The notes: generated by a model not told the origin, from the sequence alone. DNA of 60,613 nucleotides from Pseudomonadota bacterium (GCA_052035915.1 JBPOHE010000007.1:1-60613), one strand, 5' to 3'; numbered from the stretch's first letter, positions 1 to 60,613 are shown. Numbers and translations: made by a program.

Positions 1-1
1 C

Positions 2-319
2 GACATCGTCTCAGCCGCCGAGTTTTTGAAGGTCCACCCACAGACTCTCGGACGCCTCGCCCGTTCTGGCGAGGTCCCAGCCTCTCGCATTGGTCGCGCC
101 TGGGTGTTCCTGGAGGATGATCTTGTCACCTTTCTGCGATCGCGCTACTTTCAGCCTGGGCAGGCGCCAGCAACGGCGACTGGAGAAAAACGATGCTCTA
201 CAAACGGAATGGATCGGAGACTTGGTGGACAAGATTCACCCCGCCAGGTGGAACAGAAATACGGCGCTCTACTCGCACTACCGATAAACGGCAGGCGCAG
301 GAGTACGAAGACAAGCTGA
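2..319 (+). CDS. AlpA/excisionase-family HTH DNA-binding protein; 5' end probably truncated by the window edge
   Basis: The frame is open from nt 2. The motif ...LKVHPQTLGRLARSGEVPASRIGRAWVFLEDDLVTFL matches AlpA/Xis-type helix-turn-helix proteins. Its 3' tail overlaps the integrase start in another frame. Confidence 0.5.
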   Translation, partial: DIVSAAEFLKVHPQTLGRLARSGEVPASRIGRAWVFLEDDLVTFLRSRYFQPGQAPATATGEKRCSTNGMDRRLGGQDSPRQVEQKYGALLALPINGRRRSTKTS

Positions 320-1242
320 GGTCGGAATACTGGCGGATACGGCAACTCGGCGAGCGTCCAAGGCACACCTGGCCGGAAGCCGTGGTCCGGTGGCTTGAGG
401 AGCAGCCGCCAGGAAAGCCGAGCCTGACTGACGACAAGGCCCGGCTGCGATGGATGGACCCGTGGTTGGGACAAAAACGGCTCGATGAGATCGGGCGGGA
501 CCTGATCGACCGCATGACCAGGACGCGCAAGGCCGAGGGGGTAGCCAATGCCACATGCAACCGAATGCTGGAAGTGTTGCGTGCCATCCTACGGCGAGCG
601 CATAGGGAGTGGGGGTGGATTGATACCATTCCAGCGGTGCGCTTACTGCCGGAGCCAACCAGGAGGATACGGTGGATTACCAGAGAAGAAGCGGACAAGC
701 TCTTGGCCGAACTGCCCGAGCATCTGGCGGAGATGGTGCGGTTCAGCCTCGCCACCGGCCTGCGGGAGGCCAATGTCACCGGCCTGGAGTGGTCACAGGT
801 CGACCTCTCGCGCCGGGTAGCCTGGATACATGCTGATCAGGCCAAAGCGCGTCAACCAATCGGAGTGCCGCTGAACGCGGAGGCGGTGGTGGTGCTGCGG
901 CGCCAGGCAGGGAAGCACCAGACGCGGGTATTCACCTACTGCGGGTCTCCGGTTCTGAAAGCCGGGACCCGGGCGTGGAGACTGGCTATGCAGCGGGCCG
1001 GAATCACAGGATTCCGCTGGCATGACCTTCGGCACACATGGGCGAGCTGGCATGTGCAGGCCGGGACACCGTTGCATGCGCTCCAGGAACTTGGTGGCTG
1101 GCACAGCTATGAGATGGTGTTGAGGTACGCGCACTTGGCCCCAGAGCACCTGGCGGCGCATGCTGAAAAACTGTCTCGACCGCGCGTTTTGGACGCGACC
1201 CGGACAAATTCCGGTACATCATCGGTGGTCATCCAAAAATGA
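193..1242 (+). CDS. Tyrosine-type site-specific integrase (P4-like)
   Basis: The N-terminus MLYKRNGSETWWTRF...RRSTRTTDKRQAQEYEDKL is typical of P4-family integrases. The C-terminal catalytic region reads HDLRHTWASWHVQAGTPLHALQELGGWHSYEMVLRYAHL (R...HxxR...Y). It lies immediately next to a tRNA 3' end. Confidence 0.9.
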   Translation: MLYKRNGSETWWTRFTPPGGTEIRRSTRTTDKRQAQEYEDKLRSEYWRIRQLGERPRHTWPEAVVRWLEEQPPGKPSLTDDKARLRWMDPWLGQKRLDEIGRDLIDRMTRTRKAEGVANATCNRMLEVLRAILRRAHREWGWIDTIPAVRLLPEPTRRIRWITREEADKLLAELPEHLAEMVRFSLATGLREANVTGLEWSQVDLSRRVAWIHADQAKARQPIGVPLNAEAVVVLRRQAGKHQTRVFTYCGSPVLKAGTRAWRLAMQRAGITGFRWHDLRHTWASWHVQAGTPLHALQELGGWHSYEMVLRYAHLAPEHLAAHAEKLSRPRVLDATRTNSGTSSVVIQK

Positions 1243-1284
1243 CCCTTAAAACTGTCCGTAACGCATTGAAGTACAAATGGATTT

Positions 1285-1361
1285 TGGCGCGCCCGGAGGG
1301 ACTCGAACCCCCGACTCCCAGGTTCGAAGCCTGGTGCTCTATCCAACTGAGCTACGGGCGC
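1285..1361 (-). tRNA. tRNA-Arg (anticodon UCG), CCA encoded
   Basis: The reverse complement GCGCCCGTAGCTCAGTTGGATAGAGCACCAGGCTTCGAACCTGGGAGTCGGGGGTTCGAGTCCCTCCGGGCGCGCCA folds as a canonical cloverleaf with anticodon loop CTTCGAA. The 3' end faces the integrase gene. Confidence 0.88.
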
Positions 1362-1565
1362 TGAAAGGACGTTGTACCAGAGATCACCAGTTGCTGGTTG
1401 CTGGGTACCTCGGGCTTGGCATTGTAAGCCAGGCGCGGCGCGAATGGGTTCAGCAAAACTTATGTAATGTGCTTCTTAAAATTATTTTCTTATGCTGTTC
1501 GGCTTGTATCGCCCAAGCCCGGCGGCCTTGGGCGATCAACCCAGGGTTCCAGGCCGATCCCCGCT

Positions 1566-2747
1566 TCACAACCGACGCTCCAGTACCTCGGCCAGTTCGG
1601 CGTCCGTCAGTTCGATGGGATTGGTCTGCATGCTGCCACCGCGACTCTGAGCCACCACCCGGGGAATGTCGGTGCTGGTCAGGCCGAGAGCGGACAGGCG
1701 GGACAATCCCAGCCGCTTGGTCCAGCGATCCAACTCCTCCACCAAGGCTGTAAGCGCGGCCTCTTGGTTGAGTCCGGCCTGACCGCAAAGCAGGCGTCCC
1801 ACCCGGGCATATTTTTCCACCGCCGGGCTGTATGGCGCCCGCTGCCCCAAAGCGCGGATGTTGATGGCCGTCGCCTCGGCGAGCAGGGTGCCGCATACCA
1901 GGCCATGAGGGATGGGAAAAAAGGCGCCCAGGGGAGAAGCCAAGCCGTGCACCGCACCCAGACCGGTCTGGGCAAGGCAGATGCCGGATTGCAGGGAGCC
2001 ATAGGCGATCCGGGCCCGGCCATCGGGATCGCCTTCCATGGCGGCGTCCAGCCCGGCGCGAAACTGGGTCATCCCCGACCAGGCCAGGGCCTCGGTCATG
2101 GGGTTGGCCCGGATGGAGACGAAGGATTCCAGCAACTGGGTGAAGGCGTCCATGCCCTGGGCGGCCATCAACTCCGGCGGGCAACCGGCGAGCAACTCCG
2201 GATCGACGATAGCGACCTGGGCCACCAGGGCCTCATGGCGGAAGGATTTTTTGAAGCCATCGGCACCACGTAGACTAAGCACCGCGTTCTTGGTGGCCTC
2301 GCTGCCGGTGCCCGCGGTGGTGGGCACGGCGACGAAAGGCGTCGATGGCCCCTGGTAAGGGACCCCGCGACCAACCCCTTCCAGATGATCCATCACCGAA
2401 GTTGTATGGGGCAACAGCCCGGCGATCGCCTTGGCGGCATCGAGCACACTGCCACCGCCGACGCCCAGGACCACCCGGGGTGACCAGGGACGAAAGGTCT
2501 CCAGCGCCTGATCCACCAATTCCGGCGAGGGCTCGTCGCTGACCTGGGTCAGGCGCCAGGAGATACCCCGCGCCTCCAGACCGGCCATCATAGGGGCCCA
2601 AGCCAGGGAAGCCGGAAAGGAACGTGCCCCGGTGACGATCAACAGCCGCTCGCCGAAGGCCGCCACCTGCGCGGGGATCTCCCGCACCCGTCCGGCACCG
2701 AAGAGAAGGCGCGGCAGACGGGCGAAATCGAAGCCGGGCAGGATCAC
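1566..2747 (-). CDS. Iron-containing (group III) alcohol dehydrogenase
   Basis: Motifs GGGSVLDAAKAIA and VPTTAGTGSEAT; length 393 aa. Confidence 0.85.
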   Translation of the reverse strand: MILPGFDFARLPRLLFGAGRVREIPAQVAAFGERLLIVTGARSFPASLAWAPMMAGLEARGISWRLTQVSDEPSPELVDQALETFRPWSPRVVLGVGGGSVLDAAKAIAGLLPHTTSVMDHLEGVGRGVPYQGPSTPFVAVPTTAGTGSEATKNAVLSLRGADGFKKSFRHEALVAQVAIVDPELLAGCPPELMAAQGMDAFTQLLESFVSIRANPMTEALAWSGMTQFRAGLDAAMEGDPDGRARIAYGSLQSGICLAQTGLGAVHGLASPLGAFFPIPHGLVCGTLLAEATAINIRALGQRAPYSPAVEKYARVGRLLCGQAGLNQEAALTALVEELDRWTKRLGLSRLSALGLTSTDIPRVVAQSRGGSMQTNPIELTDAELAEVLERRL

Positions 2748-3046
2748 GTCGATTCCCGGGGAAACAGGGCCTGGTAAGGAACCCCCTGTCGCGGTTCGGC
2801 CATCATCCCGGCCACCGCATCGCGCCAGGCGAGGTAATGGGCCGTTTCTTTGTGCGCCTTGGCGGAAGCGGCATCCACATAGGCCTCGTAGAGGATGAAG
2901 CGGGTCGGATCCTGGGGATCCTGCAACACATCGAAGCGCCGGTTGCCCGGTTCGCGCACCGAGGACTCGTGATTGAGCCGGGTCGCCTCGATGAAGGCCG
3001 CCACCTGCTCGGGTTTGACATGGACATGGACCAAGGTGACCTGCAT
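2744..3046 (-). CDS. Antibiotic-biosynthesis-monooxygenase (ABM) domain protein
   Basis: MQVTLVHVHVKPEQVAAFIEATRLNHESSVREPGNRRFDVLQDPQDPTRFILYEAYVDAASAKAHKETAHY is an ABM/ActVA-Orf6-like fold. The start was trimmed to the ATG preceded by GGAGA. It overlaps the ADH gene by 4 nt. Confidence 0.65.
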   Translation of the reverse strand: MQVTLVHVHVKPEQVAAFIEATRLNHESSVREPGNRRFDVLQDPQDPTRFILYEAYVDAASAKAHKETAHYLAWRDAVAGMMAEPRQGVPYQALFPREST

Positions 3047-3101
3047 GCTCTGTCTCCGGAATGGGGTTGAAACACTCATGGAACCGGGGCGACGGCCTGG
3101 C

Positions 3102-4298
3102 TCAGCCGTTACAGCCGACAACCTTGAACTCCACCCGCCTGTCGATGGCGTCGCGCTCATCGTTAGTACCTGTGCCGATGATGTTCTCCGTATAGCCCAG
3201 GCCCTCGGTGCGGATCTTTCTGGAACTCTCACTGGCCTCGGCCCGCAGGAGTTCCATCAATCGCTCGGCCCGCTTGAGCGAGAGCTTTTTATTATGCTCC
3301 TCGCTTCCCGAACGGCTGGCATGGCCCACGATGGTGATGCAGGAACCCGATTCCGCGATCCTTTTGGCGATCTGACGCATCCAGATCGAATATTCCGGCA
3401 GTTTGTTGTTCTTGAAAAAGTCGGTCTTGTTGACCTCGAAGAGGAATTTCACGCTGATATTCCCGGCCTGCAACCCCAACTTGGTCAGGCTGGCGAAGGC
3501 CTCTTCCGCCTCCGGCATCATTCCCAGCCGATAGAAGCATTGATAGAGTCCCGAATAGGTCTTCATCACCTGTCCATCGTCCCGTTCCGCCGCCTTGGCG
3601 AACAACCCCAGTGCCCGCCGATAATCATTCTTGTCATAGGCCGCGCTGGCCTCGTCCAGCAAGGCATTGGTGGCCAGGGTATCGAAATATTCCCTGTTCG
3701 CCATGCTGCCAGCCGCCGCCCGGGCGGTGGCGATCAGGGCATCCACCCGTTTGTCTTTGATATACATGGGGCTGTCCCGATACATGGGGGTGGGCTCGAA
3801 CTCCAACTTGGCATTGGAGATCCAGGCATCCGAATGGGCCACCACCTGGCCCGATTTGGTATTCACGATGGAGACCGTCAAGTGGGGCAACTTGGCGGCC
3901 TCGCCCCGATAGTGTTCCAGTTGCATGATGCCGCTGACGACATAGGCGGCCCTGGCAAGGTTCTCCGAGGTCATCTCCTGCAATAGGAAGCGGGGCATCT
4001 TCATCCGTGCCTGGGCCGAGATCAGTTTCTCGATGTTGCGGCTGGTGCTGGTAACCTCGCCGGTATCGGCATCGATCACCGGATCAATGACAAAAACCGC
4101 CTCCTGTTCCTTCAACTTTTCCATCAGGCTGTGCTGCTCGCTGACCTGACGGAACAGATCATCCGCCATGATGCGCACCGCCGCCTCGAACGGCAGCGGC
4201 GTGGGGCGGTACCCCCGGGGGGAGACACAGGCCGACAGGATCAGAAACAGCATCAACAAGAGAGGCAATTTATAGGTTTTCATTTCCATGGTCCGCAT
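3102..4298 (-). CDS. OmpA-family lipoprotein with TPR-like repeats
   Basis: Lipoprotein signal MKTYKLPLLLMLFLILSAC. TPR-like region YDKNDYRRALGLFAKAAE...YQCFYRLGMMPEAEEAF. C-terminal OmpA domain NKTDFF...IVGHASRSGSEEHNKKLSLKRAERLMELL. The start codon is uncertain (4283/4289/4298). Confidence 0.75.
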   Translation of the reverse strand: MRTMEMKTYKLPLLLMLFLILSACVSPRGYRPTPLPFEAAVRIMADDLFRQVSEQHSLMEKLKEQEAVFVIDPVIDADTGEVTSTSRNIEKLISAQARMKMPRFLLQEMTSENLARAAYVVSGIMQLEHYRGEAAKLPHLTVSIVNTKSGQVVAHSDAWISNAKLEFEPTPMYRDSPMYIKDKRVDALIATARAAAGSMANREYFDTLATNALLDEASAAYDKNDYRRALGLFAKAAERDDGQVMKTYSGLYQCFYRLGMMPEAEEAFASLTKLGLQAGNISVKFLFEVNKTDFFKNNKLPEYSIWMRQIAKRIAESGSCITIVGHASRSGSEEHNKKLSLKRAERLMELLRAEASESSRKIRTEGLGYTENIIGTGTNDERDAIDRRVEFKVVGCNG

Positions 4299-4408
4299 GA
4301 CTTCAGAGTGTTGTTCAGGCATCAAGGTAGAGAGGGAACTCAGAGTTTGGGAAAATTTCTGCTGCGCTTGCCAATACTTGGTCGCTCGCGAGGATTTTTC
4401 ACCAACTC

Positions 4409-5593
4409 TCAGTTTCCACATTCGCGACGGTATTCTCCGGCGCCAATCATTCCATCCTGGAAGCGCTCCAATAAGCCCCGACAGCGTGCCGACATTCCAC
4501 CCGCAGACGCTTTCGGCTGAGCAGCGGTGACGAGGGGAGCGGGTTTGAATCTCGGCTGAGCCTGGGAGACGGCCTTCACCGCCGGCTTGGATTGCGCCAC
4601 CATCGTTTCCGGCGCCTTGGATTTTGCTTTTTCCCCAGCCCCGGCGATGGGCTGGGGGGCAAGCGGCTTCGCGGCTACCGAGGGGGGCAAGGGGGCCGTA
4701 GGGGGTGTCGGAGATACAGTCGGAGTCACGGGCTGTGTCTCGATTTTCGCCAGAGCACTACAGCCGGCGAAGCAGAATTCCCCTTTCAACGAGGTGTTCT
4801 CCCAGGGCACCTGGCCGCCCTGGCTCTCCTCGACCACGGCCTCCCGCACCGACTTGAACATGGCCTCCACCGTCAGGCCGGGTTGGGCCAGGAAACGCAA
4901 CAGGTGCTTGGTATAGAGCCCGTTCGCACCGCCACCATCGGCGGCCACACCGCCCGGGGCCGTGGCATAGGCGATGAGAGACCCCACAGGTCCGCTCAGG
5001 GCGGTCAGACCCCTGTTGGTACCGCTGCGAAAGCCTTTGAAGGGATTATCCCGACAGGCATCCAGGATGAGGATGGTAACCCGGGTTCCCGCCTGTTCCG
5101 CCGCTTCGAAGACCACCCCCACATCGAGGGCGCGGTTGCGGAGTTCGGTCTTGCTGGCAATACGGGCCTGCACCGGGATCAGATAATTGTTGCCATCCGC
5201 CTGCACGCCATGGCCGGAATAGTAGAACAACCCGACGCTGTCCTTCCCGAGTCGCCGCCCGAACTCGCGCACGGCCTCTTCCATGCCGGACTGATCCGCA
5301 TTCTCGCGATAGATGACCTGGAAGCCCAGTGTTTCCAGCACCACCTTCAGGGCACGGGCATCATTGACGGGATTTCGCAACGGCGATTCTTCGTAGGTCT
5401 GATTGCCGATCACCAGGGCCAGTCGTTGCTCTTCCTGCACCCGCTTGAAGCCCCGGGTTTCACTGGGGATCGGCGCCGTCGGGGCCTGGTTTCCTTCGGC
5501 GCCAAAGATCGGTTTTGACAGGATCGCACCCAGAACGGTCAGCAACAATCCTGCCCACATCCACTTGTTCGGTCTATCCAGGGGACCGGCCAT
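4409..5593 (-). CDS. Secreted caspase-like peptidase (C14 family) with Pro-rich linker and Cys-containing C-terminal tail
   Basis: Signal peptide present. LALVIGNQTYEE...FYYSGHGVQ...ILILDACRDNPF gives the caspase His/Cys dyad. The C-terminus is Pro/Ala/Lys-rich and ends ARCRGLLERFQDGMIGAGEYRRECGN. Confidence 0.75.
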   Translation of the reverse strand: MAGPLDRPNKWMWAGLLLTVLGAILSKPIFGAEGNQAPTAPIPSETRGFKRVQEEQRLALVIGNQTYEESPLRNPVNDARALKVVLETLGFQVIYRENADQSGMEEAVREFGRRLGKDSVGLFYYSGHGVQADGNNYLIPVQARIASKTELRNRALDVGVVFEAAEQAGTRVTILILDACRDNPFKGFRSGTNRGLTALSGPVGSLIAYATAPGGVAADGGGANGLYTKHLLRFLAQPGLTVEAMFKSVREAVVEESQGGQVPWENTSLKGEFCFAGCSALAKIETQPVTPTVSPTPPTAPLPPSVAAKPLAPQPIAGAGEKAKSKAPETMVAQSKPAVKAVSQAQPRFKPAPLVTAAQPKASAGGMSARCRGLLERFQDGMIGAGEYRRECGN

Positions 5594-5798
5594 CCAACCC
5601 GCGAGATTCAAACAGCAGGCCCTCCATCAGCCTGGTTAATCAAGGGTTAAGCGCCTTCGATACCTTGGTCCAAGTATCGGCTCATAATCATAAATTCCCC
5701 AAGGTATCTTATCTATTCTATTTTCAGTGCTTCAACGGGTCGGCCCCTTACCTATCGGCTGCTTCCAATTCGTCCGCGGCTTCCATGGTCGGCTGGTT

Positions 5799-6287
5799 TC
5801 ACGAACCGGTCTCGGCCACGGCCTCGAGAAACGCATACACCAATCGATAGGTCCCTGGACGCCGACTCTCCCGGGGACCGGCGATGTTGAGTTGCGCGAT
5901 CCGATGGGTCTCGAGCCAGTCCAGCGTCCGCCGAACCGACAGGGAATCAGGACCGGCCTCGAGTTGCAGGACCAAACAGGGCCGTCCCAAGGCTTCGGCG
6001 AGAGTCAGGGTCTCCAGCGTGCCACCATCCAGGGCGCCCAGATTGAGGATGAGGGTGCCGTCGCTGTCCAGGACGTTGCGCCTGGTGCGGTCGATATACC
6101 TGGATGTCGGCATCTCGCGCAGGTTGTAGCGCGGCGGGATGGGGCCATCCTCGGCCAGGCGTCCCCGGGGACACCAGCCGCCATGGGCTAGGCCACGGTC
6201 GATGGCCCAATCCAGGGCGGCACGGTCGGCGCCGCTCTGGCCGCCCGATACTATCCGATCGACTCGTCCGAGCCTGTCCGACCTCAT
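5799..6287 (-). CDS. SLOG-domain 'putative molybdenum-carrier' (YpsA-like) protein
   Basis: IVSGGQSGADRAALDWAIDRGLAHGGWCPRGRLAEDGPIPPRY...DSDGTLIL matches the MoCo_carrier/SLOG signature. Confidence 0.7.
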   Translation of the reverse strand: MRSDRLGRVDRIVSGGQSGADRAALDWAIDRGLAHGGWCPRGRLAEDGPIPPRYNLREMPTSRYIDRTRRNVLDSDGTLILNLGALDGGTLETLTLAEALGRPCLVLQLEAGPDSLSVRRTLDWLETHRIAQLNIAGPRESRRPGTYRLVYAFLEAVAETGS

Positions 6288-6292
6288 CTCGA

Positions 6293-8425
6293 TCAGTCCA
6301 GTCGCTCCCATACCGTGAGTTCGGCCAGGCTGTGCTGGAACTTGCGTTTGGTCTCCCGGATCACGAAGGGGACATCCCTGGGTTCACCGACGAGACGGAA
6401 CCGCCGGCCGAGGATCTCGCTCATGGCGTCCAGGGTGGTCAGATTCTCCCCGTCCTTTTTGAAGCCGCCGATCCATTCGTCGCGCTCGGTGTGCTCGATC
6501 AGCCAGGTGTAGGGGGAACTGATCACCAGCAGACCGCCCGGGCGGAGACGTTCGTGGATGCCGGCCAGGAATCGGCGCGGACTGTAGAGCCGATCGATCA
6601 GATTACCAGCGAAGATAAGGTCATAGTCGGCGTAGATCGGCTTGAGATTGCAGGCATCGGCCTGGAAGAACTCGACCCTGGATTCGCTGCCCACCAGTCC
6701 CGTCTCGCTCAGGCGGCTTTCGTGGTAGGACACCAGCTCTCCCTCCTCCGGCAACACATACTGGATGTAGCCCTTGGATTTCATCTCCTCGGCGATGCGG
6801 ATGAAACGCGCCGAAAAATCCAGACCCGTAACCCGGGCGAAGCCGGTCGCCAGCTCGAAGCTGGTGCGTCCCAGGGCACAGCCTATGTCCAACGCCCGCT
6901 CCCGAGGGCGATCCCGCATCAGCTCGAGGCAGAGGCGGGCACATTCCCGCGGATAATTGGCGACGCCGAAATACTCCCGGCCCCAGTGCAACTCGCAATA
7001 CTGGGCCACCAGCACATCGGTCTCGTAATAGTCGCTACGGACCCTGACCTGATGCTCCGACTCCAGATAACGAAATCCGGCATGCTGGAAAAAATGCCGC
7101 CGGAAGGCATAGCGCGCATCCTTGGTCGCCTCGTTGCCGGTGGAGATCCAGGAACCGCCCTTGATCAGGTTGTGCTTGGTGTCGAAGGTCGGGGTGGAAA
7201 AGTCGTCGTAGAGGGGATGCACCCGGAAACCCGGAAAGCCGTTGATGGGGGTCTCGGTCCACTGCCAGACATTACCGACGACATCGTAAAAAGGTCCCTG
7301 GGGAAACTCGTCCACCGGACAGGCCGAGGCCCAGTGTTCGAGATTGATATTCCCCGGCGCGCCCCGCCAGCCGTCCACATCCGGTAGGCCGCTGAGTTCC
7401 CGCAGGCGATACCACTCCTCCTCGGTGGGCAGCCGGATCGGCTTGTCCCGGCGCGCGCCGAACCAGTTGCAGAAGGCCTTGGCCTCCAGATAGTTGACCT
7501 CAACCGGCCAATTCCAGGGCATGGGGATTTCCTCCAGCATCAGCCGCAGACGCCAATCGCCAGTCGGCTGGGGGCGCCAGAACAGGGGATGCTCGGCTTG
7601 GCGATAGCCGCGCCAGGCCCAACCTTCCTCGGTCCACCAACGGGATTCGCGATAGCCGCCATCCTCGACAAAACCCAGGTATTCGGCATTGGAGACCAAA
7701 TAACGACCGGCTCGGAAGGCCGCTATCTCCTGTTCCAGTTGGCCGTATTCGTTGTCCCAGCCGTAGAAGGGGTGATCCTTGGCCTTGCCGAGCCGGAGGA
7801 TTCCGGCGGGCACCTCGACCAAGTCATTCGGCGGTGCCTCGCCGACCTTGGGACAGACGCGCCAGAAAGGATCCGGGCGCAGCCATTCCAAGGGCAACTG
7901 CCGGATGAGCACGGAGGAGGTTTCGAGGTGGATGCGCTCGTGCTCGATACCCATCATGATGGCCCAGAACGGCGAGTCCCAATCGATGGGCAGACTCAAG
8001 GGTAATTCCCGGATGACCCGGTCCAGGGTTTGACGCACCTCTTGCCGATAGGCCCAGACCTCGGCCACCGAGGGCCAGTCGTAATGGGCCTCGTTGAGAT
8101 CGTCCCAGGACATCTCGTCCACCCCTACCGCGAAGATGGACTCGAATCTCGGGTTGATACGCTCGGACAGCCGCTTCGCCAGCACCAGTTTGTTGATAAA
8201 AAACACCGCGGTGTGACCGAGGTAGAAAATGAGCGGGTGACGCAGGAGATCCGCCTTGCGATAGTAGGCCTCATCCCTGGCCAGGGTGGCGAAGAGCCGT
8301 TCGTAGATATCGAAGCTGGCGTGGAAATAGCGGCGGATGCTTTCCCGCTTGGCGTCGGGATCTCCCGAACGCAGGTCGGGCGTATAGGCGGGTTCGAGGT
8401 CTAATGACATGATCAATTCTCGCAA
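6293..8425 (-). CDS. ovoA: 5-histidylcysteine sulfoxide synthase (ovothiol biosynthesis) OvoA
   Basis: Three-domain architecture. DinB-like N-terminus with HERIHLETS. FGE-sulfatase-like middle region (GGSWISTG...RYAFRRHFFQHAGFRYL). C-terminal class I SAM methyltransferase (LDIGCALGRTSFELA). Length 710 aa. Confidence 0.85.
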   Translation of the reverse strand: MRELIMSLDLEPAYTPDLRSGDPDAKRESIRRYFHASFDIYERLFATLARDEAYYRKADLLRHPLIFYLGHTAVFFINKLVLAKRLSERINPRFESIFAVGVDEMSWDDLNEAHYDWPSVAEVWAYRQEVRQTLDRVIRELPLSLPIDWDSPFWAIMMGIEHERIHLETSSVLIRQLPLEWLRPDPFWRVCPKVGEAPPNDLVEVPAGILRLGKAKDHPFYGWDNEYGQLEQEIAAFRAGRYLVSNAEYLGFVEDGGYRESRWWTEEGWAWRGYRQAEHPLFWRPQPTGDWRLRLMLEEIPMPWNWPVEVNYLEAKAFCNWFGARRDKPIRLPTEEEWYRLRELSGLPDVDGWRGAPGNINLEHWASACPVDEFPQGPFYDVVGNVWQWTETPINGFPGFRVHPLYDDFSTPTFDTKHNLIKGGSWISTGNEATKDARYAFRRHFFQHAGFRYLESEHQVRVRSDYYETDVLVAQYCELHWGREYFGVANYPRECARLCLELMRDRPRERALDIGCALGRTSFELATGFARVTGLDFSARFIRIAEEMKSKGYIQYVLPEEGELVSYHESRLSETGLVGSESRVEFFQADACNLKPIYADYDLIFAGNLIDRLYSPRRFLAGIHERLRPGGLLVISSPYTWLIEHTERDEWIGGFKKDGENLTTLDAMSEILGRRFRLVGEPRDVPFVIRETKRKFQHSLAELTVWERLD

Positions 8426-8608
8426 AGGGCCGCTGTCGGGCGATCCGCTGGCGGCTTCAAGTGTAGCGACGATTCTAAGCCGTCCATCCTGATCGGTGAA
8501 ACACCCATCGAGGGCAACAACGCCCTTATTCCGCTGAGAAATATTTGCCTGGATCTGGCCTGGGAACTAGAGTCAGAGTAAAGAACCTCCCCCATCAGGA
8601 GCCGGCCC

Positions 8609-9604
8609 ATGCGCACCCGTCGTCTCGGTAACACGGACCTCCAGCTTTCCTGCATCGGCCTGGGAACCTGGGCCATCGGTGGTCCCTGGGACTTCGGTTG
8701 GGGGCCGCAATCGGACGAGGATTCGATCTCCACCATACGTCGGGCGCTGGACCTGGGCGTCAATTGGATCGACACCGCCCCCGTCTACGGTCTCGGGCAC
8801 GCCGAACTGGTCGTGGGCCGGGCCATCAACGGACGACGCGACAAGGTCATCATCGCCACCAAATGCGGTCTGGTGTGGGACGAATGCCCCCAGCGCAAGT
8901 TATGCGGCCGACTCAAGGCGGAAAGCATCAAGCGGGAGGCGGAAAACAGCCTGCGACGGCTGGGTATCGAGACCATCGACCTCTATCAGGTCCACTGGCC
9001 GAATCCCGAACCCGATATCGAAGAGGCTTGGTCGGCCATCGGGGAGCTGATCGCCGAGGGCAAGATCCGTTATGCCGGGGTCGCCAACTTCTCCGTGGCC
9101 CAGATGGAACGACTTCAAGCCATCCACCCCATCGCCTCCCTGCAACCGCCTTACAGCCTGCTGGATCGGGCCGTCGAGAGCGAATTGCTGCCCTATTGCG
9201 TAGCCCAGGGTATCGGCATCGTGGCCCACGGCCCCATGGCCTATGCCCTCTTGACCGGGAAGTTCAGCCACTCCTATATCGCCACCCTGCCCGCCGACGA
9301 CTGGCGCCGTCGGGGCGGTTGCTTCCAGGAACCCGAACTCAGCGCCAACCTGGCGTTCGTCGACAAGCTCAAGACCCTCGCCGAACGCCGCGGCCATCAG
9401 GTGGCCCATCTCGCCATCGCCTGGGTGCTGCGCCGACCCGAGGTGACCGCCGCCATCGTCGGCGCGCGTCGCCCCCAGCAGATCGAACAAACCCATGCCG
9501 CCGCCTCTCTGGATTGGCTGCCGGAAGATCTGGAGACCATTGAGGCCTGGCTGGCCGAGCGGGATCGGATCATCAGCACCCATATAGCCTGCTCCCCGGT
9601 GTGA
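8609..9604 (+). CDS. Aldo/keto reductase
   Basis: MRTRRLGNTDLQLSCIGLGTWAIGG...IDTAPVYG... gives the AKR fold over 331 aa. The stop codon abuts the MITE. Confidence 0.85.
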   Translation: MRTRRLGNTDLQLSCIGLGTWAIGGPWDFGWGPQSDEDSISTIRRALDLGVNWIDTAPVYGLGHAELVVGRAINGRRDKVIIATKCGLVWDECPQRKLCGRLKAESIKREAENSLRRLGIETIDLYQVHWPNPEPDIEEAWSAIGELIAEGKIRYAGVANFSVAQMERLQAIHPIASLQPPYSLLDRAVESELLPYCVAQGIGIVAHGPMAYALLTGKFSHSYIATLPADDWRRRGGCFQEPELSANLAFVDKLKTLAERRGHQVAHLAIAWVLRRPEVTAAIVGARRPQQIEQTHAAASLDWLPEDLETIEAWLAERDRIISTHIACSPV

Positions 9605-9754
9605 TACCATTTCTTGATAGGTATTATCGATATTCGTAGGCTGGTGTTGAGGCGCGAAGCGCTGAAACCCAGCTTCTGAGTAGCTGGGATTCGCTTCGCT
9701 CATCGCCAGCCTACCCCATGACTTTCAGGCGGATAAACTAATAGGAAATGGTAT
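9604..9754. mobile_element. MITE-A copy 1 (151 bp, TIR ATACCATTTC/GAAATGGTAT), left boundary of low-GC islet
   Basis: Near-identical to 14639-14792. It has perfect 10-bp terminal inverted repeats and an internal long palindrome (GCGAAGCGCTGAAACCCAGC...), with a 5-6 bp deletion relative to copy 2. Confidence 0.65.
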
Positions 9755-9970
9755 GAGATCCTCTTCCGATCCCTGATCAACACTGGACACCAGCACGCGA
9801 CCGGGGGTGAAGGGGAAGCTGATAACAATGTTTATGTACTAATGATATTTTGTTGAATATTTTTATGTAGCAATGCTTCTACCGCCCATGCCCGGGGCCT
9901 TTTGGGTCGATAAGCGGGTTGTCGTCGCCGGCTCGTCCTTCTCGGACTCTATCCAGCATGAGAGAACACC

Positions 9971-10372
9971 ATGAGCATCGAAGAGGAACATCAAGACGTC
10001 CTGCAGAATATCGAGTTCGTCGTCACCCAGATCTATAGACGCCATCCAACATTGACCGACTACGGCGTTCTGCGCGCCTACGAGGCCCTGGTTCAAACCT
10101 ATACCGCGGAACTCTCGGGACGTCCGCCGAAGCCGTTGATGTTACAAGGAGGGCCTGAAGGGGTGATGCTGGAGAACCTCAGAATCATCTGTGAATGGCG
10201 TCTGGGTCGGATCAACAGGCCAAACGCCGCGGGCCGGGGAGAACAGTCAGAGCCCATTGATATTCCGACCCTGATTCAATGCCTGAAAAGGCTCATCAAG
10301 TCCGTCAACAAGTGGAACAAAAGCGGCGGCCAACAAGGGTACCTGCACTTCATGACGCAATTTATCCATTGA
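9971..10372 (+). CDS. Hypothetical protein (islet cargo)
   Basis: A 133-aa ORF preceded by an AT-rich promoter-like stretch. No recognisable motif. Confidence 0.4.
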   Translation: MSIEEEHQDVLQNIEFVVTQIYRRHPTLTDYGVLRAYEALVQTYTAELSGRPPKPLMLQGGPEGVMLENLRIICEWRLGRINRPNAAGRGEQSEPIDIPTLIQCLKRLIKSVNKWNKSGGQQGYLHFMTQFIH

Positions 10373-10687
10373 GGGCTCGGACGACAGGCCGATCGGCCTG
10401 TGGTGGGTTGGCTTCGCTTATCAGCCTCACCAAGAGACGGCTGCCTCAGCCCTCTATACGCTGGTTCCCAAGCTCCAGCTTGGGAACCACTGCGTGGCAA
10501 GCTCTTGCTTACCGACCTTCGACATTCCCAAGGAGGACCTTGGGAACGAGCGGACCTCCTGTCATCACTGCTTGACTGTGAACAACTCCTCTTCAGGGTT
10601 CACGATGTTTGCATGTGCGATTGCCCTGTTGATGGTGGCGATTAAACATGCGTGCGATTAGGCTACGCCAATCGCACCTACGGCCCT

Positions 10688-10972
10688 TTAATACACCTCG
10701 TCGTGGGTGCCAATATCATGCAAAATGATGACTTCACATCCTGTTTTCTCATCGATTTCAATGGAGAAAACAATGCGGCAATCATAGCCACGGGAGCAGG
10801 CCCACAATCCCAGCAGAGCACCGCTAAGTTTATGCGTTCACGGGGCAGGCGCAAATACATCCGCCTGCATTCGCCGAAGCACCTCATCAATATAATCTTG
10901 CAACTTGGGAGTCTGTTTTCCAAATTTCCGATAGGCTCGCCGAAATCTTGGCGTGATAACCAACAGCCTCAT
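10688..10972 (-). pseudogene. RelE/ParE-family toxin interrupted by an in-frame TGA at codon 45
   Basis: The minus-strand translation reads MRLLVITPRFRRAYRKFGKQTPKLQDYIDEVLRRMQADVFAPAP*THKLSGALLGLWACSRGYDCRIVFSIEIDEKTGCEVIILHDIGTHDEVY. The C-terminal half (HKLSG...IGTHDEVY) is the conserved RelE/YafQ-type core. The ATG overlaps the antitoxin stop (ATGA). It is not in the ORF track because of the stop. Confidence 0.6.
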
Positions 10973-11199
10973 TCATCATCCTCAAGCGTCCGATGCAACT
11001 CGGCAATGGCCTCTTCTGCAGATTGCGCCTTGAATTGGCCATCGCGGAAAGCCGCTATTGACTTATTAGCATCGACCATGATTTCCTGCCGCCGGGTTTC
11101 AATCCGGCGCTTGCTTAGAATGTCGATCAGCATTTCTTGCTGATCTGGCGGAAGTTGCAAAACGGTATTAATGGCTTGATCCAAGGTTATGGCATTCAT
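10969..11199 (-). CDS. Addiction-module antitoxin (TIGR02574-like)
   Basis: MNAITLDQAINTVLQLPPDQQEMLIDILSKRR... contains the LxLPxxxRxxL hallmark of this antitoxin family. It sits directly upstream of the RelE-like pseudogene. Confidence 0.55.
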   Translation of the reverse strand: MNAITLDQAINTVLQLPPDQQEMLIDILSKRRIETRRQEIMVDANKSIAAFRDGQFKAQSAEEAIAELHRTLEDDE

Positions 11200-11392
11200 C
11201 GTTTCCACAATCTCCTTGCTTTCATTACAGCCGTAGAAGGTACGCGATGCGTACCCTACGAGGCTCTCCTGCGTCACGCATGCGTTCGGGTGGGATCATG
11301 AGTTCTAACGCCTGCCTCAGCCGCGAGCGTAGCGAGTCGTCTGGAGGCGCATGTTAGGAAATTACGTGTATTCTCTGGTTGCATTCAGCGTC

Positions 11393-11441
11393 GTTGGATG
11401 TTGGGTTGGCGATACGGCCGCCAACCCAACCTATGGTGCTG
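11393..11441. repeat. REP-like palindrome GTTGGGTTG-N-CAACCCAAC
   Basis: GTTGGGTTGGCGATACGGCCGCCAACCCAAC. The same palindrome type recurs at 59335-59430. Confidence 0.4.
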
Positions 11442-11477
11442 GGTCCGAGTGAAAGCGCAGGTTAGCTTTCAAATTCA

Positions 11478-11729
11478 TCAGTAGATTTCTCGACGATGGC
11501 CTATTGCAATAACGATCACAACTAACTGTTCGTCGTGGATTTCGTAGATGACTCTGAAATCGCCAATTCGGATTCGCCACGCATCTCTACCTGTGAGTTT
11601 CTTGCTGCCGACTGGTCTTGGATTGTGGGAAAGCGCTTTTACCTGATCAGCAATCTCTGCTCGACGGACTTTATCAATTTTTGCAAGGGACTTCTGCGCG
11701 CTTCGAGTGATTGAGATCGATTAGCTCAT
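11478..11729 (-). pseudogene. RelE-family toxin with nonsense mutation at codon 3 (ATG AGC TAA)
   Basis: The minus-strand reads MS*SISITRSAQKSLAKIDKVRRAEIADQVKALSHNPRPVGSKKLTGRDAWRIRIGDFRVIYEIHDEQLVVIVIAIGHRREIY. The downstream 80 aa are a full-length RelE core (compare E. coli RelE ...YRLVYQVIDEKVVVFVISVGKRERSEVY). The ATG overlaps the antitoxin stop. Codon 3 is an aromatic residue in homologs (TAY to TAA). Confidence 0.65.
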
Positions 11730-11932
11730 GAGCTGACATCAGTATCTATCTCGTTCAGTGCCTGATCAAAAGGGATTATCTCGTCGCTAGTGAGTTTAGC
11801 TTCGTCGTAAGCCTTTATGTCTTCGAGTTCCTCTATGGCGCTGAGGATTTCCCGCCATTCATTAATGGGTAAGACTACGGACTTAGGAGTCTGATTAGAG
11901 TCGACAATGTATTCTGGATGAAGAATGTTCAT
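11726..11932 (-). CDS. Phd/YefM-family antitoxin
   Basis: VVLPINEWREILSAIEELEDIKAYDEAK is a typical Phd/YefM/RelB-like antitoxin of 68 aa. The stop overlaps the RelE pseudogene start. Confidence 0.7.
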   Translation of the reverse strand: MNILHPEYIVDSNQTPKSVVLPINEWREILSAIEELEDIKAYDEAKLTSDEIIPFDQALNEIDTDVSS

Positions 11933-12040
11933 GGTGTGTACCTATTGTAACCACGCTTCGGATTTCGACTAGTTTAGTAGGTCGAAAAAACACAGTGTTG
12001 CCCGACATTTTATAGAAGATGTCGGGCACAGGTGCCCGAC

Positions 12041-13159
12041 CTACCGGGCTGTCTTCACTCTATGTTTTTCGTAGGCTTCCATTTTGTATCTTTCTAAAGA
12101 CTCAATAACCAGTTTACTGACTGTGCTTCTGGTTAATCCTTCTTCATTTGCTTCTAATCTGAGCATCGAAAGATTAAGCGTCAACTCGCCCCCCGCAGAC
12201 TCATCCTTATCAGAAAACTCAAATAGTATTCTGCATGTTCCAGAGCAATTATCGCCTTCAAACTCATAATCACATTGAAGCCCGAACAATCGGATATACG
12301 GATGAATGGATTTATCACTGACGAAAAATGTCGAGTGAAGCCCCTGTCCCTTCATCTTCATGTCTTCGATCTTATCCTTCATCCACGCAATATTCTGCGG
12401 CGGGTTAGCAACGCTGTGATCTGGTGAAAAATGAATGTCCCTGGTGTCAACAAAGCGCAGCATTGAGTGACTTACGTTTTGGGTGAGATCATTCATAAAT
12501 TGTACGCGTGATTCATTCGTGAAGTCTGAATACCTGATTATTGTTACGCCGACACTTTGTTTGATGTGCCCTTCGCTTTTGAAGTGCTTTATCAAAGCAC
12601 TTGAGACTTTGTTTCCGAAGTCGATTGTTTCTGGTGCGGTATGGCTTAGCGAAATGTTTAAGGACTTACCATCGTTGCTTTTCCGTATTTCAACACGGCC
12701 CCCATGTGTGACTGTGTTTTCTCCCCAGTTCTTAACTGGATCACGTCTATCAATCTCGAAATCCATGTAGATGTGATCTGGATTATCATTTGATGCAGTA
12801 AAATTTGACATACTTGAAAGACTGAATACACCAAACTGGTCATTCAGAAGAGTCTCGTAGTCAGCCATATCTGGCAAAGACTCAAGCAAGTTGGATTCAG
12901 AATCCCAGCTAATAGTGCGAGTTTTAGATTTTGGCGATTCCTCTTTTGTCCTATAGCTCTCGCGCAAGTCCACGTACTCAAAGGGAGACAGCCCGGTCTT
13001 GATGAGAATGGGGCCTAGAACTTCCTTCTGATCTGACCCTGTAAATACCCCTCTTGCGCGCAAAACGTTTTTTAATTCGGCGTTCTTAACCTTTGTCTGG
13101 CCAATTAGCTGGCGCAAAAAATCCCTAGTAGGAAGCAAGACCTCTTCGTTGTTATTCAT
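12041..13159 (-). CDS. Hypothetical protein B of islet two-gene operon (372 aa, no recognisable domain)
   Basis: About 42-45% GC against a roughly 63% background. It overlaps the upstream gene by 8 nt (translational coupling). No Walker, HEPN, TIR or SIR2 motifs were seen. Confidence 0.6.
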   Translation of the reverse strand: MNNNEEVLLPTRDFLRQLIGQTKVKNAELKNVLRARGVFTGSDQKEVLGPILIKTGLSPFEYVDLRESYRTKEESPKSKTRTISWDSESNLLESLPDMADYETLLNDQFGVFSLSSMSNFTASNDNPDHIYMDFEIDRRDPVKNWGENTVTHGGRVEIRKSNDGKSLNISLSHTAPETIDFGNKVSSALIKHFKSEGHIKQSVGVTIIRYSDFTNESRVQFMNDLTQNVSHSMLRFVDTRDIHFSPDHSVANPPQNIAWMKDKIEDMKMKGQGLHSTFFVSDKSIHPYIRLFGLQCDYEFEGDNCSGTCRILFEFSDKDESAGGELTLNLSMLRLEANEEGLTRSTVSKLVIESLERYKMEAYEKHRVKTAR

Positions 13160-14102
13160 TATTCAAGCTCCTGTAGTCTGGCCGAAAGCTAGCTACTTTT
13201 ATCCGGGTAAAGATATCGCTCTCAAAACCTGTGGCAGCCCTCTTGACTGCATCACCATGACTAGACTCAACATAATTAGGAAATAGAAACAGCAACGTGC
13301 AACTCATGTCTTGAGTGTATTCTTTGGCTGCTTGGATTAGCCTGCGCAGAGAGTCTTGCGCAAAACCTTCTATGGTAGACAGACAGAAAATATCCTGATC
13401 ATGCCGGGACTGTGCCTTAATGATTAGCGGAATCAAAGGTGAGGTCAGAAATTCAAGCGGACATACCTTTCCATATCTCGATATGGTTTTGTCAACATAA
13501 CTTAGTGAAGTCTCAGGATAATAAAAGTGCAGGCGATCGGAGTCGTACTCATGTCTCAAATACTGCACGGTGTCGAATATAAAGTTTATTCTCTGATTAT
13601 CAACCACATGAAACGACTCAAAGCTCCAATCGGAATCAAGTTGTGAGTTTGCAATTTTTGATACGACATCATCATATGTTTCTTCGTTACTCGATAGCCA
13701 GAACAATACCCCGGAATCCCTACTTTTCGTTGTTCGCCCCAACAATTCCTGCTGTTGCTTTTTTAACTCTGAATGTTTGTAACACTCCAAGGTTTCGACT
13801 AAGTCCTTGGCGTGCGATTTGAAAGTCGACTTTGGATTGTTTTCGTACGGGTTTTGTGAATGCTTAACAGATATTACCGCGCTTTCGGCAGTCGAGCCTT
13901 CAAGTGGGCTTCTATAGCAGTACAAATAGTCAATTCCATGTGTTTCTCTTTTTCCAGTCTTTGACCCTTCACTGGCATGTTTGCTTGGCTTTCTACATGG
14001 CAGTTCTTGCCCAGATAAAACGCCTTCCCACCCCAATAAATGGAAGAAATTGCCAACGATATTCTCGCCAATTTCTCCAATTTTTTTAGATTTTTCACCC
14101 AT
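13152..14102 (-). CDS. Hypothetical protein A with N-terminal PD-(D/E)xK (Mrr/Hjc-like) nuclease signature, 316 aa
   Basis: The N-terminal approx. 85 aa read IGEIGENIVGNFFHLLGWEG...THGIDYLY...ESAVISVKH. This fits the E...D...(E/S)xK pattern of restriction-endonuclease-like folds. The remaining approx. 230 aa are unassigned. It is the first gene of the operon, with an AT-rich promoter region upstream (14103-14220). Confidence 0.55.
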   Translation of the reverse strand: MGEKSKKIGEIGENIVGNFFHLLGWEGVLSGQELPCRKPSKHASEGSKTGKRETHGIDYLYCYRSPLEGSTAESAVISVKHSQNPYENNPKSTFKSHAKDLVETLECYKHSELKKQQQELLGRTTKSRDSGVLFWLSSNEETYDDVVSKIANSQLDSDWSFESFHVVDNQRINFIFDTVQYLRHEYDSDRLHFYYPETSLSYVDKTISRYGKVCPLEFLTSPLIPLIIKAQSRHDQDIFCLSTIEGFAQDSLRRLIQAAKEYTQDMSCTLLFLFPNYVESSHGDAVKRAATGFESDIFTRIKVASFRPDYRSLNNE

Positions 14103-14503
14103 TGCAAGTTCCTTTCACCAATCTGCGGGTTGGATTTTTATGCATAACATGTAATCGACGACATCGTCTTCCTACCAAAAGTATCTAAATCTAGATACCA
14201 ACCCTTACCCCAATGGTCCTCCATCAGCTCCCACCCTGGATCCCAACCCCGGGGCTACGGCATTTTCGTAGCCTGACTTCCACAACCGCGGATGAGGTCG
14301 CCATATCCATCCAGCCTGATTGACCTCGTTGCGCCGATCGATCTCCCAATATTCCACCCGAGCTGTACGCCACGCAGGCCGGGCACTTTATGGGATGCCC
14401 GACATTTTCCATTGAATCCCTGGACAAGGCCAGGCTTTGGCCCAACCTTCTACATCACTCCCTAACAGCTGAGATAACCTTGAAGAGTCAGGTTTTGGCG
14501 TTC

Positions 14504-14622
14504 CCGGGCATGGGCGGTTTAGCCCGATTTTTCCTTCTCCTAGAGAGAACAATGCCCCATCATGAATGGGCATATGTTCTCTTTAGAAGAACGAAGAATG
14601 GCCGTTTGGGGCCCATGCCCGG
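14504..14622. mobile_element. MITE-C family copy (C7)
   Basis: TIRs CCGGGCATGGGCGG.../...GGCCCATGCCCGG flank an AT-rich core GAGAACAAT-N20-ATGTTCTC-N6-AGAAC. Confidence 0.5.
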
Positions 14623-14638
14623 AACCTGGAAGGGCCTC

Positions 14639-14792
14639 ATACCATTTCTCGATAGGTATTATCGATATTCGTAGGCTGGTGTTGAGGCGCGAAGCGCTGA
14701 AACCCAGCTTCTCAGTAGCTGGGTTTCAGCGCTTCGCTCATCGCCAGCCTACCCCATGGCTTTCAGGCGGATAAACTAATAGGAAATGGTAT
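14639..14792. mobile_element. MITE-A copy 2 (154 bp), right boundary of low-GC islet
   Basis: A direct repeat of 9604-9754 with intact TIRs and a perfect internal 21-bp-arm palindrome. Confidence 0.65.
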
Positions 14793-14861
14793 CAGCGACT
14801 AGCTCGGCCATCCTTTGCCGAGGTTCCCTGAAACACCCGAGCCCTTCCCCGCGACCAAGGC

Positions 14862-16409
14862 TCAAGGATTCACCGCCAAGGGCGCCTCGAAGTGTTGGGT
14901 GGTGAAGACCTCGAAGGCGGCGCCTTCCTTCCAGGCGTCCTCCGGCAGACCAGCCTTGCGCGCCAGATGAGAGAGGGTTTGTTCCCGATTCCAACCCTGT
15001 TCCCGGGCCACTTCGGGGAGAAAAACCGCGCTCCGACCTTCCTTGTGCAGGATGATGCCGTGCACACCGGGCTGGAAGTCCTCGACTGAGGGGATGGACT
15101 GGGGCGGGCTGAGCACGCTGACGGTTAGTTCCAGCTCTTTCAATTCCTCCGGCTGCACCGGCGGGAAGCGGTAATCCTGCTGAGCGGCGTTGAGGCCGTT
15201 GAGGATCACTGCCCGATACAGGGGCTCCTTGGGCAGGATGTAGCCGATGCAACCGCGCAGCTCGCCATGTTTCTTCAGGGTGACGAAGGCCCCCGAGGGT
15301 TGACGACCGGCCTCCGGCATCTCGGCCAGGAGTCTTTCATAGTCCGCTGCGATGCCGCTTTGGGGTAGCACGGCATCGATGACCGCGATCCGGGCCAATC
15401 GATGCAGCCAGGGCAGCAGTTCCGGAGTCGGGGCCGTCTCGGCGCGCTTGGGCGCGGCGGCCTTGGACAGAGGGGCCGGATCATAGACGCCGATGCTGAG
15501 GTAACTGACCGAATGGTCCCATTGCTGGGTCAAGGCGCCGCTGGTGTCGTATTGGATCAGCTCGACCTTGGAGCCGGGATTGAGCAGATGGACCAGGATC
15601 AGCAAAGGGGAGAGACCGCAGGCGGTAATGCCGGTACGCCTATGGTATTCCGCCAGGCCTGGGGCATCCTGTTTGGTGATAAATTCAAAGGCCCCCAGAT
15701 CGAGGTTCCGCAGGCGCTCGGGCAATTGCTGATCCGGCGGGAAAGGCAGATAGTCGTATCTGGGACCGTAGTGGGTGAAGTCGCCGGAGATCAGCAACAG
15801 GCTGGTGTCGTCCAACAAAGGGCGCAGCAACTCGGCGGCAGCGGCATAGTCCTGTTCCTCCATGACACCGACGAGTACGGGCAGGAGTTGCCAGCCCGGG
15901 GCCAGACTGCGTTGCAGGAAGGGAAGCTGGATCTCCAGGCTATGTTCGCCCAGGCGGATCGCCTCGTCTCCATGCACCAGGGGTGATGCCCGCAAGGTGG
16001 CGATCGCCGCCGTATCCAGGGGGATGCTGCCCAGAGGAGTGGCATAGTGACTGGCTTCTGGTATCGCCAGACCACGAAAGCCACCGCCATGGGCCGGTCC
16101 AACGGCGATCACCCGTTTCAGTGCCCGCCCCTGGAGCTGGATATACCCCTTGGCCGCGGTGGCGCCTGAATATTGATACCCGGCATGGGGACTCACCAAT
16201 GCCCGCAGCTCGGTGGGCGGCGGGCTGGGGGCCGGTCCGGCCTGCTTGAGCAACTGGTCGATAATCTCCTGGAGTTGGGCCGGCTCCTGCGGATACCAGT
16301 AGCCGGCGATGGCCGAGGGCCGGATGGAGTCGGCGTAGACCGTACCCAGTCCCCAGAACAACCCCAGACAGAGTCCCAGAAAACCCCAGCGCATTGGATC
16401 TCGCCTCAT
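14862..16409 (-). CDS. Fused AmmeMemoRadiSam system proteins B (MEMO1-like) and A (AMMECR1 domain), secreted/periplasmic
   Basis: Signal peptide present. AGYWYP...LVSPHAGYQYSG...VIAVGPAH is the MEMO part. The C-terminal LKKHGELRGCIGYILP is the AMMECR1 hallmark. The start was trimmed to the ATG after the SD GGGGAGGGGGAG. The upstream part of the ORF is GC-rich read-through. Confidence 0.8.
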   Translation of the reverse strand: MRRDPMRWGFLGLCLGLFWGLGTVYADSIRPSAIAGYWYPQEPAQLQEIIDQLLKQAGPAPSPPPTELRALVSPHAGYQYSGATAAKGYIQLQGRALKRVIAVGPAHGGGFRGLAIPEASHYATPLGSIPLDTAAIATLRASPLVHGDEAIRLGEHSLEIQLPFLQRSLAPGWQLLPVLVGVMEEQDYAAAAELLRPLLDDTSLLLISGDFTHYGPRYDYLPFPPDQQLPERLRNLDLGAFEFITKQDAPGLAEYHRRTGITACGLSPLLILVHLLNPGSKVELIQYDTSGALTQQWDHSVSYLSIGVYDPAPLSKAAAPKRAETAPTPELLPWLHRLARIAVIDAVLPQSGIAADYERLLAEMPEAGRQPSGAFVTLKKHGELRGCIGYILPKEPLYRAVILNGLNAAQQDYRFPPVQPEELKELELTVSVLSPPQSIPSVEDFQPGVHGIILHKEGRSAVFLPEVAREQGWNREQTLSHLARKAGLPEDAWKEGAAFEVFTTQHFEAPLAVNP

Positions 16410-16657
16410 CTCCCCCTCCCCTTTTGGTTCAAGATTCATCCTCCGGCAGCGCCCGATAATAGGCCGCCTCCGGATACCCGTAGGGTGCGCAAAGCGCACC
16501 AGAATGGTGGGCGATGCTTCGACTTCGCTCAGCACAGGTGCCCACCCTAGCGTTCCCGGGCACCACAGGCACAGCGGCGCCCAGCACCACCCCGGCACAC
16601 AGCCACAAGAAATACCGTCGATCCGCCTCCCATTCATCTGTGTTCATACTCTCCTCC

Positions 16658-17638
16658 TCAGTGCCAGACCCCGGCGATGGGCTGTTGACAACTCGGGCAG
16701 CGACCATCGGCGGTCAGATGATTGGCGATGACCCGCATGCCGCTGCGTTGGACCAACAGGGTGCCGTCCCTTGGGCAGAAGGTGGATTCCGCTTCGTGCC
16801 CGAAAAGATTGCCGATATAGACATGATGCAGTCCCGCGTCCCGCGCCTCCTCCCGCGCCCGCACCAGGCTGGTCTCCGGCGTCGGCGGCAGGCTGCGCAT
16901 GCGGTACATGGGCACGAAGCGCAGGAAATGCAGCGGCGTATCCGCCCCCAGTTCGTCCCGCATCCAGCGCGCCAGGCGCCGCACCAGGGCCATATCGTCG
17001 TTGAGACTGGGGATCATGAGATTGGAGACTTCGAGCCAGACCTTTTCCTCACGAAAGATCACCATGGCGTCCAGCACCGGCTTGAGGCTGCCGCTGCACA
17101 CCCGGCGGTAGAAGCCGTCGTCGAAGGCCTTGATGTCCAGGGTGGTGGCGTCGAGCCAGCGGCAGAGTTCGCGCAGGGGTTTGGGGTTGATGTAGCCGGC
17201 GGTGACGAAAACATTGTTCAGCCCCTTGGCCTTCGCCAGCTCGGCGCTATCCCGCACATATTCGTAGAAGACGATGGGATCGTTGTAGGTATAGGCCAGC
17301 CCCTGGCAATGACGATCCAGCGCCTCTTGCACCAGACCGGCGGGCGGCAGGGAGTAGATCTGTTCCATCTCCTCGCCGCCGCGCTGGGAGAGTTGCCAGT
17401 TCTGGCAATTGAGGCAATGCAGGTTGCAGCCGGCGGTGCCGATGGAAAACACCGAGGTGGTCGGGCGGAAATGATAGAAGGGTTTCTTTTCGATGGGGTC
17501 GATGTGGACCGCCGAGGGGCGTCCATAGGTGGTCGCCCGCAGTTTCCCCTCGATATTGACCCGCACCCGGCAGTCCCCCGCCGCCCCTTCGGGGATGACG
17601 CAGAGACGGGGACAGAGTTCGCACTGGACCTTGGACAC
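16658..17638 (-). CDS. AmmeMemoRadiSam system radical SAM enzyme
   Basis: GTAGCNLHCLNCQNWQLS gives the CxxxCxxC cluster typical of this family. Length 326 aa. Confidence 0.85.
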   Translation of the reverse strand: MSKVQCELCPRLCVIPEGAAGDCRVRVNIEGKLRATTYGRPSAVHIDPIEKKPFYHFRPTTSVFSIGTAGCNLHCLNCQNWQLSQRGGEEMEQIYSLPPAGLVQEALDRHCQGLAYTYNDPIVFYEYVRDSAELAKAKGLNNVFVTAGYINPKPLRELCRWLDATTLDIKAFDDGFYRRVCSGSLKPVLDAMVIFREEKVWLEVSNLMIPSLNDDMALVRRLARWMRDELGADTPLHFLRFVPMYRMRSLPPTPETSLVRAREEARDAGLHHVYIGNLFGHEAESTFCPRDGTLLVQRSGMRVIANHLTADGRCPSCQQPIAGVWH

Positions 17639-17689
17639 GCTGTTCGAGACCTGGGAATCAGGGAGCCGTGTTTAATTTTAGACCGTTGA

Positions 17690-17932
17690 TCAGCGCGGCC
17701 GTTCGCGCCCCGCTTCCACCGGCTTGGACCAGAGCGCCTCACGCATCTGTAACTCCCCCGATTGCAGCCGCCGCGCCAGGGCCTCGGTATCGATGCGGCG
17801 CCAGCCGCCCACCGGGGCCATCTCTTCCTGACCGCTGGCGAGAAACAGCCCAATGGCGATCAGGTTGGCGAGAACGAAGCCGAGAAACCTGAATTCGCGC
17901 GGGCGGAGATGGCGCCAGAGAAGAGCTTTCAT
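17690..17932 (-). CDS. Small single-TM protein, translationally coupled to upstream giant gene
   Basis: An 80-aa ORF whose start overlaps the stop of 17929-21621 by 4 nt. It has a hydrophobic segment FLGFVLANLIAIGLFLA. Confidence 0.35.
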   Translation of the reverse strand: MKALLWRHLRPREFRFLGFVLANLIAIGLFLASGQEEMAPVGGWRRIDTEALARRLQSGELQMREALWSKPVEAGRERPR

Positions 17933-20900
17933 GGCCTTCGAGTATAGGCTTCAGGCGGGATCACAGGATGTTCCTGGCCCAGTGCCGGCTCGCTCGGTTT
18001 CCGCGGCCTGAGCCTGGTGTCCCTGGCGGTGAGACAGCGGTTGCAGTGGATGCAGTCGATATCCAGCGCTTCCTGCACCCCGAGATCGCAGTGTTCGATC
18101 CGCCGTTGCGGGGCAAACCGCCGCAGCAGGGCGATCTTGTTGCCGAGGGCGACGAAGGCGCCGAAGGGACAGAAATAGCGGCACCAGAAGCGATAGTAGA
18201 ACAGCGAGCCCAAGAGACTGACGGCGATGACGCCCCCCATCCAGCCCCGCCAGTGGCCGCCGAAACAATGCTGCATCGGGTTGAAGGTGGCCCAGATCTC
18301 CTCACCGCCGATCCAGACCCCCAGCAGCACCAGCGCCAGCAACAGGAACTTGAGATAGCGCAGCCGCGACTCCAACGTCCGCTCCGGGTAGCTGCGCAGA
18401 CGCAGCCAGCGGCCCAGGCGGGAGATGAACTCCTGGAGCGCGCCGAAAGGACAGACATAGCCGCACCAGACCTGACCGAACAAGAGCGCGGTCAGGCCGA
18501 CGAAGCCGAGCAGCAGCCAGCGCAGGGGGTTGGTGGCCAGGTCGGAGAGCCGCCCCTGACTCAGGTTGACCAGGTCGATCTCAGTCACCAGGGTATTCAG
18601 CCAGAGGCCCAGCACCAGCAGAGTCGCCGCCTGGAACAGCAGCCGCGCCGGTTCCGATCCCGAGAGATAGACCGGGAAAAAGATCAGCAACAGCGCCAGG
18701 CTGGTCAAAAATCCCGGGCTAAGCCAGGCCGGGGCGGTTTCGATCTCGGCCTGGGGGGCGAAGCTGCTACCGAAGACCTCCCGACCCGCCAGGCGGGCGG
18801 CCTGGTTGATCGTTTCCAGGGCCGCGCGGCTGCTGACCGTGGCCCCGCTGAGACCATCCAGGCGTTGCAGGCTCAGCGGCGGCTCGGTCAGGCTGTGTCC
18901 CGCCAGTCGCTCCAGCCAGGTGTCGATGCCGGCGACATAGGCGGGGGTCTCGTTCGAGCCCAGATAGCGCACCCCCCGCAGCCGACCCTGTCGATCGAAC
19001 GACACCAGCAGGTCGATGGGACCGGCGTAGCCCCGGATATCTCCGGCCACCGCCCGGGTCGCCAGGCTCACCGTCTCCCCCGCCTCGCCGCCCTGACCGA
19101 GATAATGGGGGAAGGGTCGCTCCCGTAGCTCGAAGCTGGCCGAACCACTGAGTCTCGCCAGGGTGACATCGTCGAAATGGAGTTGCGGACCGGGTTGAGC
19201 GGCGCGATTGAGCAACATGAGCACAAAGCTGGTGAGCACCAGAAACCCCAGTCCCCAGCTCAGGCCCTGATAGGGAAAGGCCCGCCCGCCTCTCGCCACC
19301 AGCGCCGGGAGGCGCTCCGGGGCATATTCGGCGAAGAGCAGGGGGACGCAGACCAGTAGCGCCATCATCGCCAGCACCCAAGCCGTCCCCGCCACCCCGA
19401 GCAAAGGCACCATGAGCGCCCCGGTCAACAGGCCGCCGAGCGCCCCGCCCAGGCTGTCCGCCGCCTCGATGAGACCACTGGACTGCACCGTCTCCTCGGT
19501 ATCCAGATGGGCCAGATGCACCCCCAGGGGGAAACCGGCGCCGGTGACCAGCCCCGCCAGACCGCACAGCCCGAGATAGACCGCCTCCTGAGCCCCGGCC
19601 CCCAGGCCGTCGAGAAACTCGAAGCCCGCGGGCAAAGCGGCGCAACCGGCGGCGATGACCAACATCAGACCGATCAGCGCCAAGCCGGGACGGCGCCGCC
19701 GGGGCAGCGAGCGCCCGAACACCCCGGCGCCGATCACCAGCCCGGTCATGAAGAGCCCATTGAGCAGGGCTATCCGGCTGAAGACAAAGCCCAGATGGGC
19801 CTGGTAGGCGAACAGCAGACAGAGCTGCACCGCCATGGCGATCAATCCCTGCACCGCCAGGGCGAGGATCGCCGCCCATCTCCGGGTACGGCGTCGTGGG
19901 GCTCCGGCGAGGGCGGACTTGAGCATCAAGAGCCAGACCATCACCCCCAGGGGCACCAGGTAGGGCCAGGGGCCCAGGGCCCGCGCCGACTCCAGCCAGG
20001 TCACCAGGGCCGAGGCGGTGAACTTCCCCCAGAGCAGCATGTTGAGGTAATAGGTCAGGGGGCGGGCATCGGTATTGATCTCCGCCTCCTCTTGTTCGAG
20101 TTGGGAGCGCACATAGGCGATCCGCCCCGGGTCCAGCAGGTTGTGGAATGAAGTAGCGGGGAAACGGTGTTCGTCCAGAGGCACCACCAGATAACGCCGG
20201 GACAGCTCCCAGGCGTCTTCGGTCACCCGTTCCGCCAGGGCGGCGGCGCAATAGAGGTGCTGATCCCCGGGGGCGATGGCGATGAAGGGCCACACCGGCT
20301 TCAGGCTGTGATAGACCGAGGCGCTGTAACTCTTCACCTCCCGCCCGAGATAGTTGGAGGCGCTGCTCACCGCCGTGCAGAACACCCCTTCCGGCGTCAT
20401 GAGATGCTGAATACGCCGATAAAACTCCAGGGTGAAATAACGATTGCCGTGGGCGCTGCTGGGGTCGTCGCGCAACACCAGCACCAGGTCATAGGGAGAC
20501 GGCTCCCGCGGTTCCTTGAGAAAACGCCGCCCATCCATGAACACCAGCCGCACCCGGGGGTCCTTCAAGGCCGCCTGGGTGACCTCGGGTAAGTGTGGTC
20601 GCATGCGCTCGAAGGCGAGCTGGTCCTGCTCGATCAGATCGATCCGCTCGACCGGATAACGCAACAGGGCCTCGACCAGCCCGCCGGCGCTGCCGCCGAA
20701 CAAGAGCAGCCGTTTCGGCGCCTCGGCCTGGGAATAGACATAGGCGGCTTCCTGGTCGGCTTCCCGTTGCGCCGGAAAACTCTCGCCGATGCGTCCGTCG
20801 GCGACCAGGGAAAACTGGTCGCCGGTGCGTCCCAGAGCGAGATGACCGTATCTGGTCTCCACCGCGTCCACCCATTGCAGCGCCGGTTGCAGGGTGGCGA

Positions 20901-21621
20901 ACCTCAGCGCCTCCAGCCTCGGCTCCAACCAGGAACTCAGGGGGGTGAAGCCCAGGGCGAGTCCCATCGTCAGCACCAGAGCCAATCCCAGCCGCCGCCA
21001 GCCGCCGCTCCCCAAGGGCCAGGCCGTCAACCCCAATAAGAGCGCCACCACCCCCAGGGTGCGCCAGGTCCCCAGCCATTCGACAAAGACGAAGGTGAAC
21101 AGAAGCCCTCCCAGCAGCGCCCCGATGGCCTCGAAGATATAGAGGCCGGAAACCGCGCCCAGGGTGCCGGGGAGATCCTGATCCGCCTGCCGATCCGGAC
21201 GCAGACCCCGCGCCGCCAAGGGAAAGGCGAGACCGATCAGGATACCGGCGGGCGCCACCACCAGGGCGATGGCGACGAACACCTGTCCGAGAGGGATGAG
21301 TTCGGTCGGCGAGACATCCAGCAACAGCCGCACCCCCCGGGTCACCAGGATCTGCCCGGCGAGCACCAGCGGCAATAACAACAGCGTCCCGCTCAACACC
21401 GGCAGCGGCTGCCGCACCCAGTCCCGCTCCCGCCAATACACCACCAGCGCCGAACCGACGGCGATCCAGAACAACCAACTGCCGTAGAAGGCCCCCAGGG
21501 TGACCTCGTTGCCATAGAACACCACCAGGCACTCGCGGATGAGCATCGCCTGGCTGAGCTGGGAATAGACCCCGAGCACCAAGAGGGTCAGAAAGAGATT
21601 GTGTTGCCTGCGATGGACCAT
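17929..21621 (-). CDS. Giant polytopic fusion protein: spermidine-synthase-like domain, FMN_bind domain and NosR/NapH-like 4Fe-4S polyferredoxin membrane domain
   Basis: N-terminal multi-TM region. Spermidine synthase fold LLLFGGSAGGLVEALLRYPVERIDLIEQD...DPRVRLVFMDGRRFL...YDLVLVLRDDPSS...FTLEFY...TPEGVFCT. A further TM block. FMN_bind-like region GYAGPIDLLVSFDRQGRLRGVRYLGSNETPAYV. C-terminal CGYVCPFGALQEF, CRYFCPFGAFVALG and CIHCNRC. Start trimmed to the ATG after GGGGAGGGGAT. Confidence 0.75.
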   Translation of the reverse strand: MVHRRQHNLFLTLLVLGVYSQLSQAMLIRECLVVFYGNEVTLGAFYGSWLFWIAVGSALVVYWRERDWVRQPLPVLSGTLLLLPLVLAGQILVTRGVRLLLDVSPTELIPLGQVFVAIALVVAPAGILIGLAFPLAARGLRPDRQADQDLPGTLGAVSGLYIFEAIGALLGGLLFTFVFVEWLGTWRTLGVVALLLGLTAWPLGSGGWRRLGLALVLTMGLALGFTPLSSWLEPRLEALRFATLQPALQWVDAVETRYGHLALGRTGDQFSLVADGRIGESFPAQREADQEAAYVYSQAEAPKRLLLFGGSAGGLVEALLRYPVERIDLIEQDQLAFERMRPHLPEVTQAALKDPRVRLVFMDGRRFLKEPREPSPYDLVLVLRDDPSSAHGNRYFTLEFYRRIQHLMTPEGVFCTAVSSASNYLGREVKSYSASVYHSLKPVWPFIAIAPGDQHLYCAAALAERVTEDAWELSRRYLVVPLDEHRFPATSFHNLLDPGRIAYVRSQLEQEEAEINTDARPLTYYLNMLLWGKFTASALVTWLESARALGPWPYLVPLGVMVWLLMLKSALAGAPRRRTRRWAAILALAVQGLIAMAVQLCLLFAYQAHLGFVFSRIALLNGLFMTGLVIGAGVFGRSLPRRRRPGLALIGLMLVIAAGCAALPAGFEFLDGLGAGAQEAVYLGLCGLAGLVTGAGFPLGVHLAHLDTEETVQSSGLIEAADSLGGALGGLLTGALMVPLLGVAGTAWVLAMMALLVCVPLLFAEYAPERLPALVARGGRAFPYQGLSWGLGFLVLTSFVLMLLNRAAQPGPQLHFDDVTLARLSGSASFELRERPFPHYLGQGGEAGETVSLATRAVAGDIRGYAGPIDLLVSFDRQGRLRGVRYLGSNETPAYVAGIDTWLERLAGHSLTEPPLSLQRLDGLSGATVSSRAALETINQAARLAGREVFGSSFAPQAEIETAPAWLSPGFLTSLALLLIFFPVYLSGSEPARLLFQAATLLVLGLWLNTLVTEIDLVNLSQGRLSDLATNPLRWLLLGFVGLTALLFGQVWCGYVCPFGALQEFISRLGRWLRLRSYPERTLESRLRYLKFLLLALVLLGVWIGGEEIWATFNPMQHCFGGHWRGWMGGVIAVSLLGSLFYYRFWCRYFCPFGAFVALGNKIALLRRFAPQRRIEHCDLGVQEALDIDCIHCNRCLTARDTRLRPRKPSEPALGQEHPVIPPEAYTRRP

Positions 21622-21728
21622 GATCCCCTCCCCTTGCGGGAAAGTATGGCCCGTTCCGGCGGCTCTGGAAGAGACCGCGGGCCGGGAGGCTCCGTTCATG
21701 GCAAGCCTGTCGAACCACTCGTGGATCG

Positions 21729-21848
21729 TCCGGGCACAGCCGCCTGAAGGAAGATATTTGTTCTCAAAAAGAGAACAATAAGCATATTTGACAGGCTATT
21801 ATTCTCTTATTAAGAACACTTTTGAGGCCAATTCGGTCCATGCCCGAG
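21729..21848. mobile_element. MITE-C family copy (C1) in divergent promoter region
   Basis: Core TGTTCTC-aaaaa-GAGAACAAT...ATTATTCTC-ttatta-AGAACA. GC-rich arms CCGGGCAC.../...CCATGCCCGAG. Confidence 0.5.
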
Positions 21849-22167
21849 CCGTTTCGAGGTTTTCTCTATTCCGCTCCGGGTTGTTGTCCGAGCGACCAGG
21901 GTCAGCCACTCGGTCGGGCCTCCGGGTCCGATATCAGTGATGGAGCTCGGACGGGGTCCGACGTTTGAAATATCGTCCTGGAGTTGTCGGGCTGTAGCTG
22001 TACCCAAGACTCCCCGCCGGTGCCATGTGGAGAAGGGGGATTTTCTGGCCTGAACCCCCGCGGCCAGGATGGCCCGGACCTTTCATGGACGCCATCGGAC
22101 CAATCTGAGAAAATGCGCACGTTTCGCTAGTCGCTGAATTTGGCGAACAGCGGTTTTTCCATGGATC

Positions 22168-22192
22168 GAGCCGGGATCACCCCGGCTTTTTT
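22168..22192 (+). terminator. Rho-independent terminator-like hairpin immediately upstream of yjeT-like gene
   Basis: GAGCCGGGATCACCCCGGC followed by TTTTTT. Confidence 0.4.
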
Positions 22193-22200
22193 GTGAAACT

Positions 22201-22395
22201 TTGTCCATGTCCCACGAACTCTGGATCGCCTTTGCCCTGCTCCTGGTCATCGAAGGCATCTGGCCCTTCTTGAGCCCAGGGAGCTTCCGCAACATGTTGG
22301 CCAACATGGCCCAGCAAGAGGATACATTGATCAGAACCCTGGGTTTCATCAGCATGGTCGTCGGCGTCGTGCTCCTGTATATCGTCAACGGCTAG
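22201..22395 (+). CDS. DUF2065 (YjeT-like) small membrane protein
   Basis: 64 aa with two hydrophobic helices. It sits upstream of hisZ-purA, as in the enterobacterial hflKC-yjeT-purA neighbourhood. Confidence 0.6.
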   Translation: MSMSHELWIAFALLLVIEGIWPFLSPGSFRNMLANMAQQEDTLIRTLGFISMVVGVVLLYIVNG

Positions 22396-22405
22396 CCGGA
22401 CCCCC

Positions 22406-24918
<2,513 letters not shown>

Positions 24919-25083
24919 TTCCCGCTCCGGATCTCCGGCCCGAGAGCCGGAGATCCCCCTTCCCTATCGGATTGACACCGGCGTCGCCGGGCGCTGATTA
25001 TCCGGCGATTGCGCAGAAGCAAGGACGACCACGGCCATCGGCCCTTACACTTGGATCTCCTCCACGCGGGAAAGGGCCGCCCC

Positions 25084-25635
25084 ATGCTCTACCAGATCGA
25101 AGAACAGATTCGCCGCCAGGCGAAGACACCCCATGAACTCTTCATGCTCAATCTGGCCGTCTTTCACCTGCTGCTGGCACCGGCGGCCATCGTACTCAAG
25201 ATCGGCATCCTGGGATTTTTCGTCCCCCTGTCCGCCTCCCTGGGTCTGATCGGCTTCACCTATTGGCGCAGCCGAGAAACCAGGCCGGATCGACCCTGGT
25301 TCGTCAAGGTGCATTGGAAGCTGGCCTCCCGGCGCAGCCGGATCCTGCTCATCGCCTATGTCCTGAGCGGGAGCCTCCTGGGCCTCGGGCTCTTGGTCGC
25401 CTCCGGGGCCGACAAACACACCACCCAGGACATCATCACCACGGTCTTCGCCCGGATTGCCGTTTTTCCCGTGCTCGTCGCCGTGATGCTCGGCTTCGTC
25501 CTGGAGTCGGGGGCCATCTACCAGGCCACCAAGGGTGAGGTGCCCGACTTCATGATCAAGACGAACCCAGCCCCGGCGGATCTGCCGAGCCTGACGCCGA
25601 CGGCGGAAGAACCCTCTGTCGATCCCACCGCCTGA
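25084..25635 (+). CDS. Hypothetical 4-TM membrane protein
   Basis: Hydrophobic segments, no motif. The start was chosen at MLYQIEEQ. Confidence 0.45.
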   Translation: MLYQIEEQIRRQAKTPHELFMLNLAVFHLLLAPAAIVLKIGILGFFVPLSASLGLIGFTYWRSRETRPDRPWFVKVHWKLASRRSRILLIAYVLSGSLLGLGLLVASGADKHTTQDIITTVFARIAVFPVLVAVMLGFVLESGAIYQATKGEVPDFMIKTNPAPADLPSLTPTAEEPSVDPTA

Positions 25636-25647
25636 CCACCCTTAGAA

Positions 25648-25727
25648 GCAGAGTAGGTCGGCAATCCTTTGCCGACACCCCTTGATCGGCATCAAATGGC
25701 GGCAAGGGGTTGCCGCCCTACGAACTC
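25648..25727. repeat. REP-B element copy 1
   Basis: GCAGAGTAGGTCGGCAATCCTTTGCCGAC...GGCGGCAAGGGGTTGCCGCC has two 8-bp-stem hairpins. It is repeated at 34165-34244 and 52486-52567. Confidence 0.6.
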
Positions 25728-25845
25728 CCCAGGGTGGCGGCCACAGGCCCGGCCAGGGCCTGGTCTACAATGGAGCTATGGAGGGAGCGGGTTTGTCGAC
25801 TAGCCCGACCCCCGGACGATCCATTCTTCTAGAGGAGAGACCCTC

Positions 25846-26319
25846 ATGACCGTGGCCACGAAACTTCAAACCTATCTAGATGAGATGGGTGAGGGTTATG
25901 AGCTGATCCGCCACCCTCATAGCCATTGCAGCATGGAAAGCGCGGCGTCCGCCCATATCCCGGGAGACAATCTGGCGAAAGGGATAGTGCTGCGGGATAC
26001 CCAGGGACATGTATTGCTGGTGGTGCTCCCCGCGGATTTTCATGTCAACCTCAAGCAACTCGGTACCTTGCTGCAGCGGGAAGTCCATCTGGTGGACGAA
26101 GAGGAACTCGGATCGCTGTTTCCAGACTGCGCCCTCGGGGCCATCCCGCCCATAGGTCCGGCCTATGCCCTGCCGACCATCTGGGATCGGGTGCTGGGCG
26201 ATAAGGAAACCGTCTTTTTCGAGGCGGGCGATCATGAATCCCTGGTCAAGGTGAGCGGCCGCGTCTTCCATGAACTCATGGCCCCGGCGGAGCGGGCCCA
26301 TTTCAGCCGGCATCTGTAG
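25846..26319 (+). CDS. YbaK/ProX-family aminoacyl-tRNA deacylase-like protein
   Basis: 157 aa with RBS GGAGAGA. The sequence ...KGIVLRDTQGHVLLVVLPADFHVNLKQL... resembles a prolyl-tRNA editing-domain fold. Confidence 0.65.
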   Translation: MTVATKLQTYLDEMGEGYELIRHPHSHCSMESAASAHIPGDNLAKGIVLRDTQGHVLLVVLPADFHVNLKQLGTLLQREVHLVDEEELGSLFPDCALGAIPPIGPAYALPTIWDRVLGDKETVFFEAGDHESLVKVSGRVFHELMAPAERAHFSRHL

Positions 26320-26415
26320 CCCGCTTTTCTCGCCAGTCGTCCAGGGCGGGGACCGAGCCTGAAGCCGCCGACGGGAGAAAGCCCCGGCAGAGAGGGATAT
26401 CAGCGCTCGGAGGCT

Positions 26416-26531
26416 CCGGGCCTGGGCTGAAAAGCGCTGGTTTCTGTTCTCATTAGGAGAACAATGCGGCCTGTAGAAAGGCATTGTTCTCGATTGGAGA
26501 ACAAAAAACCGGGCCAAAGCGCCCTGGCCCG
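26416..26531. mobile_element. MITE-C family copy (C2)
   Basis: CTGTTCTC-N5-GAGAACAAT-N19-ATTGTTCTC-N5-GAGAACA with GC-rich arms CCGGGCC.../CCGGGCCAAAGCGCCCTGGCCCGG. Confidence 0.5.
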
Positions 26532-26812
26532 GAAGCGTCAAAAGACGAACTGGCCGGCCATGAAGGTCGCCGCCAGGCCCGCCTGGCCGGCGGCGAACCT
26601 GATGGCTCCAACGACTCCGGCTCCGTCCCGACCTCCCAGGGCTCATCTTCCCAGGCCAGCCAGGCCTCCATCCGCTGTTGTCGCGCGTCCCTCTCCAATT
26701 GGCGCCGATCCCTGTGCGCCCCGCCCTTGCGCAGCAAGGGCGATTTGGCCGCCAGATTACGTATCTTCACCCCTTTCATACTTTCTCTCCCAAGGCCACT
26801 GAAAGCCTTCAC

Positions 26813-28009
26813 TCACCCCTTCACGCACACCAGCTGTTTCAAGGTGTGCACCACTTCCACCAGGTCGGTCTGATTGGCCATCACCTGGTCGATGTCTTTA
26901 TAGGCGCCGGGGATCTCGTCGATCACCCCGCCGTCCTTGCGGCACTCGATCCCCTGGGTCTGGGCGGCCAGGTCGTCGGTGCTGAATTTCCGCTTCGCCG
27001 CATGGCGGCTCATGCGCCGGCCCGCGCCGTGAGAGCAGGAGCAAAAGGACTCCGGGTTGCCGAGACCGCGCACCACATAGCTTCTGGCCCCCATGCTGCC
27101 GGGAATGATGCCGAGCTGGTCCGCGTAGGCGGCGATGGCCCCCTTGCGGGTCAGGTAGACCTTGGCCCCGTAGTGCTCCTCGAGGCTCACGTAGTTGTGA
27201 TGGCAGTTCACCGCCTCCTTGGTGGCCTCGAAGGGGGGCAGCACCGGGCGCAGGGCCTCGACGATCAGCCGCATCATCTCGCGGCGGTTGGTCATGGCGT
27301 AGTCCTGGGCCCAGTGCACCGCCTCCACGTAGTCGTCGAAGTGTTCGCTACCCTCGGTGAGATAGGCGAGGTCTTTGTCCGGCAGGGTCCCCAGCAGCTT
27401 ACCCATGTCCCGCTTGGCGAGGTCGATGAAATAGGTGCCCATCACGTTGCCGATGTTGCGGCTGCCGGAGTGCAGCATGATCCAGACCTGATCCGCCTCG
27501 TCGAGACAGATCTCGATGAAGTGGTTGCCGCCCCCCAGGGTGCCGAGCTGGCGTACCCAGGGGAGAAAGGCGCGGCTTTGCTTGCGGTTGATGCCGGGGT
27601 GCTTGGCGATGATCCGCTCCAACCGCTGATCCAGGGCGACGATGGTGGAGCGTTTCACCGGGTCGTGATCGTGCTGCTCGAACCCCACCGGCACGGCCGC
27701 CTCGATAGCGGAGCGCAGGCGATGGAGCTTGTCCGGCAACTGCTCGGCACGCAGGCCCAGGCGCACGGCGTTCATGCCGCAGCCGATGTCCACCCCCACG
27801 GCGGAGGGGATGATCGCCCCGACGGTGGGGATCACCGCGCCGATGGTGGCGCCGATACCCATGTGCACGTCCGGCATCGCCGCCACATGATGGTGAATGA
27901 AAGGGAGCTGGGCGATGTTGCCGAGCTGATCGATGGAGGCGGCGTCGATGTCGTCGGTGTAGACCTTCACCGGCGCCTTGCCTTTGTTGAGGGTCATCTT
28001 GATGGGCAT
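26813..28009 (-). CDS. rtcB: RNA-splicing ligase RtcB
   Basis: HHHVAAMPDVHMGIGATIGAV and GCGMN motifs; length 398 aa. Confidence 0.9.
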   Translation of the reverse strand: MPIKMTLNKGKAPVKVYTDDIDAASIDQLGNIAQLPFIHHHVAAMPDVHMGIGATIGAVIPTVGAIIPSAVGVDIGCGMNAVRLGLRAEQLPDKLHRLRSAIEAAVPVGFEQHDHDPVKRSTIVALDQRLERIIAKHPGINRKQSRAFLPWVRQLGTLGGGNHFIEICLDEADQVWIMLHSGSRNIGNVMGTYFIDLAKRDMGKLLGTLPDKDLAYLTEGSEHFDDYVEAVHWAQDYAMTNRREMMRLIVEALRPVLPPFEATKEAVNCHHNYVSLEEHYGAKVYLTRKGAIAAYADQLGIIPGSMGARSYVVRGLGNPESFCSCSHGAGRRMSRHAAKRKFSTDDLAAQTQGIECRKDGGVIDEIPGAYKDIDQVMANQTDLVEVVHTLKQLVCVKG

Positions 28010-28102
28010 TGGGGGTTCTCCAAAGGTAGCTGTTAGAATTCTATGAGCTTCTCAACCTGCGTTTGGCAGAAAGTTATTGTCTGTGGCAAGGGTAAAACAG
28101 CC

Positions 28103-28351
28103 ATGCGAATCACCGCTGAACTCGATCAACAGCACTTCGAACGATTGCAACAGCTCGAGCAACAGTCCGGCAAGGACACCTCGAGGCTGATTGAAGAGGC
28201 CATCGACGAGATGTTCGCCCACCGCAAGGACGTTCCGGCTCACCAAGCCCTCGAAATCATGCGTCGCAACGGCTTTATCGGCTGTATGGAGGGCGACGAC
28301 GACCTTTCGGTTCTCTACAAGGAAAAGCTCGACTGGTCCCATAAGCTATGA
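28103..28351 (+). CDS. vapB: RHH/VapB-type antitoxin
   Basis: MRITAELDQQHFERLQQLEQQSGKDTSRLIEEAIDEM has a ribbon-helix-helix N-terminus. The stop overlaps the vapC start (ATGA). Confidence 0.6.
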   Translation: MRITAELDQQHFERLQQLEQQSGKDTSRLIEEAIDEMFAHRKDVPAHQALEIMRRNGFIGCMEGDDDLSVLYKEKLDWSHKL

Positions 28352-28767
28352 TCATCGCCGACACCGGTTTCTGGATCGCCTTGGGAAACCGCAAAGATCA
28401 GTTTCACCAAACGGCCATCGATGCCATGAAGCAGATCGATGAGCCCCTGATCACCACTTGGCCGGTCATGACGGAGGTCTGTCACCTTCTCCTCAAACAG
28501 CTCGGCGTGCGTGGCGAAACCTCGTTTTTGAAGAGCTGGCGCGATGGCGCATTCGTACTTTTCGATCTTCGAGACGAGCACTTACCCCGCCTGGTTCAGT
28601 TGGTCGAAAAGTACGCTGACTTACCTATGGACCTTGCTGATGCGTCGCTCGTCATCCTTGCCGAGGAGCTTCGCGAAGGCCGCATCCTGAGCACCGACCG
28701 CCGCGACTTTCGGGCTTACTGCTGGAAAAACCAGCACCCTTTTCATAATCTGCTGTTTGATCAATAA
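28348..28767 (+). CDS. vapC: PIN-domain ribonuclease toxin VapC
   Basis: MIIADTGFWIALGNRKDQFH...TTWPVMTEVCHLL gives the PIN acidic residues. Length 139 aa. Confidence 0.85.
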   Translation: MIIADTGFWIALGNRKDQFHQTAIDAMKQIDEPLITTWPVMTEVCHLLLKQLGVRGETSFLKSWRDGAFVLFDLRDEHLPRLVQLVEKYADLPMDLADASLVILAEELREGRILSTDRRDFRAYCWKNQHPFHNLLFDQ

Positions 28768-28834
28768 CCATAAAGGGATTGTTTTTTCGCTCCTGAACGC
28801 CTATCCAGGCGGCGCCTCCGCGCCGCCCGGTGGG

Positions 28835-29983
28835 TTATCCCGGCCCGATCCTCACCAGCCCGTTCAGCACCCCTTCCAGCCCGCCGAAGACATGCAGGCT
28901 ACCGATCCGCTCGGTGACCTTCTCCAGGGTCTCCAATTCCTTGAGCCGCAGCAGCAGTGGGTTCTCCTCCATGAGCTTGGCGGTGTTGAGCAAAGAGCGG
29001 GTGGCGGCGGTCTCCTCCCGACGCTTGATGACGTTGGCCTGGGCCGCCTTTTCGGCCTCCACCACCTGGTTGAGGATCGTCTTCATCTCGCCGGGCAGGA
29101 TCACGTCCTTGACCCCCACCTCCCGCACCTCCAGCCCGAAGGGGGCCACCTTGGCCCGCACCTGCTCCAAGAGCCCGGAGTCCAGGGACTCCTTGTCTCC
29201 CAGCAGTTCTTCCAGGGTGCGAGTGCCGACCGCCTGCCGCAGGGCGAATTGCAACTCGCGGTAGAGAAAACCGCTCCAGTCCTCCAGCTCGGCGCGGGCC
29301 TTCAGCGGATCGGCGAGGCGGAAGCCGGCGCTCAGGTTGAGCCTCAGGCTCACCTTGTCCTTGGTGAGGATCTCCTGGCCTCCCACCTCCAGGGTTTGGA
29401 GCCGCAGGTCCAGGGTCTCTACCTTGACCGCCCGCAACCAGGTCCAAAACCCATGCAGACCGGGCTTGAGGCTGTCCACCAAGTCGCCGTCCACGAACAC
29501 CAAGCCGAGATGCTGGGCCTTGACCTCAACCACCAGCACCCCGGCGGACAAGGCCCTGACCAGGACCGGCTGGCTGCGGGAGCGTGCGATCAAGTCCAAT
29601 ACCGCTACGGGCACTCGCAGGTCGTCGCCGATCTCGATCAGCTCCACCCGTACCTCCACCGGGCCGCGCCAGTAAACGCGCCGGGCGGCGGGCGGCAAGA
29701 GATCGGTCAGCTTGTCGTCCTGGAACACCAGTCCCACCTGGCGCTCACCCACATCCACCCGTTGCAGGTGGGCGGCACAGACCTCCGGGGCGGTGCGCAC
29801 CAGCATCTCGGCGCCAGCGAGTTCGAGCTCCACCCGACCCAGGTCGCAGAGCTGTACCGCGACCCGATTCAAGGGGTCGAAGTAACGGTAGACACCGGGC
29901 CTGAGCACGGCCCGCAGGGTACGGTCGCGAAACAGCAGGCCACGCTCCTGCTGGGCCACCACGATGCGCCTGAATCCGAACAT
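28835..29983 (-). CDS. SPFH/band-7 (stomatin/flotillin-like) protein
   Basis: SPFH core ...EVGGQEILTKDKVSLRLNLSAGFRL... followed by a coiled-coil. Start trimmed to the ATG after AAGGAG. The upstream 97 codons of the ORF are GC-rich read-through. Confidence 0.8.
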   Translation of the reverse strand: MFGFRRIVVAQQERGLLFRDRTLRAVLRPGVYRYFDPLNRVAVQLCDLGRVELELAGAEMLVRTAPEVCAAHLQRVDVGERQVGLVFQDDKLTDLLPPAARRVYWRGPVEVRVELIEIGDDLRVPVAVLDLIARSRSQPVLVRALSAGVLVVEVKAQHLGLVFVDGDLVDSLKPGLHGFWTWLRAVKVETLDLRLQTLEVGGQEILTKDKVSLRLNLSAGFRLADPLKARAELEDWSGFLYRELQFALRQAVGTRTLEELLGDKESLDSGLLEQVRAKVAPFGLEVREVGVKDVILPGEMKTILNQVVEAEKAAQANVIKRREETAATRSLLNTAKLMEENPLLLRLKELETLEKVTERIGSLHVFGGLEGVLNGLVRIGPG

Positions 29984-30410
29984 GATTCTTCTCCTTTCTA
30001 CACAAGGGCGGCTTGCCGCCTGGGAAGAGAGCCGCCCGCTGTTGGCGGACGCCTTCTCCATTGGCCTCGACAGGGCCGGATAGGCCAGGTCGAGGCGGTA
30101 GTGGCGGCCAAGTCCCGGAGAGGGGAAAGGCGGCCACCGCCGAATAAGCCGTTCCGGGATCGCCGGAGGCGGCTGAAAATCTGGAGACCACCCCGCACCC
30201 GCCCAGCGGGCCACGGGGGCCGGGGGATGGACCCAGGACGGGCCTCGGTAAGGGGCGCTCCGGCGCTGTTTCACTCCTGTGATCCCCTACCTTGGCTGGT
30301 TCTGGGCCGACCCTCCCCGCCGATCCGTCACACAAGCCGGGCGGGTGCCGCGACGCTTGGCGGTCGGGGAGTCGCCTCCCCGCTTCCCCCTCCGTCGCCG
30401 GGGGGTTCCA

Positions 30411-30532
30411 TGCTGTCAAGCGGATTCGAACCGCGGACCCTTGCGGGTCTTTCCTATGGCGGAAATGGAGGATTTGAACCCCCTACCCACTGGTGATCGG
30501 CCAGTTGCTCTACCCAACGAGCTCATTTCCAC
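30411..30532 (-). pseudogene. tRNA-like remnants: one 76-nt tRNA-like sequence (G-1, His-like arms, aberrant anticodon loop CCGATCA) plus a downstream T-arm/acceptor fragment
   Basis: The minus strand reads GTGGAAATGAGCTCGTTGGGTAGAGCAACTGGCCGATCACCAGTGGGTAGGGGGTTCAAATCCTCCATTTCCGCCA. It has acceptor, D and T arms but lacks U33 and purine-37. It is followed by ...GACCCGCAAGGGTCCGCGGTTCGAATCCGCTTGACAGCA (T-loop TTCGAAT, no 5' partner). Confidence 0.45.
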
Positions 30533-30678
30533 GGGCTTTCAAGGATCTCGCTGCCCCGGTACGGACCCTGCGATCGCGCCATCCATTCGAGGCGGCGGAG
30601 AGGCTTGGGCACGCCAGGCCGGAATGGGAACCGGCACCGCTGGAGCAGAGAGCCTTCCCTGAAAGAGTTTTACGGGGC

Positions 30679-30840
30679 TTAAGGCGATTTCTGTCAAAAG
30701 ATAACCAGCCTGCGGGTCTGTTCGTCCGCCTTCGGTGTTCCGCCAGCCGTTACAGAGCTCGCTCTGCGCCGTCTGACGCGCCTGGAAAGCGAACGAACCG
30801 CCGTCGCATTCAGGTATGTCTTTTTCCGGCAATCGCCTAA
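30679..30840. mobile_element. MITE-D copy 1 (about 160 bp, TIR TTAGGCGAT/ATCGCCTAA)
   Basis: Highly similar to 37506-37664. Nested internal palindromes CTGTTCGTCCGCC...AACGAACAG. Confidence 0.55.
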
Positions 30841-31107
30841 AACGACAGAGCCCCGGACGGCGTCATGCCGACCGGGGCTCTGAGTCCGGAAGGCATCGCC
30901 GAGCGGGCCTTCCGCAATGGAATTCCGGAAGCCCTAGATCAGGTTGAATTTCCCACCGCGCCCGTGCGCGGCCACTTGGTTGAATGTATTCGGGTCATGG
31001 ATCATTGGACTTGGATACCAAACATGCGCTGGAAAGAAGGCGGCGGATTCTAAGCCGAAACCGCGGATTGTCAATAAGCATTTTATCCATGACGACCGGG
31101 CAATCGC

Positions 31108-33645
31108 CTAATCTCCGCACTCGGCCGGCGTCATGGGCAGATCCCGGGTTTCGGCGATCGAGAAGGGGGCGAATACCGCCTTGTAGGGGAAGAAGCCCTC
31201 CGCCCAGGCGAAGAGGGTCACCTGGCCGTTGCCGTCCGTCGGGATATCGTCCAAGGCGTACAGACCGTCGCCACCACAACTGAACTGGCTCTGGCCGTTG
31301 GCCAGCAGCATGGCGCAGACGGGGATGGTCGTCCCCGCCAGAAACACCTTGCCCGAAAGACTTGCCTTGGGCAGGCTGCTGTGTTGAGTGGTCGTACCAC
31401 CGTCCGGCCCCTGGCAGGGTGACACCCTCATGGCCACATCGACCTGCCCGAAGGTCGTGTCTGGGGTGAACACCAGCTTATAGGGATCGAAACCATCGGC
31501 CCAAGAATACAGGGTGACCTGGTCCTGACTATCGAGGGGAATGGATTGCAAGGCGAAGCGGCCTTCCCCATCACAACTGAACTGGCTCCGGCCGTTGGCC
31601 AACACCAGGGCGCAGACAGGGATGTCGGTGCCGAACAGGGAGACGACGCCGGAGAGGTCGATCTGGGAAAAGAGACTCAGTTTGGCGACGAAGGCGTCAT
31701 CATAAGAATTGCCGTTATGCGCCCGAAGCGGAGCACCCCAGGTGGCCAGACTCCAACCGGTCACGTAGACATGACTGGTTCCCTTCAGCGCAATACCTTT
31801 GCCCGAATCGGTTTCGCTGCCGAGAAAGGTGTTCCAGAGGAGGAAGCCATTGAGGTTGAGCTGGGCGACAAAGGCATTGGGACATGGGAAGGTGTACCCA
31901 TCGCCGCAGGTTCCACCGCTATAAGGCTGGAGCGGACTGGCCCAGGTGGCGGAACTGTACCCAGTCACAGAAAGATTGCCGTTGGCGTTTATCGCGAGGC
32001 CATAGCCGAAATCGTTATGGCTGCCGCCGAGGAAGCTGTTCCAGAGCAGGGCGCCATCAGCGTCGATCTGGGCGACAAAGGCGTCGATACAAGGGTATAT
32101 TCCAGGGGCAGAGCCGCAAGCTCCGCCGCTATGCGTCCGCAACGGGCTGCCCCAGGTGGCGTCGCTACCTCCCGTCACATAGACATGGTCACTGTCGTCC
32201 AGGGCGATACCCCGACCTGAATCGTAGCCGCTGTTACCAAGAAAGGTGTTCCAGAGCAGCTCGCCATGGGCGTCGAGCTTGGCGACAAAGGCATCGTAAC
32301 CGCCGCTATGCGCCCGTAGTGGACTACCCCAGGTAGCGAAACTGTACCCGGTCACATAGATATGGCCACTGCCGTCTAGGGCGATGCCATAACCGAGGGC
32401 CCCGTCGCTGCCGCCGAGGAAGCTGTGCCAGAGCAGGGCGCCATTGGGGTCGAGCTTGGCAACAAAGGCACCGGCACCACTATGCGTCCGCACCGGGTTG
32501 CCCCAGGTGGTGCCGCTGCCTCCCGTCACATAGACATGGCCACTGCCGTCCACGGCGATACCATAGCCGAAATCGTTTTGGCTGCCGCCGAGAAAGACAT
32601 TCCAGAGCAGGGCGCCATCGGCATCGAGCCGGGCGGCAAAGGCATCGGTACAAGGGATTGGCACACGGTAACCACAATATCCGCCACCATACTCTCGCAA
32701 CGGACTACCCCAGGAAGCGTTGCTGCGACCGGTCACAAAAATATGGCCGCTGCCATCCAAGGCGACACCCTCACCTAAATCGTCGCCGCTGCCACCCAGG
32801 AAGGTGTTCCAGAGCAAGGCGCCATCGGGATCGAGCTTGGCGACAAAGGCATCGTAACCGCCGCCATGCGCCCGTAGTGGACGGCCCCAGGTGGCGTCGC
32901 TGGAACCAGCGACATAGATGTTGCCGTCGCCATCCACCGCGAGGCCATTACCAGCATCACTACCACTACCGCCCAAAAAGGTATTCCAACTCAAGGTGGG
33001 ATCGATCCACAGCGGGCGGGTCGGATCGTGCTCACCCAACGCAAAGCCCAGTTCCCGTTCGCCATGCTGGACAAAGGAGACGCTGACGGATAGACGCTGG
33101 CCGTCCACTTCCTGCCAGGCGATGGGCGCGGATTCGCTGAGGACGCCGGTATCAAAACGGATGCTCAGGCGGCCATCGGCGGTGAGGTTCAAGGACCGGT
33201 TGTAGCGCAGCCGTACCTGATTGATGTCGGCGCCTGGTTGCAGTCGGTAGAGACTTTCGGCGATACCGCCCGGCGCGGCGTGGTAGCTGAGGTCGATGCC
33301 GTCCCAGAGATTGGGGTAGCGTACTTGCGTCAGGGGCGGGGCCGGCGACTCCTGGCCGGTCGCCGCCGGGGTGTCGCTCTGGGGGATGACAGGCTGGGCG
33401 TTGAGGAATTCCACCTTGAGCCCATGATGACCGCTGGCCGTGAGTAGGTACCGAGGAGCAAAACCCAGCACATGACCACCGGCGGTAAAGGTCTGTAGTT
33501 CAGGTGTCGGCGGCGAGGTGAGCGTTGTCCTGCCCTCCGGCAAGGGGGACGTCATGGGTTCCATCCCCCCGAGACTGGCTGATCCCACCCCCACCAGGCC
33601 GAGCAGCCCGGCCAATCCAAGTCCATACCACAGCTTCAGATTCAT
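31108..33645 (-). CDS. Secreted SBBP-repeat (beta-propeller) protein
   Basis: Signal peptide MNLKLWYGLGLAGLLGLVGVGSASLG. Tandem LWNTFLGGSG.D.G.GIA.DGSG.IYVTG.S...WG.P.....GGYDAFVAKL repeats. Duplicated C-terminal module. Start trimmed to the ATG after AAGGAGG. Confidence 0.8.
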   Translation of the reverse strand: MNLKLWYGLGLAGLLGLVGVGSASLGGMEPMTSPLPEGRTTLTSPPTPELQTFTAGGHVLGFAPRYLLTASGHHGLKVEFLNAQPVIPQSDTPAATGQESPAPPLTQVRYPNLWDGIDLSYHAAPGGIAESLYRLQPGADINQVRLRYNRSLNLTADGRLSIRFDTGVLSESAPIAWQEVDGQRLSVSVSFVQHGERELGFALGEHDPTRPLWIDPTLSWNTFLGGSGSDAGNGLAVDGDGNIYVAGSSDATWGRPLRAHGGGYDAFVAKLDPDGALLWNTFLGGSGDDLGEGVALDGSGHIFVTGRSNASWGSPLREYGGGYCGYRVPIPCTDAFAARLDADGALLWNVFLGGSQNDFGYGIAVDGSGHVYVTGGSGTTWGNPVRTHSGAGAFVAKLDPNGALLWHSFLGGSDGALGYGIALDGSGHIYVTGYSFATWGSPLRAHSGGYDAFVAKLDAHGELLWNTFLGNSGYDSGRGIALDDSDHVYVTGGSDATWGSPLRTHSGGACGSAPGIYPCIDAFVAQIDADGALLWNSFLGGSHNDFGYGLAINANGNLSVTGYSSATWASPLQPYSGGTCGDGYTFPCPNAFVAQLNLNGFLLWNTFLGSETDSGKGIALKGTSHVYVTGWSLATWGAPLRAHNGNSYDDAFVAKLSLFSQIDLSGVVSLFGTDIPVCALVLANGRSQFSCDGEGRFALQSIPLDSQDQVTLYSWADGFDPYKLVFTPDTTFGQVDVAMRVSPCQGPDGGTTTQHSSLPKASLSGKVFLAGTTIPVCAMLLANGQSQFSCGGDGLYALDDIPTDGNGQVTLFAWAEGFFPYKAVFAPFSIAETRDLPMTPAECGD

Positions 33646-33845
33646 AGATCGTTCCTCCTTCTGTCCTTTCTGATCGTTGTCTTCCGGGAATTCCACTGGG
33701 CGACAGAGTGTATCCCAGTCCGATCGCCAGCCATCAGTGACCTCGATCAAAGAATCAACACCTTCTCGGTCGATGACTGCCGTGACCGGCAGATCGGCGG
33801 CGATTTGTTGCTGATTGCGGTTTGCCCGGACCAGCACGAGCTGGG

Positions 33846-33963
33846 CCGGGCATGGGGGCACGAGTCGGCCTATTGTTCTTTTTATGAGAACAATATATTC
33901 AAAAAATAAATTATTGTTGTTTTTAAAAGAACGGAAATGAACCTATTCGGCCCGATGCCCGGA
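33846..33963. mobile_element. MITE-C family copy (C3)
   Basis: CCGGGCATGGGGGCACGAGTCGGCCTATTGTTCT-N6-GAGAACAAT...AAGAAC...CCTATTCGGCCCGATGCCCGGA, a long imperfect TIR. Confidence 0.5.
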
Positions 33964-34164
33964 TATTTCTGGTCGGGGACATCAGGGACGCCGGATTCAC
34001 TGCCCGGCGGCCCGCGAGCTCAAGGTCTCCGTCTCAGCGGACGCGCCAGACGACCACCCTTCACATGCCAAGATTGCACCCACCTCGGACAATGCCTAGA
34101 GTGATGAGCAGCCGCTCATGTTCATTGGCGGAGCGGACATCCCCAAAAGCGAGGTTTGAGGTTG

Positions 34165-34244
34165 GCAGAGTAGGTCGGCAATCCTTTGCCGACACTCCCT
34201 GATCGGCATCAAATGGCGGCAAGGGGTTGCCGCCCTACGAACTC
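34165..34244. repeat. REP-B element copy 2
   Basis: Same sequence as 25648-25727 with 2-3 mismatches. Confidence 0.6.
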
Positions 34245-34292
34245 GGAAGTGGCCACGAGAATTTCCAAGCAGCTTTTAGATATCTTTAGAGG

Positions 34293-34847
34293 TTGGGTTC
34301 TATGGCGGGCATCACCCCGGAACAGGCGAATGCGGTATGGACGGCTTCCCCCTGCTTATTGCCGGGGACAGCGATACAAGCGGCCCTGGATCGTATGGCC
34401 GCCGAGATCACCCGGGTCCTGGCCACGGCGGATCCGCTGGTCTTGGTGGTGATGCAGGGAGGGGTGATTCCGGCTGGACAACTCTTACCCCGATTGGATT
34501 TCCCGCTACGCCTGGACTATGTGCATGCCACCCGCTATCGGGAACAGACCCGGGGCGGCGAACTGCATTGGCTGAAACCCCCGCCGCCATTGGCCGGGGA
34601 ATGCGTATTGATCCTGGACGATGTGTTGGACGAAGGCATCACCCTGGCCGAGATCGTCTCCGCCTGTTATCGGCAGGGCGCCAAACAGGTCTACACAGCC
34701 GTCGTGGTGGAAAAACACCGCCCCCGCCAGGTGCCCCTGGTGGCCGATTTCATCGGCGTGCGGGTGGAGGATAGGTATCTGTTCGGCTACGGCATGGACT
34801 ACAAAGGCTATCTACGCAACGCCAACGGCATTTATGCCGTGGACTGA
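34293..34847 (+). CDS. hpt: Hypoxanthine-guanine phosphoribosyltransferase
   Basis: CVLILDDVLDEGITL is the PRPP-binding motif. C-terminal FGYGMDYKGYLRN. Confidence 0.85.
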   Translation: MGSMAGITPEQANAVWTASPCLLPGTAIQAALDRMAAEITRVLATADPLVLVVMQGGVIPAGQLLPRLDFPLRLDYVHATRYREQTRGGELHWLKPPPPLAGECVLILDDVLDEGITLAEIVSACYRQGAKQVYTAVVVEKHRPRQVPLVADFIGVRVEDRYLFGYGMDYKGYLRNANGIYAVD

Positions 34848-35060
34848 ATATCACCCTGGCCAGACCGGGTTCAATCTCTTAGCGCTCAGAACCTTTTCCC
34901 TTTATGATTGTAGTTATTGATAAATAGAATGAACGCATAACCTGACCCCGGGAGGGGTACAGGGAAACCGAACAAATCCAGACCCGGTTGTTTTCCGCCG
35001 CTCTTTGGCGTGAAGGGTTTGGCCACCAGAGCGACCACCTATAATAGGAGGAGCCTTTTC

Positions 35061-35504
35061 ATGATTGCCCTTGACTCAGTCCGTGATCAGCATCTCCAAC
35101 TACAGGAGATGATTACCGATATCAAGGCCATGCTGAAGCCCGAGGTGCTCAGCATCAAGCCGAATGCCAAGCTGGCCTACGAGATGATCTGTTCCCTCGG
35201 GGTCAAGATGAAGGAACATCTGGCCGCCCAGGACGAGGGGTTGTATCCGAGTCTGTTGACCCACCAGGATCCCCAGTTGAAATCCGTCGCCTGGGGTTTC
35301 ATCAACGGCGAAAAACCTCTGCGGCGGGTATTCGACGATTACTACAAAAAGTGGCTGAAAGATTGCGACTTCAGCTTCAACACCGAGTTCATGACGGATA
35401 CCCGCGATTTGCTCACGATGCTGGAAAACCGTATCAACCGGGAGAAAACCCTGCTCCTGCCCAAACTGGAACAGACCGGCCTGTTCGGTCGCCTTCAAGC
35501 CTGA
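35061..35504 (+). CDS. Hemerythrin-like domain protein
   Basis: 148 aa with RBS GGAGGAG, helical with His/Glu/Asp spacing (H...EH...D). The assignment is weak. Confidence 0.5.
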   Translation: MIALDSVRDQHLQLQEMITDIKAMLKPEVLSIKPNAKLAYEMICSLGVKMKEHLAAQDEGLYPSLLTHQDPQLKSVAWGFINGEKPLRRVFDDYYKKWLKDCDFSFNTEFMTDTRDLLTMLENRINREKTLLLPKLEQTGLFGRLQA

Positions 35505-35671
35505 GCCAGCCTTACCAAGGGACCGGCCGACCTGGACAGGCGGTCGGTCGGTTCGCTCGTTGCGTTTTGTATCCTTCAGATTCCCTTCCTTCGGTGGCCG
35601 CTATTCACATCCCCTCCGCCCGCCTCTCCCCCAGGGGATTGAACGATCAACGGCTGAGGTGACTCGGGGCC

Positions 35672-36406
35672 ATGCTGGCGATCATCGGCGGTTCCGGCCT
35701 GAACAGTCTCCAGGGGTTCGAGGTGCATCGCACCCTGGAGGTGGCGACCCCATTCGGTTCTCCTTCCGCCCCGCTCGGTTTCGGTCGCATCGGCGACCAC
35801 GAATTCATCTTTCTCCCCCGACATGGGGTGGGACACCGTCTCCCACCTCACCTGATCAATTACCGCGCCAATATCTGGGCGCTCTGGAAAGCCGGGGCGA
35901 AAACGATCATGGGGGTGGCCGCCGTCGGCGGGATCAGCCCCCGGATGCGCCCCACCAGCCTGGTGATACCGGATCAGATCATCGATTACACCTGGGGCCG
36001 GGAGTCGAGCTTCGGCACCGATTCGGACGGCCGGGTGCTTCACATCGACTTCACCCATCCCTATTGTGAAGCCCTGCGGCAGAACATCCTCGCCGCGGCG
36101 GAAGGGCTGGGGATCGCGGCGATCGACGGCGGCACCTATGGCGCCATGCAAGGCCCCCGCCTGGAAACCGCCAGGGAGATCCAGCGCCTGGAACGGGACG
36201 GTTGCGATCTGGTCGGCATGACCGGCATGCCGGAGGCCGCCCTGGCGAGGGAATTGGGCCTCTGTTATGCCTGTTGTGCCCTGGTGGCGAATTGGGCGGC
36301 CGGTAAAGAGGCTGCTATCCTCAGCATGACTGAAATCGAGCAGACCCTCCGGTTGGGTATGACCCAGGTGCTCAGACTCATTCCAGCCCTCCTCGATCAG
36401 TTTTGA
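35672..36406 (+). CDS. mtnP: S-methyl-5'-thioadenosine phosphorylase (PNP/MTAP family)
   Basis: MLAIIGGSGLN...GVAAVGGISP...GMTGMPEA gives the PNP-UDP fold over 244 aa. Confidence 0.8.
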   Translation: MLAIIGGSGLNSLQGFEVHRTLEVATPFGSPSAPLGFGRIGDHEFIFLPRHGVGHRLPPHLINYRANIWALWKAGAKTIMGVAAVGGISPRMRPTSLVIPDQIIDYTWGRESSFGTDSDGRVLHIDFTHPYCEALRQNILAAAEGLGIAAIDGGTYGAMQGPRLETAREIQRLERDGCDLVGMTGMPEAALARELGLCYACCALVANWAAGKEAAILSMTEIEQTLRLGMTQVLRLIPALLDQF

Positions 36407-36499
36407 CCGGTTATCGGCCCAGCCCAAAGGGTTGCAAGTGGGAATCTTCCGCTCGGGGCCATAATCGCCTCCCTACTTCTTTGTTTCCGGACAGCCAGT

Positions 36500-37480
36500 A
36501 TGAACGACAACATCGCCCATCCCCTTGATCATGACATCCTCTGTATCGACACCGGGGATTTTCGCCATCGTATGGTGGCGAGTTACCTGGTGGAACAGGA
36601 TGGTCATGCGGCCTTCGTCGATACCGGCACCGCCCGCGCCCTCGGGCGGCTGATGTCGGTTTTGCAGTCAAGAGGATTGAGTCCGGAACAGGTCGATTAC
36701 GTTATCCCCACCCATGTCCACCTCGACCATGCCGGGGGGTCCGGCAGCCTGATGCAGCTTTGCCCCAATGCCAAGTTGGTGATCCATCCCCGAGGGGCAC
36801 CCCACATGGTCGATCCCAGCAAGCTGATTGCCGGCTCGCTGATCGTCTATGGCGAAGAGGTGTTCGCCAGGGATTTCGATACCCTCCACCCGGTGCCCCA
36901 GGAACGTGTGATCGTGGCGGAAGATGGTTATGAGTTGGAACTCGGCGGGCGACGCCTGAGCTTCCTGGACACCCCGGGGCACGCCAATCACCACTTCTGC
37001 GTCTTCGACCATCGCAGTCGGGGCTTTTTCACCGGCGACACCTTCGGTATTTCCTACCGGGAATTCGACAGCGACCTGGGCCCCTTTCTCTTTGCCCCGA
37101 CCACGCCGGTGGCCTTTGACCCGGAGGCCTGGATAAGCAGCGTCGATCGCATGCTGTCCTATCAACCGGAATGGATGTACCTCACCCATTTCGGGGCCAT
37201 CCTTCCCACGCCGGAACAGATCGATCAACTCAAGGCCAGTATCCGCCGCATGGCGGAGATCGCCTTGGCCGAAGAGGTAGGAAATCCAACCGGACGCCAG
37301 GAACGCATTCGCCTCGGGGTAGAGGCGGAACTGGTCGCCGGCGCCATGGCCAATGGTAGCGGTCTGGATGCGGATGGCTGCCGGGAATTGCTGGCCTTCG
37401 ACGCGGATCTCAATGCCCAGGGTCTGGAGGTCTGGCTGGTACGGCGGGAAAAGGCCCGGCGGGCGGGGATGTCTACTTAG
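36500..37480 (+). CDS. MBL-fold metallo-hydrolase
   Basis: THVHLDHAGG motif; length 326 aa. Confidence 0.8.
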   Translation: MNDNIAHPLDHDILCIDTGDFRHRMVASYLVEQDGHAAFVDTGTARALGRLMSVLQSRGLSPEQVDYVIPTHVHLDHAGGSGSLMQLCPNAKLVIHPRGAPHMVDPSKLIAGSLIVYGEEVFARDFDTLHPVPQERVIVAEDGYELELGGRRLSFLDTPGHANHHFCVFDHRSRGFFTGDTFGISYREFDSDLGPFLFAPTTPVAFDPEAWISSVDRMLSYQPEWMYLTHFGAILPTPEQIDQLKASIRRMAEIALAEEVGNPTGRQERIRLGVEAELVAGAMANGSGLDADGCRELLAFDADLNAQGLEVWLVRREKARRAGMST

Positions 37481-37505
37481 GGGCCAATCGAACAGGAATT
37501 GGCAT

Positions 37506-37664
37506 TAGGCGATTTCTGTCAAAAAATATACCAGCCTGCTGGTCTGTTCGTCCGCCCTCGGCGTTACGCCAGCCGTTACAGAGCGCGCTCCGCGCCGGCT
37601 GGCGCGCCTGGAAGACAAACGAACAGAGGGCGCATCAGATATATCTTTTCCGGCCATCGCCTAA
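37506..37664. mobile_element. MITE-D copy 2
   Basis: A direct repeat of 30679-30840 with the same TIRs. Confidence 0.55.
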
Positions 37665-38065
37665 CGTCCTTTCCATGGAATCTCTGGCGATAAAAGTCAA
37701 AGAAGGCGTGGTCAAGAGGCTTATAGTGGTCGATCTCCGATATGACCAAGGATCGCCATTCATTATGCAGGGTGATGGAAAGTATCGACATGATCGCCCG
37801 CAGGCCAATCATTTCACTCGCCAAATCGAGGGTCTATGTTTTGCGGTTGAGCTGGGAATCCGGGATGTTCGGACTCTTTAAGGACGAGATATGGCGCTAT
37901 CCACCCCCCCCGTTATCCCGATGCGCGACTCCCACCACATCGACTATCGACAACCCACAGCGACCCCATGCTGCGGGTTGTCGACATTCATGATCTCTCC
38001 GAAGAAGAATGGTATCAGCACGCTGTCACTCCTTGCCTCCATGTGCCCAAATACAGAACGCCTCT

Positions 38066-38518
38066 TTATTTGATGGCCGAGTACATACCGCGCCCGGACG
38101 AGGTGAGCCGTCCCTTCTTCTTTAAGTAAGCCAACAATTGACTCAGGTTGGCGACTTCGACACCGATTTCGGCGAGGTGGTCCTTTATTTCTTTGGTCGA
38201 CGCTTGGGATTGCGCGTTGACAAAGTCGACTACTTTCTGCGTCGCCTGAATTTTTCCGGCAGGCGGCGTTGTAGCGGTTGTGGACGCACTGGCCGTGACC
38301 GTTTTACGCCTTCTACCGATCAGATTCTGTAATTCCGACTCGATTTCACGGATCTGGCGGTTGTATTCGTTGGTAACCTCCTTCCGTTTGGCCCGCAACT
38401 CTTCAATGCGTTGCTTACGAGCCTCTTTCTGTTGCTCTTTCTCCAACTCGGCACGCTGCCGAGCGAGTTCATACAGCTCTTGCGACGTCATTTCTTCGAA
38501 GGCTTTGTTATTGATCAA
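38066..38518 (-). CDS. Coiled-coil DNA-binding protein, possibly H-NS/MvaT-like nucleoid-associated protein
   Basis: N-terminal charged coiled-coil (ELARQRAELEKEQQKEARKQRIEELRAKRKE). C-terminal basic helix plus SGRG motif (LAYLKKKGRLTSSGRGMYS). The gene is AT-rich and lies in an AT-rich 1.7-kb islet. Confidence 0.45.
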   Translation of the reverse strand: MINNKAFEEMTSQELYELARQRAELEKEQQKEARKQRIEELRAKRKEVTNEYNRQIREIESELQNLIGRRRKTVTASASTTATTPPAGKIQATQKVVDFVNAQSQASTKEIKDHLAEIGVEVANLSQLLAYLKKKGRLTSSGRGMYSAIK

Positions 38519-39337
38519 GGCCGATCTCCTCTATGAATGATGGATCTACAATATTTATTGTATACAATAATATCGGCGAATGAAAATAGAGATTCGGTCC
38601 TTTATGGGCATTGATTTCTAGCTTGAGGTAAAAAATCCGCAGATCGGGCCATGACCGGTCTTACTTTTCATGATGGCTGTCTGTCGCCTGGATCAAACCG
38701 GTATCAAGGCGGAACCTATCGGCGGTGTTGCTCGCATGAGGGCCGCCAGGATCCCGCACTCTAGGATCCAAGCCTAAAGAGTCGGGGTGCCAAATGATCC
38801 TGGAGATACCAGAGTCTTGACAGAGAGGACAAACCGCCATACTCCAACTTCATTTTTCGCTCGCAACCAAAAGCCATCCATAGTGAACACCCGGGTCATT
38901 ATCTGCACCGACCCTGGGTTATCTGTGTCTATGACAGCGTTTCTCAGCCGGAACCGACACCTTGGAGGGCACGACACAATAGGTTCAGGCCTCCCCCGCC
39001 TGTCGAGGCGGCGCGGCCATGACTCGATATGGAGCAAATGATGGTGAAGAATGGAATCTCAATCGGCGCTGTTTCTGGGGTTATCGCATGACAGGCGGCC
39101 TGTCTCGAAGTCCTTCTGGTGAGATATCCCCGAGACCTCGTCCAGCGGATCCGGCCGGAGACAGACAGAAAACCTTCCGGACCGCCTCGAGCTGGATCAT
39201 GGCAACCACCCTCTCGCTTCTGTTACAGTGTTTATCGGAAGCGAGATACGCCAGCCAAGGGCACCTCACCGCTGTTACGGGCTTCCAGCCTCAGTCTTTC
39301 CGCACAGATATCCCTTCGCCGAGTGGAGACGTTTAGC

Positions 39338-39790
39338 ATGTTTGGTTTCAAGGCCGCCGAATCCTATCAAAGCGAGCATTGCCTGTTGAAGAATGTGGGT
39401 GTCGCCTCATTCAACAAACAGCACCTCCGTCTCGCCAGTTATGCCGTGGAGTTCAACCAGATCGCCGAACAGCTCAAAGGCCGATCGCCGCGGCCCGAGG
39501 AATGGAAACAGATCGACGCCCTGTTCAGTCGCATCTCCATCTTCGTGGCGACGCACTTTCGCGAAGAAGAAGACATGATGGAAACCCATGCCTACCCAGG
39601 GTTTCCCGAACATAAACGCCAGCATGACCGATTCGTCGAAGAATTGGCGCGGATACAATCCCAAATCAACAACAGGAACGCGGATTTCAGGGGCCGCCTG
39701 GGCTCCCTGTTATGGGATTGGCTATACAAACATATCAACGAGACGGACTATCAGTATCGGGAATTCTTTCGCGAGAAAGGCGTTTCCTGA
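39338..39790 (+). CDS. Bacteriohemerythrin
   Basis: HF..EE..M....YP....H...H..F....DWLYKHI gives the hemerythrin His/Glu/Asp ligand pattern. Start trimmed to the ATG after GGAGA. Confidence 0.8.
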   Translation: MFGFKAAESYQSEHCLLKNVGVASFNKQHLRLASYAVEFNQIAEQLKGRSPRPEEWKQIDALFSRISIFVATHFREEEDMMETHAYPGFPEHKRQHDRFVEELARIQSQINNRNADFRGRLGSLLWDWLYKHINETDYQYREFFREKGVS

Positions 39791-39817
39791 TCCCGGGTGG
39801 ATGGAGTTCGACGGACG

Positions 39818-40144
39818 ATGAAGATCGGCAACCGGCTCGGCATCGGCGTTATGGTCTGTCTTTTGGCGACCGCCCAGATGGAAGCAGGAGCCCCGGCAAG
39901 CGCGGCCTCCACCCAGGAGGTATTGAGCCCCTCCCCTGGCGAGATCTCGCTTCAGTCAGGCTCCCTGCCCTCATCGCCACCCACGACCGGTCTGCCGAGT
40001 GAACGGGGACCAGGTGTCAATCCTCCCAAGACCCTGACCAGCTTTTTTCTCATCGGCATCGTGCTCAACCTGTTGCTGGTGATCCTGGTGGGATCCTGGG
40101 CCTACAAACGTCTTCGCAAACCTCGAAGGCCGAACAATCCGTGA
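39818..40144 (+). CDS. Small secreted/anchored protein (signal peptide plus C-terminal TM)
   Basis: MKIGNRLGIGVMVCLLATAQMEAG... followed by a Pro/Ser-rich stretch, then a TM helix and a basic tail. Confidence 0.35.
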   Translation: MKIGNRLGIGVMVCLLATAQMEAGAPASAASTQEVLSPSPGEISLQSGSLPSSPPTTGLPSERGPGVNPPKTLTSFFLIGIVLNLLLVILVGSWAYKRLRKPRRPNNP

Positions 40145-40776
40145 AACCAACGACGCTTCCGATCGGTACCCTGGCCGGGTTTCTACTCTGGGTTGGATTG
40201 CTGGGAGCCGCCCTGTTCTGGTGGAGTTCGGTAAGCCGACCCATCTCTCCTGAATTGAAACAGGTGCTGCGTAGCCAACCCCGGCTCTTGCAAGGCTTCT
40301 CCCTGGTTGATCAATACCAAAGACCCTTTACCGATGCCAATCTGCGGGGGAAATGGACCTTCCTGTTTTTCGGCTACACCTATTGTCCGGATATCTGCCC
40401 CACCACCCTCGGGACGCTCAAACAGAGCCTCGATCTGTTGCGTAAGACGCCCCAGGACGCGGACGATCTCCAGGTAGCCTTCGTATCCGTGGATCCGGAG
40501 CGCGACCGCACCGATGTATTGCGGAACTACATGGCCTATTTCGATAAAACCTTTATCGGTCTCACCGGACAACGCCAACAGATAGACAATCTGGTGGCCC
40601 AGACGGGGGCGGGATATATCAAGGAAGCGGAACAGACGCCAGGGAATTATTTGATCAGTCACAGCTCTTCGCTGTTTCTCATCAACCCGACCGGACAGCT
40701 GGTGGCGGTTTTCCCGCCACCACTCTATCCGGACTCGATCGCTTCACTCTACCGGGAGCTACGGGCCCATTATTGA
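40141..40776 (+). CDS. SCO1/SenC copper chaperone
   Basis: FLFFGYTYCPDICPTTL is the CxxxC motif of a thioredoxin-like SCO fold. Confidence 0.85.
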   Translation: MKPTTLPIGTLAGFLLWVGLLGAALFWWSSVSRPISPELKQVLRSQPRLLQGFSLVDQYQRPFTDANLRGKWTFLFFGYTYCPDICPTTLGTLKQSLDLLRKTPQDADDLQVAFVSVDPERDRTDVLRNYMAYFDKTFIGLTGQRQQIDNLVAQTGAGYIKEAEQTPGNYLISHSSSLFLINPTGQLVAVFPPPLYPDSIASLYRELRAHY

Positions 40777-40797
40777 TTCGCGCCCGGACTGATACTC

Positions 40798-41262
40798 TCA
40801 GTGGTGCCTGTGCTCGTGAGAATCTTCAGCACCTTTGCGGACTTCCACCATGAGGGGGATCGGGCGGCCCTCCTTGAACTCCAACTCCAGCGGGACAGTA
40901 TCACCCGCGACCAGGGCCTTTTGGGGCCGCATCAACATAAAATGATTACCACCCGGCTCGAACACCACCGTTTCGCCTGGGGGGATACGGATCTCATCCA
41001 GATGGAACATCTGTGCCATGTCATTCTGGATCCTTGTCCCATGCAACATGACATGACCAAAGAGCGGGCTGCTGGCACCGGTCAATATCCGCATGCCCTG
41101 ACCGGTATTCTGTATCTTCATATAAGCGGCCAGGGCCTCTGCTGTTGGGGGAGCTTCGCGTATCCATGGGTCCTGGATCCGAAGCGCGGCCTCTTCGGCC
41201 AGGAGCGGCGTCAGACTGGCCGCCATGACGATTCCAGCCAGAGCCCGAACCAAGGTGTTCAT
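40798..41262 (-). CDS. Periplasmic copper chaperone PCu(A)C (DUF461)
   Basis: Signal peptide. HVMLHGTRIQNDMAQM (H-x-M-x-M type Cu(I) motif). His-rich C-terminus. Confidence 0.8.
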   Translation of the reverse strand: MNTLVRALAGIVMAASLTPLLAEEAALRIQDPWIREAPPTAEALAAYMKIQNTGQGMRILTGASSPLFGHVMLHGTRIQNDMAQMFHLDEIRIPPGETVVFEPGGNHFMLMRPQKALVAGDTVPLELEFKEGRPIPLMVEVRKGAEDSHEHRHH

Positions 41263-41408
41263 CTATTCATCTCCTGTTTTCATTGCCGCGGCAAAGCGGT
41301 TTCGCTATCACACAAACACAGCCAGAGGTTCGCCCAAACCTTCAACAAGGGTTTTTCTTTCTGGCCACCAGAAGCCTCTTGGATGGCGGCTACGACGAGA
41401 GAAGGGTT

Positions 41409-41825
41409 ATGGACAAGATAAGTCTGCTTCCACCACTCCAGGCGACGCTGAATATCCTGGCCACCGCACTCATGATCGCCGCCTATTATGCCATTCGCCG
41501 CAACCACCCATCCGCTCATCGGCTAGGCATGATCGGCGCCTTGATTACCTCGATCCTCTTCCTCGGCTCCTATCTCATCTATCATCATGAAGTCGGCTAT
41601 GTGCCCTTCACCGGTCAAGGGATCATGCGTCCTCTCTATTTCACTATTCTGTTCACCCATATCGCCACCGCCGCGGCCATCGTCCCCTTGGTGCTCATCA
41701 CCCTGTTTCACGCCCTGCGGGGACATACCCAGCAACATCGACGGATCGCCGCCTGGACCTTGCCGCTGTGGTTGTATACCTCCATCACCGGCGTCATGGT
41801 CTATATCCTGGTGTTTCGGCTTTAG
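41409..41825 (+). CDS. DUF420 membrane protein (oxidase-associated)
   Basis: A 4-TM protein with the HHE motif LIYHHEVGY. RBS GAGAAGGG. Confidence 0.7.
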   Translation: MDKISLLPPLQATLNILATALMIAAYYAIRRNHPSAHRLGMIGALITSILFLGSYLIYHHEVGYVPFTGQGIMRPLYFTILFTHIATAAAIVPLVLITLFHALRGHTQQHRRIAAWTLPLWLYTSITGVMVYILVFRL

Positions 41826-42061
41826 CCCGCATTTCTCACCGGGCGCCGTAGCGAGGACGCGAGGGGCCACTGTGGTGGGGCTCACAGAGGAATCGGCGGC
41901 GAAGGCGTAGCTGAGACTACGTCGAGCCGAGGATTCCGCGTACGTCCCGCCACAGCAAGCCAATCGGCGTCCGCAGTAGACGACTGGTGAGAAATGCGGG
42001 CCAGATCCCGAGCCGGCCAGATCTCATACCCCTTGCTGTTGGTTTTTTCCTCATGAGCCAT

Positions 42062-42180
42062 ACGGGCCAGGCACTGAGGCGCGGATTTTCTGTTCTCTTA
42101 GTGAGAACAATTATAAAGAATAAGGCGATATTGTTCTTCAAATAAGAACTAAAATTACCCATTTTCCGTCGATGCCCGGA
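42062..42180. mobile_element. MITE-C family copy (C4)
   Basis: TGTTCTC-ttagt-GAGAACAAT-N21-ATTGTTCT-N7-AGAAC...CGTCGATGCCCGGA. Confidence 0.5.
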
Positions 42181-42295
42181 ACAACCGAGCCTGAATATGG
42201 CTTCCTGTCGAATCTTTCCCTCAGCGGTGAACGATGGGCTGGCGCGCGCCTCCGCCTGATCCACTCGAAGACCCAGCAGGCATTCGGAAAGGGGG

Positions 42296-42481
42296 TCAGT
42301 TCCGCAGCAGAAAGTGCAAGGCCTGGAAACTGGTCAGGGCCAAGACGAGGATGATCAGGAAAAACACCAGGCTGCGGTTTGGCAGCAAGGCGCCGCGTCG
42401 ACGCTCGATCAGATTGAGGATCCAGTCCGACAGGGCGTAGAGCAGCACCGCCACGACTGTGTAGGCGAGCATCTCCAGCAT
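42296..42481 (-). CDS. Small 2-TM membrane protein
   Basis: 61 aa, downstream of the HCO-like gene on the same strand. Confidence 0.3.
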   Translation of the reverse strand: MLEMLAYTVVAVLLYALSDWILNLIERRRGALLPNRSLVFFLIILVLALTSFQALHFLLRN

Positions 42482-42503
42482 GGGGTCGATCTCTGTGGGT
42501 TGG

Positions 42504-43886
42504 TCAGTTTCCGGATTTTCCAGGCCACATCGCCTTGAAGCAGATGATGAGAAACAGCAGACCGCCGATGATGGCAATGAGGCCGCCAAGCCCCATCAAT
42601 CCCATGCCGAGGGTCTCCTGCAAGGTATGCAGCACCTGGGCGCTACCGGCGGTTTTGCGCTGTACCCCATAGCCGCCCGACCAGGCCAGACCGAGCACAT
42701 GGAGCAACTGCCCACTGCCGTAAATGATAGGCTGCCAGCGCACCATCCAGCCCTCCGGGCGGCGAAACCCAAGCCGCGGGAGCAGATGATAGGTCACCCC
42801 CATATAGGCCAGGGTGACGCTGACGATGGACCCATGGTAGTGGGCAGGCACCGTGACATTGGCGCCACTGATCAAGAAACCGATGATCCCGCCGGCGCCG
42901 AAGAGGATGATGGAAAACCAGAGCGCGTTGCGTTCCGGTGCCTGTTCCACTGGCGAACGCCCCGCCCGCGCCAGGGCCCAAAGAATGGCCAGTCCTATCG
43001 GCAGACTGGAGAGACCACCGCCGTACTGCATGAGCCAGGTGAGCCCAAGCATGTGGTAGGCCGAACCGATCTCGTACCTCAGGTACAGGGGCAGGATCAG
43101 GAGCACGGGCGCCGCGCCCAGGCCCAGTATCAGGATGGCGACCCGCGGGCTCAGCGGTGGTCGGGCCTGGGAGACCCAGGCCAGCCACAACCAGGCGACC
43201 AACATCAACTGGGTATGGGTGAACTGAATGGCATGGCCGCCACCCCAGAAAAGGACCTCGTAATATTGGGCACCGATCAAGGAGGACGGAGTCCCCTTAT
43301 AGGAGCCCGCCAAGGCCAGCAGGGCGATCAAAGCGGCGACTTGTCCGGTGATCAGGCCAAACCCCAGCGTCTTCTCTCCCGGACCAGCCATTGCCATGGA
43401 AGAGCGGCTGAACAGGGAATGCAGCACCAGGATCAGGAAACCAAGACCGAACAACCCGAGTCCGACGAAAAAGACCGGTGCCTGCAACACCGGCACATAG
43501 TTGTTCATCAAGGGACCACCGGCCCCGACGAATGGCGAGATCGAAATCACCCCGGCCCCGGCCACGGCCAGATAGAGGGCCCCACGACCGCAGGCCCGGC
43601 AGCGGTCGTTCAGGTTCAGACTCCACAACACCCCCGCAAAGGCCAGGAACCACACCAGTACGGTCAGATCCACATGCACCACCAAGGCGGTATGGAAAAA
43701 ATCCACCCAGGGGATGAGATCCTGAATCTTGGGTGTCCGTGACAAGACGATGAGAATAGTGAACACACCGCCGACCACCAGGGAGCCCAGGGCCAGCCAC
43801 AGCCAACCTATGGCCAGGGAACGAGGCTCCCCGGTGGGAACGCGGAGCACGAAGGCCCCATCAATGGCATCTGTTTGTTGGTTCAT
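42504..43886 (-). CDS. Divergent heme-copper-oxidase subunit I-like 12-TM protein (NorB/NnrS-like?)
   Basis: 12 TM helices with conserved His in TM2 (HTALVVHVDL), LFWGGGHAIQFTH (compare LFWFFGHPEVY) and HYHGSIV in place of the HH CuB pair. Confidence 0.5.
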   Translation of the reverse strand: MNQQTDAIDGAFVLRVPTGEPRSLAIGWLWLALGSLVVGGVFTILIVLSRTPKIQDLIPWVDFFHTALVVHVDLTVLVWFLAFAGVLWSLNLNDRCRACGRGALYLAVAGAGVISISPFVGAGGPLMNNYVPVLQAPVFFVGLGLFGLGFLILVLHSLFSRSSMAMAGPGEKTLGFGLITGQVAALIALLALAGSYKGTPSSLIGAQYYEVLFWGGGHAIQFTHTQLMLVAWLWLAWVSQARPPLSPRVAILILGLGAAPVLLILPLYLRYEIGSAYHMLGLTWLMQYGGGLSSLPIGLAILWALARAGRSPVEQAPERNALWFSIILFGAGGIIGFLISGANVTVPAHYHGSIVSVTLAYMGVTYHLLPRLGFRRPEGWMVRWQPIIYGSGQLLHVLGLAWSGGYGVQRKTAGSAQVLHTLQETLGMGLMGLGGLIAIIGGLLFLIICFKAMWPGKSGN

Positions 43887-44383
43887 CGGAACAAGAATCC
43901 GTTTTCTGGGTTGAAGTCAATGACCAGGAGTTTTCCCACGAGCAGATCGGCCTGGTGTTCGGCGCTGTGGGTGAAGCCCTCGACCCGGCTGTTGTCGTTC
44001 ATCCGCACTTGAAAGGAATGCCGGCCCGCCGCTACCCGCAGGCTGCGAAAGATATCCACCGAGCCATCCTCGAACAATCCGGGTGACTTGGCAACCACCC
44101 GCAACAGGGGTTTCCCATCCATGAATAGCTCGACCTGAATGGGGGAGCGGGCGCGAGGACAATCGGTCGGTTTGCGCATGTTCGGCGGTAGTTTCGCCAA
44201 CTCCTCCGCCGTCAGGGTGCGACAGGGTTCCCGGGGCTGACCCGCATGGCCGAAGGCAAGGGTCACCTGCGCCTGGTCTCCTTCGAGATGGCGATAGGGC
44301 GGTGCGACGGAGAAATACCCCACCACGGCCATAAAGATGAAGTAATTCAGCGCCTGCAAGGGATAACGCCACCAACTAGACAT
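43883..44383 (-). CDS. Hypothetical periplasmic protein with N-terminal TM anchor
   Basis: 166 aa. The start overlaps the upstream stop by 8 nt (coupled). Confidence 0.45.
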   Translation of the reverse strand: MSSWWRYPLQALNYFIFMAVVGYFSVAPPYRHLEGDQAQVTLAFGHAGQPREPCRTLTAEELAKLPPNMRKPTDCPRARSPIQVELFMDGKPLLRVVAKSPGLFEDGSVDIFRSLRVAAGRHSFQVRMNDNSRVEGFTHSAEHQADLLVGKLLVIDFNPENGFLFR

Positions 44384-45995
44384 GAGACTCTCCCTGGCGC
44401 TCCGGCGATGGCTCCTGGGCCTTGAGTTCGCGCAATGAGTCGCGGAAGGCATCGAGTTCGCGTTTGAGCCAAGCCCCATCGGACTCGGACGCCCCCTCCA
44501 TCCGCCAACGCCGCGGATCGACACGGTTGCGGAGCACAGGTTTGCGCATACCGGCGAGGCGCTTGCCCAACCATCTGTTGCCGAACCGGAAATAGCAATC
44601 CGCCGCGCGGCAACCGGAGACCAGAACGCCATCGGCCCCTTTCTTCAGCCCGTATTCGATCAGGGATGGGGGGACCATGCCGCTGCAAAAGAGGCTGAGG
44701 CCAACCGTGTCCGGGCCGTTGAAGCGGGTAACATCGAAGCCGTGTTCGCAGCCCAGGATCAGGATCCGAATCTCGCCCTGCAATCCGGCCAGGGCGGCGT
44801 CGGTTTGCCGGCGGATGTCGTGCAGCGGGAACTGAGGCATGTCAATGCCGGTTTTCAAGACCTGATCGGCGCGGCGTAGCGGATTGGATGACGGACAGGA
44901 CCCCATGCAGATACCGCAGGCGGCACATAACTGAGGGGATACCACCACCTCGTACTCCCAATGGGAGTTGTCGGTACGTTTTTGCAGCGTGATGGCGTCG
45001 AAGGGGCAGTCATCGAAGCACTGACCGCAGCCATTGCAGTGGTTGAGATCGACCACCGCCGCCGGCCCGGTGCGCTTGCGCGGCAGCCAGGGCATGAGCA
45101 TGAGCAACAGGGTGACGCTCGTGGTCAGGAGCCAGGTCTCCCCGGCCGTCCAATAATCCAGCAAGGGATAGACATTGAGATAGAACCAGTCCAGATGCAG
45201 GGTGGCGGGAACCCGGCTGAGGTCCGCCGGTTCGTGACTCACCGCCGGCATGACCAATGACAAGGCCAGCAAGCCGATGAAGCTGCCGATCGCCAGCCCC
45301 CGGGGCGGGTTGATGCTGACATGGGAGAGCCGCCGTACATGAAACCAGAGCATGAACACCAGGAACATGGGTTGTCCCAGGAGATGGAGAAAACCCATGA
45401 GGATGAAAAAGCGATCGTTCAGGTGGCCTTCGAGAAAATTGCGTGTCATGGCCTCGGGAAAGATGGGCACCGCGTCCATGAGCCGGGAGGAACCGATGGC
45501 GACATACTGGGCCAGCAGATCCCACACCAGCCAGTAGCCGGTGATCCCCAGCAGGATGATCATCCACAGGGTCGGGATGCCGGTAAACCAGGAGTACCAG
45601 CGGAAACCGCGATAACGGTCGAGGGCGAACTCGCGGAACAGATGCAGCAGGATGGTGACCACGGCGGCGTCCGAGGCATAGCGATGCAGGCTGCGCATCA
45701 CCCCCCCGGCGTACCACTGTCCATGGGTGATCTGCTGCACCGAGGCGTAGGCGCCATGGATGCTGCTATTGAAAAAGACGAAAAGATAGAGGCCACTGAT
45801 CAGCACCACCCACAAAAAGAAAAAGGTCAGGGTTCCCAGGTGATAGAGGGGGTTCCAGGCGGGGGTGAAGGAAAGATTGAACCAGTCTTCGAGGGCCAGA
45901 TAGCCCCGCTTGATGAGATTGAAGGGTTTCAAGGCGGTATCCTCGCGGGGTACGGCTGGGGGGATCGCGGTCGTCTTGTTATCGCACAACCTCAT
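44376..45995 (-). CDS. Fusion protein: cytochrome b-like membrane domain, 2x[4Fe-4S] ferredoxin domain and MvhD/FlpD-like domain
   Basis: N-terminal cytochrome b/b6-like helices (WYAGGVMRSLHRYASDAAVVTILLHLF...). CNGCGQCFDDCP and CAACGICMGSCP clusters. C-terminal ILILGCEHG...LFCSGMV...GCRAADCYF, typical of the methyl-viologen-reducing hydrogenase delta subunit. Confidence 0.7.
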   Translation of the reverse strand: MRLCDNKTTAIPPAVPREDTALKPFNLIKRGYLALEDWFNLSFTPAWNPLYHLGTLTFFFLWVVLISGLYLFVFFNSSIHGAYASVQQITHGQWYAGGVMRSLHRYASDAAVVTILLHLFREFALDRYRGFRWYSWFTGIPTLWMIILLGITGYWLVWDLLAQYVAIGSSRLMDAVPIFPEAMTRNFLEGHLNDRFFILMGFLHLLGQPMFLVFMLWFHVRRLSHVSINPPRGLAIGSFIGLLALSLVMPAVSHEPADLSRVPATLHLDWFYLNVYPLLDYWTAGETWLLTTSVTLLLMLMPWLPRKRTGPAAVVDLNHCNGCGQCFDDCPFDAITLQKRTDNSHWEYEVVVSPQLCAACGICMGSCPSSNPLRRADQVLKTGIDMPQFPLHDIRRQTDAALAGLQGEIRILILGCEHGFDVTRFNGPDTVGLSLFCSGMVPPSLIEYGLKKGADGVLVSGCRAADCYFRFGNRWLGKRLAGMRKPVLRNRVDPRRWRMEGASESDGAWLKRELDAFRDSLRELKAQEPSPERQGESHV

Positions 45996-46016
45996 CCCGA
46001 GGCGACTTGATGGGTA

Positions 46017-46850
46017 TCAATGCCCGGGCAGTCCTGGGCCGCGACGCCATTCCCGGACGACAAACCAAGCCGCCAAAATAAGGATGAAGCCGCCAATGAT
46101 CAGGCCAATGAACAGCGACAGATCCACATAATAGGCATCGCGGCTGGGATCGTAGGTGGTGCAGAAGAAACGGATGCGATTGAGAAGACTAGCCAGGAAG
46201 GGCTGGCCCGGCTTGGGCTGCCCAAGCACTAATTCCTTGAGCGGTTCCACCAACAGCGGGGTCTCGAACACCTCGCCATAGACCTGACGATAGATGCGCC
46301 CATCGGCGTCGATGACCGTGGCCTGGATGATATGGTCGAAGCCGCGCGGGGAATCCACATAGGTGAATCCCAGCTCCCGCATCAGAGCCTCCGCCGTGGC
46401 GCGATCAGCGCTCAAAAGCAGCCAATCCGCCCCGGCGATGCCCTGGTTCCTGGCGAACTGGCGCATGGATTCCGGGCTGTCGTGCAGGCTGTCGAAGCCC
46501 AGGGTGGCGACACGAAAACTCTCTTGGCCCAGGGCCTCCCTGGCTTTGGCGACTACTTTGGCCAGATGCTGGGTGGTCAGGGGACAGACATGGTAGCAAC
46601 TGGTATAGACCAAGCTGAGCACCAGGGGCTTGCCCTTCAGGCTTGACAAGGAAAGTCGGTCTTCCGCACCTGTAGTGAAGACGTAGTCCCCCAAGGATCG
46701 GCCGATCGCCTGCTGGCTAGCTTCCAGGGCTCGCTTGCTATCGAATTTGGTGGTGGTTTCCTGATGTCCGGTCCTCGACCAAGCCGGGAAAAGTATCGCG
46801 AGCCAGGCGAAGATCAGCGCGCAGGCGAGGAGAGGGAGCCGATACCTCAT
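46017..46850 (-). CDS. SCO1/SenC-like thioredoxin-fold protein with C-terminal TM
   Basis: SLVYTSCYHVCPLT is the CxxxC motif. Start trimmed to MRYRLPLL. Confidence 0.7.
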   Translation of the reverse strand: MRYRLPLLACALIFAWLAILFPAWSRTGHQETTTKFDSKRALEASQQAIGRSLGDYVFTTGAEDRLSLSSLKGKPLVLSLVYTSCYHVCPLTTQHLAKVVAKAREALGQESFRVATLGFDSLHDSPESMRQFARNQGIAGADWLLLSADRATAEALMRELGFTYVDSPRGFDHIIQATVIDADGRIYRQVYGEVFETPLLVEPLKELVLGQPKPGQPFLASLLNRIRFFCTTYDPSRDAYYVDLSLFIGLIIGGFILILAAWFVVREWRRGPGLPGH

Positions 46851-46879
46851 CGGGGGATCCGCAGGAGAGGCGATCGAGG

Positions 46880-47737
46880 TCAAGACACCAGCCAGGCGTC
46901 CAGGACAGCGCTTGTCAATAGACAGGTCAGTTGCACCAGGGAAGCAAAAAAACAACTCATCGCGGTCTTGGCGGTGGGATCCCTGACCAGTTGGAGATTT
47001 TTCTGTAGAAAATAGCCCCCACCGATCAGGGCGCCGGCCAGATAGATCCAACCGAGACCAAAGAAAAAGGGAAGAATGGAAAATGTCACCAGGACCAGGG
47101 TGTTGAGCAATACGGCCCGCGCTGCCCGCGCATTGCCCACCACCACCGGCAACATCGGAACCCCCGCAGCGACATAATCGTCGCGCTGGGCAATGGCCAG
47201 ACTCCAGAAATGGGAGGGGGTCCAGAAAAACAACACGATGGCGAGAAGGATAGGTACCGGACTGAGACTCGGGTCAACCGCCGCAGCCCCGGCGAGTACC
47301 GCAAAACTGCCGGATGCCCCACCGATGACGATGTTGAGCCAAGTCCGGCGTTTCAGCCAGACTGTATAGACGATCGCATAGAAAAACGCCCCGAGAAAGA
47401 TATAGAGGGCGGCCACGCCGTTCAGCAGCAGTGCGGCACCCAAAACTCCCATCGCCAGCAGCGCCATGATCAACATCAACCAGAAGGGCGTATGGGAGAA
47501 ACTCCCGGTCACGAAGGGGCGGTTGTGGGTCCGCCGCATCCGACTATCGATATCCAACTCATAATATTGGTTGAAGGCACCGGCACTGGCGGCCGCCATG
47601 AGTACCGTCAGGGCCAGGACAAGGGTGTGCCAGCCGCCAAGAGGTTCTCCCGGAGTCACCACCATGGCCGCAATCGCGGTAAAGGCCATGATGATACCGA
47701 TACGGAGTTTGAACAGATTGGTGAGCTGCTTGAGCAT
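46880..47737 (-). CDS. ctaB: Protoheme IX farnesyltransferase (heme O synthase)
   Basis: A UbiA-family polytopic protein with NQYYELDIDSRMRRTHNRP motif. Start trimmed to MLKQLTN. Confidence 0.85.
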   Translation of the reverse strand: MLKQLTNLFKLRIGIIMAFTAIAAMVVTPGEPLGGWHTLVLALTVLMAAASAGAFNQYYELDIDSRMRRTHNRPFVTGSFSHTPFWLMLIMALLAMGVLGAALLLNGVAALYIFLGAFFYAIVYTVWLKRRTWLNIVIGGASGSFAVLAGAAAVDPSLSPVPILLAIVLFFWTPSHFWSLAIAQRDDYVAAGVPMLPVVVGNARAARAVLLNTLVLVTFSILPFFFGLGWIYLAGALIGGGYFLQKNLQLVRDPTAKTAMSCFFASLVQLTCLLTSAVLDAWLVS

Positions 47738-47858
47738 ATCGAACTCGCTGTCGGGGTTGACCGATCCCTGGTGCTTCTCCACCAAGCGGAGAAGCACCAG
47801 GGGTACGCTGTTGGACGGGACAAGAGATCTTGCCCCGCCCCGTATTTTCAAACCTGGG

Positions 47859-49592
47859 CTATTTGAGTGGCCAGACGGCCGCCAGATAGTTCCAGTTGAT
47901 GAAATAATACAGCACAAAGGACACCAGCAAGACCATGGCGAGGGCAAAAGTACCAGGCGCTTCGAAACCCGCCGAGCCGTGCTGTTCCACCACCGGCCGG
48001 CTGGCCATGGGCAGTTGCTCCGGCTGCTCGAAGGTATAGACAGAAGCCGCAAGCGGCTTGCCGAAGCTCTGCAGCAACCCCGCGGAAGGCTCCAGCTTCT
48101 TGCCGAACACCAGCGAACCCACGGTGACGATGAGGTACATGGCGCCGCCGACCATCGCCAGGAGGGCACCGATTCCGGCGATACCCATCAGCACATAGGC
48201 GGTCCCCGGATACTTGAAGCCCAAAGGATTGCCCGCAAAGCCCATGTCCCAGTGGCGACGGGCCACTCCCAGGGTACCCGCGCCCATGAGGAACAAGGAC
48301 ACGATAGTCATGCCTAGACCGAAGACATAGGGCTGCCATTTCGCCACCGTGGGCAGGATCATCTGGCGACGGAACAAAACCGGGATCAGCAGGTAAGTCA
48401 GGGCCATGAAGGCCAGGGTGGTGCCTATAACGACCGTGGCATGGAAGTGGCCCGGTACATAGATGGTGTTGTGGATGATGATGTTGATCTGCTCGGTACC
48501 CATCACCACACCTGAGATGCCACCCAGGAAACCAAAACCTACCAGCGAGATGAACATGCCCGAGAACACCGGATTATCCCAGGGGGCCTTGCGCAACCAC
48601 TCGAACATACCCTTGGTGAATCCCTTGTGTCGCTGGGCCACCTCGATGGCGCCAGGGACGGTCAGGCCGTGGATCATGCTGGCCAGCACCGCCAGATACA
48701 TGGCATAGCTGGTGTTGAATACCTTCCACTCGGAGCTGATACCCGGATCCACCAGGATGTGGTGGGCGCAGGCCAGTTGCAGGAAGAGGATGTAGAGCAG
48801 ATAGGCCGAACGGCTGACCTTCTCCGACATGGGCCGGGCGCCGAAGACCACACCCGCGATCAGATACCACACGGCCACATGGGCGGCGACGTTGATCTGT
48901 TGGGAGGAGTGCCCGAGGCCCCACCAGATGACCCGGTACATCAGGGCGTCGATGTGGCCGATGTAGCCGATGGACCAGAGGAAGGTCGGGATCAGAATGA
49001 TCGCCCCCGAGGCGATGGTGAAGACGGCGATGATAGCCGCGGTGATGGCGCCGAAGGTCACAAGGGGCACCGAGCCCTGATAGGTGTTCTCATCCTTGGC
49101 GATGACCAGGGTGCCGAAGAACACAAACACAGCGATTAGCGCACCCACGGCGAACAAAATCAACCCGAGATAGAAGGTTGGCTGGGCGGGCATGGGCACA
49201 TAGGAAGTCATCATCACGCTGGAACCGCCCTGGAAGATGGTGACGAGGGTGGTGATGGAGCCTATTACCATGAGCGCGAAGCCGAGCCAAGCCCAGCGTG
49301 GTGTAGCCAGGCGGCAGCGCAACAGGGTCGAGGAGGCGAAATAGAGGATGGCTATTTCGAAAAAGATGATCCAGAAGATGAGCGCGCCGATGCCATGGGC
49401 GGTCAGCACCATATAGAAGGAGTCCGCCGGCAAAAGATGCACCGCCGGCCATCTGGTCAGGGCGACCAGCACCCCGAGCACACCAGAGATCAAGAGGCTC
49501 ACCGCGGCGGCGACCGCGTTGACCTTCATCAGGCTCTCGGCGGACTTATGGAAATACAGCCCTGAGGATGGGCAAACCCGAAACTCTGCCAT
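47859..49592 (-). CDS. Cytochrome c oxidase subunit I (ba3/type-B-like)
   Basis: 12 or more TM helices with the heme-copper His pattern (WGLGHSSQQINVAAHVAVWY...HFHATV). Length 577 aa. Confidence 0.85.
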   Translation of the reverse strand: MAEFRVCPSSGLYFHKSAESLMKVNAVAAAVSLLISGVLGVLVALTRWPAVHLLPADSFYMVLTAHGIGALIFWIIFFEIAILYFASSTLLRCRLATPRWAWLGFALMVIGSITTLVTIFQGGSSVMMTSYVPMPAQPTFYLGLILFAVGALIAVFVFFGTLVIAKDENTYQGSVPLVTFGAITAAIIAVFTIASGAIILIPTFLWSIGYIGHIDALMYRVIWWGLGHSSQQINVAAHVAVWYLIAGVVFGARPMSEKVSRSAYLLYILFLQLACAHHILVDPGISSEWKVFNTSYAMYLAVLASMIHGLTVPGAIEVAQRHKGFTKGMFEWLRKAPWDNPVFSGMFISLVGFGFLGGISGVVMGTEQINIIIHNTIYVPGHFHATVVIGTTLAFMALTYLLIPVLFRRQMILPTVAKWQPYVFGLGMTIVSLFLMGAGTLGVARRHWDMGFAGNPLGFKYPGTAYVLMGIAGIGALLAMVGGAMYLIVTVGSLVFGKKLEPSAGLLQSFGKPLAASVYTFEQPEQLPMASRPVVEQHGSAGFEAPGTFALAMVLLVSFVLYYFINWNYLAAVWPLK

Positions 49593-49598
49593 AGATGC

Positions 49599-50135
49599 TT
49601 ACTCCTTGACGTAGATCTTGCCCAGCATGGTGTGGTGCAAGATGCCGCAATATTCGTTACAGACGATGGTGTACTCGCCCGCCTGGTCCGGGGTCACCGT
49701 CATGACCATCTCGTAGCCCGGCAGGACCTGCACATTGATGTTGACGGGTTGCAGGGAGAAGCCGTGCTGCCAATCCATCGACGAAAGATGAAGCCGGTAG
49801 CTCTTGTTCTTTTTCAGTTCAAGCATCGGATACCATTGCCAGAGCCGGCCCAACATATAGACATCGCTGTCCGCGGGTGGAGCGACCACGGGTAACCCCG
49901 CCTCATCTCTCACCTTATGGTCCTTGACCATGGCCTCCACCTTGGCCAGGTGTTTGGCCGGTGTGGTCTGATAGGCCTCGTTGGACAGATTCTGCTTACC
50001 GTAAAGGTGCCAGTAGGGCATCATGAGGAACATGATCAGGCACCAGACTACCGCCAACAGGATCCAGACGATTTCGGTCTTGCCGACCGGTTCTTTCCAC
50101 CAGATGCGTTCGGCCGGTGGTGTAAAGCTGCTCAT
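49599..50135 (-). CDS. Cytochrome c oxidase subunit II (single-TM, CuA)
   Basis: CNEYCGILHHTM is the CuA motif. A 178-aa ba3-type CbaB-like protein. Confidence 0.8.
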   Translation of the reverse strand: MSSFTPPAERIWWKEPVGKTEIVWILLAVVWCLIMFLMMPYWHLYGKQNLSNEAYQTTPAKHLAKVEAMVKDHKVRDEAGLPVVAPPADSDVYMLGRLWQWYPMLELKKNKSYRLHLSSMDWQHGFSLQPVNINVQVLPGYEMVMTVTPDQAGEYTIVCNEYCGILHHTMLGKIYVKE

Positions 50136-50156
50136 CGGTATTTCCCCCTCTCAGAC

Positions 50157-50345
50157 TTATGGCGTAACGGGCAGGGTGACGATCTCCATGATCCCCCACA
50201 GGATGTAGAACACCGTCGGCATCACCACACCGATAAAAAGGAGCAAAAAAGGGTTATCTATCAACTTCTGCATAGCAGGAATCTTTTCCCGCTTTTCTGG
50301 GTTTGTTCTGGATGCAACATTTGGAGTCGGTTCTCCCATAGACAT
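50157..50345 (-). CDS. Small single-TM oxidase-associated subunit (IIa-like)
   Basis: A 62-aa hydrophobic protein immediately upstream of subunit II. Confidence 0.4.
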   Translation of the reverse strand: MSMGEPTPNVASRTNPEKREKIPAMQKLIDNPFLLLFIGVVMPTVFYILWGIMEIVTLPVTP

Positions 50346-50649
50346 ATCTCCTCAAAGATGGCGAAACACACAACACGGATTGGCGAAGCCCGAAGGCAGG
50401 CGAAGCTGCTTGGTTCGTTCAGACGAGGGCCGCGATGCCTTCGGATGTTGCCTTCCGATACAACCAGACAGATCGTTGTACCCCCTCAACATCCGGATGG
50501 AACAACCCTCAGATACGCGAATGAGTGTTGATTTACCCGCCACCCCGAACCTTGATCTCGATCAAGAGTTGAAAAATATTCCCTTGCGGTAAGCGGATGA
50601 GGCATTATGGGGAGTTTGATCCCTTCTCCAGTTCACGAGATTTCAGGCT

Positions 50650-51702
50650 ATGTCCGTGACCGAAACTGCTGCAAATAGAACGGTTGCCCTCTGGTTGTTG
50701 ATCTGCTGTGCCGCCATCTTCGCCATGGTGGTGCTGGGAGGGGTGACGCGGTTGACGGGCTCCGGGCTCTCCATCGTACGCTGGGAACCCATCACCGGGG
50801 TGCTGCCGCCCCTGAACGAAACCGCCTGGGAACAGGTATTCCAGCTCTATCAGCAATCGCCGGAATATCGGCTGAAGAACCGGGGGATGTCGCTCGAGGG
50901 CTTCAAAACCATCTTCTGGTTCGAATACGCCCACCGCCTGCTCGGCCGGCTGATTGGGGTCATCTTTCTCGTCCCCCTGATCTTTTTCGTGATCCGCAAG
51001 CAGCTGAACCGCTCGCTCATCCCCAAGCTGGTCCTGATGTTCGTGCTCGGTGGGCTGCAGGGCCTGCTCGGCTGGTATATGGTGATGAGCGGACTGGTCA
51101 ATGATCCCCACGTGAGCCAATACCGCCTGACCGCCCACCTCGGGCTCGCCCTTCTCATTTATTCTTATATGTTCTGGGTGGCGTTGGATCTGTTGTTTCC
51201 CGACACCGGTCACATCCAAAAAAGGGGGGCAACGGCAGGCCTGATCGTCTTGCTGGTGTTTCTGACCGCCCTTTCCGGTGGTTTCGTCGCCGGCACCCGG
51301 GCGGGTCTGGCCTACAACACCTTCCCCTTGATGGACGGCCAATGGGTTCCTGGGGGAATGTTCACCCTGACTCCCCTGTGGAGCAACTTGTTCGAGAATG
51401 TCACCACGGTGCAGTTCGACCACCGCCTGCTGGCCACCCTGCTGTTCTTGGTCATCCCGGCGTTCTGGTGGCGCGCCCGCCGACAGCCGCTCGCACCCCG
51501 GGTCCAGATCGGGCTCCATGTCCTGCTCATGACCCTATTCCTACAGCTCGGGCTGGGCATCTCCACGCTGCTGCTCCGGGTGCCGGTGGCCCTGGGAACG
51601 GCGCATCAGGGCGGTGCCGTGTTGTTGCTGACCGCGGCCCTGTTCGTCTGGCATCGAATGCGTCGGGAGCCTCTCCAGCAGCCGATCTCAGGATTTGTCT
51701 AG
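50650..51702 (+). CDS. ctaA: Heme A synthase (COX15/CtaA)
   Basis: VTRLTGSGLSIVRWEP plus 8 TM helices and conserved His pairs. Confidence 0.8.
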   Translation: MSVTETAANRTVALWLLICCAAIFAMVVLGGVTRLTGSGLSIVRWEPITGVLPPLNETAWEQVFQLYQQSPEYRLKNRGMSLEGFKTIFWFEYAHRLLGRLIGVIFLVPLIFFVIRKQLNRSLIPKLVLMFVLGGLQGLLGWYMVMSGLVNDPHVSQYRLTAHLGLALLIYSYMFWVALDLLFPDTGHIQKRGATAGLIVLLVFLTALSGGFVAGTRAGLAYNTFPLMDGQWVPGGMFTLTPLWSNLFENVTTVQFDHRLLATLLFLVIPAFWWRARRQPLAPRVQIGLHVLLMTLFLQLGLGISTLLLRVPVALGTAHQGGAVLLLTAALFVWHRMRREPLQQPISGFV

Positions 51703-51771
51703 CCGCTCGCCCTGCCTTGCCGGCGTTTTTCATCAACCGAGCCTATTACGCCACCCAGACCATCCGACTCC

Positions 51772-52446
51772 ATGATCAAGTCCAAACTCGACTTCTCCTA
51801 TAAATATGATCAGGACTTTGCCGAGCGCTATCACCAGAGTCGGGAGGAAAGCCTGGAGCGTCGCGTTGCCAGTCAACTGGAAATCCGCATGGCCCGCCGC
51901 GGTCTTCAGTTGGCGGGGCACCCCAAGTCGGTGCTCGATCTCCCCTGCGGCACGGGAAGATTCTGGTCGATGCTGGCCGAGGACCCGGAGCGCCTGCTCC
52001 TGGCTGGCGACAGCAGCCAGGCGATGATACATACCGCCATCCAGCATCACCCGGATCTTGCCCCCAGATTCCAGCTGTATCACCTGGACGCCCTCGCCAT
52101 CGATCTGCCGGATCGCTCGGTCGAAAGCGTATTCTGCATGCGTCTGCTGCATCACGTCTTCGATGTCGAGACGCGGCTACAGATCTACCGCGAATTCGCC
52201 CGGGTAAGCCGTCACACGGCCTGCATATCATTGCGGGTCACGGGGAATTTCCATGCCTGGCGGCGGCAGTACCGTCTGCGACACAGGAACCAACCCGGGA
52301 GAAACCGCACTGTGCTGGACCCGCGCCAAGCGGAGACAGAGTTCAGCATGGCGGGGTGGAAGGTGATCGGGAAGGTCGACCTGCTGCCCTATCACTCGAT
52401 GTGGCGCACCTACGTGCTGGCCCTGAAGGAGGCTCCCCAAAGCTGA
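51772..52446 (+). CDS. Class I SAM-dependent methyltransferase
   Basis: VLDLPCGTGRFW is SAM motif I. Confidence 0.75.
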   Translation: MIKSKLDFSYKYDQDFAERYHQSREESLERRVASQLEIRMARRGLQLAGHPKSVLDLPCGTGRFWSMLAEDPERLLLAGDSSQAMIHTAIQHHPDLAPRFQLYHLDALAIDLPDRSVESVFCMRLLHHVFDVETRLQIYREFARVSRHTACISLRVTGNFHAWRRQYRLRHRNQPGRNRTVLDPRQAETEFSMAGWKVIGKVDLLPYHSMWRTYVLALKEAPQS

Positions 52447-52485
52447 GTCGCCCGATCCTGGCGGCTCCGGGAAGGGGACCGCGTA

Positions 52486-52567
52486 GCAGAGTAGGTCGGC
52501 AATCCTTTGCCGACCCCCCCCCTGATCGGCATCAAATGGCGGCAAGGGGTTGCCGCCCTACGAGCTC
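52486..52567. repeat. REP-B element copy 3, flanked by a 20-bp direct repeat
   Basis: TCCGGGAAGGGGACCGCGTA lies before the element and TCCGGGAAGGAAACCGCGTA after it, consistent with a target-site duplication. Confidence 0.6.
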
Positions 52568-52666
52568 CGGGAAGGAAACCGCGTAATCGGATGGAGGCGG
52601 ACGGGGGCCACGAAGGTGTGGCTGAGAAAAAGACTCAGCAGGAATCGGTATTCGAGTTCGGGTGTT

Positions 52667-52784
52667 CCGGGCATCGACGGCCAATGGCCGATTTCCGTTC
52701 TAATACAGAGAACAATATATCAATATCTCGCGGTATTGTTCTCTAATGGAGAACAAAAACCGGCCCAACACAGCCAGGCCCGGG
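52667..52784. mobile_element. MITE-C family copy (C5)
   Basis: CCGGGCATCGACGG...CGTTCT-N6-GAGAACAAT-N20-ATTGTTCTC-N5-GAGAACA...CCGGCCCAACACAGCCAGGCCCGG. Confidence 0.5.
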
Positions 52785-52906
52785 AGGCTCTCCCAACCAC
52801 CAGGGGCCAAATCCAAATCTGATTGGCCAGTTATTTCAGCGAGAGAGGGATGTGCCGTCACTCCCCTCGCCCGTTTGCGGGAGAGGGGAGCTGGACGGTT
52901 ACAAGA

Positions 52907-54688
52907 TCACAACAACCCGGCGTAGTCGGCTATCCCCGGATTGCCTTTTACCCCCACGAGTTTCGGGCTGTTGACTTTGGCCAGCTTCACCTGGCCTTTG
53001 AGGCGGAGATAATCGGCGACCACATCCCACACCGGACGCCCGGGCGCTTGGGAGCCCACGGTGGCCCAGCCGGAGACGATATAGTTTTTCCCCGCCTCGA
53101 CCGGGGTACCGTCGTCCAGGGTCATCTGACTGATGCGCTGGCCCATCTCCCGGCTGGGATCACAGACATAATCCAGCCCCCCGACGCGCACCATATCCCC
53201 ACCCTGCTGGTAATAGGGGTCCGGATTGAACAGGTTGTCGCAGACATCTTCGAGAATGGTCTTGATGTCGGCGCCGGTCATCTCGCGTCGATAGGTTTCC
53301 GGGTAGGTGATACAGGTCTGGTCCAATACCTGTTCCATGGTGATCGCCTGTCCCGGCAGGATGCTGGTACCCCAGCGGAAGCCGGGCGAGAGGGCGATCT
53401 GAGCGTCATTGACCTCCCGCAGGGCATCGCAGATGACCTGGTCGAAAGTGCCGTTGAAGTTCCCCCGTCGATAGAGGGTGGCCTCGGTAACCGCCAGTTT
53501 CTCCTCCAGCCGATCCTTGTAAGGCGCACGCACCTTATCGATATAGGCCTGCATCTCCGGGTCGGCGGGCAGGAGGTTGGAGAACACCGGCAACAGCCGG
53601 TAGCGGAAATCCCGTACCTGTCCGCCCTTCACCTCCAAGTCCATGACGCCGAGAAACTTGCCGTTGGAACCGGCATTGGTCACCAGGGTACGCCCGTTGC
53701 GGTTCTTGATGAGGCTCGGCGCCGGCACACCGTCATGGGTATGGCCGCCGAAGATGACGTCGATACCGCTCACCCGCTCCGCCATCTTGAGGTCGACATC
53801 CATGCCGTTGTGGGAAAGCACCACTATGACTTCGGGTTTTTCCTTCGCCTTGAGCTTGTCGACGACTTCCTGCATGTGCTTGTCTTCGATGCCGAAGGTC
53901 CAATCCGGGATAAAGCGCTGCGGGTTGGCGATGGGGGTATAGGGAAAGGCCTGGCCAATGACGGCCACGCGAACCCCGCCTACCTCCTTGATGGTATAGG
54001 GGCGGAAGGCCTGGCCGCTGTCGCCGTCGAAACCCGCGTATTTGGCGAATTTGTAATCGAAGAGGGCGTCCTCCTTGACCTTGATGTTCTGCGCCACGAA
54101 CTCGGCCTTGAGCTCGGCCAGGTTCTCCATGACCTCCTGGTCCAGATAGGTGAACTCCCAATGGCCGGTCATGACATCCACGCCCAGGAGGTTGCAGGCC
54201 CCTACCATGTCCTTACCCCGGGTCCAATAGGCGGTTCCCGATCCCTGCCAGGTATCGCCGCCGTCCAATAAGAGGGTATTGCCTGGGCCCCTGGCTTCCC
54301 GCAGGCGCTTCACCAGGGTCCGCAGATGGGCGAAGCCACCAACCCGACCATAGCGCTTGGCCGCCTCATCGAAATGGAGATAGGTGAAGGCATGGGCGTC
54401 GAGGCCACCGCCGGTCAGACCATAGTGTTTCAACAGGGCCTCGCCGACCAGATGCGGCGGTTTGCCCAGGGCGGTGCCAACGCCCAGGTTGACATTGGGT
54501 TCCCGGTAATAGACTGGATTCAGCTGGGCATGGGTATCAGTGATATGCAACAGGCTCAGATTACCGAATTTGGGGACATCATAGATGTCGGCCGCCTGGG
54601 TCTTGGCGGCAGCCAAGGACCTGGGCAGGATCCCCGCCGCCCCGGCCATGGCCATCAAGTGGAGAAACTCACGTCTGGAGATACTCAT
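52907..54688 (-). CDS. soxB: Tat-secreted SoxB-like thiosulfohydrolase (metallophosphoesterase/5'-nucleotidase family)
   Basis: Tat signal MSISRREFLHLMAMAGAAG. LHITDTHAQ and LLLDGGDTWQGS metallophos motifs. VMTGHWEF. A 5'-nucleotidase C-terminal domain. Start trimmed to the ATG after GAGGAG. Generic UshA-type nucleotidase cannot be excluded. Confidence 0.65.
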   Translation of the reverse strand: MSISRREFLHLMAMAGAAGILPRSLAAAKTQAADIYDVPKFGNLSLLHITDTHAQLNPVYYREPNVNLGVGTALGKPPHLVGEALLKHYGLTGGGLDAHAFTYLHFDEAAKRYGRVGGFAHLRTLVKRLREARGPGNTLLLDGGDTWQGSGTAYWTRGKDMVGACNLLGVDVMTGHWEFTYLDQEVMENLAELKAEFVAQNIKVKEDALFDYKFAKYAGFDGDSGQAFRPYTIKEVGGVRVAVIGQAFPYTPIANPQRFIPDWTFGIEDKHMQEVVDKLKAKEKPEVIVVLSHNGMDVDLKMAERVSGIDVIFGGHTHDGVPAPSLIKNRNGRTLVTNAGSNGKFLGVMDLEVKGGQVRDFRYRLLPVFSNLLPADPEMQAYIDKVRAPYKDRLEEKLAVTEATLYRRGNFNGTFDQVICDALREVNDAQIALSPGFRWGTSILPGQAITMEQVLDQTCITYPETYRREMTGADIKTILEDVCDNLFNPDPYYQQGGDMVRVGGLDYVCDPSREMGQRISQMTLDDGTPVEAGKNYIVSGWATVGSQAPGRPVWDVVADYLRLKGQVKLAKVNSPKLVGVKGNPGIADYAGLL

Positions 54689-55064
54689 CTTCTTATCGCT
54701 CCTCATAACCATACCGGGGCTTGGTGACGGGTTATCGGGCTGTCGCCGCTTGGAAGCCTGGCTCCTCCTGCCTTCCTGGTGACAACAAGCCGAACCCGGA
54801 TATCGCCAAGTATAAGATGGCACCAGCGGGACAACATCCCAGGTCACCAAGGGTTTTCCCGGATATTCCCTCCTCTCCCCTTTCGCCACGCCGTCCTGCC
54901 CCTGTCCCCGGCCACTGGCTAAGCCGGGGAATGTGTGGAAGGATCCGGGGCGCGCCTGCTGTGAAAGTCCCTGGCCCAACCGGCGGCGGAAGCGGTTCTC
55001 TCGAACCCGGCCACCACAACAGCCAGGCGGCAACGAAACCCAAGGTCAATGAGGAGAGAAGGTC

Positions 55065-56051
55065 ATGAAATCGAAGCTTTTGCTTGGCTTGTTGTTGGCG
55101 TCGGTCCTGAGCCTGTCGGCCCATGGGGACGAAAACCAGATCCGTATCGCCGGCGGGCCGGCCACCGGCGAATATATCAATATCGCCAGATCCCTGTGCG
55201 CCTCCCTGGGAAAGCTGTTCCAGTGTCAACCGACGGAAACCGCCGGTACCCTGGACAACCGCAAGCGATTGGAGGCCGGGCAGGCGGAATTCGGCCTCGC
55301 CAAGAGTAATGCCGCGGATGACTGGATGAAGGATCCGACCTTTGCCGCCAAGCATACGATCGTGCGCCGGATCGGCGACGAATCCCTGTTCGTGTTCGCC
55401 AAACCGGAGATCCTGCAGGCCGCGGGCAGTTGGCTGGGGGTGCGCGAGAACGCCTTTCTGTTGAGCCTCGGCCTGCCGGGCGAACTCTCTGGCGATGCGA
55501 CAGTATTCAACGCCCTGAAGTCGGTGCCTGGTTCACCCCTCGCCAATATAGAGGTCAAGATGTTCCCGGATCGCCCGGCGCTGGTCGAGGCGGTAAAAAC
55601 CGGTAAGGTCAAGCTGGGTTTCATCACCCAGGTGCCCAACCCCACCAACCCCCTCTTCGCCTCCATCAATGAATCCGGGCTCATGATCATGGGCGTGGTG
55701 GATCCGGACATGATCACCTTCGGCGAGACCTTCCGCATCAAGCCGGTCACGGTGAAGAATGCCAAATGGTTCGGCCTCGGCGGCGGTGCCCATCAGATCG
55801 AGACCGCCAATGTCCCCGCCGCCATAGTCGCGGTGAAACCCGAGACCCTGCAGGGACGCGCGGCCATGGTGCAACAGGCCGCCATCAAGCGGATCCAGGA
55901 GGCCAAGGAGGCCGAGCTGCTGCCGCAGCAAAGCTGGATGCAGGAACTCGCCAATACCACTTCCTTGAAGGCCGGGGCCGGTCTGGAGAATGCCATGAAG
56001 TCCATGGAAAAGGCCGCCGCCGGGGCCAAGGAGCGGCTCGGCAAACTCTGA
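55065..56051 (+). CDS. TAXI-family TRAP solute receptor-like periplasmic binding protein
   Basis: Signal peptide. IRIAGGPATGEYINIARSL...TETAGTLDNRKRLEAGQAEFGLAKSNAA resembles the TAXI fold. No adjacent permease genes. Confidence 0.6.
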   Translation: MKSKLLLGLLLASVLSLSAHGDENQIRIAGGPATGEYINIARSLCASLGKLFQCQPTETAGTLDNRKRLEAGQAEFGLAKSNAADDWMKDPTFAAKHTIVRRIGDESLFVFAKPEILQAAGSWLGVRENAFLLSLGLPGELSGDATVFNALKSVPGSPLANIEVKMFPDRPALVEAVKTGKVKLGFITQVPNPTNPLFASINESGLMIMGVVDPDMITFGETFRIKPVTVKNAKWFGLGGGAHQIETANVPAAIVAVKPETLQGRAAMVQQAAIKRIQEAKEAELLPQQSWMQELANTTSLKAGAGLENAMKSMEKAAAGAKERLGKL

Positions 56052-56555
56052 GCCGCAAGATTGTGGCTCGCCGGAACGACCGCCTCGACCTGGCGCGTCG
56101 TCCCGGCGCAAGCCAACGCGCCCTGACCTCGGGATGAGCCAGGGGGGCAGGGTTCTGAACCACCGACGGCTCATCGACTCCCGGGCCTCCTGCTCCTCCC
56201 TCTCCCGGGGAGACGGGGTGATGATGTATGTCATTGGGAGAAGAGCCTTTCCGTGGCACCCTTGCGCTTTTCCCGAGGGACGAAGTGACCGCGCCCAACA
56301 GCCTCCGCCAAGAGAAGGGCCGTTGAGGCGATAGTTTGACAGCGGTCCTCCCGGCTTCGAGCCGGTATTCCGCGTCTGGACGAAGGTCCGCAACCAAGCG
56401 ACGAGTCACTGACGCCGAGGATCCCGGACCCGCTTGTTTGCACACCCCGGCCACAGACACAGCATCGATAATGTCGTTTTCCCTAAATACACCACCTATG
56501 CAATGGTCAGTTTAGCCCCCAGGCCCGCTCGCCCCGGCCCACAGGAACATCTCCC

Positions 56556-59009
56556 ATGATCCGTCGAGAGTGGCTGGTTCACTTGGTCAGCGGCGTCCTC
56601 ATTTGCGGGATGGCGGTGGCCGCCTGGTTCGGCGAGCGGCTCAACAACGAGCGGCATACCGCCCAGGTCCGCGCCGCCACCCAGGAACGCTTGAACGAGC
56701 TACGCAGCCGGTTGGAAAACAATCTCCTCAGCAACATCCAACTGAGCCAGGGGCTGGTCAGCGTGATCGCCGCCAACCCGCGCCTGACCCAGGAAGAATT
56801 CATCCGCTCCGCCAGGCCTTTATTCGATGGCGGATCCCAATTGCGCAACATCGGCGCCGCCCCGAACATGGTGATTCGTCTGATGTATCCGCTGGTGGGC
56901 AATGAAAAGGCGATCGGGCTCGATTTCCGTCGTACCCCGAATCAGTTCGAGACCGCGGACCTGGCCCGTCGAACCGGGCGCCTGGTGTTGGCCGGACCGC
57001 TGGAGCTGGCGCAGGGCGGGTCCGGCCTCGTGGCCCGCATCCCGGTCTTCCTCGATGGAGACAGCGGGGAGAAAGCGTTTTGGGGACTGATCTCCAGCGT
57101 GATCGACACCCAGAGGCTGTTCGCGGACAGCGGGCTCCTCAGCGACCGATTGCCGATCGAATTGGCGATCCGGGGCAAGGATGCCGGTGGCCCCCGGGGC
57201 GAGGTCTTTTTCGGGCGCGCCAGCCTGTTCGACGAGGAACCTATCGCGGCCATCATCCCTCTCCCCCTCGGTTCCTGGGTGTTGGCGGCGGTGCCGGTCG
57301 GCGGTTGGCCCCAGCAGGCGGACAATGCCTGGTGGTTGCGTGGGGTCTTCCTGCTGGTGGCCGTCCTCGTCTTCGGTCCCATCTTCGCGTTGGGAAGAGC
57401 CCTGCGGGCTACCGAACACGCCCGGCGCCGGGCGGACACCGGCGCCTCCCGCCTGGTGGCCACCCTGGAAAACACCCCCAATGTCGCCGTGCAGTGGTAC
57501 GACCAGAATGGTCGCGGGAACTACTGGAATCAGGCATCTGAACGCTTGTTCGGCTGGTCGTCACAGGAGGCGGTCGGCCAGACGCTCGATCGACTCATTC
57601 TCAAGGCCGAAGAGATGGAAGCTTTCTTGTCCACCATGACGCAGATCGCCGGGAGCGGTCAGACCATAGGTCCGGTCGAGTTCGGCATCCACCATCGTGA
57701 CGGCTCGCCCCGCCAGGCCCTCTCCACCATCTTTCCCATTCCCGGGGATGACCGACCGCTCTTCGCGCGCATGGACGTCGACATCACCTGGCAAAAACAG
57801 GTCGAACAGGACCTCATCGCCGCCCGCGACGAAGCGCAGAAGGCCTATCGGGTCAAATCCGACTTTCTCGCCAATATGAGCCATGAGATCCGCACCCCGA
57901 TGAATGCCATCATCGGCTTCAGCCACCTGGGTCTTGCCGCGACCTCGGCGGAAAAAATGCGGGAGTATCTGGACAAGGTGTATGTCTCCTCGACCAATCT
58001 TCTTGGCATCATCAACGACATCCTCGACTTTTCCAAGATCGAGGCCGGCAAACTGGAACTCGAAATCGCCCCCTTTCAGCTCCGACGACTGGTGTGGGAG
58101 ATCCGCGACACCATGGAGCTGGAAGCCGAGGCCAAGGGACTGCGGCTCGAGTTCCAGATCGCCGAGGAGGTGCCGGATCCGCTGCTGGGGGATAGCCTGC
58201 GGCTACGCCAGGTGATCACCAATCTGATCTCCAATGCGGTCAAGTTCACCGCCCAGGGCCACATCCGGGTGAGCGCCGAGTTGGTCTCCCGGGTGGAGGA
58301 TCAGCTCCGGCTCAGGTTCTCCGTCGCCGATACGGGGATAGGTATGACCGCCGAGGAACAGGGTCGGTTATTCCGCGCCTTCAGCCAGGCGGACAGCTCC
58401 ACCACCCGGAGATACGGGGGTACGGGGCTGGGTCTGGCCATCAGTCGACAACTGGTGGAGATGATGGGTGGAAAGATCAGCCTCCTCAGTGAACCTGGCC
58501 AAGGCAGCACCTTCAGTTTCACCATCAACCTCGAAGTGAATCCCGAGCCCCATGAGCCCGCCCATATCCTCAACTCCGGCTCTTCACCGGCGGCGATACT
58601 GGAACAGGCTGCCGCCCTGTTGCGGGGCCTGCGGGTGCTGTTGGTGGAGGACAATGTCGTCAACCAGTTGCTGGCCCAGGCGATGCTGGACAAGGTCGGC
58701 ATCCTGGTCGAGCTCGCCGTCAACGGGCGCGAGGCGGTGGAGAAGCTGAGACGATCCCCCGACTACGACCTGGTGTTGATGGATATCCAGATGCCGGAAA
58801 TGAACGGCTATGAGGCGACCGGCCTCATCCGTCGCCAACTCGGCTTGACCGCCTTGCCCATCATCGCCATGACCGCCCACGCCATGAGCGAGGAACGCAC
58901 CCGCTGCCTGGATACAGGCATGGACGACATCATTACCAAACCGATCGACGTCAAATTGCTCTATGCCAAATTGGCGGAGTACCGCCAAGCGCGACCTTCC
59001 AACCGCTAG
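56556..59009 (+). CDS. Hybrid sensor histidine kinase/response regulator (TM, periplasmic sensor, PAS, HisKA, HATPase_c, REC)
   Basis: SHEIRTPMNAIIGF (H-box), DTGIGM...GGTGLGLAI (G-boxes), and a C-terminal receiver LLVEDNVVNQ...DLVLMDIQMPEMNGYEAT. Confidence 0.85.
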   Translation: MIRREWLVHLVSGVLICGMAVAAWFGERLNNERHTAQVRAATQERLNELRSRLENNLLSNIQLSQGLVSVIAANPRLTQEEFIRSARPLFDGGSQLRNIGAAPNMVIRLMYPLVGNEKAIGLDFRRTPNQFETADLARRTGRLVLAGPLELAQGGSGLVARIPVFLDGDSGEKAFWGLISSVIDTQRLFADSGLLSDRLPIELAIRGKDAGGPRGEVFFGRASLFDEEPIAAIIPLPLGSWVLAAVPVGGWPQQADNAWWLRGVFLLVAVLVFGPIFALGRALRATEHARRRADTGASRLVATLENTPNVAVQWYDQNGRGNYWNQASERLFGWSSQEAVGQTLDRLILKAEEMEAFLSTMTQIAGSGQTIGPVEFGIHHRDGSPRQALSTIFPIPGDDRPLFARMDVDITWQKQVEQDLIAARDEAQKAYRVKSDFLANMSHEIRTPMNAIIGFSHLGLAATSAEKMREYLDKVYVSSTNLLGIINDILDFSKIEAGKLELEIAPFQLRRLVWEIRDTMELEAEAKGLRLEFQIAEEVPDPLLGDSLRLRQVITNLISNAVKFTAQGHIRVSAELVSRVEDQLRLRFSVADTGIGMTAEEQGRLFRAFSQADSSTTRRYGGTGLGLAISRQLVEMMGGKISLLSEPGQGSTFSFTINLEVNPEPHEPAHILNSGSSPAAILEQAAALLRGLRVLLVEDNVVNQLLAQAMLDKVGILVELAVNGREAVEKLRRSPDYDLVLMDIQMPEMNGYEATGLIRRQLGLTALPIIAMTAHAMSEERTRCLDTGMDDIITKPIDVKLLYAKLAEYRQARPSNR

Positions 59010-59139
59010 CCGCCAGGGTTGGCGCCCTTGGCTGGATTGGGCAGGCACACCTGGTTACCCGGCATGTGGTGATACCTAGACGTCGGGCAACGGAGCCCGA
59101 CTGGCCTGGCATTACAGGAATGGGTATCGCGCCCGGTCG

Positions 59140-59265
59140 TTCTGGGCCTCGACTGAAAAAGGCTTGTTTTCGTTCTTTTATGAAGAACAATACCTCAATA
59201 TAACCGTTATTATTCTCTATTTGAGAACAATAACGCTTCCAAAACCGCCACCCCCGGCCCTCCCC
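59140..59265. mobile_element. MITE-C family copy (C6, arms more degenerate)
   Basis: CGTTCT-N8-AGAACAAT-N21-ATTATTCTC-N6-AGAACAAT. Confidence 0.35.
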
Positions 59266-59334
59266 GAAAAGGGAAAAAGGAAACAGATCAAAGGGAAGAA
59301 GCCAATATCCTGGCCAGACGAAAACCCCAGGGGG

Positions 59335-59430
59335 AAGTCCCAGCGGCGTAGGTTGGGTTGACACCGTCAACCCAACATTCCAAGCAGCGCCGGGGAGAAA
59401 TGTTGGGTTGCGCAATACGCAACCCAACCT
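59335..59430. repeat. Two REP-like palindromes GTTGGGTTG...CAACCCAAC
   Basis: GGTTGGGTTGACACCGTCAACCCAAC and GTTGGGTTGCGCAATACGCAACCCAAC. Confidence 0.45.
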
Positions 59431-59678
59431 ACGATACTTGTTAGGCCATTTTCAGGTTTCATAATTTAGCTTGGTCCCTTTTCAACTTTTCCCAAACGGA
59501 TCAGCTCGCGTAGCTCCGATTAGCGACAGCGTAATCGGAGGAATGTAGCTTTCATGCGTGCGATTACACTAGGGTAATCGCACCTACGGTCCTTTGGTGG
59601 TTGCACGTGCAAGCCTCCTAACACGTTCAAATTAACCGGCCTGCGCGGCTTTTCGCGCAGGTCCGATTGAATGCTGGG

Positions 59679-60230
59679 TTAGGGCACAGCGGGTTCATCG
59701 ATAAGAGCATGGCGCAAATACTCCGGATGTTGGCGAGAGGCTACAGAATGCCTGTTACCGTCGATGAGCCAACCGATGACTGGCTCAATGTTGGCCCACG
59801 GCGGTGGTTCGCTCGGGCCGCCAAGGGACTTTGTGAAATAGCTTGTGCGCCCTTCGGCCAATTGGACGGTTGCGATGCCGTGAGCCTTCGCAAACTCCAG
59901 AGCACCTGATTGAAAGCCAGAGCTAGAAAAGACCATGCCCTTCTGGGCACCAACCGACAATAGCTTGCTGTGAAGGCTCTGAATGACTTCGCGCTTCACC
60001 GGATTTTTGTAGTGCTTACACTCGACAAGCACCAGAAACTCAGCATCAAGAGCGCCGAAGCGAACGGTGACATCGATTTCGTAGTCTCCGTCGTGCCCTT
60101 CGACAACCTCGCGGTGTTGAGAGTCGTATCCGTGTAGGTTGAGGCCAAGAACATCAAGCATTGCCTTTACCTCAAGCTCAAATTGCTCAGGTGTAAGTTG
60201 GATCGGTGGATATTGGCCAAGGCGCGGCAT
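59679..60230 (-). CDS. Mrr-family (type IV restriction-like) endonuclease domain protein
   Basis: DGDYEIDVTV...LVLVECKHYKNPVKREVIQSLHSKLLSVGAQKGMVFSSSGFQSGALEFAKAHGI is the Mrr_cat pattern (D...ExK). About 52% GC against a roughly 63% background. Confidence 0.8.
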   Translation of the reverse strand: MPRLGQYPPIQLTPEQFELEVKAMLDVLGLNLHGYDSQHREVVEGHDGDYEIDVTVRFGALDAEFLVLVECKHYKNPVKREVIQSLHSKLLSVGAQKGMVFSSSGFQSGALEFAKAHGIATVQLAEGRTSYFTKSLGGPSEPPPWANIEPVIGWLIDGNRHSVASRQHPEYLRHALIDEPAVP

Positions 60231-60379
60231 GCTGTGCCCTAACGTAGAGTTAACCGGTGGCCAAGACGACGCGAAGCGGCGTTTTGGGCGTTCGGATTGA
60301 ACGCCATGTTATATCAATTGTCGTTATGACTTACCACTTTCAAAGCCAGATAGGGTCCGCTGTGCGGACCAAACATTCC

Positions 60380-60500
60380 AACGAAAACGAGGCGGGGAGA
60401 AGGGCCGTAGGGCCGTAGGGCGCAATAGGCGGTAGCCGTATTGCGCCGCATGGCTTTGGGTTTGATATCCGGCGCAATACGCTTCGCTATTGCGCCCTAG
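60380..60500. repeat. Cluster of GGCGCAATA/TATTGCGCC hairpin repeats
   Basis: GGCGCAATAGGCGGTAGCCGTATTGCGCC and GGCGCAATACGCTTCGCTATTGCGCC. Confidence 0.4.
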
Positions 60501-60613
60501 TGTGCCCGGCATGGGCCAAGACTTGTAGCCTGAAAGGAGGCTACCGGAGAGAGTGACGACAACCGTAGAGAAGCGCAAGGGGGAAGCCGCGAGGCCAGCC
60601 TGAAAGAAGCGTG

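Follow-up and report, generated by a model that had tools for sequence, protein, structure and literature searches.

Why a membrane cytochrome b should be fused to ferredoxin and MvhD domains, beside a divergent relative of haem-copper oxidase (HCO) subunit I, is the question raised by positions 42504..45995 of the window (the whole 60,613-nucleotide stretch of pseudomonadotal DNA analysed here). A sequence-only reading of this DNA had proposed an alternative membrane electron input, or a side branch reducing NO or oxygen, feeding a canonical ba3-type terminal oxidase. Our analysis tentatively favours another account, to which we assign a probability of about 0.4: an operon for an eNOR-type nitric oxide reductase would end in this region, which would encode a cofactor-supply or maturation module and not a second oxidase, with the HCO-like protein (HCOL) as a putative haem-handling or assembly factor and the cytochrome b fusion predicted to move electrons from the cytoplasm to the periplasm.

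The operon and its HCO-type enzyme

Three minus-strand genes fill the 42504..45995 interval (Table 1): the fusion, p167 (which the earlier reading had overlooked) and HCOL. They overlap start to stop at each junction: the p167 gene shares 8 nt with the end of the fusion gene and 4 nt (ATGA) with the beginning of HCOL, and the fusion start lies 21 nt from the stop of the SCO1 gene upstream. The operon order (eNOR-II, eNOR-I, CtaB, SCO1, fusion, p167, HCOL) was kept in 35 of the 50 species loci with enough flank, and another 8 of the 50 carried the same eNOR operon content, including CtaB and SCO1, in rearranged form; in locus L001, the CtaB counterpart (285 aa) occupies the same position. Assembly genes are abundant in the window's cluster (CtaA, whose gene is divergent from the eNOR operon, CtaB, two SCO1, PCuAC and DUF420), and the set of second SCO1, PCuAC and DUF420 is also conserved at related loci. 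A SoxB-like gene is present in the window, and a hemerythrin-like gene is linked to HCOL.

Table 1 Features of the locus, with positions counted from the start of the window
Feature	Position	Strand	Basis or content
Second SCO1	40141..40776	+	Pfam SCO1-SenC
PCuAC copper chaperone	40798..41262	-	Pfam PCuAC
DUF420 protein	41283..41825	+	Pfam DUF420
p97, ~61 aa, 2 TM helices	42296..42481	-	tblastn
HCOL, 460 aa, HCO subunit I paralogue	42504..43886	-	Pfam COX1, hhalign, AF2/Foldseek
p167, 166 aa	43883..44383	-	1 TM helix at the N-terminus; beta-sandwich domain
Fusion: cytochrome b + 2x[4Fe-4S] + MvhD/FlpD	44376..45995	-	Pfam, NCBIfam, family conservation
SCO1/SenC-type copper chaperone, 277 aa	46017..46850	-	Pfam SCO1-SenC
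CtaB, haem O synthase	46880..47737	-	TIGR01473, 262 bits against a cut-off of 210
eNOR-type subunit I, 577 aa	47859..49592	-	Alignment to T. thermophilus ba3
eNOR-type subunit II, 178 aa	49599..50135	-	Pfam COX2/Cupredoxin_1, NCBIfam CoxB
CtaA, haem A synthase	50650..51702	+	Pfam COX15-CtaA, E = 1.4 × 10−108

As first proposed, the fusion is linked in its operon to an HCO-type enzyme and to copper assembly genes, with genes for haem assembly in addition, but the partner enzyme is of the eNOR type and not a ba3 oxidase. Its subunit I (eNOR-I) is B-family-like, aligning to the Thermus thermophilus ba3 enzyme at E = 9 × 10−42, and keeps the HH and HFH motifs with all three histidines; however, the second Q of its GHSSQQ motif stands opposite the T. 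thermophilus cross-linked Tyr237, which makes the enzyme eNOR-type and not canonical ba3. Homologues of this subunit carried GHxxQQ, AHH and HFH in 72 of 73 cases. Across NO reductases, the cross-linked Tyr is substituted by Q in eNOR, N in sNOR and bNOR, E in cNOR and qNOR, and D in gNOR. Subunit II (eNOR-II) has one TM helix and a cupredoxin domain whose CuA motif, read from the translation, is CNEYCGILHHTM; this CuA-type subunit II lies with CtaB inside the operon and with CtaA alongside. The Gln signature of eNOR has been described before (PMC8756737), and many eNOR operons carry CtaA (PMC11214002). By signature, the pair is eNOR-type and a predicted NO reductase.

HCOL: fold, ligands and family

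In Pfam, HCOL passed only the COX1 model (PF00115) at E ≤ 0.01, and did so weakly (E = 3.9 × 10−11, 42.9 bits against a cut-off of 34.8); NCBIfam and a single-sequence PDB search returned no match. Its AF2 model nevertheless has a 12-helix HCO subunit-I fold (pTM 0.85), in agreement with the 12-TM HCO-like protein first recognised downstream of the fusion on the same strand, and it resembles A-, B- and C-family oxidases and NO reductases at TM-scores of 0.6-0.73 (Foldseek). Alignment with the neighbouring subunit I by hhalign gave a probability of 99.2 (E = 1 × 10−19), and the family profile retrieved ba3-type chains only from the PDB (E = 2 × 10−17), with cNOR and qNOR chains absent from its matches at E ≤ 10. 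HCOL descends from the B family and is paralogous to HCO subunit I. Placement with NorB or NnrS, raised earlier as a check, fails on the same profile search, on the lack of an NnrS match and on the missing three-His site; no well-characterised family claimed the protein in HMM searches.

Among the candidate ligands, H71, H218, Q221, H349 and Y350 are invariant and H351 occurs in 38 of 40 homologues. In alignment with eNOR-I, H71 falls on LTAH and H349-Y350-H351 on GHFH of helix X, such that HCOL is predicted to keep both a bis-His low-spin haem site (H71/H351) and a His-ligated high-spin haem site (H349). The HYH motif that had been taken for a variant of HH is therefore the helix-X haem-ligand motif, and the argument for non-canonical CuB-site spacing was built on the wrong residues: the true helix-VII HH position is Y277-H278. 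Position 277 varies (18 of 40 have E), and position 278 is H in 15 and F in another 15 of the 40, leaving H218 (helix VI) as the only invariant one of the three CuB/FeB histidines. In the helix-VI motif GH-A-I-Q-F, position +4 from His is occupied by Phe in 32 of 40 and position +3 by Gln, with neither the cross-linked Tyr nor a substitute, although Q221 falls opposite Y237 in one of two HMM alignments, the register here being slightly ambiguous. Judged from these aligned residues, neither the three-His CuB/FeB site nor the catalytic Tyr survives in HCOL. The distal residues H218, Q221, E210 and W214 and the propionate-binding R410 and K411 are invariant across 33-99% identity.

Compared with T. 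thermophilus ba3 and Rhodothermus marinus eNOR, HCOL shares the 12-helix subunit-I fold, the helix-II and helix-X haem histidines, the helix-VI W-x-x-G-H and the haem-propionate R/K pair, and it has in common with the neighbouring eNOR a Gln at +3 from the helix-VI His (GHAIQF versus GHSSQQ). It differs from both in lacking the helix-VII His-His pair, in carrying Phe in place of Tyr or Gln at +4 from the helix-VI His, in apparently lacking a partner subunit of the CuA or cytochrome c kind, in being 460 aa long without extra C-terminal helices, and in occurring beside CtaA/CtaB or ResB-CcsA without oxidase structural genes. Because the haem sites are kept and the copper/iron site is lost, HCOL is probably a haem-handling or assembly protein and not an oxidase.

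The family comprises ~600 clusters at 50% identity (E ≤ 1 × 10−30) in at least 409 species genomes, and its neighbours vary. HCOL occurs with CtaA alone (L086-L089, L109, L129, L155), with an A-family oxidase and CtaB (L077, L091, L108), fused to CtaB on a single contig (P0379), alone in Beggiatoaceae loci and, at three independent loci directly after ResB-CcsA (cytochrome c maturation), fused to a TPR domain that an extra 13th TM helix places in the periplasm. Its most faithful neighbour is p97 (motif SDWIL..IE.RRG...VFF.II; no Pfam match), which tblastn detected at 77 loci, in 65 of them no more than 600 nt from the HCOL 3' end in either orientation. The CtaA, CtaB, A-type oxidase and ResB-CcsA neighbours point to haem handling or assembly over respiration. 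System I offers a possible mechanistic parallel. There CcmF, a b-haem protein of the membrane, has been proposed to reduce haem during its transfer, and CcmI serves as a TPR chaperone in the periplasm; the TPR-fused HCOL resembles them in its periplasmic TPR domain and ResB-CcsA operon setting. Unlike CcmF, however, HCOL has a different fold and ancestry and no WWD domain, and its role is drawn from gene context alone.

A cytochrome b fused to iron-sulfur modules

The fusion is as real and as unusual as first claimed. As called, the ORF is 539 aa long; with homologues of 510-525 aa, translation may actually begin ~15-25 codons further downstream. Pfam identified Cytochrome_B (residues 46-220, E = 2.6 × 10−14), Fer4 families (313-370) and FlpD/MvhD (PF02662; 434-524, E = 2.7 × 10−15, 56.9 bits against a cut-off of 22.3), and in NCBIfam the N-terminus resembles ExtP/cytochrome b6 and residues 312-528 the HdrA2 tail (E = 1 × 10−25). 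The cytochrome b is di-haem and bc-type, with 6 predicted TM helices. Its haem ligands (H104-x13-H118 and H204-x14-H219), the [4Fe-4S] cysteines (C320/323/326/330 and C357/360/363/367) and the MvhD cysteines C416/437/462/467, predicted [2Fe-2S] ligands, are all invariant in the family, as are D269-W270 of a PEWY-like LDWF that replaces the PEWY quinol-oxidation motif proper. Hundreds of homologues of equal length and architecture (63-99% identity; NCBI, JGI, ENA, Logan) rule out an assembly artefact of the fusion. Neither a Rieske or cytochrome c1 domain nor an HdrA-type flavoprotein or [NiFe] hydrogenase was found in the Pfam-annotated 21-kb neighbourhood of L001 or among the window ORFs scanned.

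A sister variant of FNR type combines cytochrome b with Fer2, FAD-binding and NAD-binding domains, in the order seen in NAD(P)H-oxidising reductase components, and the MvhD and FNR variants can be found together in one operon. Like HdrED, DsrMK and QmoC, the fusion wires a di-haem membrane cytochrome b to cytoplasmic iron-sulfur clusters, and its C-terminal 2x[4Fe-4S] and MvhD portion aligns with the Fd-MvhD tail of HdrA2; unlike them, its cytochrome b is bc1/b6-type and not NarI-type, it has no CCG/HdrD domain and it is linked to an HCO operon. NOX/FRE proteins, a design that carries electrons outwards, resemble the sister variant in mechanism and not in family: both join cytoplasmic NAD(P)H/FAD domains to a two-haem transmembrane cytochrome b, but the variant has a bc-type cytochrome b and an inserted iron-sulfur step, and no Ferric_reduct domain was reported in Pfam scans of it or of the fusion. 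The third gene product, p167, matches no known family and has no recognisable redox cofactor motif, cupredoxin fold or cytochrome fold; we infer that its beta-sandwich domain is periplasmic.

The same operon logic is seen in Ferrigenium straubiae, where eNOR II, eNOR I, haem o synthase and Sco1 are followed by a cytochrome b-iron-sulfur protein, a hypothetical protein, a COX1-like 'scaffold' and then a cytochrome b-ferredoxin/F420-hydrogenase-delta protein (bioRxiv 10.64898/2026.01.22.701106). In that operon, the FNR-type variant comes first, whereas the window has the MvhD type only. From annotations and gene order, HCOL and the fusion most likely have their orthologues in the Ferrigenium 'eNOR scaffold protein of unknown function' (so named in this 2026 preprint) and 'Cytbc1-like proteins 1 and 2', respectively. 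Apart from names, the preprint reports levels in the proteome and of transcripts, and neither a ligand analysis nor a function; the homologues were all detected in the proteome, where that of HCOL appears less abundant than eNOR I/II (listed values 28.0 versus 31.6; bioRxiv 10.64898/2026.01.22.701106).

A possible maturation module, or a respiratory branch

In the reading we favour, HCOL would handle haem in the membrane, where it might hold or reduce haem B, O or A or pass it to haem proteins that are still maturing; together with the small p97, it would serve haem-A-type oxidases, and in TPR-fused form System II cytochrome c maturation. The fusion and p167 would form a transmembrane electron conduit, a plausible role that preserves the membrane electron input of the sequence-only reading. 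A cytoplasmic donor would dock on the MvhD [2Fe-2S] domain (or, in the sister variant, NAD(P)H would enter via FAD and a [2Fe-2S] cluster), and electrons would then pass through the iron-sulfur clusters to haems bH and bL and the periplasmic face, ending on HCOL, p167 or eNOR, where they might keep haem and metal cofactors reduced during assembly or feed the enzyme. On bioenergetic grounds, inside-to-outside electron flow would be downhill and helped by the membrane potential. A natural cytochrome b::HCOL fusion, found on two contigs and retaining LDWF without iron-sulfur domains, argues for direct electron exchange between cytochrome b and HCOL. Physical contact between the parts, the direction of electron flow and the haem-handling role are predictions, whereas domain content, conserved ligands, the missing metal site, operon structure and genomic associations come from the sequences themselves. 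Several observations weigh against assembly: proximity to assembly genes could simply reflect operons shared with oxidase structural genes; the strict distal pocket and R410/K411 fit an enzyme equally well; the cytochrome b::HCOL fusion looks like a quinol-oxidising enzyme; the occurrence of the fusion and p167, optional and seen only with eNOR, is what one would sooner expect of electron-donor modules than of assembly factors; and HCOL::CtaB is confined to its one contig, with HCOL standing alone in Beggiatoaceae.

One alternative is a catalytic side branch, in which the fusion, with or without p167, would feed HCOL electrons from cytoplasmic donors or quinol and the HCOL high-spin haem would, with no second metal, reduce or detoxify a small oxidant such as NO or O2. 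The distal His/Gln pocket is globin-like and invariant along with the haem ligands, the cytochrome b::HCOL fusion retains its PEWY-like quinol-site motif, and HCOL is linked both to an NO reductase operon and to the hemerythrin-like gene. However, every known O2- or NO-reducing HCO has a three-ligand CuB/FeB site (PMC11214002), of which HCOL retains one invariant His, and no evident subunit II partner backs catalysis by HCOL, which also accompanies A-type O2 reductases, CtaA alone and ResB-CcsA operons, none of them NO-linked. With the Tyr missing and just one CuB/FeB histidine of three left, the canonical NO- or oxygen-reducing branch proposed earlier is unlikely, and we consider its copper-less version fairly improbable.

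Equally doubtful, on balance, is that the fusion and p167 carry cytoplasmic electrons to the eNOR CuA subunit, making NO reduction independent of bc1 and cytochrome c and leaving HCOL as an unrelated assembly scaffold. The two genes were seen only with eNOR, never at A-type oxidase loci, though they are optional among eNOR operons, and at 12 loci where HCOL has been relocated within the locus (L041, L047, L048, L055, L062, L073, L076, L080, L095, L102, L104, L106) they stay with eNOR-II, eNOR-I, (CtaB) and SCO1; the MvhD and FNR variants share an operon as if they were alternative donors, and many enzymes of NO detoxification take their electrons from NAD(P)H. Yet p167 lacks a recognisable redox motif and a cupredoxin or cytochrome fold, the fusion, p167 and HCOL occur together at L015 with no eNOR within 7.9 kb upstream, and in cytochrome b::HCOL the cytochrome is joined to HCOL and not to eNOR.

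Very improbable is reverse electron transport, in which NO reduction would drive the cytochrome b-iron-sulfur proteins as quinol:NAD(P)+/ferredoxin oxidoreductases, as proposed for Ferrigenium (bioRxiv 10.64898/2026.01.22.701106): the hosts are largely lithoautotrophs needing low-potential reductant, and the window has its SoxB-like gene, but transfer from periplasm-side haem to cytoplasmic iron-sulfur or FAD centres would run uphill in potential and against the membrane potential, and the cluster contains no Rieske or bifurcating flavin module for coupling. Decay of the genes, or misassembly behind the fusion, is suggested only by the weak HCOL Pfam score and is refuted by conservation (thousands of homologues, 72% mean column identity, invariant ligands), alongside the overlapping gene junctions and the Ferrigenium proteome.

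In a more speculative and unlikely reading, HCOL might be the founding member of a copper-less, HCO-derived enzyme class that acts on haem, is powered from the cytoplasm and is common to several maturation pathways. Such an enzyme would perhaps be a membrane haem reductase or insertase, or provide an oxygen-sparing route to haem A. Its power would come from the cytoplasm through fusions that join bc-type cytochrome b with iron-sulfur domains and an MvhD or FNR module, and it would be shared by the maturation of haem-A oxidases and eNOR and by System II cytochrome c biogenesis.

Three coupled genes beside an eNOR

The minus strand between 42504 and 45995, where the sequence-only reading had placed two genes, holds three: a fusion of cytochrome b, ferredoxin and MvhD/FlpD domains, the 166-aa protein p167, and HCOL, a haem-copper oxidase (HCO)-like paralogue of subunit I (see the table). 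The two junctions read ...CATGTCTAG... (8-nt start/stop overlap) and ...CGATGAAC... (4-nt), overlaps from which we take the three genes to be translationally coupled, and SCO1 lies upstream, with a gap of 21 nt between its end and the start of the fusion. Scanning for promoters and terminators did not delimit the operon: there were zero promoter-like sites, and the terminator-like hits lay within Phe-rich membrane-protein genes. A plus-strand ORF antisense to HCOL (42480..43742, 420 aa) was taken to be a shadow ORF produced by the high GC content.

Positions of the genes discussed, in the window and (L-numbered) in related loci
Feature	Position	Strand	Basis or remark
Fusion, 539-aa ORF	45995..44376	-	Pfam and NCBIfam domains
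p167, 166-aa gene	44383..43883	-	ORF between fusion and HCOL
HCOL, 460-aa HCO-like gene	43886..42504	-	Weak Pfam COX1
p97, conserved, ~61 aa, two helices, motif SDWIL..IE.RRG	42296..42481	-	No known family
Hemerythrin HHE-domain gene	39335..39790	+	Beside the cluster; recurs in many related loci
FNR-type sister: cytochrome b, Fer2, FAD and NAD binding	L061:218-2155		Pfam
HCOL::TPR gene	L084:4233-6239
HCOL::TPR gene	L167:2686-4653
HCOL::TPR gene	L168:8001-10136

The fusion begins with a bc-type cytochrome b (Pfam Cytochrome_B, residues 46-220), continues with a 2x[4Fe-4S] ferredoxin (Pfam, residues 313-370) and ends in an FlpD/MvhD domain (Pfam, residues 434-524); NCBIfam aligns residues 312-528 with the HdrA2 ferredoxin-MvhD tail, and the N terminus with ExtP/cytochrome b6. 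All expected ligands are invariant among 27 homologues (H104-x13-H118 and H204-x14-H219 for two b haems, two CxxCxxCxxxCP motifs and four cysteines of the MvhD part), as is D269-W270 of a PEWY-like 'LDWF' motif. Read by eye, the membrane part has six hydrophobic helices, a count that would place the iron-sulfur domains in the cytoplasm. In domain content and ligands, the protein is a cytoplasmic iron-sulfur chain joined to a two-haem transmembrane cytochrome b, alike in logic to HdrED, DsrMK and QmoC but different in cytochrome b type and in iron-sulfur domains. The fusion, for which an assembly artefact had earlier been raised as a concern, is genuine: it has 3,846 database relatives, the best 120 of which, drawn from four independent sources, are 510-544 aa long and share an identical Pfam set, and this conservation rules out the artefact and pseudogene readings. 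A literature search for MvhD, cytochrome b and haem-copper oxidases in combination found no paper.

The neighbouring oxidase-like pair (47859..50135, minus strand), previously described as canonical ba3 subunits, is instead assigned to eNOR by its signature; an automatic label of cytochrome c oxidase would be misleading here. Its 577-aa subunit I matches Thermus ba3 (E = 9 × 10−42) and reads GHSSQQ, with Gln opposite Tyr237 at the position of the cross-linked Tyr, a replacement published as diagnostic of eNOR (PMC8756737); sNOR was ruled out because it has Asn at this Gln. Subunit II carries a complete CuA motif, and GHxxQQ, AHH and HFH occur together in 72 of the 73 subunit-I homologues adjoining HCOL in related loci. 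The NO reductase activity of Rhodothermus marinus eNOR has been demonstrated, the enzyme contains haem As, and CtaA is frequent in eNOR operons (PMC11214002). The fusion, p167 and HCOL share an operon with eNOR and with genes for haem and copper assembly.

Haem and metal sites of HCOL

HCOL has more than 6,000 word-filtered relatives; it matches 595 representatives of a 50%-identity clustered library at E ≤ 1 × 10−30 (1,458 at E ≤ 1 × 10−3), and relatives are encoded in at least 409 GTDB species genomes, mostly of sulfur-oxidising Gammaproteobacteria (Chromatiales, Sedimenticolaceae, Beggiatoaceae, Arenicellales and Thiotrichales), with some Rhodocyclaceae or Burkholderiales and one Nitrospirae MAG. 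It barely passes the Pfam COX1 threshold, NCBIfam has no model for it, p167 or p97, and the single 460-aa sequence found no match in the PDB. Matches there needed a family profile built from 40 diverse members, which recovered B-family chains only (Thermus ba3, 2 × 10−17; the Aquifex enzyme, 1 × 10−11), with no A-family, C-family or NOR chain at E ≤ 10. Comparison by hhalign with the neighbouring 577-aa subunit I gave a probability of 99.2 (E = 1 × 10−19), and an AlphaFold model (12 helices, pLDDT 78.7, pTM 0.85) superposes on subunit I from all HCO families (TM 0.6-0.73, 12-17% identity). HCOL is a functionally diverged branch within the B-family lineage.

The H349-Y350-H351 motif, taken in the sequence-only reading for a CuB site with HYH instead of HH, aligns with the helix-X GHFH, whose histidines ligate the high-spin and low-spin haems; the genes noticed in that reading are real, and this motif, the ba3 label and the gene count are where its description went astray. 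H71 aligns with the helix-II haem ligand, 'WGGGH218' with the helix-VI 'WWGLGH' of the neighbouring subunit I, and 'AY277H278' with the helix-VII 'AHH'. The 40 diverse members show no variation at H71, H218, Q221, H349 and Y350, and 38 of them keep H351; position 277 is variable (Glu in 18), and at position 278 His and Phe occur in 15 members each. Four residues after H218, where O2 reductases carry the cross-linked Tyr, HCOL has Phe. Judged from these residues, HCOL retains both haem sites as well as the propionate-binding R410-K411 but has lost the three-His metal site, the hallmark of all catalytic HCOs, which makes it a predicted two-haem subunit-I paralogue without a metal site. Compared with the metal sites of catalytic HCOs and of each NOR family, it matched none, and for this reason we file it as neither oxidase nor NOR. 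This makes a canonical side branch reducing NO or oxygen, as suggested earlier, unlikely; a side branch with metal-free catalysis, one of the rivals to our reading, seems to us unlikely too. A literature search on CuB-less subunit I homologues returned nothing relevant.

Gene context and natural fusions

Context was surveyed at 50 species loci whose sequence extends 7.5 kb or more upstream of HCOL. Thirty-five are colinear (eNOR-II, eNOR-I, (CtaB), SCO1, fusion, p167, HCOL), with CtaB undetected in a few. In eight, HCOL lies beyond CtaA-SCO1, with eNOR-II, eNOR-I, CtaB, SCO1 and the fusion still together and p167 detected in five (some contigs stop at the fusion); one locus (L015) has fusion-p167-HCOL without eNOR. 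HCOL stands alone in the remaining six, five of them in Beggiatoaceae with unrelated neighbours; at the sixth, from Nitrospirae (L077), HCOL follows an A-family oxidase and CtaB, and the oxidase reads LFWFYAHPAVY, so the Tyr is present. L015 apart, neither the fusion nor p167 was seen at a locus without eNOR, and where HCOL has moved both remain beside eNOR. These two observations favour an alternative electron input to eNOR. The earlier interpretation is partly supported, and this is the part of it that we keep as a rival, with a low probability slightly below that of metal-free catalysis. CtaA, DUF420, a second SCO1, PCuAC and a hemerythrin-like gene recur near HCOL, in the window too, and the hemerythrin HHE protein may bind O2, NO or iron. 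The gene for the two-helix protein p97, which may serve HCOL as a small subunit, was detected at 77 loci and at 65 of these sits no more than 600 nt from the 3' end of HCOL, in either orientation.

A second survey, seeded with distant HCOL members (30-43% identity), gave four kinds of context: eNOR operons again; many operons with a sister protein, additional or instead, that joins cytochrome b to plant-type [2Fe-2S], FAD and NAD-binding parts; HCOL paired only with a divergent CtaA (L086-L089, L109, L129, L155); and A-type oxidase genes or CtaB (L091, L108, L148, L150). The FNR-type sister, also found at L099, L103, L112, L118, L139, L141 and other loci, often shares an eNOR operon with the MvhD-type fusion and usually lies beside a p167 gene too. 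HCOL is itself naturally fused to cytochrome b (two contigs, proteins P0243/P0513), to haem O synthase (one case, P0379, TIGR01473 250 bits, after an HCO subunit pair) and to TPR (several independent clusters). In all three independent contigs examined, HCOL::TPR directly follows ResB and CcsA, which together serve System II cytochrome c maturation; a thioredoxin-like gene comes next at one such locus and multihaem cytochromes come before at another. In the HCOL::TPR proteins a basic linker leads into a 13th hydrophobic helix, which would make the TPR domain periplasmic. The family signature is present in all fusion variants and the helix-VII His pair in none of them.

Elsewhere in the window, a SoxB-like protein with Metallophos and 5'-nucleotidase C-terminal domains (52907..55033, minus strand), together with the taxa of the related loci, suggests that the host is a sulfur-oxidising gammaproteobacterium. 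A low-GC island (10001..14102; 0.43-0.51 versus ~0.6 elsewhere), whose overlapping minus-strand ORFs (12041..13159 and 13152..14102) have no Pfam match, may have been acquired horizontally, and the window encodes a phage-type integrase at 193..1242. Other minus-strand genes encode a 710-aa protein (6293..8425) with DinB_2, FGE-sulfatase and methyltransferase domains, a layout that we take to be that of OvoA-type thiol-histidine synthases; a 591-aa Memo-like and AMMECR1 fusion (14862..16637); and a 1256-aa protein (17929..21699) with spermine/spermidine-synthase-like, FMN_bind and Fer4_5 domains, around which AT skew is unusually strong (0.285 at 18-20 kb). A caspase-domain (Peptidase_C14) gene adjoins an OmpA-domain gene (3102..5611, minus strand).

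Proposed working and implications

We favour, with a probability of about 0.4, a reading in which the fusion, p167 and HCOL form a module for cofactor supply or maturation. Electrons would flow from the cytoplasm to the outside, a direction suggested by the FNR-type sister, which is laid out like NAD(P)H-oxidising reductase components, and one that would be downhill and aided by the membrane potential; p167, from its topology, is probably a periplasmic partner. HCOL would handle haem, since its sole constant companions across clades are haem O/A synthases, haem-A-type oxidases and the ResB-CcsA haem-attachment system. The only relevant work found, a preprint on Ferrigenium straubiae (May 2026, bioRxiv 10.64898/2026.01.22.701106), lists the same operon, uses the name 'eNOR scaffold protein of unknown function' for the COX1-like gene and 'Cytbc1-like proteins' for the cytochrome b fusions, and reports all in the proteome. 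Its proposal of reverse flow, from quinol to NAD+, would run uphill by redox and against the membrane potential.

The fusion, p167 and HCOL make up an uncharacterised, widespread and testable system. eNOR-type enzymes are thought to produce a sizeable share of environmental N2O, and HCOL is a concrete candidate for a part in how eNOR acquires haem As and its non-haem metal and in haem A supply where oxygen is scarce; it is also a candidate for electron donation to bacterial haem A synthase and for keeping haem reduced in System II maturation. This candidacy follows from the haems kept, the copper site lost, the wide spread and the location in exactly these gene contexts. Annotation labels HCOL genes as 'cytochrome c oxidase subunit I' or as 'cbb3-type', and the adjoining eNOR is easily mistaken for a ba3 oxidase, misannotations that distort metabolic predictions for sulfur-oxidising bacteria. 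HCOL also offers a natural case of a catalytic scaffold given a new use.
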